Assembly: GCA_951406725.2 (NCBI GenBank)
Contig: OX597820.1
Span: 80,724,001 to 80,788,000 of the forward strand
Origin: Octopus vulgaris
Taxonomy: Eukaryota
Reading direction: 5' to 3'
Length of the DNA stretch: 64,000 nt
Of the stretch, positions 1 to 64,000 are shown piece by piece. Under the pieces are notes generated by a model, which saw only the letters and a list, made by a program, of their open reading frames with translations, searched no databases and was not told where the DNA came from. How positions within the stretch are numbered: the first letter of the stretch is position 1; each line of letters begins with the position of its first letter. The position numbers were made by a program, and so were the translations under genes.

Positions 1-410
1 TCAAAATGGCAGCCTCAACTTGACGGACAGATGCCTCATCAATGGCAGAAGGGGTGCGATCAGATGTGGGAGCTGTTTCCACAGAGTTCCGACCATGTTT
101 GAATTCACGATGCCAGCGTTTTACAAGGTCATATGATGGGGCATCATCACCATAAGTTACTTTCATTTCATCAAAAGTCTCCTGTGGTGTGCGTCATTTC
201 AAATACAAAAACCGGATCACTGCTCGACACTCAACAGGCTCCATTTCCCACTTGACTCATTTCAAACACCTGTAATCAGAAACCACAATTAGTTCGGAGC
301 TGTAATTTGCCACGTAATTTATAGAAATATAAATAATTGCACATGCAAAATTTCAGCTAGATCAAACAACGGCAAGTGGGTCAGAGGCATTACTTATTGA
401 ACGCCCCTCG
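1..410 (-). mobile_element. mariner-type transposon 5' end (decayed transposase HTH plus TIR)
   Basis: Minus strand from 244 reads MEPVECRAVIRFLYLK*RTPQETFDEMKVTYGDDAPSYDLVKRWHREFKHGR (Mos1-like HTH, internal stop). Terminus TA|CGAGGGGCGTTCAATAAGT at 412 downward. Confidence 0.85.
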
Positions 411-625
411 TAAATTTATAAACAACTTATAAACAAGGGCAAAACAAAAAAATTTCTAATGCCAAATATGCCGAAAATAGACACTTCGTCAATAACCATA
501 TAATTCATCACTACAAGTACGCGTCTCGAAGAAAGCCGACAGAAATTTCTAAAAAATTCCGTTATTACCATATCGGACCCGATTTATAAGTTATATATAT
601 ATATAACTTATAAATATATATATAA

Positions 626-686
<61 letters not shown>

Positions 687-785
687 CGAATACCAGATGT
701 AGAGCAATATGCTAAAGCACAAAACTGTTTGACGAACGGGGACGAGTAACAGTTATTGTGATATTTTTGCTGCTTTTCAATAAAG

Positions 786-862
<77 letters not shown>

Positions 863-923
863 CGCCATGATAGATCGTTAGCCACTACACACATTTTTTT
901 CTCTCCTTGTTTTTTCTGTGTCC

Positions 924-959
924 CTTTCTGTAGAAGAGCGTAGGCTCGAAACATAAAAG
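924..959 (+). ncRNA. Decayed minimal type I hammerhead-like motif in a Penelope-type repeat end
   Basis: cttt CTGtAGA a GAGC gtag GCTC GAAAC ATA aaag. Stems I and II pair, but the core carries substitutions. Confidence 0.5.
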
Positions 960-1070
960 ACTTTTTCTATTCCTGAGCGTTATACTAATACATCTGTTTT
1001 TTTGTACACCACCTGTCTTCGTCTTTTTTTTTCGTAAACTCCCCCTATATATATATGGAGAGAGAAAGAG

Positions 1071-2217
1071 AGGGTTGGATTAAGATCATGGAACACTTAA
1101 AAGATGTCTCCATATATGTGTAATTCACAATCTAAAGAATAATAATAAACCATAAAATAAATATTTACTTTTCAAAATGAAACAAAACTAACACTAACAT
1201 GGAAAATGATGTTTATTTTTGTATACTTGCACAGAAGGTCTAGGAAAATGAGTACGTGGGGGTGAAATAAGTAGTTTTTGATTTTTCTCCTTAATTTTCT
1301 CCTTAATTGTCTGAAACATTGCAAGTGTTGCACCATCATTTTGTACAGCTGCTTCATCTTTAGGAGTAAAAATTGGTCGGCATATCTGTTGTTGAAGTCG
1401 AAGTGACAGGTACTTTCTTTTTCAAGAAATTTCTCCTTAGAAAATAAAGAAAGTGGGGCAAAATGGAGAAAATTACCGATTACAACAATTGCTTCTCTAC
1501 GACTGCATGGTGCCTGCATAAAAGAAAGCCACTCCAGCAAATTGTGAAGAGGTTATATAGAATATTTTGTATTGAGGTTTTAGATTTAGTCGAGTTTCGT
1601 TAATTTCATGTCATATGCCATTTTTCCATGATCCTCTTTCATTTGTCCTAGATATTTTAAATTGTTGTTGCATTTCTGATCTTTCTGATGTCTGAGGATG
1701 AATATTGATACGTATGAGTTTTTTCCAAATGTAATTCTGGAAAACCGAAGTGGCAAATATACCTTATTTTGTCATACTCATATTGCCCGTCTAAATTAGT
1801 CTTTTCTATGTTCAAAGAGAACAGAGATAATTTTCTGAAATAGTGTTCTGAATATGTTACAGTGTTTTTAACGCATGTAGGTAAGGTTGTTTGCTTTTTA
1901 TAAGGTAGTGAACATTTGTAAAAATTATATTTTTTCTTAATCAAAAATGCAGTAAATATTACTCGTTGTACACCACGTACCTATATATTTGATAAGTTAT
2001 CTACTTTTTTCATTGGAAAGTCTTTAATCAGATCCTCAAAATTAATGTTACGTAATACATCTGCTTCTCTACTTAGTAGAGATAAAGCATCCCGAATACT
2101 ATTTTAGCAAATTCAAAGTGATTTCTTTTGTGCCGTAAACTGTTTACTATTTCTGTAGTGCCCCCTTCATTTGATACCTTAAGCATGTGTTTATTTTGGT
2201 TAAGGGTTAATCCAACC
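1071..2217. mobile_element. Decayed DNA transposon with short terminal inverted repeats (family not assigned)
   Basis: ggttggattaa (~1073) is the reverse complement of ttaatccaacc (~2207-2217). The interior is complex sequence bounded by microsatellites. Confidence 0.4.
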
Positions 2218-2250
<33 letters not shown>

Positions 2251-2634
2251 TACCCGATCGCGCGGTTAAACCATTGGGAGTGGAGGACTCCTAGCCTTTG
2301 TTAGGGCATCTTTCTAGGAGAAGGTAACTCAGGTAACTGAGATAACTCCGACAGAAAACCTGCGGTTCAGTGGTTACCGATAATGTTGACTTGTTCTTCT
2401 TTTCGGATTATGGCTGCGGTTGCTTAGTGAGTGGGATTGACTCAGTGCACAGCCTTTCCTCACTTTAAAAAAAATCTTCTTGCACAGGCATTGCACGATA
2501 ACAACATTGATTAAGCTTCGTGCAGTGGCCATACTCGATAACGAGGGGCAGCCACCATGTATGTATTTGTGTATGTATGTATGTATGTGTGTGTGTGTAT
2601 GTGTGTGTGTGTGTGTGTGCTTGTGTGTGAGAAG

Positions 2635-2890
2635 TTGCATGGCTTAGTAGTTAGGGGTGTTGTACTCACGATTGTGAGATCGTGGGTTCGATACCCTGAC
2701 CGGGCGTTGCGTTGTGTTCTTGAACAAAGCATTCATTTCACGCTGCTCTGCGATCATTTCGTCATCTAACATGTGGCACATGGTGCACCTGTACAAGTAA
2801 TGTCGATTTGTTGGAGGGAGTGAGCTTATGTGAAAACAAACATTTGATCACTATAAACTAATTCTCTGTGTGATTGTTCGGCAAGAAATT
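2635..2890 (+). mobile_element. tRNA-derived SINE (related copies ~4050-4250 partial and ~49450-49745)
   Basis: A-box-like tggcttagtagtt and B-box ggttcgatacc, followed by a body shared with other copies (catttcacg.tgctct.cgatcatttcgtcatct). Confidence 0.7.
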
Positions 2891-3356
2891 CTTTTCTTTA
2901 TTAGCCACTAAGTGCTCAACATAGAGGGACGATACAGGACATACGGGTAGGGTTATGCATGAAAGCGTGTACAAAAAATTAACAATAGTAAAATATTAAT
3001 AACAGTAATTCTCCAAAAGGGGGAAATTTCCTGGGTTGGTTGTGGTAACTCCACAATGTTCGAAACAATCTGATCGCCAGGGCGAAAGCCTATATCTTTA
3101 ATTTATGCTCAAGTCGAGCTATTCTTGCAACATTAATCTATCTTCCCGCAAATTTTCACGAGAGCAGCACCTCCCTCTGCTTGCCTTTCTCGGTTAAAGG
3201 AAAGCGATGGGACAGTCTTTATGATGGACTCAGTCGGCAGCTGTCTTCGTTCCAGATGCGACAGCAAGTGTTCAACATAAAACAACAATTCTATATTTAA
3301 GAGATGAAGAATTATGTAGATTATTTACATTTAACGGATATTCGTCCTCATCTTGT

Positions 3357-3943
3357 TTCTTGTTAACACAACGTTTCCGCTAATATACCCTCCAGCCTTC
3401 ATCAGGTGTCTTGCGGGAAATTTCGAACCTGGGTTCTCATTCCTAAGGTATTTGTCGATGTTATTATTGTTATTATTCTTATTCAGGTTACTGGTTGGAA
3501 TCGAATTCAGAATTTTAGGGCTTATAAATCTATTATTTTCCTATCCTTCCTAAATACCGGTTCCCATATGCTACTCATATCTATATTCGAAAACTAAAAG
3601 AAGCAGCACATATGCTAGGACACAACCTCCTAAGCAGACCGAGTGCAGATATGATTAGCATATGTGAACTGATATTAAGGAAGGATAGGAAAATATTAGA
3701 TTTATAAGCCCTAAAATAATTGGCCACGGGCATATGGCGTTGTGGTTAAGAGCGCGGGCTACTAACCCCAAGATTCCGAGTTCGATTCCAAGCAGTGACC
3801 TGAATAATAAAAATAAAAATATTAATAATAATAATAATAATAATATCGAAAAATACCTTAGGAATGAGAACCCAGGTTAGAAATTTCCCCAAAATACCTG
3901 ATGAAGGCTGGAGGGTATATCAGCCGAAACATTATTTTAACAA
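3357..3943. repeat. Nested foldback: two inverted copies of a tRNA-headed, hammerhead-bearing repeat around an inner 70-bp inverted repeat
   Basis: 3357-3520 is the reverse complement of ~3765-3943. 3513-3582 is the reverse complement of 3647-3716. A/B boxes at 3735-3789. CTGATGA...GAAAC at 3898-3930 (+) and 3373-3405 (-). Confidence 0.8.
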
Positions 3944-4374
3944 GCAAATAACTAATTCTCTAACCCCGTGACTGTATGCTTGGCATGTCAGGAGTGACGT
4001 GTTCATTTTCCAGTAACCGGGACCCTGCCTGCGAAATCTGTCTAAATGGAGGCTTCATTTCACGTTGCTCTACGATCATTTCGTCATCTGACATGTGGCA
4101 CACAGTGCACCTGTACTAGTAATGCTGATCTGATGGAGGGAGTAAGCTTATGTGAACACAAACATTTGATCACTCTAAACAAATCATCTGAGTGGTTGTT
4201 CGGCAAGAAATTAACGAACCCTCACCCGTCGTCTAACGATGGGAGAGTCCATGATATATATATATAATTGTTCCTTTAAATATGTACCTGAATTTTAATT
4301 CTAATAGTAGTTCTTTCTCTCTTTTGTTCCAGATAATATTCATCCTATATTGTTAAAGAAAGAGATCATTAAAA

Positions 4375-4614
4375 ATGGTTGTTACCAAAAGTGAATATTT
4401 AGCTCGTGTGCAGAGCGAATTGAGCAGATACAGGTACTTCGAGAAAGAACCAACTCCACAGTTGCTCGCCGAAGTTCAAAGAAAATGCTCTACTCTATCA
4501 ATTCCGATACCACGTGACGACAAAGGAGGCATATTGCCATACCCGACTACTAAATCTAAAAAGGAAATATTTAACCGAGAGAAATACTCCGAAGTTGACA
4601 ACCATGCTCTGAAG
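4375..4614 (+). CDS. Coding exon 1 (MVVTKSEY...SKKEIFNREKYSEVDNHALK)
   Basis: Acceptor ttttgttccag ends at 4332. In-frame TAA at 4354 precedes aaaaATGG at 4375. Donor AAG|gtaatc, phase 0, matches the exon at 22118. The ending resembles the 'F..vD.ha' motif that precedes the KY/hillarin core. Confidence 0.8.
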
Positions 4615-4619
4615 GTAAT

Positions 4620-4855
4620 CTTCTTCTTCTTCTTCTTCTTCTTCTTCTTCTTCTTCTTCTTCTTCTTCTTCTTCTTCTTCTTCTTCTTTTTCTTCTTCTT
4701 CTTCTTCTTCTTCTTCTTCTTCTTCTTCTTCTTCTTCTTCTTCTTTTCTTCTTCTTCTTCCTCCTCCTCCTCCTCCTCCTCTTCTTCTTCTTCTTTTTCT
4801 CCCCTTCTTCTTCTTCTTCTTCTTCTTCTTCTACCCATTATTATTATTATTATTG

Positions 4856-4912
<57 letters not shown>
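4620..4912 (+). repeat. Compound microsatellite (TTC)n(TCC)n(TTA)n immediately after the exon 1 donor
   Basis: Directly visible. Confidence 0.97.
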
Positions 4913-4914
<2 letters not shown>

Positions 4915-4917
4915 AAC

Positions 4918-5125
4918 AGCTAGCTGGCAGAATCGTATGTATGTCGGACAAAATGCTTAGCGGCATTTTTTCCGTCTTTACGTTCTGAGTTTAAATTCTG
5001 CCGAGGTCGACTTTGCCTTTCCTCATTTCGGAGTCAATAAAATAAGTACCAGTTACGCACTGGAGTCGATGTAATCGACCTAACAATTTCAGTCTTTGTG
5101 CCTGTAATAGAAAAGGTTATTATTA
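4918..5125 (+). mobile_element. tRNA-derived SINE with Meta-domain-like core (copies ~7150-7300 +, 16955-17182 -, 21840-22040 -, 34130-34280 -, 44260-44415 +, 44805-45000 +, 63880-64000 +)
   Basis: Shared body gagctggcagaa.cgttagc...gttctgagttcaaattccgccgaggtcgactttgcctttcatcctttcggggtcgataaa..aagtaccag recurs many times in the window. Confidence 0.85.
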
Positions 5126-5539
5126 TTTCCATGTCACTTCTCGGAGTTTTTATTTCACTTGTCCCTGCTAATTCTGTAAGGATTTCACAGGGTCTCATTC
5201 CACGACACTTAACAATCGAGCACCAATCCCCAAATCATCGCTGTCCCCAAAAGAGCAGTTTTCTGAATGTGTTCAACTCTTGTGTCAATCCCATTTCCTC
5301 CAGCAAATTTCTCAGTACCCCTACAACTACCGGGATGATCATTACAGCAGTAACAATAACAACAAAAGCAACAACAGGAAAAGTAGCAATGAGAGCACCA
5401 CTATCCTCCTACTACCGCACAGTTGTTAGCGGCGTGGTAACAACAACAATAGTAATGACAAGGCAAGCAAAGCAATGTATGGCAACTGCTATGAACACCA
5501 CTACCGCTACAACTACTGAGTGATAAGAACATAAAAACT

Positions 5540-6930
5540 ACTACTATTGGGGTCAACCTGAAAGCAAGGCCACTTACTTAATGACCTTAGATCACTAGAT
5601 ATAGATGTGGTACAATCATCGAGACTGATTTCCAGGGCGCACCTTCGACAAATACGAGATATATGCATCTCTTATTCAGTTTGAGTCAGTGAGGGTGGCA
5701 GTGCCCTTTTGGAAATGTCAGGAACTGACAGTATGGATGATCTTCTCCGAATCGGATGTCAAGTAGGTGGTACTGGAAGTGAACAGCATTAGAGGTAGTA
5801 CCCTCAGACTAGTAGCCTCTATCTCCCGATGGAAAGGGCGGGTGGATTTCTTAGGCATATGGAAGTGTTTTAGGAACGTCTAACCCTTTACTATTAATAG
5901 GAAGCAGGATATTTGAGATTGTATTGGCTAGCCTACAAGAGAGAAATGCTCAGATATCTCCGATTATCTGGCTAGTGCAGAGTAGATTTTCTGAATGCAC
6001 CTGTGAGTGTGAATGTATAGTATCCGCATGGGACCATCCAGATAATATTTGGATATAATATTTATTAGATCAGTGGCTAGAAATAGCGTAGGTTGCTTGC
6101 AATTTCAACCGGTTGATTATACAAATCAAAAATCTGTGACCAGTACAGTCGACTTGTTGATAGAGACCATCGTTCCCGGTGTGTAATACTTACAGAGATT
6201 AATTAACAATTTAGCTTAACCTCAGTTGATGTGGGAATTCGTCAACAACTGATTATGGGCTGATTACAATAGAATATGTAAGTTTTAGTAAAGAAAGAGC
6301 GGATAAATACCAGTGGCGAGAGTGGCCCGCAACTACTTCCATAACATGAAACATGAAGGTGACAGTTTTAGAGCTACGCACGAAGGAACGAAAGCTGTTC
6401 AACGGGTCCTAGTGGTAGAGTCGCAAAGTGACAACAAACTACAGTAAGGTATTTGATGGTTAAGGGTGGGCACGTAGTACTCGATTCCATGTATATATAT
6501 GCTGATTTTCAGTGGCACCTTGTTCAACGGTTTGAGATGAGCAGTCAAACGGAGACAATAATAGACTTCAGTGCCTACCCAGACGGCCTGTCACCGAGAT
6601 ACAAAATGTGATAAATGATCGTATGAGGCGTAGATCACCTATTTTGAATAGTTTGTCTAATGAACTTGATGCATATATGTTAGACTTGTTCCTCGACGTC
6701 TTGGCAAATATCTACTGCAACTGAAAGTTGAACAGAAGAATTCTCAGTTTTATAAATCAGTGCTGTTGTGGAAAGAACTCGAACAAAGGGACACAATCAT
6801 TAATTTCCGGCTCATACTTCAGCTGAATGCCGGCCTTAAGAGTTAGCTATGGTGTTAGCAAAAAGGTTGGCCATTCCGACCAAATTTAATTGTGACAACA
6901 TTCATCTCTTGCGAAAAAATCGTGGAGAGA
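5540..6930 (+). mobile_element. Probable highly decayed non-LTR retrotransposon fragment
   Basis: Complex, higher-GC, stop-riddled sequence with no intact motif read with certainty. Confidence 0.3.
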
Positions 6931-7339
6931 GTAAGCTGAAAACCACGCTCTCGGTTTAGAGCCTGGTTGGAGATTCTGATCCAGGTGAAACTTGAGACGT
7001 TGGAGAGGACTCCCAGCCTTAGAGAGAAAAAGAGCGATCCAACAATACCGACAATAAATATGGTTTCTGCAGGGTTTCCACGAATAGCTCCCGGAAACAC
7101 TTCTTTTATTGTGGAATTTCCTATAGTAGAAAGGATTATTATTATGAAGGCCAGCAGAATCGTTAGCGCGTCGAGCAAAATACTTAGCAGCATTTCTTCT
7201 AAGCAGAAATTCCGCCGTGGTCGGTTTTGCCTTTTCCCCTTTCGGGGTGGATAAAATGTGCTATTAGAGCATTAGCGTTGATCCAGCCTTGTGCCTATAG
7301 TAAAAAGAAATATTATTATTATGAAAATAAAATTTTACG

Positions 7340-7765
7340 TTCTACACAGGACTGGATGACAGAAGCTGATCTGGATAAATTTTCCAGCAAATATCACCCA
7401 GACCTTCTGAGACCAAATACCATCTTGGTTTCGAAGACAACAAAGCGGCTAATCCTATTGGAGTTAACTGTGCCTTGCGAAGAGACGATGGAGAAGATGC
7501 AAAGAAGGAAAAGAAACAAATACCAGTGGGTGGAAATTTCGGCAAGAATGGGTGGAGAGCAATGTGTTTGCAAATGAAGATTGGCAGTTGTGAGTTTGCA
7601 GATCGTACTTTGAGTAAGCCAAATAGGACTCTGGACATTACTGGGGAAAGGCAAGGGCGAGCTATCAGGAATAACGTAGATACTGTTGAAAAATGATTTA
7701 GATATCTTTGGCTGAAAAAGGTTATCAGTGGGATCCAGTAGAATCAACCTAGGTCGGGGCACTTG
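7340..7765 (+). mobile_element. RLE-type (restriction-like endonuclease; R2/NeSL/Hero group) non-LTR retrotransposon 3' fragment
   Basis: LRPNTILVSKTTKRLILLELTVPCEETME..QRRKRNKY then GWRAMCLQMKIGSCEF matches the RPD...ELTVPWE...K..KY...EVG.RGF motif, frameshifted. Confidence 0.8.
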
Positions 7766-8781
7766 AATAAAGAAATACCCAGTTTTCAGTTGGTATTTTA
7801 CTTTATGTTGGGATAGTTTCTAGTGTATGAAAACTCCCATTCTGTTATGCTTGTATACATATATACGTAAAATATCTTCAAATGAAGTCTCTAAACTCTC
7901 TGCCTCCCTAGCTACATATATACGCTACCTCAAATCCCATACTATTTCCTATACCTTATCCTAGTCCGTAGTTTCTGGGACTTCCCCGTACAACTCTAAC
8001 CACCGTGTTTGTAAGTTATATTGCTCGTTATTCTTCGCCATCATATCCCGTTACTCAATAGATTCTCTGACGTAATTTTCTCGTGTAAACACTGATCTTA
8101 TTTCCCATTTTCCCATTACGTCTTTATGATTTCTCCAAATTGTAGTTAATCTCTTTATTTATTACCTAGCTACGCTAACAGCATTTCCCTTCTCCTTTCT
8201 CCTCGTACCATTTCTTACTTATCTCATTATACCTTCCTCCTCCGCTACTCCCACCCCTATCTCTTTATCGATTTCAGTCTCTCTGTCTAGTCAGTTGCTA
8301 TCCTTATGGTCTGTTAGTAAGATTCCTTACTGACGTCTTCTTTCACCATACTGACCTTAACCTTATCCTCTCCCCTCGTCTCTCAGTTTCTTTTATTCTA
8401 CCTCTGTTCATTGCCCTTGACGTAGAAATCCTCCTCCGTCTCCCTGCCTTTCGTTTCTTCTTTTCTTATCCTTCCTTTCTACGTCGTAGATACCCTCCTC
8501 TCTCGCCCCGCCTTTTCTTCTTGTACTACTTCCTCTTTCTCTTCAACATTCTAAATCTCTATCACCTCTGTATAAACCGCTTTTGCTAGCATTCTGTTCA
8601 TGAGGGAAGCTGGACTTATTGTGGTATCTTCACCTAACTATTTGTTGGTCGTATACCCAAGACGTTTTGCACATTCTATCTGTAAATTATGATCATTACG
8701 ATTATTATGAAACTCTGAGTATCCTGAAATGCTGTCGAGTTACATTATGTATTTTCTTCATAGTATTCAATATTTTTACGC

Positions 8782-8855
<74 letters not shown>

Positions 8856-8960
8856 GGTTATGTTTAAAATTAAAGTTTAGAAGACTTTAACGTACGCATC
8901 ATACCAACACCATCCTGCCACACACAGTAGCGAAATGTACATAACACTGTAACATATTAT

Positions 8961-9063
8961 GTAACCTGATGAGGTTTCTTCTGCACTGTGCATTCGATTC
9001 CATTATATCGTTCCCCACCAACTAGGAATCAGTGTAGATGTAAGCCGAAACGATCGTCGTGCT
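8961..9063 (+). ncRNA. Type I hammerhead-ribozyme-like motif with extended stem II (sense strand of intron 1)
   Basis: CTGATGA 8966-8972; stem II GGTTT/AAGCC, TCTGCACTG/CAGTGTAGA, GATTCC/GGAATC; GAAAC 9047-9051; palindromic stem III ACGATCGT; GTC triplet 9056-9058. Confidence 0.65.
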
Positions 9064-9234
9064 AAATGAAGCTTACAATACACTCTGTCTTCCTTATCAA
9101 TTATCTAAAATATACATGTGTATGTATGTATACATACGCATGTATGTGTGTGTGTGCGCGCGTGAGTGTGTGTTTCCTGTGTGTTTCTCTCCGAATATAT
9201 GTTGATGTAAGTATTTGTGAGTACACGTGTGCGT

Positions 9235-9266
<32 letters not shown>

Positions 9267-9529
9267 TTGTGCGCGCGCGCGAAGCCTAGTTTATCTGCAT
9301 TACTACCTACCTACATTTCTACACATACGCACACACACACACTCACGCATGTCAATCTGCGTATCGTACTTAAAGTATTTATCATCGAAAACCTGATAAA
9401 CCTGTCAAAACAAAACCAGTCACTACTGATATAGTAAAAAAGGGATTATAAATAAATCGCTGGTACCGCAGTGGGCAGGCAGAATGAATACGAATTCGTT
9501 ATGAGTAACAGAAGCAATCTGCGTATCAT

Positions 9530-9850
9530 ATTTAGTTAGTTAGTTAGTTAATTTTTGGCTCAAAAAGCAAAAAGCAAGGCCATGTAGGGGGACATGGAGT
9601 TATGTACAGGGTGGTGTTCATGTAAAGAGTTCAGGCTACTTGAGGTCAAGGGAGACTTTGAACAAAGCGGTCGTCGGCATCTTCACCATCTCGTCTGGCA
9701 GCTTGTTCCACGGATCCGCAACCCGGACGGAGAAAGCCCCTCTCCTTCGATTGAGATGAAATCGTCGCAGATAGAGCTTTTCGGAATGACCCCGCAGCCG
9801 ACGCTCAGGAGCAGGAGTGAAGAACAGCTCTTTCGAGAGGTTACACTTTC
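9530..9850 (-). mobile_element. CR1-like LINE 3' end with (TAAC)n tail
   Basis: Minus-strand translation RVADPWNKLPDEMVKMPTTALFKVSLD matches the CR1 ORF2 C-terminus. ttagttagttagttag tail at ~9531-9550. Confidence 0.75.
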
Positions 9851-10099
9851 CGCTTACTTATCTCATTATACCTTCCTCCTCCGCTACTCCCACCCCTACC
9901 TCTTTATCGATTCCAGTCTCTCTGTCTAGTCAGTTGCTATCCTTATTGTCTGTTAGTAAGATTGCCCTTGACGTAGAAATCCTCCTCCGTCTCCCTGCCT
10001 TTCGTTTAAAGCATATACGTTGTTGAATGCCTGATAGATTGAGATATTGGTTTCGAGAAAGCAACTCTTATAGACGCATAGTGTTAAAAAGTAGAAATA

Positions 10100-12590
10100 T
10101 TTGAGAGATGTGTAATTTGCGGAAGGAAGAAATTATGCATCAACGATCGCTAAAAGGATGTCACAATACCGGACGAATGGAATACATTAATTTTCATATT
10201 GAAAAAGAAAACAACACTTTCATTACAAGATGAAGATGGGGACATTCCTTTGCGACAATACATCTAGCTGTCACTCTGAAGGTGACAACAGCGCGAGTTC
10301 AATCTAGTTCAAGAGATAGTCCAAATCAAGGAAGATTCCTCCACATAACCCCTACCTTCACAGATTCAAACGGAATCTCATAAACATGATTAATACGATA
10401 GAAGTCTAGAGAAACTCAACAAGGAAGAATGAACTTCTCAAAAAGCTGAAAGACAATTGAAAAGTTGAAGAATTCAACAGGAATGCTTGTACATGCGAGT
10501 TAGACTGGGAATCTTTACTGATTGAAACTCGAGAAGTATAAGGACCTTATACCTAAAAGGATATAAAATAGAACCATGATCCATTTGAAAGAAAATTAAT
10601 AAAGAATGTTAGAATATAGTGTGCGATATCAGATCATAGGATCGGACAAGCCTATAACATCAAAACCTCCTAAAATTAATTTAAAGGACCTTAAACCAAG
10701 TTTGGTTAGTAAACCTTCTGCGCAGCTAGTCTGTCGTTCTAAATCTGATATAAATAGGATAAGTTGATTTTATATATAGTTATTCCCGAGCTTAAAGCTA
10801 AGGTGGAATTCAGTATATGGTCTAAATACAGCTAAGTTATAGACTGGTGTAAAAGCATAAAAGATAAGAACAGGTATAAATTTGTTCAAGTTGATATAGA
10901 CAGCTACTATTAAAATATCAACCCTACACTTTTAAGACAAATCATCTAGAGTGATATAATTCTATGGGAGAACCCTTATTGATTTCGATGGAAACCGAAT
11001 TTAGAGGGATTTGTTATATGATTTCGATGCAACTATGGGATCTAACAATTCGGCGCAGGTCACATATTTAGTTGGTAATTATAATTTGAATAATTTAAAG
11101 GTTGATTTTTCAGACATTGCAGGTGGTCCATATAGAAACGATGCACTATTTATTTTCTGCAACCATAGCAATATAGAGATAGAAAGAATTAACAAAAAAC
11201 TTCTTGAAAAATATTGGTTCATCTATTACTATTGAGGGGGATCATAAAGGACGTTACGATCGAGCTTAATTCTGATTTGTATAGATCATGTAAGTCGCAC
11301 TAGGAAGTAATCTGCTATAATCCACCTTATGTTGTGAACGTAAAGTCTAGATTACGGAACATTTTTAACGGCTTTGGGAAAAATTTTCCTCCTTCCATCA
11401 TAGATATTTAATAAGCACATCATAAACTTTTCATATTCTACTTGCCCGAATGTTGTCGATCTTATAGGCACTATTAATAATCGAAAATTGAGGAATATAT
11501 TTATATTTTCGAATAATTTAGGTAACCATAACAGTTCTAATTCTAATACCAATTCCAGCATGAACAATTTGGTCTTGTTAGGTATGTGTAACAATTTGAA
11601 TAACGGGGACTCTAACAGTTCGTGTTCGGGTAACAACTAATTATCCATTACCCTTTAGATCATGTAACGACCATGTTTGATCTGCTGAGGGAAATAGATG
11701 AGGGGATGGTAAAAGCAATATCTACAGTACTGTGTTGTTAATATCGATAGAGATAGGGGTAGTGTTCCAACCTCATAGTAATTCTAATATCCCCACGGTT
11801 AGTAATAACGAAATTAGCAACAATGGAAGCAGCCATAATAGTATAAAGAATATTAGAACAAATTTGAAAAGTAATAACGAATTCAGACGTATGGATGATA
11901 ATATTGATCCTAAAAACAGCACTTCGACGGTGAAACTGAATATGTATAGTTATAGGCGACCAACCAAGTAATATAAGTATCTTATTGATAATGTGGTCTA
12001 CAAATGATCGATCTTATCATCGGGGCCAAGCGTATAATTATGTTGGCACGGCTTAAAGTAAAATTTCGAAATCATTTGCATAAATTTAGAACAAAGAATA
12101 AAGCCAATAACACGGCACTGTCTAAATTGATTTGAAATCTCAAACAACATGGTAAAAATATTCGATCTCTTCGTCGATAGTCAGACGAGTCATGCCAAAT
12201 ATAGGAGGCAGGAGCAATTGGACAATGCGCCATCACTGAGCGGATTGCTGTAATGAATATTCTCGTAATAAATTTGAGGTGATAAATATTAGATAAACCG
12301 CATTTTTAAAGAGAACATTTCTGTATAGTATCTATTAAGTAATTTATTTATCCATGTAACAGGACAGATTAGATATTGGGTTTAACTTAAGTGGTTACAT
12401 ATATATTATTTTATTACTTGTTATCTCCACGATCTCTCGACTAACTAACGGATAATGATATTGATCATAGATAGTTTCCTAGCTGTAAACGTTGTATGTG
12501 TGTGCACTCTGTTTATTATGAGATTAAATATTTATTCTTGTGAATGGGATTGAGCCATTGGATTGTTCTTATCAATGGACTATATTATAT
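10100..12590 (+). mobile_element. Decayed Penelope-like element (RT and GIY-YIG relics)
   Basis: FDATMGSNNSAQVTYLVG...GPYRNDAL resembles PLE RT (FDVTMGS.DGAE..ELVG...GLYRDD). Near 12000-12150, FRNHLHKFRTKNKANNTALSK resembles the GIY-YIG region. Ends are approximate. Confidence 0.78.
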
Positions 12591-12592
12591 GG

Positions 12593-12645
<53 letters not shown>

Positions 12646-12753
12646 CATATATAAAGTTAATTCAAACATGAATGCACAAAAAAACACAACAACGAGAGGA
12701 CGTGGAATAAATATAGTATTATTGGACGCTCAGGAAAGAAGGAAAGAAGGAGG

Positions 12754-12788
12754 GTTTAATGTTTCGAGCGGAGCTCTTCGTCGGAAAC
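12754..12788 (-). ncRNA. Decayed minimal hammerhead-like motif (same architecture as 924-959)
   Basis: Reverse complement gttt CcGACGA a GAGC tcc GCTC GAAAC ATT aaac. Confidence 0.5.
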
Positions 12789-12894
12789 ATAGGGGAAGGA
12801 AAGATCCAGAGAAGGGAAGACAGAGGAAAAAAATCGCCAACGGTACACACGCGGTCACATTTTGAATATATATATATATATGTATATATATACA

Positions 12895-12928
<34 letters not shown>

Positions 12929-12937
12929 CATATATAT

Positions 12938-13000
<63 letters not shown>

Positions 13001-13592
13001 TATATATATATATATATATATACAGGCATTTGTATTTAAAATGAACATCTTCGCTAATTGTAAGAATAACATCTAAATTTATCAGCGTAGTAGCTTATGC
13101 GCTAGTATATCAAACCAACCGAATGGTTGAAAGTAAAGGGTCTAATTAAATATGAAAGTGTCCATGCATATGCTAATGTTTACACACTTATACAAGAGTA
13201 CTATATATGTAAAGCTGGATATATGAATAATTATACAGATGTATATATGTTTCCTTATGCACTTAAGTGCATATGCACATTAGACTAGAAGATATTTAGA
13301 ATTTCACCGTGATTCAATATGTGTATCAGTTCCGCCTGTGTTCTCGAGCACATACGACAGCAACTTGATGCCACCCCGAAAGGTATTCATTTGAACGCTG
13401 TTTTAAAATGATGTTCTGGTAACTGAAGTAAATGGCACGCTGTTTTCAGTCATCGTTCTGTGATAATTTCGCGTAGTTGACTCTCTTTAGAGATGGAAAA
13501 ATATGACATAAAATATACCTGTGTTTACGTTTATATATAATCTATTTATATATGTGTGTTTATACATGTATATATGTGTACGTATGCATACA

Positions 13593-13648
<56 letters not shown>

Positions 13649-14209
13649 TGTGTATGTGTGTACGAGTTTGTAAATGTTTATATTTTAAGGTACGTGTATG
13701 CATGTATATGTATACATATATATTTCTGTATGTGTATTTATGTATGTATATGTATGTGTGTGTGTATATATATATACATATAAATACATACATACATACA
13801 TATATATATATGTATGTATGTATATATATATATTTATATATATACCTCATTTGTAATACATATATTACAACTGGTGCCTTTCTCTATTTGGATACACATA
13901 ATTTTTTAGAGGCTTTACGCATCAGCATTTTACTTTAAAGCTGTTTTAGGTACGTTATGTCGATTTAATTGTAACAGGTTCGGTTAGTATAATTCAATAA
14001 TTGTTTTGTTTAGTGGTTCCTATATTGGAACAAACATATTCTGCTTAACTCTGAACATGCGACTGAGGAAACCTAATCAGGTCGGAACACCGTCTCACCG
14101 GGTTCGGAATAAAGCCCTATGTTTTGTAACACAATCTCCAAGACATATTTCTGAGACAAATTATTATAGCCAGTACCTTCCCAAATTTGTATACACATTA
14201 GATGTTATA

Positions 14210-14630
14210 CACAGCTATCATCATCATTGTTCGACCGTGGTCGAGACAATGGAATTTACTATGCTACGTCAGACTTCACGGTCCATCATAGCATTACAGA
14301 GGTCCTGTTGCTGGATGCCTGTATCCCTGGAGATTACATCATGGTAGGAGAGTGTGCGCCCTCTGCTATCGCGAGTAGATGGCTTCCAGAGAAGAAGAGT
14401 AGAAATTGCCTCGTTTTCAGCTCTACAACAATGTCCAGCGAACTGGAATCTCCTACCTTTCACAAGAGATGATACAAGTGGTAGTTTCCCATATATTTCT
14501 ACTATATGGCTCAGAAACCTGGACATTATCAAAGAAGCTTGAGAGGTGGTTGCATGGAACTTACACTCGCCTCTTTATGAGAGCTCAAAATCTCTCGTGG
14601 AAGCGTCATCCAACCAAAGTGCACAGCTAT
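14210..14630 (-). mobile_element. RTE-clade LINE 3' end with inverted 5' segment and 9-bp TSD
   Basis: Minus: IYGKLPLVSSLVKGRRFQFAGHCCRAE...MMDREV with (GAT)n tail. Plus: LLYGSETWTLSKKLERWLHGTYTRLFMRAQNLSWKRHPTK. Direct repeat cacagctat at 14210-14218 and 14622-14630. Confidence 0.85.
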
Positions 14631-14885
14631 ACACATAGTTCGCCCCCCCTCCCCAAAAAATGAAAAAAGAAAAAATGTATACACACTTCAGGAAAGGAAA
14701 AATCTATTTAAATATTTTCATTCAGTTATCGCAATTTGATAAAAATCGAAAGAGGTATCTATATTTATAGAGGTTAAATATTTATACAGATTTTTCCTTT
14801 CCGTAAGTGAGTGTGTTCAATTTATAAGGCAGTAAAAGAGAATGACTCTTTTATATATATATGCACATATATATATATATACATA

Positions 14886-14926
<41 letters not shown>

Positions 14927-14961
14927 ATATGTATATGTATATAAATATGTATATATGTATA

Positions 14962-15011
<50 letters not shown>

Positions 15012-15144
15012 TATATGTATATATTGGCCTCCTCGCTTAGCCAGCGGGGTGGCGTCATTCGAAGGCTAAAACAATGCGAATGCATTGTGACCAGCGATGT
15101 GTAACCACATCTGATGGTCTGGTCGGTCACGTGATCACGTGATG

Positions 15145-15209
<65 letters not shown>

Positions 15210-15349
15210 GATATGTATATATATATATGTATATATATATTTATTTATATATGCATATATATGTATATATATTTATGTATATATGCATGTATATGTGTAT
15301 ATATATATTTATGTATATATATATATATGTATATATATTACAGTTAATA

Positions 15350-16204
15350 AGATTTGACACATATCCTTCAATCGTTACTTATTTAATTTTAATTTACCCA
15401 TCTTAGAACATGCCTACTGCGTGCTCTGAAGACTTCCAAAATTCACTTGTCTGTGACGGAAAATACTCTACCAGTACTGTTCCTACCTCGTCTACAGATT
15501 TCACATTCTTTCCGCTAAAATGATTTTGAAGACTGCAGAATAAATGATAATCAGATGGGGTAATATCCGGCGAATATAGTGGGTAGGGTATCGTTTCCTA
15601 TTCAAACTGTTCTAGCGTTTGGAATGTCATCCTCACTGTGTATGTTTGAGCATTATCCTGGTGGAAGAACACCTTTCGTCTAGCAACCAAAGATGGTCAT
15701 TTTTCTTCTAGCGCTGACTTGAATGATTGGTTGAATGACCAAATCCAAGCTTCTCTGCTAGTTCCTCAACAGTTACGATGGGATTTTGTTCCACGAGGGT
15801 TTTGCAGGACGTCATCGTCGAGCTCTACAGATCTTCCAGTATGAGGCTCATTTTCTAGGCTGTAGTTTCCGGCTTGGAATTTCTGGATCCACCGTTGACA
15901 CTGGTTTATGCTTATTGTCCGATCCCCATATTATATATATTCCTCGCACTTTCCGTTGCGTTGTTGCCTTAATTGAACTCATAAAGCAAAACATGCCGAA
16001 TATGCTCCTTTGTCACTTCCATTATAGATTTGAAAAAAATAAATGTTAAAATCGAACTGCACCCTGCAAAACTTGCACTAAGAATAAGCACAAGGTAAAA
16101 TTACTACATGATTTTATAGCAATTGATGCAGGTAGTTTGTTCCGTCCCCTTCCGAATTTTAGTTCATGCAATTGAAAAACCGCATTATTTATGGGATGAC
16201 CCAA
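15350..16204 (-). mobile_element. Decayed mariner transposon
   Basis: Minus strand YSPDITPSDYHLF (~15540-15585) and QDNA (~15650-15660). Terminus TA|TTGGGTCATCCCATAAATAATGCGG at ~16205. Confidence 0.8.
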
Positions 16205-18869
16205 TATATATCGTTGTATTCTTTCGTTTCTCGTTGCGTGAAGTCTATGCAATCTGTACTTTAAATTTAAAACGCATTTCTTTACTCCTATTGTTTTGTA
16301 TGCGCCAAAAACCTAGAATTATATTATCCTTGATTATTTAATGAGAGTTTACGAAGCTGTTTATTTCTAGAATTACACTGAATGACCTTTTTAAATCATA
16401 AGCTGTCTACACATAAATTAAGAAGACAATTGCCCGGGCTATTTTGTTTGTATTTAGGAAGTTATTTCAAGTATATATTACTAAGTTAAGCGACGCTAAC
16501 AACAACAATGTTCAGACAAATACCACAGACACGGTAGCATATAGGTATTCAATTTTTTGCGACGTATTTTAGTACCTGGAATGGAAATAGAAATAGATTT
16601 TCTGTAATCTTTTTTTTACAATATAGCTATTTGAATTAAAAATTCAGGTAATTAGGTGGACGATGAGGAGGAAGATGTAGAAGTATGAGTCTGCGTTCAT
16701 AGATAGGAACGATCCAGCAATAAATGATATGTATTTCTATGTATTTATTATTTCAAGCAGAAACAATTATAGTTTACAAATGCAGAATGTAATTAGTCTT
16801 ATCGAAAAACATATTTGCTAACATATAGTTAATATAAACAGAATAATGCAGTTAATTTAATGGTAAGATATTTGCACGTATATAGAAATGCATGAATGTA
16901 TGTCGGTAATACAGCACAAGGGTGATATTGTCCTTTGCCGAGCATGAAATACCTATTTCTTTATTGCCCACAAGGGGCTAAACATAGAAGGGACAAACAA
17001 GGACAGACAAAGGGATTAAGTCGATTACATCGACCCCAGTGCGTAACTGGTACTTAATTTATCGATCCCGAAAGGATGAAAGACAAAGTCGACCTCGGCG
17101 GAATCTGAACTCAGAACGTAGCGCCAGACAAAATACTGCTAAGCATTTCGCCCGGCGTGCTAACGTTTCTGCCTGCTCGCCACCTTCCGAGCATGAAATA
17201 CCAAGTATGTTATGCAAAAAACATGTAGAAGAAAGCAAGAGCACACTTTCGTGCAGCGTCCAAGGCGGCTCTACTAGAGGGTTCTATATTCCAACTTTTT
17301 TATAACTTTGAGAAATTTTTTCCAAAACCTACGAAAATACAATTTGACAGGAATTTGCATAACTTTCTTTAATCTCCTTACTGTGAATTGCTACATGCTA
17401 GCGGATGTTGATTCGTCAATAAACATTTACGTAGACATTAATGTTCTTCATGCCGATAGAATTAGGCTTATGGAGCTGGTCAATGAAATCAGCGAGATCC
17501 GCCCTGCACGTAACAACATATGATCAACATAAACCCAGAAGTCAGAAATTCTCGGGCACTGGATGAGTGCGTGCAAAAGTTTCATCGCTCTGCGCATTTC
17601 TCAGACAGATCCGGCTGTCGGTATCCTCGTACTTTATAGTTTACCTCAAACCGGCAATGTCCCTTGGTAGCAGTGCCAGAATAGGGATTTATGCAAATTA
17701 TCCATGGGCCCCGCCCCAAGGATGGTTTTCGTTGGATACCGTGTATGAAAAAAAAAAAAACCTTTGGAGGGCTGATGAAATCAGTAGTGACAACGATGTC
17801 TTGTTCACTTGGAGATCTGGATGAAACCGATCTGTTCATTCAGGACTCTATGATGCTGTTCAGGTGTCAAGCTGCAGGCCTATTAAATTATCCTGGTTAA
17901 TATTCCCTCCTATTCCCTTAGATCGATTTGTTCCTTCTCTAACAATATTATGGTAACTTTTCATGCATATGTCAACACGGCACATCTGCATGATGCTCAA
18001 TAGCCCTGGCTTTCACACTAGTGGCTCCAGCATCAATACATACAGAAGAAACAAGAATGAACAATCTCGGTGGTCAGAACGTATGAGACTGAATGGTTCT
18101 GATAGGTAGCCATTTAACCAGATGACTGGTCGCTTTGACGATAGCTGCCAAATACCGATGGCCGAACTTATCGAAAGCTTTCAATTGATCTAAGTTGATC
18201 AGAGTTCACCCGTGCTAGGTTTATTAATATCCCTCTCAATGATGTGTCACATAAGATAGAGGTTGTCGTGGTTTGTATGTTTGGTTTGGCACTATCTGCG
18301 CCTCACCCTCGTTCGGGTCCTTCTCAGCAGTGCCATCTCACCTCGCCTCAGAGGACTGGGAATTTTCTCATGAAAGCTTGCTAAGAGTTCGCCGAAAATT
18401 TCTGATATATTAGCGTAAAACTCGTAAGGAAGGCCAACCAAACCAAGCCCCTCGTGCAGCCAAACATGGCTTCCTTTATTTTCACAACGCTCCGATGCCC
18501 CCGCCGAGAGTCGCTGCTGGTTGCAGAGTTAGGCACTAAAGTCCATCCTGCATTTCAGCCGCCGTCCCACTCTTGCCGAACAATTGTGCATAGTGCCACC
18601 GAAAAGTCATACATATCTTCCTGGAACCGAGTAAGAAGCGTTCGTTGTGATCCACCAAAGACCTAGCTATGGCTTTCTAATCATGTTGTTCCTCTGCCAC
18701 TTTGGCCTATCGAATAGCTTTCGCTCACTATTGTCTTGAAGCCTAGCTTAGCCTTTTAGAAACGCAGCCATCCTGTTTCGCTTTGAGAATTAGTCAAGAT
18801 CTAATCTCACTGCAAGCAAGTGAGCTGCATTTTCTCTGCAAGTCTTCTAAGTTTCTAAGTCTGCTTCTA

Positions 18870-21600
18870 TTGTAATCCTTAATGTCGGATTGTTATAACG
18901 ACCACTCTAATATAGCAATATCGTTAGTAAGACAAGTAGGACCACGACTATCTATGAACGTCTGCTTCGTACTCACTCTTTATACTGACGAACCTCAACT
19001 TATAGCGACTATCTCATATCCCTCGTCACGTGGGAGAGGTGTATCATCATTATTATTATCCACACATCTCCCCTTTTAAGTTTTCCATTTTGTCTTAGAA
19101 CATTTCATCTTTTAATAACAATACTTTTTATATCACCTCATCTCTTTTTTGAGTTCTTTTTTTTCGAAGTTACACATTTAATATTTTTTCTATTTGGCAT
19201 CCACTTCCTGGTACTCCGTACATTTTCTTTTTCTTACGCTTGTGCGCTTGGGTTCAATCATCTATAGTGGCATTGGTACTTGAAAAGTATCATATAACCA
19301 TTCCATTGGTTCTTCCATCCTCTTGGGTTCGCTTTCAATGAATCTTTTTTCAGTTGGTTCATATGTCTATTGTATAGCCTTTTCTATTTTTTTTTTATCA
19401 AGAATAGCGTTTTACCAATGCGTTTGGTAATCATGCCATCCTCCCAACTCTGTTTTCCATTCTTACATGGCTTCACAAACACCTTTTCAATTCTGAAAAA
19501 ATCTTGGCATATTTTTTCTTTGCAATTTTTCTTTTCTCGTCCGATAGCAATTTGTCGAAGACTGATTATATTTTCCTTGTAAACATCAGCTCCACTGATG
19601 ACATATCTGCTGGTGTATTTGGATTTGGTATCAACACGGTATACTCCTAAGAATTGTTGTAGAGATACCTCCTCCGTGTCTTCCTTATTCGACTTTCTTA
19701 GGGCTCTCTTGAACGTATCGATAAAGTGTTCTGCTTGTCCGTTAGATATGAGATGGTATGGTGCCTTAGTTATATGTTCTACAGCGAACGTTTTACAGAA
19801 CTTTTTTAATTCAAAAGACTCAAAATGTGTTTCATTATCAGACACTATCGCGTCTGGGATGTCAAACAGTTTAAGTAAAAAAACAGTTCATGTAAAAAAT
19901 GTTTTCCTTTGTTTTCGTGAAAAAGCCCAGTTCCTCCGAGAAAACATCTGGAAATAAATATTTTATTTTTTGTTTCAGTCCCTCAGCCCGAACCTTCGAC
20001 TGAACCGACTATGTTCCCACGCAAAACACTTGTGGGCGTATTCCACAATTTGAATAGTTCCATCCGCTCTGTGCCGACTAGACTAGCTGAATATTTTAGC
20101 ACATATATTTTTGCTGTTAAGGCGGCGAGCTGGCAAAAGCGTTAGCACGCTGGGCGAAATGCGTAGCCCTATTTCATCTGCCGCTACGTTCTGAGTTCAA
20201 ATTCCGCCGAGGTCGACTTTGCCTTTCATCCTTTCGGGGGTCGATAAATTAAGTACCAGTTACGCACTGGGGTCGTTGTAATCGACTTAATCCATTTTCT
20301 CTCCTTGTTTGTCCCTTCTATGTTTAGCCCCTTGTGGGTAATAAAGAAACATATATTTTTGCCGTTTTTATTTGGTCACAAACTGTTACACTACACACAA
20401 ATTCACCAACAAAATACAATCTTTTATCCGTAACACTACGTACTACTTTTGTAGATTTACTTAATTTTGGTTTACCGATATACTTCTAAGTTTGTTTCGT
20501 TCATAATGGTAATATCACTTCCAGTGTCTAACTGCATTTTTACTCTTATATTTTTAATTTTCACATTTATGAATTTTCTCTTTGTTATATTACCATTTTC
20601 TTTCGATTATATACTGTTTATTCTTTTTCTCTTGTTCCAACGTCTCGTCATCTTGGTTTTACAAATGCGTTTTTATGTGTTCAATTTTTCCACAACGGAA
20701 GCATTCTGCTTTCATTAATGGGCAGTTTTTTCTCTAGTGCAGACCTCCACATGCAAAACATCGATTTGTTTCCTGACTCTTGCGCTGTTTGTACTGTATT
20801 TTAGTACACACACATGATTTCTATTCTGTTTATTTCACACTTGTTTCACTTGAGAGCAATCTTTATGTTCAATTTTCTCTGTGTCGTGCCATCTTAGATT
20901 TACTATTCTTTCACACTCTTCTGACACTTGTAAGGTTACAGCTTGGTTTCGTTTCAGCTTAGCGACATTTCTTGTACTTACTTCAGCGTCTTTCTCTACA
21001 GTTAGTCCCTGAGTAAATATCAAGCACTTGAACATATCTGGCGTTAATTCGTCCAGCTTAATATTTTTACCTTCCCAGTTAACTCTACCAGCAAATGTTG
21101 TTCTTTACTAGGTTCAAACATTCCCAACGTGTATTGAGCAACGAGTTTTTCTCACTAAAAATTCTACACAATATGTCTTGTGTACCGTTAAAGTTTATAT
21201 CAGAAAGTTTTTTCGAGTACGTTCTACTGCTGCCAGTTTTTTTTTCTAAGATTAAACGCGTTTACATATCGTCAACACAATCTTTGCACTCTTTATTGGA
21301 GATTTGTTCGTATCTTCTATAGTAAGCCTCGAAGGTAATTCCTTCATCTGGTTCGTACTTAAACTCTGCTGTAGAGTTTGCAATATAATATGACGTGGAC
21401 ATTCTTTTAGCATTTCCTGACGACTTACTATTCATTAATTGGAATGGGTCTACTGTTTTTACTATTATCCCCCAAACACCCTCTAATCTAGTTTTCTCTA
21501 TCGCTGCTTTCATACCTTATCGTTCTACTCTTATCGTCCTGAAAAGGGAGTATCCTCAATATGTTGTCGACGTTTGCTCCCGGGCAACTAAATCGTTAAC
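18870..21600 (-). mobile_element. Decayed Ty3/Gypsy (K02A2.6-like) LTR retrotransposon with internal deletion and nested insertions
   Basis: Integrase relic SDNETHF...FCK..AVEHITKAPYH..SNGQAEHFIDTFKRAL. Gag relic FKYEPDEGITFEAYYRRYE. Polypurine tract aaaaggggaga followed by TG at ~19066-19077 (minus). Ends are approximate. Confidence 0.82.
20119..20349 (+). mobile_element. Full-length SINE inserted into the Gypsy relic, with TSD
   Basis: Same family as 4918. Flanked by direct repeats acatatatttttgc(t/c)gtt at 20101 and ~20349. Confidence 0.88.
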
Positions 21601-22117
21601 TCGGTTTCTGTAAGCTTGACGTGCTGGGAAAGATGCGCTCAGTTCCCAGTAATCGGGGTTCTGTGTAGCCGATTATTTTAAGTTGTGGACAACCTATGTT
21701 ATCCCTATGTGCTGGTCTATAGAATACCTTATCTAGATATAATCCAAACGACTCAATGTTTTTAAAACTTTCTTCGGATTTGTATTTTAAGTATCGAAAA
21801 TTAAGATATTTCACAATACATGAATAATCATTTCCACTATAGGCACACGGCCTGAAATTTGAAGGAAGAGTACTAGTCGGTTACATCGACCCCAGTGATT
21901 CACTGGTACTTAATTTATCGACCCCTAAAGGATGAAAGGCAAAGTCGACCTCGGCGGAATTTGAACTCAGAACGTAGCGACGGGCGAAATACCACTAAGC
22001 AGTTCGTCCAGTTTGCTAACGATTCTGCCAGCACGCCACCTTATGCAACAATAATAATATTAATAATAATAATAACCATACTTATAATTAACTCCATGTT
22101 TACTTCTCTATCTGCAG

Positions 22118-22347
22118 GCTCCAACTGAACTTCATGCCGCTGAGCTCTCTGAGCTGGTAAATTACTTATTGAAACCAGCCAAAACTGATGTGGCCAAAGT
22201 CCGTGTTATATTTCGATGGATTTCTGGTCAAGACTTACTACGATACAAACACATTCATGCTCCACCGAAGGAATCTGCTGCTATGTATCTGAATGATTTG
22301 AAACAAAACAAAGGAAGCTACGAATCACTCTTTCGCCAAATGTGCAA
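22118..22347 (+). CDS. Coding exon 2, transglutaminase-like domain N-part (APTELHAAELSELVNYLL...KVRVIFRWI...YESLFRQMC)
   Basis: Acceptor ttctctatctgcag, donor AA|gtaagt (phase 2), 230 nt, KY-family motifs. Confidence 0.92.
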
Positions 22348-23063
22348 GTAAGTTATCTCAAAAATTTCATTTCCATTCCACATGAATGATGATTTTTTGC
22401 CCTCTTTCCTTGTTGTGCGCGCGTATTTGATATGTCGTAGCAACCAAAAACACTACATAGATCAACAGTGTCTTCAACTGTATACACAGTACCGTTGTAC
22501 ATATATAAAGCGTCAACAAAATGAATTATCCCAATTAATGAAATTGGTGCTATATTTTGTATACTTTGCTATAGTTAAAACCTTTCCATTTGTAGAAAGA
22601 TTGTTCTCCCTAAGGAGGCTTAAACTGATTCTCAAATGTGACACTGGGAAGCAGTGAATTCGCTGTTTCGCATCAACAACTCTTTTGTATTCTTTTGTAT
22701 TCGTCACAATAAATATGAGGTGATTAGTAAATATTGAAACTGTTCAAACATTAATTGGACATAGACGCGGGAGTGGCTGTATGGTAAAAAGCTTGCTTCC
22801 CAACTACATGGTTCCAGGTTCAGTCCCGGTAACTAACAAATAATGGTCCTTATTTAGGAAAGTTTTTAGTCGAACGGGATTTATTTCTTAAAACTAGTAC
22901 CCTTTTGCTGAACCGCTTAAAACTAGGTCCCTTTTGCTGAACCGCTAGGTTACGGGAACGTAAACACCGCGACACCGTTTGTTAAGCGATGATGGTGGAC
23001 AAACACAGACATGCACACGCATATATATATATGTGTGTGTGTGTATGTGTGTGTGTGTGTTTG

Positions 23064-23109
<46 letters not shown>

Positions 23110-23125
23110 TATATATATGTATGTA

Positions 23126-23172
<47 letters not shown>

Positions 23173-23404
23173 GACAGGCTTCTTTCAGCTTCTGTCTACC
23201 AGATTCTACTCACAAGACACATGCCCAACTTTCCACGCACTTGGACTCAACTCAGAACCATGTGGTTGGGAAGCAAGCCTCTTACTACACCTCACGCCAT
23301 ATGTGTGTTTGTGTATTTCGCATAAGCATTGTGAAACTAATAACCTGGAGTAGAACTCAATATACACATGTCTAAGAAAGCGTTAGTCGAGTACAGAGCA
23401 GTAA

Positions 23405-23733
23405 TAAGAAACTAAGATGACAAAGGAATAACCGATCATCTTATGAACTTCAGTAGCTTGTAGTTGTTTCTGCTATAAGATGCAGTGGACTGATAGTTGA
23501 GTATCTGAGTAACGTAGCTTCACGGGAGCTGCGAATATGAAGTGTAATTTATTTGGTAATAATGTAGTTCTTTTCTTGAATAAATTACACTTCTTATTCG
23601 AGGTTCTGGTGATGCTATAACGTGTTATTCAGGCACTCAGCCATGAGTCCACTGCATCTTGGTAGCAGAAACAGCTGCAAGCTACTGAAATGCATAAGAT
23701 AATCGTTTATTCCTTTGTCATCTCAGTTTCTTA
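23405..23733. repeat. ~150-bp-arm imperfect palindrome carrying a decayed hammerhead-like motif
   Basis: taagaaactaagatgacaaaggaataa... pairs with ...ttattcctttgtcatctcagtttctta. Right arm has CTGgTGA TGCTA...TAGCA GAAAC AGCT G. Confidence 0.8.
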
Positions 23734-23753
23734 TACATATGTATATATATGTT

Positions 23754-23828
<75 letters not shown>

Positions 23829-24564
23829 AATTGAATTCAGAACGGAAAAAAATAGCGTAAGGCATTTTGTCCATCACTATCAATTCTACCAGGTTATCGA
23901 CGTTAGACATACACGTATACGCGCGCGCGTGATAGTATCATACCAATAAGATTAATGTACTCTTTAGTTATTTCCCCCCACCCCACCCAAACGGATGTAA
24001 TGTATCCTAGTATAAGCATTTTAGACCATACTATAAACTTTATTAGCGTACATGCTTCGATAATTTTATACAAATACAGGAGTGTGTGTTTTTATGTATT
24101 TGTGTCAATGCCTTTGTATGATTAATACGCCACTGTAGGTAATCATGTATATTCAGAGGCGTGAATGTGCGCACGCGTGCACATATCATCATTCAAATGT
24201 TACATCATATACAGACTGTCACCAATAGACACCTCAAATGTAAACGCAAAAGAAAAAAAGTAATCTTTTAGATATTTACTTGGTAAATAAACAAAAGATT
24301 ATACACTAATTCGCTTCCCGCCCTATAGTTGAAATTACAATGAATGACACCTCCAAACCAGACACATTGAATACTCACCTCACCTTATATATTGCAGGTG
24401 CATCCGTTTTTATTCATTGTCACTATCAGTCAAGAGTGACACTAGAGTAAACATTTTTGTTATATGTATACATGCACATACACGTTCTCTTTCTCTCTCT
24501 CTCTTCCACGCACAACACACACGATACCACAATTATATATATGTATGTGTGTGTATGCATGAAT

Positions 24565-24602
<38 letters not shown>

Positions 24603-25185
24603 CAATATCCACTTAAGCCACAGAAAAAGAGAGCTCGCTATTTGTACACATATTGATCTGAAGAGCAAATATGATTAACTCCAATCGGATTTATTGCACC
24701 AAGTCTTCGCTGCTTCCAGATCTTGCAAGGAGAATGTGTACTTTAATATTGTTAACATCCAATGGCGACCTGAACTGCATTTCAAGACAACAAATACACC
24801 AACTGCTCGGTTTTGAGTCAAATATCCTTATGAGATACTCGCAGATGATTTCAAGCATCAAGCTCAACATTATACATAGCCGAAATTTATAATGTAGCTC
24901 TTATCAACAATCTCAAGGATACAAATTTTCAAGAATTTCAAAGATATATCGCTCTCAATCTAACAATACTGACGTGAATAATCTAGCAACAGACATTTTG
25001 AAAGACACATAGCAGTGTTCGTACTTGAATAGCTTATATTAATGACTCTGAACACAAACTCGCTGCAGTCAAAAGTCAGCTAAGTTTGACAGGATTTGGC
25101 AGTAAGATGCTGGAATTTACTTCTTTGATATTCATTGTGGATTCATCTATGGCTTGCCAAAATCATCCCTCTCCAACGTACAATA

Positions 25186-25247
25186 AGCGTGCCTAGAGAA
25201 CATGCAGCATCAAAATATTATTTTGATGCATGTTCTCTAGGCACGCT
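25186..25247. repeat. 62-bp near-perfect hairpin
   Basis: agcgtgcctagagaacatgca(gca)tcaaaat att attttga tgcatgttctctaggcacgct. Confidence 0.85.
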
Positions 25248-26549
25248 CCTTTCCGCACGTTGATTTTATTTCCAAGGATGGTTTATTTCCTGACAATCCA
25301 ATTTACATTTGTTTATTCTATGGTTTTAAGAACGAAAAAATTTCACGAATGAAAATAATGCACCACCTTCAAAATTAGTTTCGAATGAAATATAGGTATT
25401 TTCACTTTTACATACATAATCCTATGTCCTTCTATAAAACTTGAATTTGATAAATATAATTTACACGAATTATGATCAATTATTATTGAGCGCTTATGTG
25501 TAGCACCGTGTATTAAACCCTGAACTGCTATAAACACATTGGAAACCCTAACTTCGAACATAGCTGGAAACTAAAGAATGCAAAACATTCTATTTACTTT
25601 AACAATACCGTCAACACAGCTATAACGAAAATACGATAAAACCATTAATTAGTTGAACAAAGTCATTTAATAAAATCTATGTTAACAAGTCTGGTAGAAA
25701 CACTTATGCTAAGAGTCTGATTACTTGTTAAGCCATTAGTCATGTGGGTGTGAGCATGACACGTTTAAGAAAATTAACAACAGAAGTATATTTGTGTGCT
25801 ATAGAGGAAAAGTATATTTAGTTTCATTTATTTGACAACTGATTTTTATCTGAGATGGTGAGATAGGATCAAAGCAATAGCACGGTGGTAATAACATTCG
25901 CCTTTAAAATCATACGTACTTATTTACTTTTGTTTTATTTTTATTATTTCGTATTCATATTAGTATTGGTAATTAGATATAAAAGTTTCTAGTCGTACAT
26001 CTACAATTACCCTGCGTAATATTCGTCGATGGCAAATATGTTTTAGTAATCAAAGGAAACCCCGGAAAACAAATCTTGTTTCTTCACTTCTTGATGGCTT
26101 CCTCGCTAAGAATAGCATGTTGCCGATCGAGTTTCCTCTAGTACGAACGCAAGCAGTATGGTTTGCGAATTGGCTAATACTTCAATAGATCACAGATTAA
26201 ATTGGTCTTGGACGCCATCCGGATGATAATTAGATGTTTCCTGTGTACATTGACAGCGAAAACGTGCATAAAACATAAGGCTTGTTTAAAAATTTATAAA
26301 ATATAATGTTTCATTTTATAATTTTAAGCGAAATCTGCCAACTCATTTTTCAATTGCTGATTCTAGAGGAAGAGGTAATACTCCTAACCTTGGCAGGTGC
26401 CTCCATGCCGGTGCTGTTGAGGCCGTTATTTGAGTAATCTAAGGCGAAAAAAAAAAATCCAAAGAAAGGAAAAACAGATTTTTGACGCGTAAAGAGTCAT
26501 AGAAACGAATACTTAATTGTACAACAAAATTCGAAGAAGCTTGTACGTC

Positions 26550-26643
<94 letters not shown>

Positions 26644-26886
26644 TGTATGTGCATCTGATTATGTGCATGTGTGTGCGTGTCTGAGTTTATGTTTAAATGT
26701 TTGTGCGTGTGCTAACTGTGTTTGTGTTAGCGTGATTTGCAAATGCAACTAATCTGAAACTTCGAAGCTATTGTTGAATGTTTCCTTGTGAAAATCATAT
26801 ATGTATAATATACATACACACACACACCTACCTACCTACCTATATACATACATACATACATACATACATACATACATACATACATA

Positions 26887-26954
<68 letters not shown>

Positions 26955-27073
26955 CTACCAGGCGTAAACCATTCGTTTTATTATCCATTATATAGATATG
27001 TATTCATACATTCGTATATTTATGTGTATATCTTTATTTACACAAACACACACGCATACATGTATATGTATAC

Positions 27074-27134
<61 letters not shown>

Positions 27135-27168
27135 CATATATGTATATATGTATATATATGTATATATG

Positions 27169-27305
<137 letters not shown>

Positions 27306-28359
27306 TTCTGTATAAGTTAGACGTTGAGAAACAAACTAAGAGATAGTAGCTATCCAATATACTGCTGGTAGTAGTGTACCCAAGTATTCATATCCAAATG
27401 CTAGTTATTGCATGGCAATCTCGCAATCGGGTATTATATATGGGCGGGGTAACAACTGGTTTACCTTGATTTATACGGCAAATAAGAAAACGGAGAAGAT
27501 ATAAAATCGACAGACATCAGCCGGTAAACATTCCAGTATGTCTATTCAAATGTATTGGATGAATACACACACGTATGAGTGGTACAGATTAGCGAGTGGA
27601 AAAAAACTGGTTACTGCATAAACAAGGGTTAGAATACATATAAGCATATAGAAACAAGTGAACAAATTGGCAAAAAACTAAATGGCTGTGCGGGTGCTAG
27701 TTCCTTACGGCCGTTTCTGCCTAGAGACGACGAAATCTTCCAGGTTATCTCCACCTCTTCAGTGTTATGCAGGGATAAGTAGACAATACTTGGATAATAG
27801 ATGTGCCCCTAGGCTTGTTCAGAGGGTCTAAGTGGTTGGTGGGGGCTAACACATATAGAAGACAGTTAATAGCTAAGATGTGCTTATCCTTTTAAATAGA
27901 GTAGAATAATAAAAATAAGAATGAGAGTAAGAGCAAACACAAGAGTATAAGTGAAGTACAGCATAGTACAATGATACGGGTATAGAAAGGGGAAATAAGG
28001 TACAGACTTCTGGTAATATATTATAAGATCCATGTTATTTCATCCAGTGGTGGGTAGGTAAATATAGTCGTTCTCAGGAGGAATTTTTTCGGGAGGGATA
28101 ATTTTAGTCAGTAGTTTACATTGACTTTCCATAGAACTTCAGTGGTGGGTTTGTTGGTATGGTCCGTGTTACAGGGGTGAAAGTTTATATGTAAAGTTCC
28201 AGTTAGCTTTTTGCCAATTTCCTCACTTGTTTCTATATGCTTATATGTATTCACATCTTTGTTTATGGAGTCGGTCAAGTTTCCCTAAAAGATGGTCAAT
28301 AAAGACGGCGAGATTGCGTAGAACATATTCATATTCGGTGAGTCCCTCATGTACTCAAC

Positions 28360-28800
28360 TGTGGCATAGGGATTTTCTTACTCCTAAATGCGAACATTAT
28401 GTTTGTTGACTTTGCCATTCCTATGAAATGTGGCCTCATCACTGAAAACAAGACGCTTTTCGAACTCCTCATCTTCAGGTTTCTCTTGTATAGCGACACA
28501 GAATTGCTTGCGCGTTTCCCTGTCATCTGTGTTTAAGGCTTGAACGAGTTGAAAATTATAGGGTATCATTCGCAAGCGTTTCCAAACGAATCAGGGTTTC
28601 TGTTGATGCTCTTCTTACAGACTTTCTAGAGTTTTGCACAAATATTTCCCGAACCTGATTGAGGATATCTTCCAATGCTGGTGGTCGTCAAGATCCCTTT
28701 GGCCTACACTGACAGCTTTCCTGTTTGATTTTTTTGTGTCGTGTCCAAATCTGCTTTCCAGTTGATGCATTTTTATAGAATATTCCCGAAAATGCACGCT
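28360..28800 (-). mobile_element. Tc1/mariner-superfamily transposase fragment
   Basis: PYNFQLVQALNTDDRETRKQFC...LVFSDEATFHRNGKVNKHNVRI contains the first catalytic Asp motif. Confidence 0.8.
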
Positions 28801-28969
28801 GAATATACTCTTGTTTGACTGTATTCAAGCATATTCTAACACACACAGTAACTTTTTATTTTACCCTGATAAAGAAAACAGAAAACAAACCTAAGTTTTA
28901 TACATTTTGTGAAAATTTGAGCTCATTTGGGCGAGAATTGGCTATGTTATTAGGCTACGAAATGAATGT

Positions 28970-29024
<55 letters not shown>

Positions 29025-29162
29025 CCGAAACTGCTGAGATAAGCTGGAACTCGACTGAGGATTGAAATGAATGACCCGTCCTTATTATTTCTTGTTCTTT
29101 TTTGTATAATTGTCCGGATGTTTTGTTGTAGCTTGTTACGTTCTTGTTCCATTTTTTGTTTT

Positions 29163-29220
<58 letters not shown>

Positions 29221-29249
29221 ATTTATATATATGTGTGTGTGTGTGTGTG

Positions 29250-29853
29250 TATCTGTAAATGTAATATGTGACAATTATTCAGTAGCCATGATAAAACTCC
29301 GACTTTCGGTGGAAAACCACGCCGCCATCTCTTCAGTTATCCGACCATCGGAAAAATGCTATGAAAATGACCGTTATACAAAGGGAAATTACTGTGTAAT
29401 TGACAGTTATTAAGACAAAAGAGCTATTCGTATGACCGCTAAGTGAGGGGAGAGAGTAAAAGTAAGGGGTCAAAAAAGTTCGTAGTATTCGCGTAAGCGC
29501 GCATATCCATACCTACACACGCGCACCCGCACACCCACGTACATGCGCCTAAAAGTATACACTCGCGCATTTACATGGGTGTGCGGGTGCGCATGTGTAG
29601 GAATGGACATGCGCGCTCACGTTAATACTATGAACATTTTTACCCCCTTACTTAGCGGTCATTCGAATAGCTCTTTTGTCTTAATAACGGTCAATCACAC
29701 AGTAATTTCCCTTTCTATAACGGTCATTTTCATAGCCTTTTTCCGATGGTCGGATAACTGAAGAGATGGCGGCGTGGTTTTCCACCTTGGCATCCGAAAC
29801 TCGGAGTTTTGTTATGGCTACCGAATAATTGTGACATATTACATTTACAGATA
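29250..29853. repeat. ~290-bp-arm palindrome with a hammerhead-like motif in each arm
   Basis: tatctgtaaatgtaatatgt... pairs with ...acatattacatttacagata, loop near 29548-29563. Right arm gataa CTGAAGA (29758) ... GAAAC (29796) TCGGA GTT. Confidence 0.88.
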
Positions 29854-30165
29854 AATTTCCCCTATTTACATAATACTAAAGTCTCTTTCTTTCTTTTGTT
29901 ATCTTACCGTTTTTACCAATATATATATATATATAATGTACTGTTCCGTGATGGTAAGACCAGCAAAAAATGTACTCCATCTGGTGAGAGAGAAATATTT
30001 GTTAATAGACACACGTTTTTATTATTATATAGAGAGATTATGTGAAAACCCTTACATAATACAACCTTCTTCAGAAGACATTTCAGTATACATACATATA
30101 CACACAGACACACATAAACACATATTTTATTAAATATCTAAAATTTCCAATATTTATTCATTTAG

Positions 30166-30568
30166 ATATGCCGGGATACCATGTGAAAAAATTACAGGCT
30201 ATGCGAAAGGTGTTTCTTACAATGTTGGTGAAGACATTGGAGACACTGCTCGCAACACCTGGAATGCTGTACTGGTGGATAAGTCCTGGCGCTTGATTGA
30301 CATGCAATGGGCATCAAGACAAGTGGTTACGCAAGACAAAGGCGAATGGGAACTGATTGACGATGGCACTGGCTCAAAACCAGCCAAAAGTGAAGACAGT
30401 GATGTCAGCTATGATATATATGCTTACGAAGAATTTTATTTTCTTACTGACCCAGAAGAATTTGTATACAGTCATTTCCCAGATGAAGAAGCATGGCAGT
30501 TACTTGCTCGACCAATGACTTTCGAAGAATTCCAAAAAATTGCCTACTTGAGATCAAAGTTCTTTGAG
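30166..30568 (+). CDS. Coding exon 3, transglutaminase-like core (YAGIPCEKITGYAKG...NTWNAVLVD..WRLIDMQW...YFLTDPEEFVYSHFP)
   Basis: Acceptor tttattcatttag completes the AA|A Lys codon. Donor GAG|gtaacg, phase 0. 403 nt. Confidence 0.94.
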
Positions 30569-31987
30569 GTAACGTAGATTTAAAGCTTTCGCTTACAACA
30601 TGAAGTTTCAGATCTTTAATAGAACTAGGAATTAGGAAGCTTTAAGTTTATTCCTTTCCCATGGGCAGCAGTGAAGTTAAATGAATTAGATCAAGTTTGT
30701 TGTGGGTTGACCCATTTCAGCCCCAATTGAGCAGACGTGTAGGTATGAATTGGGAGAGTTTTGGTTGCTATTTCTTGTAGGTGTTGTCAAATTAATAATC
30801 AGAACAGGTTTAATATAGATATGTCCATAATTTAATACGAAGCTCACACAAGAAGTGAGGGTAACAAAGTAGTTCTAAAATACTTCGATTAAATTCAAAG
30901 CATTTTAGCAAATTATACATTCGCAGTGTTTCGTCTAATACAGCAGTGGCTAATGGCTAAATTGTAAACATCTTGTCTTCATATTCAATATAAACCCTTA
31001 ACAATAGCTGGTTTAATTAATCGCTGATGAAATCCTTATAGAGGGATTTATCTGAAATTCCTCTGGTTCAATCTGCTTTATTTAGTCTACATCTATAAAG
31101 TCAAAGTGTTATCATTTCATTATACATACAATCTGTAATATTAGATTTTAATGGAAGTAGCCATAGCTTCCAATGAAAATTAAAATCTTGTTTCGAACTT
31201 TAATGGCGGAGAGATTCATTGTTTTATTCAAATGAACAATGAACAGTAATAACGATATGTTACTTATGCATAACAGGTATACAATTGAACATTAGGAGAG
31301 AGGGATTTAACAGCATATACGTCTTAACAAAAATACATCTCCCTCTTTATCCAACTAGCCCTCTACCTATATACCTATCTGCCTACTGAAGATTATTCGT
31401 AACATATGATGGGAAATATCCTACAGAATGTACATCTTTAATGTGTAAAATAAATATCTCTCCGTCATACTAATGTCTTCACTAAAATTCTGTTTCACAG
31501 GGTGGTAACATATACGGTAGTCAATATGTATAACCCATAGCAGTCATTTAGTTTTATAAATGGCCACAACTCATGGGTTGAAACCGGTTCAATTCAATTA
31601 TTATTGTTTAGAGTGCGTATATTCTTATGAATTATTTACGCGTCAGCAATATTTATACTTTATACTAAACTTTGCTAAGTGGTATATCCATCGATATGCA
31701 CTCAAATTAATTTTAATTATTCAAATACGTTAGAGAGTTGTGAACGCCTGTCATGTTTATACAACCAGACAGGAAAGAGTATCCAGTAGACCCCTTTTTT
31801 CTTGTCCACGGTGACAGACATGTACGACCATTTTATGAATCTTATATATTTTATTTATGAGTGCAGTGACGTCTAAAATCTATGCGTATATCCCATAAAG
31901 TTTATCTTGTTAATATCCTCTTGTTAATTTGTTCATGCTTGAATGTTTTCACATTTGTTGATTTATTGTTTTTATTTATTTTGTTAG

Positions 31988-33340
31988 CTCTCAATGACAG
32001 TGATGTCCCATCCATGGTGTGTACTTCAAGCAGTAAATGGCGAAGCTAACTTGGATATGGGATTCATTTCCGATACTATGAAGTTTTCCTACAACCTATA
32101 TCGCTCCACTAAAGTCGAGCATAAACAGATTCAAGGAAACGTTGACATGGACAAGTTTCTCTTCCTTGAAACAATACCCGACGACAAAACACTAAGTGTA
32201 GAAATTTTCTTCCCGACAACTGGAAAATTTAAAGCCGAAATCTTTGGTCGTGACACGAACGAAACCGATACAGTCTTGAAGTGGCTTTGCACCTATGTAT
32301 TTTATTGTGAAACTCCCAAGACCAATTGCAGACCGCTTCCCCAAAACCCTAGGAAAGAGTGGGGTCCTGGCTCTGATACCATAAGTATGGGTATGGAAGC
32401 TATAACTCACAAGAGGGGCAAAATAAACGTTGATGATGGTGAAGTTGAAGTGAAATTCTCTCTCAACAAAGATCGAGACTTTCTTCATAAACTAACCACA
32501 GAAGACAACAAAACCCTGGACAATTACACCGTTCATCGGATAGAGAATGGAGAAGTTATTTTTCACGCTCGTGTTCCTGGCAAAGGTCAGTATATGTTGA
32601 GCATCATGGCAAAAGAAGACGATGAAGAAGGGGGTTATCCAAGCGTCTGCAATTACCTATTGAGATGTGATGAGGAATTTCCTCCTCTCGAGCCGTTTCC
32701 TGAAATACCTAACGGAGAACTTGGCCCAACAGATGAATTCAAGAAACTTGGTTTGGCTCTTGTTGAGAATTGTTCTGCTATGGTAACAGTCGATAAAACT
32801 GGACAGTTATATTTCAAGATGAAAATCCCTAAAAATGTTGAATTCTTTGCTAAACTAGGTCTTTTAATTGATGGAAATGTAGAAGACAAATCTGAATATG
32901 TTTCCTGGTACAGGGAGGGAGAAATAGTTACTTTTGAACTTCGCTTTGGACAGAAAGGATCATATCGCTTCAATCTTTTTGCCAAACCTGCCGGCCAACC
33001 CGGTGGGTTTCCCAGGGCGTTTAGCTCCATCATCGAAGTTCCTATTCCGATGATGGTAGCTATGAGCTTCCCTGAGAAATACGCCGGCTGGACGGACGAG
33101 TGCAAACTGATTGAACCGTTTAATAAAAATTTGCCCTCCAAAGATAAAGTGGATTTTGCTGCCGTGGTGCCCAATGCTAAAGCTGTTGCAGTAGTGGGTA
33201 ATGAATGGACACAGTTAAAGAAAGACAAAGATGGGGTATGGAAGAATTCAGTTGCTACCATTGAAGAAGGGAAACCAATGTTTTTGTCAGCTAAATTTGA
33301 CGAAGCTGGGAATTCATTTTCCCATTTACTGAAATATGAT
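31988..33340 (+). CDS. Coding exon 4, KY-type Ig-like domain repeats (451 codons)
   Basis: Acceptor ttttgttag, donor GAT|gtaagt. Three similar motifs GKFKAEIFGR / GQYMLSIMAK / GSYRFNLFAK, each followed by a P/FP-rich linker, match the KY/hillarin Ig-like repeat pattern. Confidence 0.93.
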
Positions 33341-34933
33341 GTAAGTTGCTTTTAACTTATTTTCAGTTATCTTAAAATGTACTTCATTGATTTCTTTAAA
33401 AACATAGATGGTTATTGATAAGTGATTTTTAAGGATGAATTTGCTTATTATTTATTATTATATCAATTTGAGTCTCGACGCTATATAACTTTTATATATT
33501 ATGTGTCAGTTTGCAATCTAATAGTAATAGGGATTGTTATGTGCACCATGTCTTCTTACTCGTTCTTGAATGTATCTAGAAGAAATGAGTTTCATGAAAA
33601 TCGCCTTCATTAAGGCAGTTTCTACACGCAAAGCAGAACTAATCACTGTAAGCTTACTAAATGTACGTAAATTTCAATTGCGACTGCACCTTACAGAGGT
33701 GCGTTGTATTTACTGTAAGCTATCTACTTACAGACTGGTGGGTTGTGTAAAGTTGTAAGTCAAACGTCGTAGCTACAGACACAACGTAGTATCACTGACA
33801 TGTTACTAATCGTGGAGCTCTATTGACACACCAATACTTTACTGGACAGTGCAAACGCGCTTTGAGACTGTGTAACATCACATACAGCGGAATGTTATTT
33901 TACTTCCATGATCTCTTAAAGTCCATTATATTTTCCCGTTCTAGAAGCAATATAACCCTGTTGGTTAACTCGATTAACTACGTCTCATTTTTTCCTGAGC
34001 CCTTGGACTCATAAGGCCGTTTCTCGATTTCCAAAACATATAAGTAACCGAGATCACAATATTCCGTTTGTTCGTCGCTGGATGTAAGGTCAGCAATTTT
34101 ACTTATTTTTAGGGAAGGTTACAATTCGATTACATCAAATTCAGTACTTGATTGATACTTTATTTTATCGACTCCAAAAGGATGAAACGTAAAGCTGTCC
34201 TCGGCAGAATCTCAACTCAGGGCGTAAAGAGACAGAAGTGCCACTAAGTATTTTGTCCGACATGCAAACGAGTCTGCTATGACTCATTGTCTTCTTAAAA
34301 TTACATCAACGGCAGAAAATAGTTTACATCAGTCATACCGCTTTACATTATGGCTTGAAATCATGTCCTAGGGTCAACTTTGTCTTTTATCTTTCATAGA
34401 TTTTTGTTTTTATTGTGCCGCAAGGTCAGCTCCGATCGTGCCACTCACAGATCTTTCTTTGGTTAATAAAATAGTTACTAACCGAGTAGCAACATCGATT
34501 TAATCAACTACCTCTCTCTCTCTCTCTCTCTCTAAATCATGTAAGGGAAAAAATTCATGTTTTTATCTTATGACTTATTAAAATTAAAGAATGGACTGGA
34601 ACGAAATTATTATTATTGGCCTGAAATTTAAAGCAATGGGATCCAAACACCTCGCATTCAGCAAATATATAGAGTAAAATAAGGATTTCAAGTTTTAGCA
34701 CAAGGCCAGTAATTTCGAGAATACTCAACTCGCACTCATTTTATCGGCCCCGAAAAGATGAAAGGGAAAGCCGACCATGACAGAATTCTATCTATAGTGA
34801 ATGAACGATAAATCTGTAGATACTAAACCCAGACTTTAGGATTCTATCTGCGTTTATTCATAATAGCAAGCCATTAATAGAACAGTAGAAATATGCAAAG
34901 CTTTCTGGAAATTTAGCTTATATTTACTACATA

Positions 34934-35104
34934 GGCGCAGGAGTGGCTGTGTGGTAAGTAGCTTGCTAACCAGCCACATGGTTCCGGGTTCAGTCCCACT
35001 GCGTGGCATCTTGGGCAAGTGTCTTCTGCTATAGCCCCGGGCCGACCAATGCCTTGTGAGTGGATTTGGTAGACGGAAACTGAAAGAAGCCTGTCGTATA
35101 TATG

Positions 35105-35135
<31 letters not shown>

Positions 35136-35345
35136 GTGTGTGTATATGTTTGTGTGTCTGTGTTTGTCCCCCTAGCATTGCTTGACAACCGATGCTGGTG
35201 TGTTTACGTCCCGTCACTTAGCGGTTTGGCAAAAGAGACCGATAGAATAAGTACTGGGCTTACAAAGAATAAGTCCCGGGGTCGATTTGCTCGACTAAAG
35301 GCGGTGCTCCAGCATGGCCGCAGTCGAATGACTGAAACAAGTAAA
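34934..35345 (+). mobile_element. Full-length tRNA-derived SINE with CORE-like cttgggcaagt motif and internal microsatellite (partial copies ~22765, 23170-23300 -, 39215-40110 -, 44465-44775, 45270-45375 -, 52540-52830 -)
   Basis: A box tggctgtgtgg, B box ggttcagtccc. Body recurs in the window. Confidence 0.85.
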
Positions 35346-35611
35346 GGAGAAAGGAGAAAGGAGAATAACCATAAATCATAGCATTTACACACGCATATAC
35401 ACACATGTATACAAAACATACATGCACATATACATATGAAAATGCATACAAACACGGCCACTTAGCAGTTGTTGCTTAGATTGTAATGAAAGAACTCTCC
35501 TTTGAATCGAAGACTAGATTTTTCTCTATTAGAGAGGCATTTGAAGAATAAAGCCTGAAGAATACACGCATATTTAAAAAAAATATATCCTTTTCTATTT
35601 CCTGTTTCTAG

Positions 35612-35989
35612 GTAATATCAAAAGAAAAAATGGATGAAATTGCAAGAGACCAGAAAAAGGCTCACAGTGACGCCGATGCTGAATACCATGAGAGAACGAA
35701 AATGAAGGAAACCCTGAAGAAAAAAGCTGAAGAAAAACGTAAACAAGAAGCTTTGGAAAAGAGAAGACGAATGGAACTACAAATAATGGAAGATGGCGAA
35801 AAGAAACAGATAGAAGAAAGGTTAGACTTTGAAGAAGCTGGTAAAACATTATCAAGCAGCGACAGTACAGCTCGACGTCTGGAAGAAGAACGGAAGAAAA
35901 GAGAGGAAGACAGAAAGAAAAAAGATGAGAAAATTAGAAAAAGAGAAGCTGACATTATTCAGAAAAGAGATTCTCGTTCTCCTGCTACT
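35612..35989 (+). CDS. Coding exon 5, E/R/K-rich charged helical linker
   Basis: Acceptor ttcctgtttctag, donor ACT|gtgagt, 378 nt, phase 0-0. Confidence 0.88.
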
Positions 35990-36720
35990 GTGAGTATTAA
36001 AATTGTTTCGAGATTCTTTTGATATAAAAATTCATTTTACAGAATATCACTGTACGTACACCATTTATTATACAAGGTTGTATACAGATCCTTTTACTAT
36101 AAGCTTCAGTGTAGGTTACATTTTATTGTATACCACAGCATGTATATTTTAGCGTGCACCATTGTATAGACACCATTTTATATACACCACAGAATATATG
36201 CCATATTACTTTGAATAACTATATATAACAATTATTCTACACCATTGTGTAAATATTGGATTGTATATCTATGAACATGCACCATTTTACAGTACATCAT
36301 TGTATCATCGTCGTTATCGTCATCATCATTCTTACGTCTTCGATTTCCAAGCTAGCATAGAATAGATGCGACTTGTTTGAGGCAATAATCCATGGTCTAA
36401 TATTACCTTACCTGTCGCCAATACTTGCTTTTTTTCCGAGCTAGTTACTTATTACCCCGCTTTTTCTTTTTTACATGTACAGTTTATTGGCCGGAGAAGT
36501 TTTATGGTACACGCAAACAACGACAGTCCCTCTAAAATAGTGGGATCGTTTCAAGCTAAACGTGTGACTGTGTCACCACACACACACACACACACACACA
36601 CACATGCACTCATTTATGTACAGTGTAAAGTTAAAAGAAAACAGAAAAACACACAAAAAGTATGACGGCTGCAGGATAGGTGTAGCGCCTCAGAAGTTTG
36701 AGTGTAGCGTTTAAAAATGC

Positions 36721-37556
36721 GGATGTTTACCTTTTGACCGGCAGATGTAGAAAATAATTTTTTGTAACTAAACACTTTCAAACTTCGTATACTGGTAGAA
36801 TGTGTCATATAAAACACATTTTACTCTTAGCGTTTTTGAGAAAACTTTATATTTACGAAGTTATTTCGTGTTAAAGTTGTCGTATTTCAGTAATTTCAAC
36901 CAATCACTGACGTGTATTCAGCTGAATAAAATTACTGCTGTTGTTTTTCAACAACAACTTCCGGAGGTGTATATTTCGTTTGTCACTGTTATTTATGATA
37001 TATATCATCTCAGTTACGTTTGTATGAATAAACGAGTGTATCTGAAGCATGTTTACTTCATGGCACCACCATAATCGTTCGTGCATTTCTACTGCTTTAA
37101 TTTTTTTCCTGTTTTTCAGCTACTATTTTCGAAAAGCCTTTTTTACACCACTTACATCTCCAATTTATTCATTTTTCCTTTTTTCCATAACTCCAACTCT
37201 AAAACCCTAACCCTAACCTACCCCTAAAACCTTAACCCTGACTCTAAAACCCAACCCTAACCCTAAAACCTTAAATAAAACCATAAATAACAGTGACAGA
37301 CGAAATACAACCGCCGATAGTTGTTGTTGACAAACAACAGCAGTAATTTTATTCAGCTGAATACACATCAGTGATTGGTTGAAATTACCGAAATACGACA
37401 ACTTTAACACGAAATAACTTCGTAAATATAAAGTTTTCTCAAAAATGCTAAGAGTAAAAGATGTTTTATATGACATATTCTACCAGTATACGAAGTTTGA
37501 AAGTGTTTAGTTACAAAAACTTATTTTCTAAATCTGCCGGTCAAAAAGTAAAGATC
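36721..37556. mobile_element. MITE with ~270-bp TIRs and an internal degenerate (CCCTAA)n tract
   Basis: ggatgtttaccttttgaccggcagat... pairs with ...atctgccggtcaaaagtaaagatc. Flanking near-direct repeat taaaaatgc / tcaaaatgc. Confidence 0.85.
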
Positions 37557-39275
37557 TTCAAATGCTAGTCCTTCATTAGAAGAAAAGCAATAATGGAAGA
37601 GAGAAATAGTGCGTGTAGCGGAAATTGTTTTTATAATTTTAAAAATGTAACAAAGAAAGAATAGTGAAAAAGGGGTAGTGTAAAGGAGATGAGTTGAAAA
37701 GTAACTGGATGAAGGACAAAGCAGTTTATAGATGTATGTTTATGTGTCTGAGAGCGGACTTAAGTAGGGAAATGGTGTAGGCGTTTGCTGGTGAGATATA
37801 TGAATATGTATAGATATGTGTAAATGTGTAAATTTCGAGCCGTTGGTTAGCGGGGTGTCAGAGATGTTGATGTGTGTTTAATTGTTGCGTATGTGAGCGC
37901 GTTTATGTAAAGATGCAAGCGTATGTGTGACTAAAGGTGTGAAGTGATGTAGGAGTGTGTGAGCATGCGTTTACGTAAAGATAAACTTATAAGACCGGGA
38001 AAACTTTCTTTAAGGTATGTATCTGTAAAACAAAGAACAAAAGGCTGAAAAATGTACGGGAAGCTGAAAAAGAGTTCGATGTCAAGACAAAAAAATCGAA
38101 GGAGAAAGTGAAATAGTATGGATGCGAAAACGTGTGAAAGTGGTCCACACGTGCTACTGGTATGACGGGAAATGGCCGACGGAAGAAAGCTCAAACGTAG
38201 TTTTTTATTTTTAAATAAGAACGGATGCGATGGAGTGAATGGTGTAAGCGTGGTTGAGTGAGTGACTGTTATGTCAAATCAGCAGCAGTAAAGCAAGTAG
38301 TCAGATCGCTGCTGACTTAACGAGTGAAAATGGAGGGAGGGGTTAGAAGAAATGATCAGGGTTGATGTGTGTGCTGGGTGGATGTGGGGGTGGGTATAAG
38401 CGTGAATAAGTAGAGGGTGTGTCAATGTCTGGGGGAAAGGAAAGGCGAAGAGAGGTGTGTGTAAGTGTGAATATGGAAGCAGGGATTTTAGTGTATATTT
38501 GATGGGAATATGTAAGCGTAGAAGGTGAAAGGTTGTATGGCGTGATTGGTGGACGATTAGAGTATGTGACAATGATGTTGTGTAAGTACATAGAAGGTTT
38601 ATAGTTATATATCTTTTACTCGATACAGCCATGAAACTGCAGCCATGTTACGGCACCACTTTGAAGAATTTTAGTTGAATGAATTGACCCCTGTAGTTCT
38701 TAAAAAGCCTGTTACTTAGTATATCGGTCTCTTTCGCCAACACCAATTCTTCTTCTTGTCTTGAGATAGCATTCACCCGGGGTGGGTTGAGCTGGCTTCA
38801 TTCATCCTCAATGCCGCATCTCTCACAAACGCCGAAGAAGGTGAGATGTACATGAGGAATGTTTGAAGGATCTGGGGAATAGGAAGTTCGCTAGCGGTCC
38901 CCAGCCGCAAGTATATCCCTGTTGGGAAAACGTCTTGTTTGCCGTAGATTTTCCACAGACGCAGAGACAGGACGGGTTGAAGCCGCCGGTTGCCGGATCA
39001 GACGCTTCTGTACACCAGAGCCCCGTTAGCCGGGTGCGGCCCTGATACCGCTGGGTGTCAGAACAATCCGCCTTGGGTGGCCCTACCAGAAACCGAAGTC
39101 TCCGACGGCATAGCTCTGACACTCCCGTTTCATCTCCTTACCACGATGAGGAGGGGTTGGACTTTATCAAGCGGTATTATGGGACAAATACACAGACACA
39201 CATACACAGCCACATATACGACAGGCTTTCAGTTTCCCTCCACCAAATCTCCTCACAAAATTTTGGTCGGCTCGA

Positions 39276-39997
39276 GGATCTTTTCTGTTTGGCTGCACCT
39301 GTGGAAATTTTAAAGTTTAGTGAAAATTTTAAAATTTGATGTATTGACGTAATTTTCCACGCTGAATCTCAGGGGATAAATTCACTTTTTCCAGAACAAG
39401 TTTTTAAAAAGGTTACAGACGTTTTAAGTTTTTACCTAGTCGGAAAATAGGATTTGAAAGCTGTCATTTTGTGCGTGACTGTACGTGTTGCCCACAAATG
39501 AAATATTGGCAGAATTTTGATTTACACACGCCATATAAACCCCCGTAACCTTTATTATTATTTTTTTCGATTTCTTTCGATTTTTTAAAAATATTTTGCG
39601 AATTTGTATTCTACACACAGTAATTTATACGATTATGCAAAACCAAAACAAAAAAATGTTGATGCATGATTTAAAACCTGTTTAGCAATTACTTTTAACA
39701 CATCTCAGGACCACTTCTTACCGCCTGTATTTTAAGCATTTAATAAGCAAAAATAACCACGTGGATGAGCAGCTTGTGACTATGGAAACAGACATCTATA
39801 TGTTTGTGGATTTCGATTGGCTAAAATTATCCAAGATTTGCAAATTTTAAAGGCTATTTACTCTTTTTATTGATTCATTGCAAAATGAATTTCATCTCAA
39901 TGATTACCATTCTAAACTACATCAACACATCAAATATGAAATCAATTGGGACAAAAATTGAACAAATTGAAAGGTGGAAGCCAAACAGATAAGATCC
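39276..39997. mobile_element. Non-autonomous DNA transposon (GGATC termini) inserted in a SINE
   Basis: TIR ggatcttttctgtttggct / agccaaacagataagatcc. Degenerate 8-9-bp TSD cggctcga / cagcccga. The SINE continues on both sides. Confidence 0.8.
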
Positions 39998-40109
39998 CAG
40001 CCCGAGACTATAGCAGAAGATACTTGCCCAAGGTGCTACGCAATGGGACTGAGCCCAAAACCAAGTGGTTCGGAAGCAAACTTCTTACCACACATCCAAG
40101 CCTACCCCT

Positions 40110-41107
40110 ATTAAAAACACAAGAACGCCGGTGATAGTCCAAGAAATATTCCTCTTAAAAAATTATGGCCGGGCGTGTTGTCTTCCTTCGCTTGGTAGCT
40201 AGATTTTCCAATTTTGAAGTAAAAAATTCCGAAAATGTGGACAGCTCCCCACGGCTTCTGTCTAGGTGTTCAGATAGCCTCCTGGCTCATGTGAATTCAT
40301 GAGGATAATATATCTTTCTGCCATACACAATTTACACAATCTTGTTCCATTGCGATAGGGGCCACAAGTTTCCAGTAGTTTCTACCTGATGTTAAAGGGC
40401 GTATTATCGCCCTTTAGGCTCCATACGTATGCTGCGAGTGTTCTTGTGTTGCGTCTCTCGGGGACCCTGAAAGAAGATCTGTGGTTGTTCAGGCGAATAT
40501 TAAATTTGGATTCACAAGATCCGACATAAATTTTAGTGTGTGTCCCTGTGTTGGCATTGATGTTACTGATATTTGTGCTGCTTCTGTTTGAGGCTACCTT
40601 TGCTTGGTACACTGTAGCCTCGGTGTTACACTGGCTGTCCACTGGGTATTCGTTTCTAATCTTTCAGGACATCATACACACCCTCAATGACCTTGGCTTT
40701 AAAATCGTCATAGAAATTAACTTCACCGTGGTGAACTTCTTGGAAGTCACGCTTGATCTAGTTAGTGGCACCTACAGACCATACCGTAAACCGAATGATA
40801 GGCTATCGTACATTAATATAGCCTCCTGCCACCCACCCATAGTGTTCAAAAACCTAATAAAAAGTGTCAGTAAACGGATTTCAATCTTATCTTCAAATAA
40901 AGATAAGATATAATATCCTCATGAACTCATTTGAGCCAGGAAACTACCTGAACATCTGGACAGAAGCCGTAGGGAGTTGTCCACATTTTCGGAAATTTTT
41001 ACTTCTAAATTGGAAAACCTAGCTACCAAGCGAAGGAAGACATTTCGCCCGGCCATAATTTTTTAAGAGGAATATTTCTTGAGCTATCACCGGCGTTCTT
41101 GTGTTTA
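40110..41107. mobile_element. Penelope-like element fragment with ~200-bp inverted termini
   Basis: Minus: GIY-YIG (VYQAKV...IYVGSCESKFNIRLNNHRSSF, CKLC...CPH). Plus: RT thumb (VNFLEVTLDL...YRPYRKPND...HPP). 40110-40317 is the reverse complement of ~40904-41107. Confidence 0.88.
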
Positions 41108-41206
41108 AAAAAAAAATTCTTTGCAGAGAACAGTTATCGTTTAGAAAAACTGAAGAAGTGTTTAGTTCACGCTAGAAATGAAACCAAGGGTTTTTTCAAA
41201 ACACAT

Positions 41207-41262
<56 letters not shown>

Positions 41263-41850
41263 GTAATTCATATAATATATATATATATATATATATATAC
41301 GTAATTTATACATACATGCACACCTGCGTACACACACTCACACGCAAACACACACACATATATAAAACGCCTTCCTATACTTGCTTAGCTCCACACACCG
41401 TCATTTACACCAAGAAATCCTCACGCACCCAATACAGTGGGATTCACACATCCCACTCTATACCCATCTCTATACATGCACGGTCCATCTCTTCCTAACC
41501 CTCCCCATAGAACTATGTTCCCACCTGGTCTCTAACTTTTTGTTTCTTTTCGAAACATCTTTTTCCATACGCTTATTTTTCTAATGAAGGACTGGCATCC
41601 TAAACGCCAGAACTCTCCTTTCTTTTTAAGCGTTAAACTAATACAAGATTTGTTAAAATTTGTCCCTTTCGTGATATCTTTTTTGTAGTTATTGTCTTTA
41701 TATGTGTTTGTGCGTGTTTGGCTGTTTTAATGTACATTAAATCTTTTCCTAAGCTAAGTTGTCCTACACACTATTTTCTGCAAATAACATAAGAGTTTTG
41801 TTGAGATTCCAAACTTCGAAGTATTACCCGCTTATATTTTTGCCTTTCAG

Positions 41851-41890
41851 CCTGAAGATTCCTACTTTGGAAGGCCGTCTTCAACTCGAG
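41851..41890 (+). CDS. Coding exon 6, 40-nt microexon (PEDSYFGRPSSTR-G)
   Basis: Strong acceptor tttttgcctttcag and donor GAG|gtgagt. It supplies exactly the phase 0 to 1 conversion needed between exon 5 and the repeat exons. Confidence 0.85.
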
Positions 41891-41948
41891 GTGAGTCAAA
41901 TCAAAAATTGGAATTGTTAGCCAGTTAATTTTACGTAATGATTCATAT

Positions 41949-42023
<75 letters not shown>

Positions 42024-42363
42024 TACCCACACCAAACCGCACACATTTGAATGGGTATATCTCATTTTGTTCATGTATTGCATGGAATGACAACGTCATC
42101 CAGAAAATCGAAAATCGATGTTTACGAACGAAATCACTTGAGAATTTTGTTCAAAATCGACTTCTTGAAATTCCTTGATCCATTTTGCCGTTGTCAGAAA
42201 TCCAGTCAACCATGGTTTAACCCATTGAAAACTTATTTTCTCCTGCGTTATGCTCACCAATTTCAATTTAAATAACTACCATGGTTTTAAGTATTAATGA
42301 ATTGCAATATTACTGCTTGTTTTAAAAATGAATTTAATTTCAGTTGTTTTTAATGTTTTGCAG

Positions 42364-42537
42364 GTTCAAAATCTGCAGATGCTTTGCGTGATCAGTTGAA
42401 GCTGGCAATTAAACAGAAAAACAAAGTCAATTTAGAAAGAGCTATTGCAGAATGCGAAGCGGCTAAATTACCAGAAATTGAAGCTGATCTCTACCAAGCT
42501 AAATCCTTTCTCAACTCTCTCGATAGTGGACGTCCAG
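42364..42537 (+). CDS. Repeat exon R1 (GSKSADALRDQLKLAIKQKNKVNLERAIAECEAAKLPEIEADLYQAKSFLNSLDSGRP)
   Basis: ttttgcag| ... G|gtaaat, 174 nt, phase 1-1. Confidence 0.9.
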
Positions 42538-42966
42538 GTAAATTTTCCAATGGAATTTATTGATATATTTTATACTTTGTGGTGGCAATGCGACACGTTA
42601 TAAGAGGTCCTCCTTGAAAGACTCGTTATAACATAACCGCTCATATTTTTCTATGCTGGTAGTTTTACCTGATAAACCTATACTGTTTCATGTTAACTAA
42701 AGAAAGTTTTTGATAATGATATAAATCTTATCACAGAAGCCCAGGATACTGTTATGGATATTCAAGAATTAATGAGAATCAAGATATCGTATTTTGGTCC
42801 AGCAAGATAAATGTACAAAATCAACAGAAATCTACCGTACTGTGCAGGAGCCAGCAAATATGGAGCAGTGTTTACAGGATAGTGTAGCAAATGGAGAAAG
42901 CAAATGGGATAGTGTTTACAGACAATCTTAAAAATTCAGACTACATAAGACCCTATAGTTCTAGAT

Positions 42967-43225
42967 CAATGGTTCCCAAAGTGGCAGTACTGCCCTCTTG
43001 GGGGCGGTGAAAAGACGTTGAAGAAAAGTGGGATGACAATGGGGTGGCCTAAATGGGGTGATACATGTAAAAAAACATCTTAATAGGTAAATTAGGTTTA
43101 AGTTTTATTTGTGAAATACAGCTGTTTTGAATTTGCTGCAGAAAGTGTTCTATATTTGTGGTGGGAAGGGAAATGTGGCCTGGGTGCCAAGGGGACGACA
43201 GCCTGAAAAAGTTTGGGAACTACTG
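42967..43225. mobile_element. hAT (Charlie-like) MITE
   Basis: TIR caatggttcccaaa / tttgggaactactg. 8-bp TSD ttctagat / ttctacat. Confidence 0.82.
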
Positions 43226-43984
43226 TTCTACATAAATAAAGTCTGGAGAGAATTGGAGATATTAAAGTTTCTCAATTTTTTGAGGTGTTCGTTTTTATGT
43301 TCGTTCAGAGAAAACTTTGGTGGTTTTTTTTTTACAATAAAAAGGATGTTTACATTTTCGAATATCCCGATAAAAAGGAACAGAAAAAAAGGAAGGTAAA
43401 ATTTTTTCATAGAAAATTGTAGACGAAGTTTTTGAAATTTACTGGAGATAATCTTTTGTCTGTCGGACAGAGAAAACTGTAGTTTTCTTGGAATAAAGAG
43501 CATGTTTACATTTTCGAATACTCAGTGGGGAGGGAAATGATAGGTATTCACAGATGTAGATATTATGGGTTTTAAAGCTGATTGTTTATGTGTTCGAAAG
43601 CTGTAGACATGTAAGTTCCTTAACTTAGTTTGAGGGAAATTCAAAATACTCACAGGAAACTGTAGATATTCCAGTCTTTTAGAGTTATTTTTCAGTTGTC
43701 CTATTGGGTTCTATCAGTGTTTCTGTGTCTTCAGCTACTGACAGATAAGAGCTGAGAAGAACACGTCCAGCCGCTGTCACGTTTTATTATTATTATATTC
43801 TTTCGGAGTCGATAAATTAAGTTCCAGTGAAACATTGGAGTTGATGTAATTGACTACGCTCCTCCTCCAAATTTGAGGCCTTGTACCTCCAGTAGGAAAG
43901 ATTATGATTATTATTATTATCATTACTATTATTATTATTAATAATATTTATAGGATTAAGGTAAATCCTCCAGAAGATATAGAA

Positions 43985-44180
43985 GCAAAAAAAAAAGAAG
44001 AGTGCCATTGTCATCAAGTGAACGATATTTCGATATCTCGTGTGGAGGAGTTATCTCAATCCTATAAATTTTAACCAAAATGAAGTAGATTGACACGTTT
44101 ATTTTTTGAACCTGTGGAAGACACATGAGATGTCGAAATATCGTTCACTTGATGACAATGGCACTCTTCCTTTTTTTGCT
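43985..44180. mobile_element. Short foldback/MITE with ~55-bp inverted arms
   Basis: gaagagtgccattgtcatcaagtgaacgatatttcgatatctc pairs with gagatgtcgaaatatcgttcacttgatgacaatggcactcttc. Confidence 0.75.
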
Positions 44181-44204
44181 ATTATTATTATTATGATTAT
44201 TATA

Positions 44205-44248
<44 letters not shown>

Positions 44249-44543
44249 CATTATTATTATGAAGCATTTCGTCCGCCTTTATATTCTCAGGTCAAAATCC
44301 ACCAAAGTCGACTTTGCCTTTCATTCTTTCGGAATCGATAGATTAAGTATCAGCGTATTCGACTAGTCCCCTCCTCCAAAATTTCAGGCCTTGTGCCTTT
44401 AGTAGAAAGGATTATTATTACTTTTATTAATAAACGTTTCGTCCGTCTTTATTGTTAGTTTTATTACTATAGCCTCGGGCCGATCAAAGCTTTGTCAGTG
44501 GATTTGGTAGACCGAAACTGAAAGAGGCCCGTCATATATATGT

Positions 44544-44585
<42 letters not shown>

Positions 44586-45473
44586 GTTTGTGTGTCTGTG
44601 TTTGTACTCTCGCCATCGCTTGACAACCGATGTTGGCGTGTTTACGTCTCTGTAACTTAGCGGTTCGGCAAAAGAAACCGATAGAATAAGTACTAGGCTT
44701 ACAAAGAATAAGTACTGGGGTCGATTTGTACGAGTAAAGCTAGTGCCCCACCATGGTCACAGTCAAATGACTGATACAAAGAGAAAAAAAAAAGGAAAAA
44801 GAATAAGCATTTCGTCCGTCTTTACATTCTGCTGAGGTTGACATTGCCTTTCATCCTCTCGGGTTCGATAAATTAAGTCGACTTTACCATTCATATTTTC
44901 GGGTTCAATGAAATAAGTACCAGTTGAACACTGGGGTCGATATAGTCGACTCATCCCCTACCTCAAAATTGCTGCCCTTGTGGCAAAATTTGAAACTATT
45001 ATTATTATTGTATATCTGAGTTTTGCTTTGTATTTGTACAAATTGATTCCAAGTCTCAGCCAGAGACCTCAAGAGACAACACGATAGAAGTTGGTATTAT
45101 GCCTTGGGTGTCATGTATTTGGTTTTGTACACAGTATTGTTCTAGAGGATGTTTAAGAAAGCATAAGAAAATTATGAGCTTGTTTTAAAATTTGAGATTA
45201 CATAGACAGTATTTTATGTAGGATATGGGCAGTTCTCTTGAGCACTATCTTTTGAATTTCTGCTATTTCCACTCACAAGACTTCGGTCGTACCCAAGGTG
45301 CCATTCAGTGGGACTGAACCCACAACCATATGGTTAGGAAGCAAGCTTCTTACCACACACCCACTCCTGCGCCTACAAACCACACAGCTACTCCTGCACC
45401 TATCAGTACTTTTTTTTTATAAAAAAGAATATTTCTTCGAAATATTTAGTTGATTTTATTTTAATTCTTTCAG

Positions 45474-45647
45474 CTTCTGCATCTCCAGAAACTTTGCGCG
45501 ACCAATTAAAACGAGCTATTATCCAAAAGGACAAACCCAATCTTGAGAAGGCGATTGAAGAATATGAAGCTTCTGGCATCCGTTCTGCAGATGATGATTT
45601 GCAGAAAGCCAAATGTCTGCTGGAAACACTTGGAGGAGGCAGAGGTG
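45474..45647 (+). CDS. Repeat exon R2 (ASASPETLRDQLKRAIIQKDK...LETLGGGRG)
   Basis: ttctttcag| ... G|gtaagt, 174 nt. Confidence 0.9.
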
Positions 45648-48600
45648 GTAAGTCATGATTTTGCTTTCACTGAAAGAAGTTGACATAAGTAAAAAAAAAT
45701 AAATAAATAAAATAAAAAAAAAAAATTAAAAAAATATTTCTTTAAGAAAATGAAATCGTAAATTTTATGCGAGTTGATTGAAACTTTAAATGTCGTCTTC
45801 AAAAAGGCAGGCAGAGATGCTGGATAATAGTCTTTGAGATTTACTTCAGATATATATATAAGGATTTTAGAAATAAGGCACAGCTGCTGGATTTCGTTTT
45901 GCTTATATTGAATTGAAAATGTTATGTAAATGAAAATGGCTTACTATTCTAGAAATGGGGGCAGAGCTGCTGGATTTCTAGAAATTGTATCCATTGAACA
46001 TTAGGGAATAAAGTGGTATATTGGTTCCATTATTTGCAGGACAGATGAGCTATTGATTAGATATTGGAGATATTCATTTTAGTTGTTGAAATTCAATGAT
46101 TAAGAAAAAGACAACCGAAATATTTTTTGTCAGTATTATATTAAATTAAGGAGGTAAAACCACTGGAAACATATATAAAACAAAACACATCACGTGAATC
46201 ACACACACACACACACAAACATACAATTTGAGTGATATACAATTCTTTGGTTTCTTGAAGTTTTATTGTTTACTACTTGTGTTTCTGAACGATATTCCAA
46301 CTTCCTATTTGGTAATTGATATAGGTTTTTTAACTTTTTGTTACGATTCCGTGGTTTACATAAATAAAAATATAAAACCTTATTACGATAGCAGAAGGAA
46401 ATATATACAAAAGTTACACTCACACATACACACACACATTGCATTGAAAACACAAATATATTCTAGTTTTTACTTTTGCTGATTATCTTTTATATTTTCG
46501 AATATGTCACTCGCAATTTCTTTGGAATAACCTTTTGAGAACACAATAGGAAAGGCCAAGTGGCTTATAAATTCTGTTATAAGTGTTAAAGTTGTAACTT
46601 CATGACTTCAGTTCTTACATTGAATATGCAACCCAAGTACTTCTTAAGCTCACCATTCACTTAAAACATGAAGTAATTTCAATAAAATACGTCATAACAA
46701 AAACCAAAACTAAAGTAAGATACAACTTTTTTTCATATTTTTTTTCATGTGTCCGCCATAGTTCAACATTTATAAGGTGTACAGAATTTCCAACCAAAAT
46801 CTATAAATTAACATCCGCGATTGTACCTCCATAAAATACGTGTAATGCTTAGGGAAGTAACACAAATAAAAAACTGGTGGTTGTTATGCTAGTTTTGTAG
46901 ACGGTGGTGGTGACGATGGAGTTGATAATAGTGAATGAATACGAGAAGGAGAGAGAGAGAGAGAGAGAGAGAGTGTGCGTGTGTGTGTATGTGTGTGTGT
47001 GTGTGTGTGTGAGTAATACAGGGCGTACTAAGAACTGAGAATCAGTGTGACCTCACTGCATCTTTAGTCATTCCATTTTTCTGTCTTTCTCTTTCTACGT
47101 TCGTTTGAAGTGGCTGGGAGCTCATTTTAGTATATAAAGTAACGAGATCATTACTTGAAAGTATTATACCGATGCAAGAATGAAAAAATACAAAAAAAAT
47201 TGTTGTATCAAACTCCGTACGAGGCGTAGCTCATTATATAACTCCATCCTTCTTTAAATTCTTAAAATTTCTTATTGATAGATAGCACTCTACTTTACTA
47301 TAACTGCAATTCCCTAAATGTCTGATCTGATTATTTGATGGTCCTAGTATCCCCCACTACTTCTGTCCCTCTCCCCTGGTCATTTGCCCTTAGCTAGAGA
47401 TTCCTGCATCCCGATCCTATACCTGAGTGGCTTGTATGCTTTTATTTTTATTTTTCCTTCACCCTTGCGTTTCATTTATCTATTATTTCCTTTTGTTTTA
47501 CGACATCTCCATTACATCTCACTACTCTAAACCTGCTATAATAAATTATCTCCTACACCCCCCCTCCGGTCAACTTATGATTTGAGCTAGCAGACTCTTT
47601 CTCACACGGATCACTGACTTCAGATATCATATTACACACTTTCAAGAACTACATTCTTAACTTAAACGGCCAACATAGTTGGTCAATCTCCCATTGCAAA
47701 TAAATGAAGGAAGAAAAATGTTACCGTTAGTTGAAATGGTCCTTTATTTTCGTTACAACCATCATTACAAAGTAAGATACCCCTTCTTTGGGTTGTAGTT
47801 ATACACATGTTAGTTATTGTTCTGCTATCCCTTCTGTAGGTAGTGAAATTCATCTATGGTTGACTACTATAGGGAGAAGACAGTCAGACAATTAGAAAGA
47901 GTAAGAGCTCTGTGGTCACGCGTTTACAAGCCATAAGTGAAGGGAGAAAAATAGATGCCCTTTGACCAGAGACCAAGCAACCAAAGAGGGAGAACAGATC
48001 TGGGGTTCTGTATTTATATTTTTATTATCTAAATTAGGACAGGATGAACAAATGCTCTTTCCTCTGTAATCTGCCTTAACTCAAGTCTGACTCTCTCCTT
48101 CTCGTATTCATTCACTTACTCTCAAATTTCCTAGTGCAGAAAGTGAGCCTTTGGTAAATTGTTTTTCCGAGGTAGGTGGAGCTACGTGGAATGATAATTA
48201 TGTTTTGTGTATGTACGTCAGGGAGGCTGATTCATTAAGAAACCAGTAAGAAACCAGTATATCTGTTGCAAGTGTTGATGAAAAATACCATACTATGAAA
48301 TTTTTAGAGTTGTCAATCGTGTAAAACTTTGTTGTCAGGTGTATTCAGTTTAGGTATATTAGATTCAGGTCATGGGATTGTTTTTAAAGACATTTGGTTA
48401 TCGTTGTGTTTTAGAGTTCACAAAAGAAACACTGGTCTTACAAACATACGTGTCTTATATCCTCCTCTATCAGTCCATCTGTACCCCTACCTCCTAGACG
48501 TATATAGACAATTATCATCACATATAGCTCTACCTACTTCAGAAGAAAACAACTTGCCAAATACTATGTAAAACCGAAATGAACCGAAGTGTACCATAAT

Positions 48601-48809
48601 CCAACGAAGGCTACCAGGCCGAAACTTCGAAGTGACCCCTCTTCTTGTAAAAGTATAATAAATGTGTATCCCACAAAAAGTATTCAATAATTCTTCAGTC
48701 TGTGCTAAATTGTTTTTACTATGGATATAAACACACACACGTTCGCGTGCGCGCACGGACACACACACACACAAAACGTGCATAAACGTCTTCTAAAATA
48801 CCGTTTTCA

Positions 48810-49425
48810 TCTCTATATCTATAAACGGCAAAATGTCTGTGTCTTCGTGTCCTTTATACAAATCCACAGTTTTTTCACGTTAAAGGCTCGCATTTTCTAT
48901 GGGCTTTCAAAACTGTCTGAGGGTGGTCAGGAAGATCTTTTCATTTCCCCAGTCACCCTAGAAAGTCATTAAAAACATCGATAAACCGACCCCTTATGCA
49001 CATAAGTTATGGGCATATCTATTCAGAATCGCTAAAACATAGAAATTTGTACGCAGTGCGTGCGTACAGCTAGATACGTCAATAGACTACCAGCTGTTTG
49101 GACGGAGATAATTTTACTCTTGATTAAGCGGAGATAATTTTACCCTTGACAGTTGAATGCGCGTGCGCATTTACAGACAGCGCATTTTTGTTTTGCGAAG
49201 ACGTGTTATCATGTGTTTTGGCTTTTAAATGTGCACGCTTCTTTTATTTGAGAAATGCAGGGGATAATTAACGAGTTAGATCAAGTGAATGACAAGAGAG
49301 CGGGATTTTCATGAAAGACCAAATATGCTTGATATGCTATCATTTCTTAAGTATGCCATAAAACGACCCGGCAACGAACAACAAGCACTAGCACTAGACC
49401 CGGCGACACCGGGTCATATTGCTAG
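48810..49425 (+). mobile_element. Non-autonomous Helitron
   Basis: A|TCTCTATATCTATAAA 5' end. 3' hairpin gacccgg-cgaca-ccgggtc followed by CTAG|T. Confidence 0.75.
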
Positions 49426-49914
49426 TTATAATTATACGTTTGTAGTGAAAGAGCGTGGCTTAGTGGTTAGGGTATTCGACACACGATCATAAGATCGTGA
49501 GTTCAATTCACGGCGACGTGTTGTGTTCATTGAACAAGACACTTTATTTCAGAATAATAACTGTATTGCAAAGGACCAACATTGGTACACTCTGTGTCAC
49601 GCTGAATCTCCCTGAGAACGAGAACTACATCAAGAGTGCACGTGCCTGTGCAGTGCTCAGCAGCTTGCACGTTAATTTCACGAGCAAACTGTTCCGTTGA
49701 TCGGATCAACCAAAATCCTTGTCGTCGTAAGCGACGGAGTGCCAGTTTTTTTTTTTTATAGATTTGTATGTTCCACGTTCAATTTAACAGATAAAGGGGA
49801 AAACTCAAGTGTATGTTTATATGAAATGTTACTACATACCAGTTTAAAACATTTATATTTCATCAAGTTATAATTGATTCTGTTTATTTCAAGCATTAAA
49901 TTTTTTGTTGTCAG

Positions 49915-50088
49915 GAATTAAAACTCCTGAATCGCTACGAAAAAATTTGGAAACTGCTTTAAAGAAAAAAGATGTAAACCTTTTGGAACAAGCAATAAAT
50001 GAATGCAAGAGTAGTGGCTTTGCAGAACTTGATTCTCATATAGACCCTGCTCAAGAAACATTGGAGAACTTGAAAAATAACCTGAGAG
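49915..50088 (+). CDS. Repeat exon R3 (GIKTPESLRKNLETALKKKDV...LENLKNNLR)
   Basis: ttgttgtcag| ... G|gttcgt, 174 nt. Confidence 0.88.
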
Positions 50089-51146
50089 GTTCGTTACCTA
50101 CTTAGTCATTCATCAGTTATAAATATACGATGCTACTTTCGAATATAATATCGCAAATTTCTAATTGTATTTGATATCTGAACACAGCATTAGTATAGAA
50201 TTTAAGGAAAACACCCTTCGTTTTAAAATAAACTTTCTGTACTCATTTTTATCCAGTAACGTTGTAACTAATTGTAAAATATATAATAAATGTGTGTTAA
50301 ATTTCGCTGAAAAAGTTGTTTTGTAGTTAAAGCAAGTGAGGATTAAATTCAGTAAATTTAGGGTATCTGAAATATTTCAGACATCAACTTAAAATACATT
50401 TACACGAATTGATTTTAATTCAAATAGTAGATGATAAATAACCTGAAACATTTTTCAAAAGTTAGGCTCAACCATTTGTGAAATTGTGAAAATTTTCAAA
50501 TGTATCCGGCGTATGCTAGACAAGTGAAAGCTCGCTACGTATAGTCGAGATCATATATTTGCAATTACTCTACACGATTAGTTTTGCATAAATTCCGTTT
50601 CTCCAAATATTATCAATGAAATTCGTTGTAAGTTAACATAGGTTAGGTAAGCAGTTATGCGAAAAGGAAAATTATTGATAATCTGCAAAGTAAACATTGT
50701 GTCAACGAAGAGCTTCTCTCCATTGTACGTTGAACAGATGTAATATCTTCAGAAATGAATTGAAACAAAGCTTCGATTCGTATTGTTAGGGCCGTCCATA
50801 ACATTCACACCTACACACACGCGCATGTTACACACATACACACACACACGCATATTACACACATACACACACACACGCGCATATTACACACATACACACA
50901 AACACACGCATGTTACACACATACACACACACAAACACACATATATGAGAGTGTGTATATTTATTGATTGATAAATATAGATATATATTAAAAACCTAAA
51001 TATTATCTTAAGTCGAGAATGAAGTAAGCATCTTACATTAAATCTAATTATATTAGATGATAACGCAAAACTGAAGTATTGTTTAATAGTTTCTAGTTTA
51101 CACTTGTTTGTGATCATTATTACTAATGCATATCTAACACCAAAAG

Positions 51147-51317
51147 GAAATACTCTCAAAAACCTGCAAAGTCAAATTCGCACAGCGATAAAACACAAGA
51201 ATAAACCAAGACTAGAAAGACTTGTTGATGAGTGTGAATCATCAGGATACGAAGAGCTACAACCGGACATTTTAATTGCAAAGGAAATTTTGGAAGAGCT
51301 TGGAAACACGCGTGAAG
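51147..51317 (+). CDS. Repeat exon R4 (GNTLKNLQSQIRTAIKHKNK...LEELGNTRE)
   Basis: Weak acceptor ctaacaccaaaag|, donor G|gttaga, 171 nt. The 5' boundary is less certain. Confidence 0.8.
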
Positions 51318-51341
51318 GTTAGACATTATAATCATAGTTCA

Positions 51342-51372
<31 letters not shown>

Positions 51373-51438
51373 TAAATGGCAGTTTATTGAGGGGTATTAT
51401 ATAACACCTTGCCATTTTGTGTTTGCGTGTATATATAA

Positions 51439-51475
<37 letters not shown>

Positions 51476-51822
51476 AATAGAGTAGCTAAAATCTGGGCTA
51501 CATATGTTTCATAGCGAGCAGAACCTCGGAAGTGGTAAATATTACAGGCTCTTCAGGCAAAGAGTATATTGATTAAGTGAAGTTTATATTATCGTTAGAA
51601 TGCCCATGTTAACACACGGAGCATTCGATATATATATACATAAGGATATCTGCTATTGCAAAGGTGATAATCAATTTGTTGAATGCAAATTAATAATGTT
51701 GTTAAAAGGCCAAATTCACTAACTTTCTATAATCGTTGTTACTCTTTAGTCACTTATACTTTTAAATCAAAGAAAGCTCATCGCAGCATCCATCGTTGTT
51801 TGATACAGCAATCTCTCGACTA

Positions 51823-52012
51823 TCGCAGGTGTAACGTTCCAAAATCCCTGCAATAGGTGAAAATACACGCAATAGAAACAGTATTGTTCTGTATATTTTT
51901 AAAAAATTATTTTTATAATTTGTATATATTTATTTTATTATGAATGCAAAACAACACCACAGAGGAACCGACGTAAGTTTAAATAATAAACCGCGATATG
52001 GCGAGAGATCCA
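51823..52012. mobile_element. pogo/Tigger-like MITE relic
   Basis: ta|cagcaatctctcgactatcgc ... gcgatatggcgagagat are imperfect inverted ends. Confidence 0.5.
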
Positions 52013-52358
52013 TTCCGTCCAAATTATTTAATCTTTTGAGAGCAGAAATGATGTAGTTGCGAATTAACTGTCTTGTAGTAAATATGTGTGTGTGAATGCT
52101 TGCATTTTATTTATATACTTCTGGATATGTCATGCCGATGATTTTTAAAAAGAATGAAATAGTGTTATACTTATTACTTCGTAATCAGATAGCGACAAAA
52201 ATAAATAATAAACAAAGAAATAAAAATGAATTCTTCGCAACTTTTCTTTATAATTTCTGAATTTCAAATTCAAAGTTCTAACCCCACCAAATATTATGAA
52301 GAAATGAATATTTTCCTTGTATTACAGTATACTACAAGTATGTATGTATGTATGCATG

Positions 52359-52418
<60 letters not shown>

Positions 52419-52914
52419 GATCTTATAAGAAACTTAAATGCGACATTCGGCTTTGGATACTATTTTCCCTACACCAAATAACATAAATGGCTGGACATGT
52501 TCATTTTATCGTTCCACTCTTAATTTATTGGAATGCGGCAATGTTGAGGCACTGTCTTCAAAGATTTAGTCGATGAAGGTGATCCACGTGCCTATACTTT
52601 TAAGTCTGGCGTTTATTCTATCGGTGTTTCATTGCCAAATTACTGTGTTGCAGTAAGCAAACGAACACCGGTTTTTAAGCGTTGAGGCACAGTTTACATC
52701 TTCAAATTTTACTCACAAAGCATTGATTAAGGCTGGACATTTGCCCAAGAAGCCTCGCAGTGGGACGAAACCCGAAACCACGCCGTTGTGAAGTGCACTT
52801 CTCAGCTATGCAGTCATACCTTCGCCTATACATATATAAATACACTTACATTAGTTTCCTTATAATAAGGATTGATAATTAATTTTTAAAGCTCATTGAC
52901 TTTCATTTTCTCAG

Positions 52915-53088
52915 GAGCGAAATCTCCGGATCTCTTTCGTGACCGGCTCAAATCATCATTAAAATATCAAAATAAGCCAAGAATGGAGAACGTGATATCT
53001 GAAATGGAAGGAGCCAAATATCCCGAGTTATTTAACCAACTTCATGAAGCTAGAGCATTTCTGGATGCGTTATCAGAGGGTGATAAAG
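52915..53088 (+). CDS. Repeat exon R5 (GAKSPDLFRDRLKSSLKYQNK...LDALSEGDK)
   Basis: ttttctcag| ... G|gttagc, 174 nt. Confidence 0.88.
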
Positions 53089-53455
53089 GTTAGCAAATGC
53101 TCTAAAAAACGCCAACAACGTTCAATGTCGTGTATTAATCTGGTTAATACACTTGTCCTTGAGACAAGTGCATTATGAAAATGATTGTGTATTCATGAAA
53201 ATGAATCTAATTTGTTGTAATGATAATTAAAATGACTATATTAATCTTTGATATGTAAGTATCTTTGTATCTTTGCTGTAAAAGTTCAACTTTAATGCAT
53301 GCATAATCATAGCGGTGTAATCAAATATACAATAAACTGTCTTTCGATGGCATGGTTTAATCTTTTCACACACATAGGTTATAGGCTAAACGTATTTAGA
53401 TATCAACTTTGATATTGTATTCAAGAGTTGATAAAATGTGTTATCTGGTTGATAG

Positions 53456-53626
53456 GATTATCGGTTGAATATTTGCGTGAAGCCCTGAAGAAAGCAATGA
53501 GAAAAAAAGATAAAGAAAGTCTAGAAGAAACCATTGAAAAATGCGTAGAGTTCAATTATCCAGAGTTAGAATCTGAAATACACCACGCTAGAGATATTTT
53601 GGAACTTATGCGCACTGGCCGAGCAG
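53456..53626 (+). CDS. Repeat exon R6 (GLSVEYLREALKKAMRKKDK...LELMRTGRA)
   Basis: tggttgatag| ... G|gttaga, 171 nt. Confidence 0.84.
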
Positions 53627-54450
53627 GTTAGAATTTCTTTTGTACATTAAAATAAAGAAAAGTATTTATATGATTACTATGTAAAGTAATCATTTGGATA
53701 AATGATTGTAAATTATCTTTAAGAGATCACTGTTAAATATATTTAAATCAACGTATGTATTTCTAAAAATACTTGCCCTCGCTAATGTCAAGAAATTTAT
53801 TTAAAATTTGTTTTGTAAACCGAATATTACGTGTGTTTATGTGTGTGCGTGTGCATGAGCATGCGGGAATACATACACGCATGCATACATACACACACAG
53901 ACATATGGTGATATAAATATATGTTTGATATGCTAATACTGACAGTATACATTTGAATTATCGTTTTTGTTAATTCTTTTCATTTTACTAATGGCGGTTT
54001 TTCTATCGTCTGTGTGTCGGAATCCAAATTCCTCATCGATTTGTGATGGTGTGTGAGTTGAGCGTATGTTGTGCAAAAAACTAAGGGTAATTTTACAATT
54101 TGTTTGACCGCTCCTCTCAGAATGCATACTCAGTTTTCTTTCACAATGAACATAGAATACGTACGGAATATATATATCTGTCATAATTTACCGTCTGTTT
54201 GTAAGGAGTAACTTAATTTATATATCTACATTTTAACAGCTTGTCATTAATTAAACAATATATTTTCTCTTCTCTATAAATGTCTGTATGCATGAATGTG
54301 TGTATGTATATTTATATATTATATCAATTAAATGTTGTAGACTTCATCATTTTTTGAGAGTTTGGCAACGTGTAAATTTATCAATCAGTCTGTCTGTCTG
54401 TTTCCTTTTGTGTAATTGTCTCTATCCCTCTCTCTTTCTCTCTCCCTGTT

Positions 54451-54485
<35 letters not shown>

Positions 54486-54818
54486 CTCTCTCTCTCTTCT
54501 TCAATTTGTCTTTTTCTCTGAATATGTCTGTGTATGCCTTTATCCTAGTTTTTGCATGTCTTTCTGTCTGTCTTTGTGTATATCTCTTTGTCTTTGACTG
54601 TATCTCTTTATGTTGTCAGTTACTTTCTTCCTGTTTGTCCGCGTCTCTCTGTTTACTCGTCTGTGTCTTCTTTCTTTCTTTCCTTCCTTGAAGTAAATAT
54701 GTACAGTAATATAGATTTACAACATTTCTGATATATAGTAAATAATACATAGAACAGATATAATTGAGAACAAGGAAACTGTTTTCATATCTGATATATG
54801 GAATTCCTAATCCACCAG

Positions 54819-54992
54819 GTTCTAAATCACCATTTGCTTTGCGGGAACAACTGAATAAAGCGATAGATCAAAATGACATTGATGCTTTACAGAAAACTAT
54901 TGAAGAGTGTGAAGAAACCGGATATGCCGAGCTTGGATACGACTTGAGTCGAGCGAGAGATAAATTGCATAGTTTAGGATGTGGTAAAGGAG
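54819..54992 (+). CDS. Repeat exon R7 (GSKSPFALREQLNKAIDQNDI...LHSLGCGKG)
   Basis: ctaatccaccag| ... G|gttagc, 174 nt. Confidence 0.88.
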
Positions 54993-55472
54993 GTTAGCTA
55001 TATTTTCTAGTATTTCTTACCTTTTAAAATACCTATTAGAAAATGCATTAGCATTCAGCAATTTTTTTTCTATCAAGTGGCATTACTGGAATTTTAAAGT
55101 GCATTAAAATTTGTAATTAATCAGCTAATTACAGACACAAGTTTGCAATAATGATAAAAGAATATTGTACTTTCTGATGACAGAAACAAAACAGACCTCG
55201 AAGTGAAGTTCTTAGCTGTGAGTTAATAGTGTCTTGAGATTTTACTAAAGCAGTTATCGATCATTTTAAATGTAATGAACTCTTTTAGTTTACCTTATAA
55301 ATATCCAACGCCACAGAACACATGGTAAAATATTAGGCATGCGAATCGATATGGTTCAATACGTAACGGCTTTCAAATAATTAACCTCAAGTGTCATGTT
55401 GATACGTTTACTTTCATTTAACTTTATGATTTATAGATAAAATGTTAAGCTTTGTTTCATTTTATCAAAGGC

Positions 55473-55515
<43 letters not shown>

Positions 55516-55905
55516 TGTATAAAGGAGCGTGGGTAAGGCCAGAACAATTCGAAGTAAATGCAAGGCAAATCCCCAAAAAACAAATACATGAATTAATAAT
55601 GTAGGCTTACCTTTCATTCAATATTTCGGGGTTATGACCTGATTTTCAAGAAATTAACGAATGTTGCCGACGTGCGTGTGTGTGAGCGTGTGTGGATTGG
55701 ACATGCGCGGATAGATGTTGCTATAGTAACCAACTAGCTTCCGGTAACCTTCTTCTGTTGTTGATATTTGATTTTCTTTGATGTATGAGGATGGCCCCGG
55801 ATGAATAACCCCCAAAATATTGCATGCAAGGGAAGTCTACATTAATTCAAATATTTGTTTTCTTGAGATTTGTTTTGTTCAGGCCTTACCCACGATCCTT
55901 TATAC
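55516..55905. mobile_element. MITE/foldback between (TA)n tracts
   Basis: gtataaaggagcgtgggtaaggccagaacaa pairs with ttgttcaggccttacccacgatcctttatac. Weaker inverted similarity extends ~100 bp inward. Confidence 0.7.
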
Positions 55906-55992
55906 GATATATTCTACACAATGCTTCACAGTAATTACTCCCATATATATATATATATATATATACGATTCTTAATTGATTCCATTAATCAG

Positions 55993-56166
55993 GTACACAA
56001 ACACCTGATTCGTTTCGTGAAAAACTAAAATCCGCAATGAAGTTAAAAGAGAAGCAAAAACTAGAAGAAGCGATTAACGAATGTGTAGCAGCGGGATTTT
56101 CGGAACTTCAAACAGATATCCATGAAGCAAGGGATATGTTTTATGTTCTTGGTGGAGGTGTTGGAG
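55993..56166 (+). CDS. Repeat exon R8 (GTQTPDSFREKLKSAMKLKEK...FYVLGGGVG)
   Basis: ccattaatcag| ... G|gtacaa, 174 nt. Confidence 0.88.
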
Positions 56167-56553
56167 GTACAACAGCTATCATGATTTTCTTTCATACAAT
56201 TTGTATGTGTTGGCATAATTTTAAGGGAAAACAAAATTATTTAATTTATGCTCTTTTCTTTCTAAAGTCATCTTAGTTAATTATTAAGTCGTGTCTCAAA
56301 ATATGTTTTTTGTTATAACATTACTCAGTATTGTTTTTGTCAAATTTCGTGGACTATAAAATCACCAAATTTATAATTACCAAATTTGTAATGATAACAC
56401 AGCTTTAAATGAATTCAGTAATTCGGCATATTCTAATATTTGTAGCATGTAAATCAATTTTCAGAGTACTAATGTTTAAACAATCCTTACGCATACAGTA
56501 AATAATTTTAGTAAGCTTTGATGGTTGTCAATGTAATGTAATATAATTGCTAG

Positions 56554-56727
56554 GTATTGAGACTCCCCAGAACTTACGCGAAAAATTGAACTCAGCAATA
56601 GAAAAGAAAAATGTTGAAGATCTTAAAAGTGTTATTGCAGAATGTGAACAGATTGGTTATCCAGAACTTGGAGCGGAATTGTCTAAGGCTCGTGATACGT
56701 TGGAAAGCTTAGGTGGTGGCCGAGGAG
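56554..56727 (+). CDS. Repeat exon R9 (GIETPQNLREKLNSAIEKKNV...LESLGGGRG)
   Basis: aattgctag| ... G|gttagc, 174 nt. Confidence 0.88.
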
Positions 56728-57072
56728 GTTAGCTTAAAGATTTTCAATACTGTGTTTTGAATTGACATTAAAAGAAAAAAAAAGTAAAAGTGGTTATAAA
56801 TTTCTTTTTTGGTGGCTATTTCCTGGATAACAAATTGAATATTACTTAAAAGTTAGAAATTTGTAAAGAAGTTTATTAAATAAAATGTTCAAATGAAGAT
56901 AAAAATTTCAAGCGTAAACAGTAGTACGAAAGATTGGATTTTATCGTAAATAATATCTAAAATTATTTACTATTAAATACGTTAGAAAAATGTTAAGATA
57001 TGCATATTTTGATAAAATTTATAGTGCATTTGCTGTAATATAATCCTCAAGATCTATTACTTTGTAAATCAG

Positions 57073-57246
57073 GAATCAAATCTCCTGATGAATTACGTAA
57101 GAAATTAATGGCGGCAAGAAACAATGACGATAAGTCAGAGCTTGAACGAATTATTCTTGAATGCGCTGCAGCTGGAATGCACGAATTAGAAGCTGATATA
57201 CAAGAAGCAAGAGATAGCTTATATTTGTCAGGAGCAGCATTGCAAG
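57073..57246 (+). CDS. Repeat exon R10 (GIKSPDELRKKLMAARNNDDK...LYLSGAALQ); absent from the ORF track
   Basis: ttgtaaatcag| ... G|gtcaga, 174 nt, aligns to the repeat consensus. Confidence 0.87.
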
Positions 57247-57795
57247 GTCAGATAATATATAATAATGAACTTATTTATTTGCTTTGATTTGTGGTTCATG
57301 AATTATTGCTGAAAATAGAACTGTCGAGATGTTTGGAAAAAAAAAACAAAAACAAAAGAACATCTTTATTACTTTTTATTCTAGTATTCATATTTTGAAA
57401 TTTCAATGATCTATGTTCATGCTAAAGTACTTTTATATGCGGACAGTACTTTCATGATAAATGATTTTGTTACATAATTTCCAAATGGACCATTGTGAGA
57501 CATATATTACAGACAACACTGTCGAAAACTATGGGGCGCCCTACAAATAAAAAAAAATTCAATCGCGTTTTAGTTCATTCTGTTGGGGATCGATATATAA
57601 TTTTTAAAATGTATATATATTCCAATTTTATATATGATACCATACATATTTTAAACATTTCCCAATGTACAGACTCATACATGCCCACTCAATCATTTAA
57701 CTATGCGTCTTTATAGTAAAAATAAATCGTAAATTAAAAAGAATATTATTTGTTATTACAAAATTTATATAAATTTGTGAACGTTTCCTGTTCAG

Positions 57796-57969
57796 GTCAG
57801 AACTATGCTGAAGCATTACGTCAACGCCTGCAAACTGCAATTACAGACCAGGATAAGAGAGCATTGGAAACTTTAATCTATGAAAGTGAAAATGCTTGTT
57901 TACCAGAACTTGGTTTTGAGGTTTACAAAGCCAGAGAAATGCTTGAAAGTTTAGGAGGTGGTTCTGGAG
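57796..57969 (+). CDS. Repeat exon R11 (GQNYAEALRQRLQTAITDQDK...LESLGGGSG)
   Basis: ttcctgttcag| ... G|gtattg, 174 nt. Confidence 0.88.
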
Positions 57970-58194
57970 GTATTGAGCAACATTCTATTTTCAAAATTGA
58001 GTGATTGGTTTGACATCTTATTTGTAGTTCTCATATGTTATTAAAATCCTTGCACCATTCAACTATCTGCTGATGTATCGGATGAAACAACTGATTAAAA
58101 TAAATTATATGATTATCAATTAAACTTAAAATTAGTAAACAATAACCGTAATAGTATCCAATTTATGACAACAAATTCTAATAGTGTTTACGGT

Positions 58195-58287
58195 GATATA
58201 TGTATATATGTACGTATGTATATATTTATATGTGTATATCTATATATGTATATATATTTATGTATATATATATGTATATATATATGT

Positions 58288-58330
<43 letters not shown>

Positions 58331-58387
58331 CATGTATATATACATGTATATATATGTATATCTATATGTATATATATACATATATAT

Positions 58388-58445
<58 letters not shown>

Positions 58446-58658
58446 ATATATATATATGTATATATATACATGTATATATATGTGTATATATAGATGTATA
58501 TATACATGCATGTATATATATGCATATATAAATATATACATACATATATATATATGTATATATATTTATATGCATATATCTATATACATACATATATATA
58601 TATATTGAGATGTATATATGTATATATGTGTATATGTATATGTGTATATGTATATATT

Positions 58659-58690
<32 letters not shown>
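58195..58690. repeat. Long degenerate (TA)n/(TATG)n microsatellite (similar tracts at ~590-860, 12865-13020, 13550-13845, 14850-15340, 26810-27305)
   Basis: Directly visible. Confidence 0.97.
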
Positions 58691-58692
<2 letters not shown>

Positions 58693-59166
58693 TTCGTAGC
58701 CTGCTCTCCTTACAGTTTCGTCCGGTTACACTTGAGACTGCTCAAATCTGTCTGACTCCAATTATCTAAGCTAAGAGCATTAAGTATTTAGGAAGATAGG
58801 AAGGGAATGTGTACGACAAGAAAGATAAAAAAAACTAAAAATACGAAGAAAATGTTACTCATTTACACATATACAAACAACAATAAAATAACAACAGGTG
58901 TCTTTCGACTAATAGAGACGAATCAAGTTGATCTGGCGTGTGTGGATTGAAAGCCTCGAGGCAGGAACGAGACCGACATTTTTTTGCTGACATTCGTAGC
59001 CTTGTCATCAAAGTGCAAGGATACTTGCCATTAGCAACTGATGGTTTTTTTCCCCCAAGAGCCAAGTCTCCCCCTACCCTAGCTTCAAGTGAAATTGTAT
59101 TATATTTAGTACATGTGTTTATACTCTAAAGCTATCTCTTCTAATATGAAACGTTTTATTTCTCAG

Positions 59167-59514
59167 GATATTTATCTCCTGACATCCTTCGTAAGAAGCT
59201 TAAGGCGGCTAAAGAAAGAAAAGATATTGATGACCTAGGAAGAATTATAAATGAATGTGTAGCAGCTGGCATGCCGAAGTTAAGTTCCGACATCATTGAT
59301 GCCAGAGAGAGCTTAGATATTCTCTGTGGGGGAACAGGAAAGATGAAACCCTCCGAAATTTTGCATAATGAGCTAAGGGAAGCAATATCAAGTAAAAATA
59401 TAGACAACCTGAATAAATCTATTGATGAGTGTGAGGCTGCCGGTTATCTTGAATTAAGCCACGATTTAAAGAAAGCTAGAGCTACACTGGAATCGCTTGG
59501 TGGAGGTTATGGAG
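59167..59514 (+). CDS. Double repeat exon R12 (two 58-aa units, GYLSPDILRKKL...LESLGGGYG)
   Basis: tttatttctcag| ... G|gtgaga, 348 nt = 2 x 174. Confidence 0.9.
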
Positions 59515-60272
59515 GTGAGATAACTATCACGTGTTTCTCACTCGTAATTGTAATTCATGTTTTAAATGAAAATATATTTGGTACATAGTTACCCATTTCT
59601 TAACTTTGCTCATAGAAAAAACAGTGATGTGATTTTGTCACTTAAAAACAAGGAATATGAATGTGGAATATGGAATTTTTGATTAAACATGCATGATTTT
59701 TACAACGTATAATTAAAAATTGCCACTTAAAATTAATTAAATATTTCGCATGGTGACGAGCATTATCGAATTGCTTTAATTAAATAAATGGAATTAAATG
59801 CTCTATTAGCAAAACCTGATTTAACACTGTATGGCAGTGAACACTATATAACAATTCTGTTGTTACCATTTTAGCCAACAATGTCGGCAGACTCATATTG
59901 TAGTTACTGTATCTACTGCTAACTGAAGGCATTTGAAATACCTTATGTAACTAATACTCTTGGGATAAGCAGAGGAAGTATATCCCCAATTCTATTCCTC
60001 TCAGATCTGAAGACTAGTGATTGCGTAAATATCAATGCTATTGATGACGTTACATTGGTGGAAGTGGTGGAAACATTAGAACGCCGAACAATAAATTACA
60101 GTATTTTAGTACTGTCAATGTCGCTTTTGCATTTAAACCTTGCCATCGTGATTTACTCTGCTTTTACACCGTCGAGGGTGGGATGTGATCGTGATTTAGT
60201 ATTCACTAGAAATATTGAACTTATATACTGTCAAATGTCATAAATATCATTCATATTATTTGATTTGTCCAG

Positions 60273-60446
60273 GTTCCAAGACACCAGATATTTACCGGAA
60301 TAAAATAAGAACTGCAATTAAAGAAAAAGATAAATCGGCATTGGAAAAAGCCATTAACTCTAGCATAGCTTTAGGCATGCCAGAGTTGGATTCTGAAATA
60401 CTCCAAGCGAAAAAAGCACTAAAGCGTTTGAAACAAGACTTTAAAG
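60273..60446 (+). CDS. Repeat exon R13 (GSKTPDIYRNKIRTAIKEKDK...LKRLKQDFK)
   Basis: atttgtccag| ... G|gttaca, 174 nt. Confidence 0.88.
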
Positions 60447-61223
60447 GTTACATAAGCAGTCTTTTCATTTATATAACACACCAAAATAATTAATGTGATA
60501 TTGCAACGTCTCCATATACCTACCTGCTTGCTTACCTACCTACCTACACAGAGTGTAGGACCGTTGATAAGATTCGAAAGGACAACTCTGTAGACTCGTC
60601 TTCTGTAGGCCTGTTTATTTATTACTTTCTTGTTCACTTTATGAACGAGAAAAAAAGCTAAAAATTAAATTTAAAACTCATTTGTGAGTCGATTTCACTT
60701 GTAAAATCTAACGCGGGCAATTTAAGTTGTAGTGATTTGAGATATAATTAGATTCTTTAAACATTTAACTATTTAAAAAACAAATCATACCCCAAACAAC
60801 TTCTATAGGAATTTCACTGCTATTTAAAACGAAATGGCAATCCAATATACCATAGATAATTAAGATAGTATCACCTAAGATGCATCTTATTTAATGGTCT
60901 GGTTGCCATAAAGTTATTTGGTGAAACCTTTTGATTGGGTAAATCGCCAGCCCATGTTAGTCAATAGGTGTCACACATATCTAAGTTTTAAGATGAATTA
61001 CACGGTCAATTTCGTGTTTCTATGGTTTATACAAAGTTTAGCTCATGTTCGCAAGGCGATTACAATACGGACTAACGTGAGCATAGAGAGAAATATTCTG
61101 TGGTTCAATCAAAAGCATGAGAAATGATATAATGTTAGGTTACCTGTATATTTTTTATTTTCAGTTTACTCTATATTTTTGTTTTTCTTTTTATCTGTTT
61201 CTTTTATATTTTAAAAAAACTAG

Positions 61224-61397
61224 CACGTAAACCCGTTGAAATTCTTAGAAGTGAGTTACAAGAAGCTACGAGAAGCAAAGACAAATCAAATTTGGAAAAG
61301 CTTATTGGTGAATGTGAAATAGCTGAATATCCTGAATTAAGCATCGATCTATGTAAAGCGAGAGATGCCTTAGAAAGCTTAGGTGGTGGTCGTGGAG
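61224..61397 (+). CDS. Repeat exon R14 (ARKPVEILRSELQEATRSKDK...LESLGGGRG); absent from the ORF track
   Basis: Pyrimidine tract then aaaaaaactag|, donor G|gtcagg, 174 nt. Confidence 0.86.
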
Positions 61398-61808
61398 GTC
61401 AGGATGACAATGATAATTACTTTAAAAGCTTTACATTGTTCTGTATGAACATGCGATACGTTTCATGATTACTGTTTGATAGATATGTTATTAATTTTGG
61501 CTTGGATAACTGTTCTGTAACAAGATGAAATCAGTTTGCTTTCGATTTAATATCTTTTAAAAGATAACGATTTGTATAGATGATAATTTTGAAGTTCTTT
61601 AACTACTACCAGTCTCAATCCTTGCGCTGTCGTATATTCAATAATATATAAACATTAATCAGAAAAACATTATAAGGAAGCTACTTGGCTTGTTTATAAC
61701 TTCGTCTTGTTAGATAAGCATTCTCAAGAAGCGATTATTGTAATTATATCAGCATTTTAATTTTATAAAGCCATGTTATGACTCTATTAAAAAATTTATA
61801 TTCATCAG

Positions 61809-62156
61809 GATCTAAAACATCTGCTACTCTTCGAGAGAAAATTAAGACAGCTGAGGAAAGAAAAGATATTGATGGTCTAGAGAAATGTATAAACGAATGT
61901 TTATCGGCTGGCATGTCCGATTTGGATTCTGATATCAGTCGTGCTAGAGATAGTTTACATGTTCTACGTGGAGAATCAGGAACGGCGAAGAGCTCTCAAG
62001 ATTTACAGGACAAATTGTCGAAAGCAATTTTAAGTAAAGATAAAGAGAGCTTAAGCAAATCTATTGACGAGTGTGAAGATACTGGTTACCTTGAATTGAG
62101 CCCCTACCTGAAGAATGCAAGAGATATATTAGAAAGTCTTGGTGGAGGCCGTGGAG
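61809..62156 (+). CDS. Double repeat exon R15 (GSKTSATLREKIKTAEERKDID...LESLGGGRG)
   Basis: attcatcag| ... G|gttagc, 348 nt = 2 x 174. Confidence 0.9.
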
Positions 62157-62711
62157 GTTAGCATTATATATACATATTTAATTGTCACAGTACAAATATT
62201 TTGAAACCAAGAAATTTTTTCTTTGCCAGAATGAGGATGAACTTTTATTTGAATTTGTCACTCGATTTCCTTTAACAATTTTAAAAGAAGCAGCCAACAA
62301 ACACAGTCAAAATATTCATTTCTCAAGTTCACGGAACAATTGTACTGATTTCTATGAAATTCGAGTTTTTAGCACAGGATTGAAGTTTATACCTTGTACT
62401 AATTGTAGTTTATATCTTGTTATACTAATAATGGATGTATTTCAATCAGATATTTTCTTACTTTTCTAGCACTTTGAGTATATAATTCTTACCCTGTCCG
62501 TCCAGGTCCATGCATCTTTTAAGGCGTTTTTGTAACTGTGACCACGATATTTATATTTAAATGTTATTATTAAAGTATAAAACAATATAAATGAGCATGT
62601 CTACAAACGATTAATTGGCATATAATAAGTAATGTAGCATGCAATATATCTCAGTAATTACCCAAAACTTTAAAGAAATCATTCCGTTCATTGTTCCGCT
62701 TCTATTATCAG

Positions 62712-62885
62712 GCCTTAAGACACCGGAAATATTGCGTCAAAAACTTGAAAGTGCCAGGAATCAGAATGACAAACAACATTTGGAAAAAGTATTAAATGAG
62801 TGCATTGCTGCTGGTATGCCAGAACTGGACAATGATATTGAGTTAGCTAGGAATGATCTCGATTACATAGGATATGATGTTAGAG
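62712..62885 (+). CDS. Repeat exon R16 (GLKTPEILRQKLESARNQNDK...LDYIGYDVR)
   Basis: tctattatcag| ... G|gttaga, 174 nt. Confidence 0.88.
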
Positions 62886-63051
62886 GTTAGATCTGAAATT
62901 ACTATTGTCAAATATAAATATGAAATTATGCAAATATGTGTATACATATATATGTACGTACACACACACAAACATGCTCGTATACCATTTTAATCAATAA
63001 TAAATTGTTTTTGTTGTAAAACTTTGTGTGTATGCATAATGTGTGTGTGCA

Positions 63052-63104
<53 letters not shown>

Positions 63105-63499
63105 GTATGTGTAGATGGGAAGGTTGCAAAAGGTATGACAGCTTCAATAGGGGACAAGAATCGTTGACATGCCGGCACTGACTGGTCCTTATTAGTTTCG
63201 GATGTCACTTGGACAATGGTGGTTTTCAGTGAAGTTAATGTATAGGGAAGAAGTCAATTAATCTCCCTTTCAACAACCCTATGAACATTGTAGTCCATAG
63301 GATATGAATCTGGCGAGTTTGGAGGCCACAAGTTTAGTGATACATAATCGTAAAAATTGCCTTACATCTATTCTTGGGTTACATGTGCTTTGTGAGAAGG
63401 TGATGGGTCTTAATGAATAGTATATGGCTTTGCATTTTGCACTTCATTCAACTAGGGCTTAACAACTGTATCCAGCATCTCAACATTTTCAGAAGCATT

Positions 63500-63875
63500 A
63501 AATCTAACATCTTTACTACAATCCCAGAGTCAGTGAAAGACTTGGGGATCAGTATGTGAAATGACGTATCATTTCATATGCAAGATGGCAGCAAAGTGCA
63601 GAAAACTGGCAGGATGGATACTGATGTCCTTCAGGACAAGAGACCAAGAAACTGTTTTGACCCTGTGGAGAACCTTTGTTCTCAGCCGCCTAGACCACTG
63701 TTCCCAGTTATGGTCACCACATAGTGCCAAATTAACAGTGGAGCTTGAAGCAGTCGAACGCCGCTACACTAAAAAGATTGAAACAGCGCAGCGGATGAGC
63801 TATAAAGATAGGCTGAGAAAACTACAGCTTTACTCCCTGGAGCGAAGGCGTGAGGGATATGCAATAATATACGTG
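63500..63875 (+). mobile_element. CR1/Jockey-group LINE RT C-terminal fragment
   Basis: GWILMSFRTRD...LWRTFVLSRLDHCSQLWSPH...LEAVERRYTK...SYKDRLRKLQLYSLERRR. Confidence 0.85.
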
Positions 63876-64000
63876 ACGATCTGGCAGAAACGTTAGCACG
63901 CCGGATGAAATGCTTATCGGTCGACTTTGCCTTTCATTCTTTCGGGGTCGATAAATTAAGTACCAGTTGCGTACTGGGCTCGATCTAATCGACTGGCCAC

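Follow-up and report, generated by a model that had tools for sequence, protein, structure and literature searches.

A KY-like gene of Octopus vulgaris with an extended array of one-exon helical units and an end domain resembling the dynein microtubule-binding domain

The window analysed here, a 64,000-nucleotide stretch of the Octopus vulgaris genome (contig OX597820.1, positions 80,724,001 to 80,788,000), holds the first part of a gene that continues downstream. In all, 191 exons give a single open frame of 11,830 residues, which encodes, in this order, a transglutaminase-like domain, three KY-type Ig domains, a charged coil, an array of helical units and an end domain resembling the microtubule-binding domain (MTBD) of dynein. 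Window numbering is continued beyond the window, the place on the contig being the number plus 80,724,000. The features, with units assigned to types A or B, are:

4375..4614, + strand: exon 1 with the ATG, N-terminus of the head (model match)
22118..22347, + strand: exon 2, transglutaminase-like domain with a substitution at the catalytic Cys position
30166..30568, + strand: exon 3, transglutaminase-like domain with Asp retained and Asn in place of His
31988..33340, + strand: exon 4, coding for three Ig domains of KY type (PF23265 in three stretches, E 5.7e-60)
35612..35989, + strand: exon 5, highly charged (55% D/E/K/R in the open frame), likely a coiled coil or single helix
41851..41890, + strand: exon 6, a 40-nt adapter leading into the array, phase 0 to 1
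42364..42537, + strand: unit 1 (B), present in every model covering it, donor GTAAAT
45474..45647, + strand: unit 2 (B), donor GTAAGT, present in all three models spanning head to tail
49915..50088, + strand: unit 3 (A), where the central exons begin, weak donor
51147..51317, + strand: unit 4 (B), 171 nt
52915..53088, + strand: unit 5 (B)
53456..53626, + strand: unit 6 (A), 171 nt
54819..54992, + strand: unit 7 (B)
55993..56166, + strand: unit 8 (A)
56554..56727, + strand: unit 9 (B), the AlphaFold single-unit query
57073..57246, + strand: unit 10 (A)
57796..57969, + strand: unit 11 (B)
59167..59514, + strand: units 12 and 13 (A+B), a single 348-nt exon
60273..60446, + strand: unit 14 (A)
61224..61397, + strand: unit 15 (B)
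61809..62156, + strand: units 16 and 17 (A+B), a single 348-nt exon
62712..62885, + strand: unit 18 (A), final unit within the window
62886..64000, + strand: intron 3' of unit 18; the gene extends past the window
64,360-233,460 (continued numbering), + strand: units 19-184, one per exon
121,249-160,640 (continued numbering), + strand: 18-copy four-exon block, units 65-136
234,485-234,774; 235,904-236,095; 237,600-237,878 (continued numbering), + strand: three terminal exons with a degenerate unit, the dynein-MTBD-like domain, a Ser-rich tail and the stop

A preliminary description of the window had proposed a core of about 880 residues followed by 16 symmetric exons (12 of 174 nt, two of 171 nt and two of 348 nt) coding for 18 units. 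The exon counts and lengths proved exact, all 16 exons being flanked by AG and GT, in phase 1-1 and stop-free. The six upstream exons end in phase 1 and encode 881 residues, all of them identical in the public model P0163; 25 of the gene's exons reproduce the whole of P0163 without a single mismatch. A profile made from 10 units recovered all 18 window units at 51-97 bits, the next-best match in the window reaching 4.3 bits. The array had been put at 1,040 residues or more, which holds for the window, but this part is only its start: the full array ends at 233,460 and comprises 184 units in 182 exons over 191 kb, ten times more. Nearly every unit, 58 residues long, has its own exon, and all 182 exons are stop-free and in phase 1-1. 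Two dead unit remnants were found besides the 184 units.

That the head is of the KY/hillarin type, as had been suggested, was borne out by Pfam, which found Ig-like_KY three times and Transglut_core (PF01841) in P0163 at an E of 1.3e-5 (25.8 bits against a cut-off of 23). The Cys-His-Asp triad is not kept: in a weak alignment with 9crn_A (E 1.3), Cys is replaced by Asn/Lys and His by Asn, while Asp is retained. Among the matches listed, five of 11 other relatives retain the triad His. Hillarin and LTD-1 carry an N-terminal LIM domain; Pfam named none in P0163 or P0004. In the available text of PMC6078408, KY is a Z-disc protein for which enzymatic activity was never demonstrated; that of PMC3718969 describes the transglutaminase-like domain of Cyk3 as catalytically inactive and places hillarin at the cleavage furrow.

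The unit had been proposed to form three helices, strung like beads on a string, and structure prediction agreed. AlphaFold modelled unit 9 as three helices (pLDDT 84) and eight units with a pLDDT of 81, four linkers below 50 and a pTM of 0.32, although with 18 rows in the alignment a low pTM can mean shallow data instead of flexibility. Two A-to-B linkers held a pLDDT of 83-90. The predicted chain consists of loosely jointed three-helix beads that take up no set overall form, being stiffer at some of the A-to-B joints. The stiff linkers fall partly where the alignment is deepest. A predicted A x B complex scored 0.32 against a mark of 0.34. The repeat had also been described as unnamed, and so it remained: none of 103 units reached a Pfam gathering score (best E 0.0013, an unrelated family), and neither TPR nor spectrin was among the 25 weak Pfam families listed out of 39. 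Foldseek, with one or eight units, returned no match at E <=0.001, and VIA-align no row at Z >=8. The best VIA-align rows were TPR-like segments (Z 7.8, rmsd 2.1, 56 residues aligned), tied with unrelated helical proteins. Designed helical proteins headed a PDB sequence search with the unit profile (best E 8e-4), and an atlas comparison gave eukaryotic clusters without a name (0.91-0.92), at low recognition.

Judged by sequence, the unit repeat is present in other molluscs too and probably in protist myosin tails. A word-index search with the unit profile returned six proteins only; a full scan added distant arrays missed there. In chiton P0180, abalone P0108 and P0171 and oyster P0172, the head, helical units and MTBD-like end occur in the same order, and the chiton head is 37% identical to that of the octopus.

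Of 115 junctions between units, 106 alternate between types A and B, where 10,000 shuffles gave a mean of 57.9 and a maximum of 77. Unit identity has maxima at lags 2 and 4, and each class has its own invariant residues. An old array under selection had been proposed. The data support this for the 116 units that remain once extra copies of the near-identical block are set aside: they are divergent, and 103 of them have an O. bimaculoides match above 75%. Mean identity among the 18 window units is 39% (23-62%, 47 core columns). Between paralogous units, pN is 0.30-0.38 and pS 0.74-0.75, synonymous sites being saturated. Exons are 91% identical, against 65% for translated flanking intron (34 fragments), and central units are conserved at 94.6% in O. 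bimaculoides, against 91.8% for flanking ones. The proposal does not extend to the block, which lies beyond the window, measures 2,235 bp and accounts, in its 18 copies, for 72 units; part of the array is thus young. Since the copies are near-identical and three of the four block exons lack a match above 75% in O. bimaculoides models, the number of copies may differ between animals or be an assembly error.

The exon right after the array occurs once in the source genome. Neither Pfam, which gave the end domain no name, nor the atlas comparison, which gave no usable match, identified it directly. The chiton P0180 end domain, however, matched axonemal dynein 6 at an E of 2.7e-5, and a profile of five proteins including Argonauta matched dynein at 9e-5 and dynein constructs of 130-141 residues at 0.006. 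Conversely, when five non-cephalopod end domains were made into a profile, octopod proteins reached 43-46 bits, and none of 200 shuffles exceeded 4.5. On these sequence comparisons, the octopus end domain is homologous to the dynein MTBD, the link running through the chiton relative. Octopods lack the helix-1 motif shared by the chiton domain and dynein (an acidic residue, an aromatic and Pro-Pro): Arg stands in for the acidic residue and the prolines are absent, so microtubule binding may be lost there. Pfam found no motor family in P0163. The "MTBD-like" label of TTLL11, considered as a precedent, was set aside, as in the available text of PMC12366701 it refers to TTLL6/7, not dynein.

Public models from four octopods all join units to the tail, and three also to the head, but their central blocks differ. 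P0163 contains units 1, 2, 50-57, 174 and 180-184, and Argonauta P0004 units 1, 2, 166, 167, 174 and 180-184; O. sinensis P0007 has 94 units and O. bimaculoides P0011 has 87, where missing blocks may be assembly gaps. Long consecutive runs occur in P0007 (units 1-38 and 41-57) and P0001 (3-32). The annotations examined label the product "uncharacterized", include at most 94 of the 184 units and split the locus, as in O. bimaculoides and O. sinensis. Among 24 sequencing runs listed for the sequence, 20 contain part of it and none is recorded as RNA. GTRAG donors were found in seven of eight flanking exons (units 1, 2, 174 and 180-184) and three of 106 central exons (p 2e-8), a partly circular test, because the "always used" set was itself taken from gene models and strong donors are what predictors prefer. 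A GT-T donor seems conserved, since 46 of 101 distant fragments end one residue past the unit, like 60 of the 106 central exons of the gene itself. GCATG, first picked as the top among many 5-mers, lies at +7 to +106 of 20 of 106 central exons (shuffles: mean 7.1, maximum 14, n=100) and in 57 of 861 deep-intron windows; it is equally frequent upstream (19/106), and the reverse complement is elevated as well (14/106). The two short models use 10 central exons, of which seven have GCATG, against 13 of the 96 others (p 2.6e-4). The branch-point-like ACTAA and CTAAT were not more frequent than in shuffles. The suggestion that splicing could tune the length of the array thus receives indirect support from the differing models, donor strength and GCATG.

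We propose that the gene encodes a cytoskeletal tether in which up to 184 predicted beads link a KY/hillarin-type head to a dynein-MTBD-like end and whose length is likely set by regulated block skipping, and we give this reading a probability of roughly 55%. Units 1, 2, 174 and 180-184 would always be used, giving a minimum of 1,601 residues; central exons with weak donors would be switched in as blocks, up to 11,830 residues, and an RBFOX-type factor may control some of these blocks. The non-catalytic head would bind one cytoskeletal partner, by analogy with KY at the Z-disc, and the end domain a second, which may have been microtubules ancestrally and possibly something else in octopods. 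By our estimate, at 3-5 nm per bead, the chain would span from about 25-40 nm to 0.55-0.9 micrometre.

A plain spacer would not obviously require strict A/B alternation or 94% conservation. The array might instead be a multivalent template, each A-B pair holding a periodic partner (a filament subunit or membrane protein) in the manner of nebulin on actin, with splicing setting the number of sites. We regard this as rather unlikely. It would account for the alternation, the identity peaks and the class-specific residues, for the A+B order in both fused exons and in four of five unnamed two-unit frames, and for the stiffer predicted A-to-B linkers, and protist myosin tails are filled with similar repeats; but duplication of a two-exon block would equally give alternation, gene models contain B-B and A-A joins across skips, the stiff linkers coincide in part with alignment depth, and the partner is hypothetical.

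A short form of 1,600-2,100 residues could also be the working protein, the central exons being a cassette library used a few at a time and the giant made rarely or never. Of the three models that run from head to tail, two are short, with 10 and 16 units; central donors are weak, and the giant form would need a 35-kb transcript. Yet the long runs in P0007 and P0001 are unlike mutually exclusive clusters, and central units are conserved no less than flanking ones; we consider this reading improbable. Far less credible is that the array is a separate gene, a set of dead exons or mostly an assembly artefact. The split annotations, the two dead remnants and the near-identical block, largely unmatched in O. 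bimaculoides, would fit, but all exons are in phase and stop-free, models from three species join head, units and tail, the chiton, abalone and oyster proteins are collinear, pN stays well below pS, and 116 units are left without the extra block copies.

Returning to the splice-tuned tether, a bolder version, which we hold only tentatively and lean against, is a coleoid giant of the titin class: 1.3 MDa, with a pseudo-transglutaminase anchor joined to a motor-free dynein MTBD by up to 184 three-helix beads from a repeat family not described before, a 7-fold length range under RBFOX-type block splicing, and growth still under way by tandem amplification of exon blocks. Cephalopod muscles and neurons are unusual in mechanics and size. 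If the proposal is correct, the gene would be an independently evolved giant structural protein of adjustable length, alongside titin and nebulin. It defines an unnamed repeat and a motor-free dynein-MTBD-like domain carried by a mollusc subfamily of the KY-like proteins; microtubules become a testable candidate partner for the KY-like family, whose molecular function is unsettled, and the locus predicts which exons are constitutive and which regulated.

Our literature search (gene and protein identifiers, hillarin, KY in cephalopods, giant proteins and exon duplication; supplements not covered) returned nothing on the gene, nor do the available parts of PMC9258296, PMC9699675 and PMC11431876 describe it. 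In PMC11431876, a "kyphoscoliosis peptidase" is listed in skin mucus, which one not being stated. The gene may be present in proteome tables or in the long-read annotation that belongs to PMC9699675.

KY, Drosophila hillarin, C. elegans LTD-1 and yeast Cyk3 share with the octopus protein the transglutaminase-like core and KY-like Ig domains. The octopus head differs from vertebrate-type KY in the replaced Cys and His, and the gene adds the helical array and the dynein-MTBD-like domain, for neither of which a description in this family was located in the literature searched. The uncharacterised mollusc KY-like proteins have one to six units at a spacing of 45-63 residues, with neither a Gly-rich linker nor a clear A/B split, and their end domain is nearer to dynein than the octopus one. 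Similarity to the dynein heavy chain spans the whole MTBD by way of these relatives; in dynein the domain sits at the tip of the antiparallel coiled-coil stalk of an AAA+ motor, whereas in the octopus it follows the array units and precedes a Ser-rich tail and the stop. Likeness to TPR-like, other three-helix or spectrin-type chains is confined to the tied VIA-align rows. With titin and nebulin, the gene shares a giant modular chain, symmetric exons of one repeat each, super-repeats, recent duplication of a near-identical block and a length that likely depends on splicing; it differs from them in its three-helix unit, in place of Ig, Fn3, PEVK or nebulin repeats, and in its anchors.

Exon enumeration (AG..GT, phase 1-1, stop-free) and a profile search recovered in the window all 16 exons and 18 units of the preliminary description, with its coordinates and sizes; true units scored 51-97 bits and the best other match 4.3 bits. 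The core of about 880 residues expected upstream was found as six exons, which encode 881 aa and end in phase 1.

Upstream exons (window positions)
4375-4614, upstream exon 1
22118-22347, upstream exon 2
30166-30568, upstream exon 3
31988-33340, upstream exon 4
35612-35989, upstream exon 5
41851-41890, upstream exon 6

A long trinucleotide simple-repeat run occupies 4617-4950, immediately past the exon 1 donor. Five intronic broken frames resemble, by their motifs, integrase, Tc1/mariner transposase and LINE remnants.

Intronic broken frames (window positions)
19387-19887, minus strand, broken frame
28387-28590, minus strand, broken frame
15406-15597, minus strand, broken frame
14272-14574, minus strand, broken frame
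38826-39137, minus strand, broken frame

Eighteen units is the correct count for the window but not for the array, which is ten times larger. In 424 kb of contiguous DNA, 184 units score above 30 bits, spanning 42,364-233,460 (window numbering continued past its end). They occupy 182 exons (32,088 nt; median intron 463 nt), all in phase and free of stops; a few boundaries were placed at the nearest in-frame AG or GT. Against these 182 intact exons stand two decayed, stop-bearing ones at 200499 (L024) and 222884 (L026), excluded from every count. A search of the octopus genome with the unit gave 150 scored matches among 181 candidates, every one at this locus. Three terminal exons follow, the last ending at 237,878, and together the 191 exons form a single frame of 11,830 aa, or 1,601 aa with just the eight flanking units (1, 2, 174 and 180-184).

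The array very probably belongs with the head rather than being a separate gene or a set of dead exons, since its exons are stop-free and public proteins, which are gene models and not reads, join head, units and tail. These are O. sinensis P0007 (6,596 aa, 94 units), O. vulgaris P0163 (2,069 aa, 16 units) and Argonauta P0004 (1,720 aa, 10 units); O. bimaculoides P0011 (5,242 aa, 87 units) is without the head. All are labelled "uncharacterized" or "hypothetical", and 25 of the exons reproduce P0163 letter for letter. In two species (P0013, P0005) the annotation gives units 176-179 a small gene of their own, and all four long models skip them; unit 176 has a strong donor. Possibly these units form an alternative block or 3' end.

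When 116 units were clustered into two classes (68 extra block copies excluded), types A and B alternated at 106 of 115 junctions (10,000 shuffles: mean 57.9, maximum 77), and mean unit identity at lags 1, 2, 3 and 4 was 0.39, 0.45, 0.38 and 0.46. Units 65-136 are a 2,235-bp four-exon block in 18 copies, as counted from the assembly alone; set against one copy, 17 block intervals show 0-19 differing positions, and the block exons are identical in 17 copies. In the last copy, unit 134 (L020:5614-5784) has 10 amino-acid-changing and no silent codons of 47 relative to its 17 identical sisters, and unit 136 is unchanged; relaxed selection, diversifying selection or patchy homogenisation could each account for this.

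The idea of an old array kept by selection is not supported for the near-identical block; it is supported for the other 116 units, among which paralogue comparisons are saturated (pS 0.74-0.75; pN 0.30-0.38). O. bimaculoides matches exceeded 75% for 103 of 116 units, with mean identities of 94.6% (central units), 91.8% (flanking), 98.6% (head) and 97.6% (end domain). Across 34 close fragments of other samples, identity was 91% in the exon portion versus 65% in the translated intron flank (514 positions). These comparisons argue that the central exons are not dead.

The head contains Transglut_core and three Ig-like_KY domains, bearing out the proposed KY/hillarin likeness, and on this basis the protein is a KY-like family member. 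In a weak match (E 1.3) to a solved transglutaminase-like protein, Cys and His are both replaced. Among solved structures, the family profile places flagellar FAP246 (PDB 7n6g_6E, E 5.6e-11) nearest to the head, a second link of the KY-like head family to microtubule structures. Of 10 head matches, chiton P0180 is the nearest named one outside the cephalopods (37%); its head precedes two units and a domain matching axonemal dynein 6 (E 2.7e-5). The end domain of abalone P0108 matched dynein at E 0.056, and a five-protein end-domain profile at 9e-5; the latter also matched short dynein constructs (0.006), presumably microtubule-binding domain (MTBD) constructs. A profile from five non-cephalopod end domains gave 43-46 bits for each of five octopod proteins, against at most 4.5 for 200 shuffles. 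Neither Pfam nor Atlas names this domain, and its helix-1 motif is altered in octopods. Paralogues P0177, P0178 and P0179 share the head and charged segment (42-43% identity) but lack units; they finish with an acidic region plus a hydrophobic stretch, possibly a membrane anchor.

AlphaFold2 predicted for a single unit (103 units aligned) the three helices anticipated, at 4-17, 20-33 and 36-53 (pLDDT 84, pTM 0.61). For eight units (P0012, 18 rows; pLDDT 81, pTM 0.32), four linkers fell below 50 pLDDT and two A-to-B linkers reached 83-90; with this shallow alignment, the model fits beads with loose joints plus some stiffer pairs. The repeat was not recognised as a named domain in the preliminary description; a Pfam scan of units returned no family at gathering score and structure comparison no fold match above background.

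A full scan with the unit profile found 273 proteins at E <=0.001. Among the 150 listed, 105 of 140 short fragments were <72% identical to any octopus unit here, 123 of 127 single-unit fragments fell clearly into A or B, and 46 of 101 distant fragments ended one residue past the unit, as expected for a GT-TAG donor; nine distant fragments looked up were ENA or Logan records. We infer that other, more distant cephalopods probably hold one-exon-one-unit A/B arrays with weak donors. Abalone has six units, chiton two and oyster one clear unit per module; in Saccostrea P0172 the entire head-units-MTBD-like module is tandemly duplicated in one predicted protein. Many weaker copies occur in protist proteins, two of which have myosin heads. 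Reversed controls score <=4 bits, but composition bias is high, and homology of these copies to octopus units is therefore less sure. P0021 (from Rhodelphis) and P0147 (a cluster with a Breviolum member) are protist myosins whose tails have 12-19 similar helical repeats.

The four gene models and the splice signals hint at regulated skipping. Units 174 and 180-184 occur in all four models, and units 1 and 2 in the three with the head. GTRAG donors follow 7/8 flanking versus 3/106 central exons (extra block copies excluded; p 2e-8), a contrast that is partly circular because gene predictors prefer strong donors; 58/106 central exons have GTTAG. Mostly weak-donor blocks are nevertheless present in P0163 (50-57) and P0004 (166-167). 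GCATG, selected following a 5-mer scan, lies at +7..+106 after 20/106 central exons (100 shuffles: mean 7.1, maximum 14) and 0/8 flanking exons; controls gave 57/861 (deep introns), 110/1,200 (outside the gene), 14/106 (reverse complement) and 19/106 (upstream). It follows 7/10 central exons used in short models versus 13/96 others (p 2.6e-4). In PMC11216089, GCAUG lying downstream of an exon is taken to favour its inclusion via RBFOX proteins in muscle and brain; octopus RBFOX may act likewise on central exons.

The likely starting point is a mollusc KY-like protein that had a dynein-like end domain and a few helical units and that probably grew longer in cephalopods as a two-exon A-B block was duplicated again and again. 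Given symmetric exons and weak donors, splicing could skip blocks. We favor, at a probability of about 0.55, a role as an adjustable-length tether or spacer. That the array is instead a multivalent template seems unlikely, and slightly more so that a short protein draws on the central exons as a library of cassettes. Published work describes KY as a Z-disc protein with no demonstrated activity (PMC6078408), and hillarin and Cyk3 as functioning in cytokinesis (PMC3718969); by analogy, the octopus protein, or the tether we favor, may sit at a cytoskeletal site. In the open texts searched, gene, repeat and end domain are undescribed. The protein is neither titin nor nebulin, but it resembles both in design.
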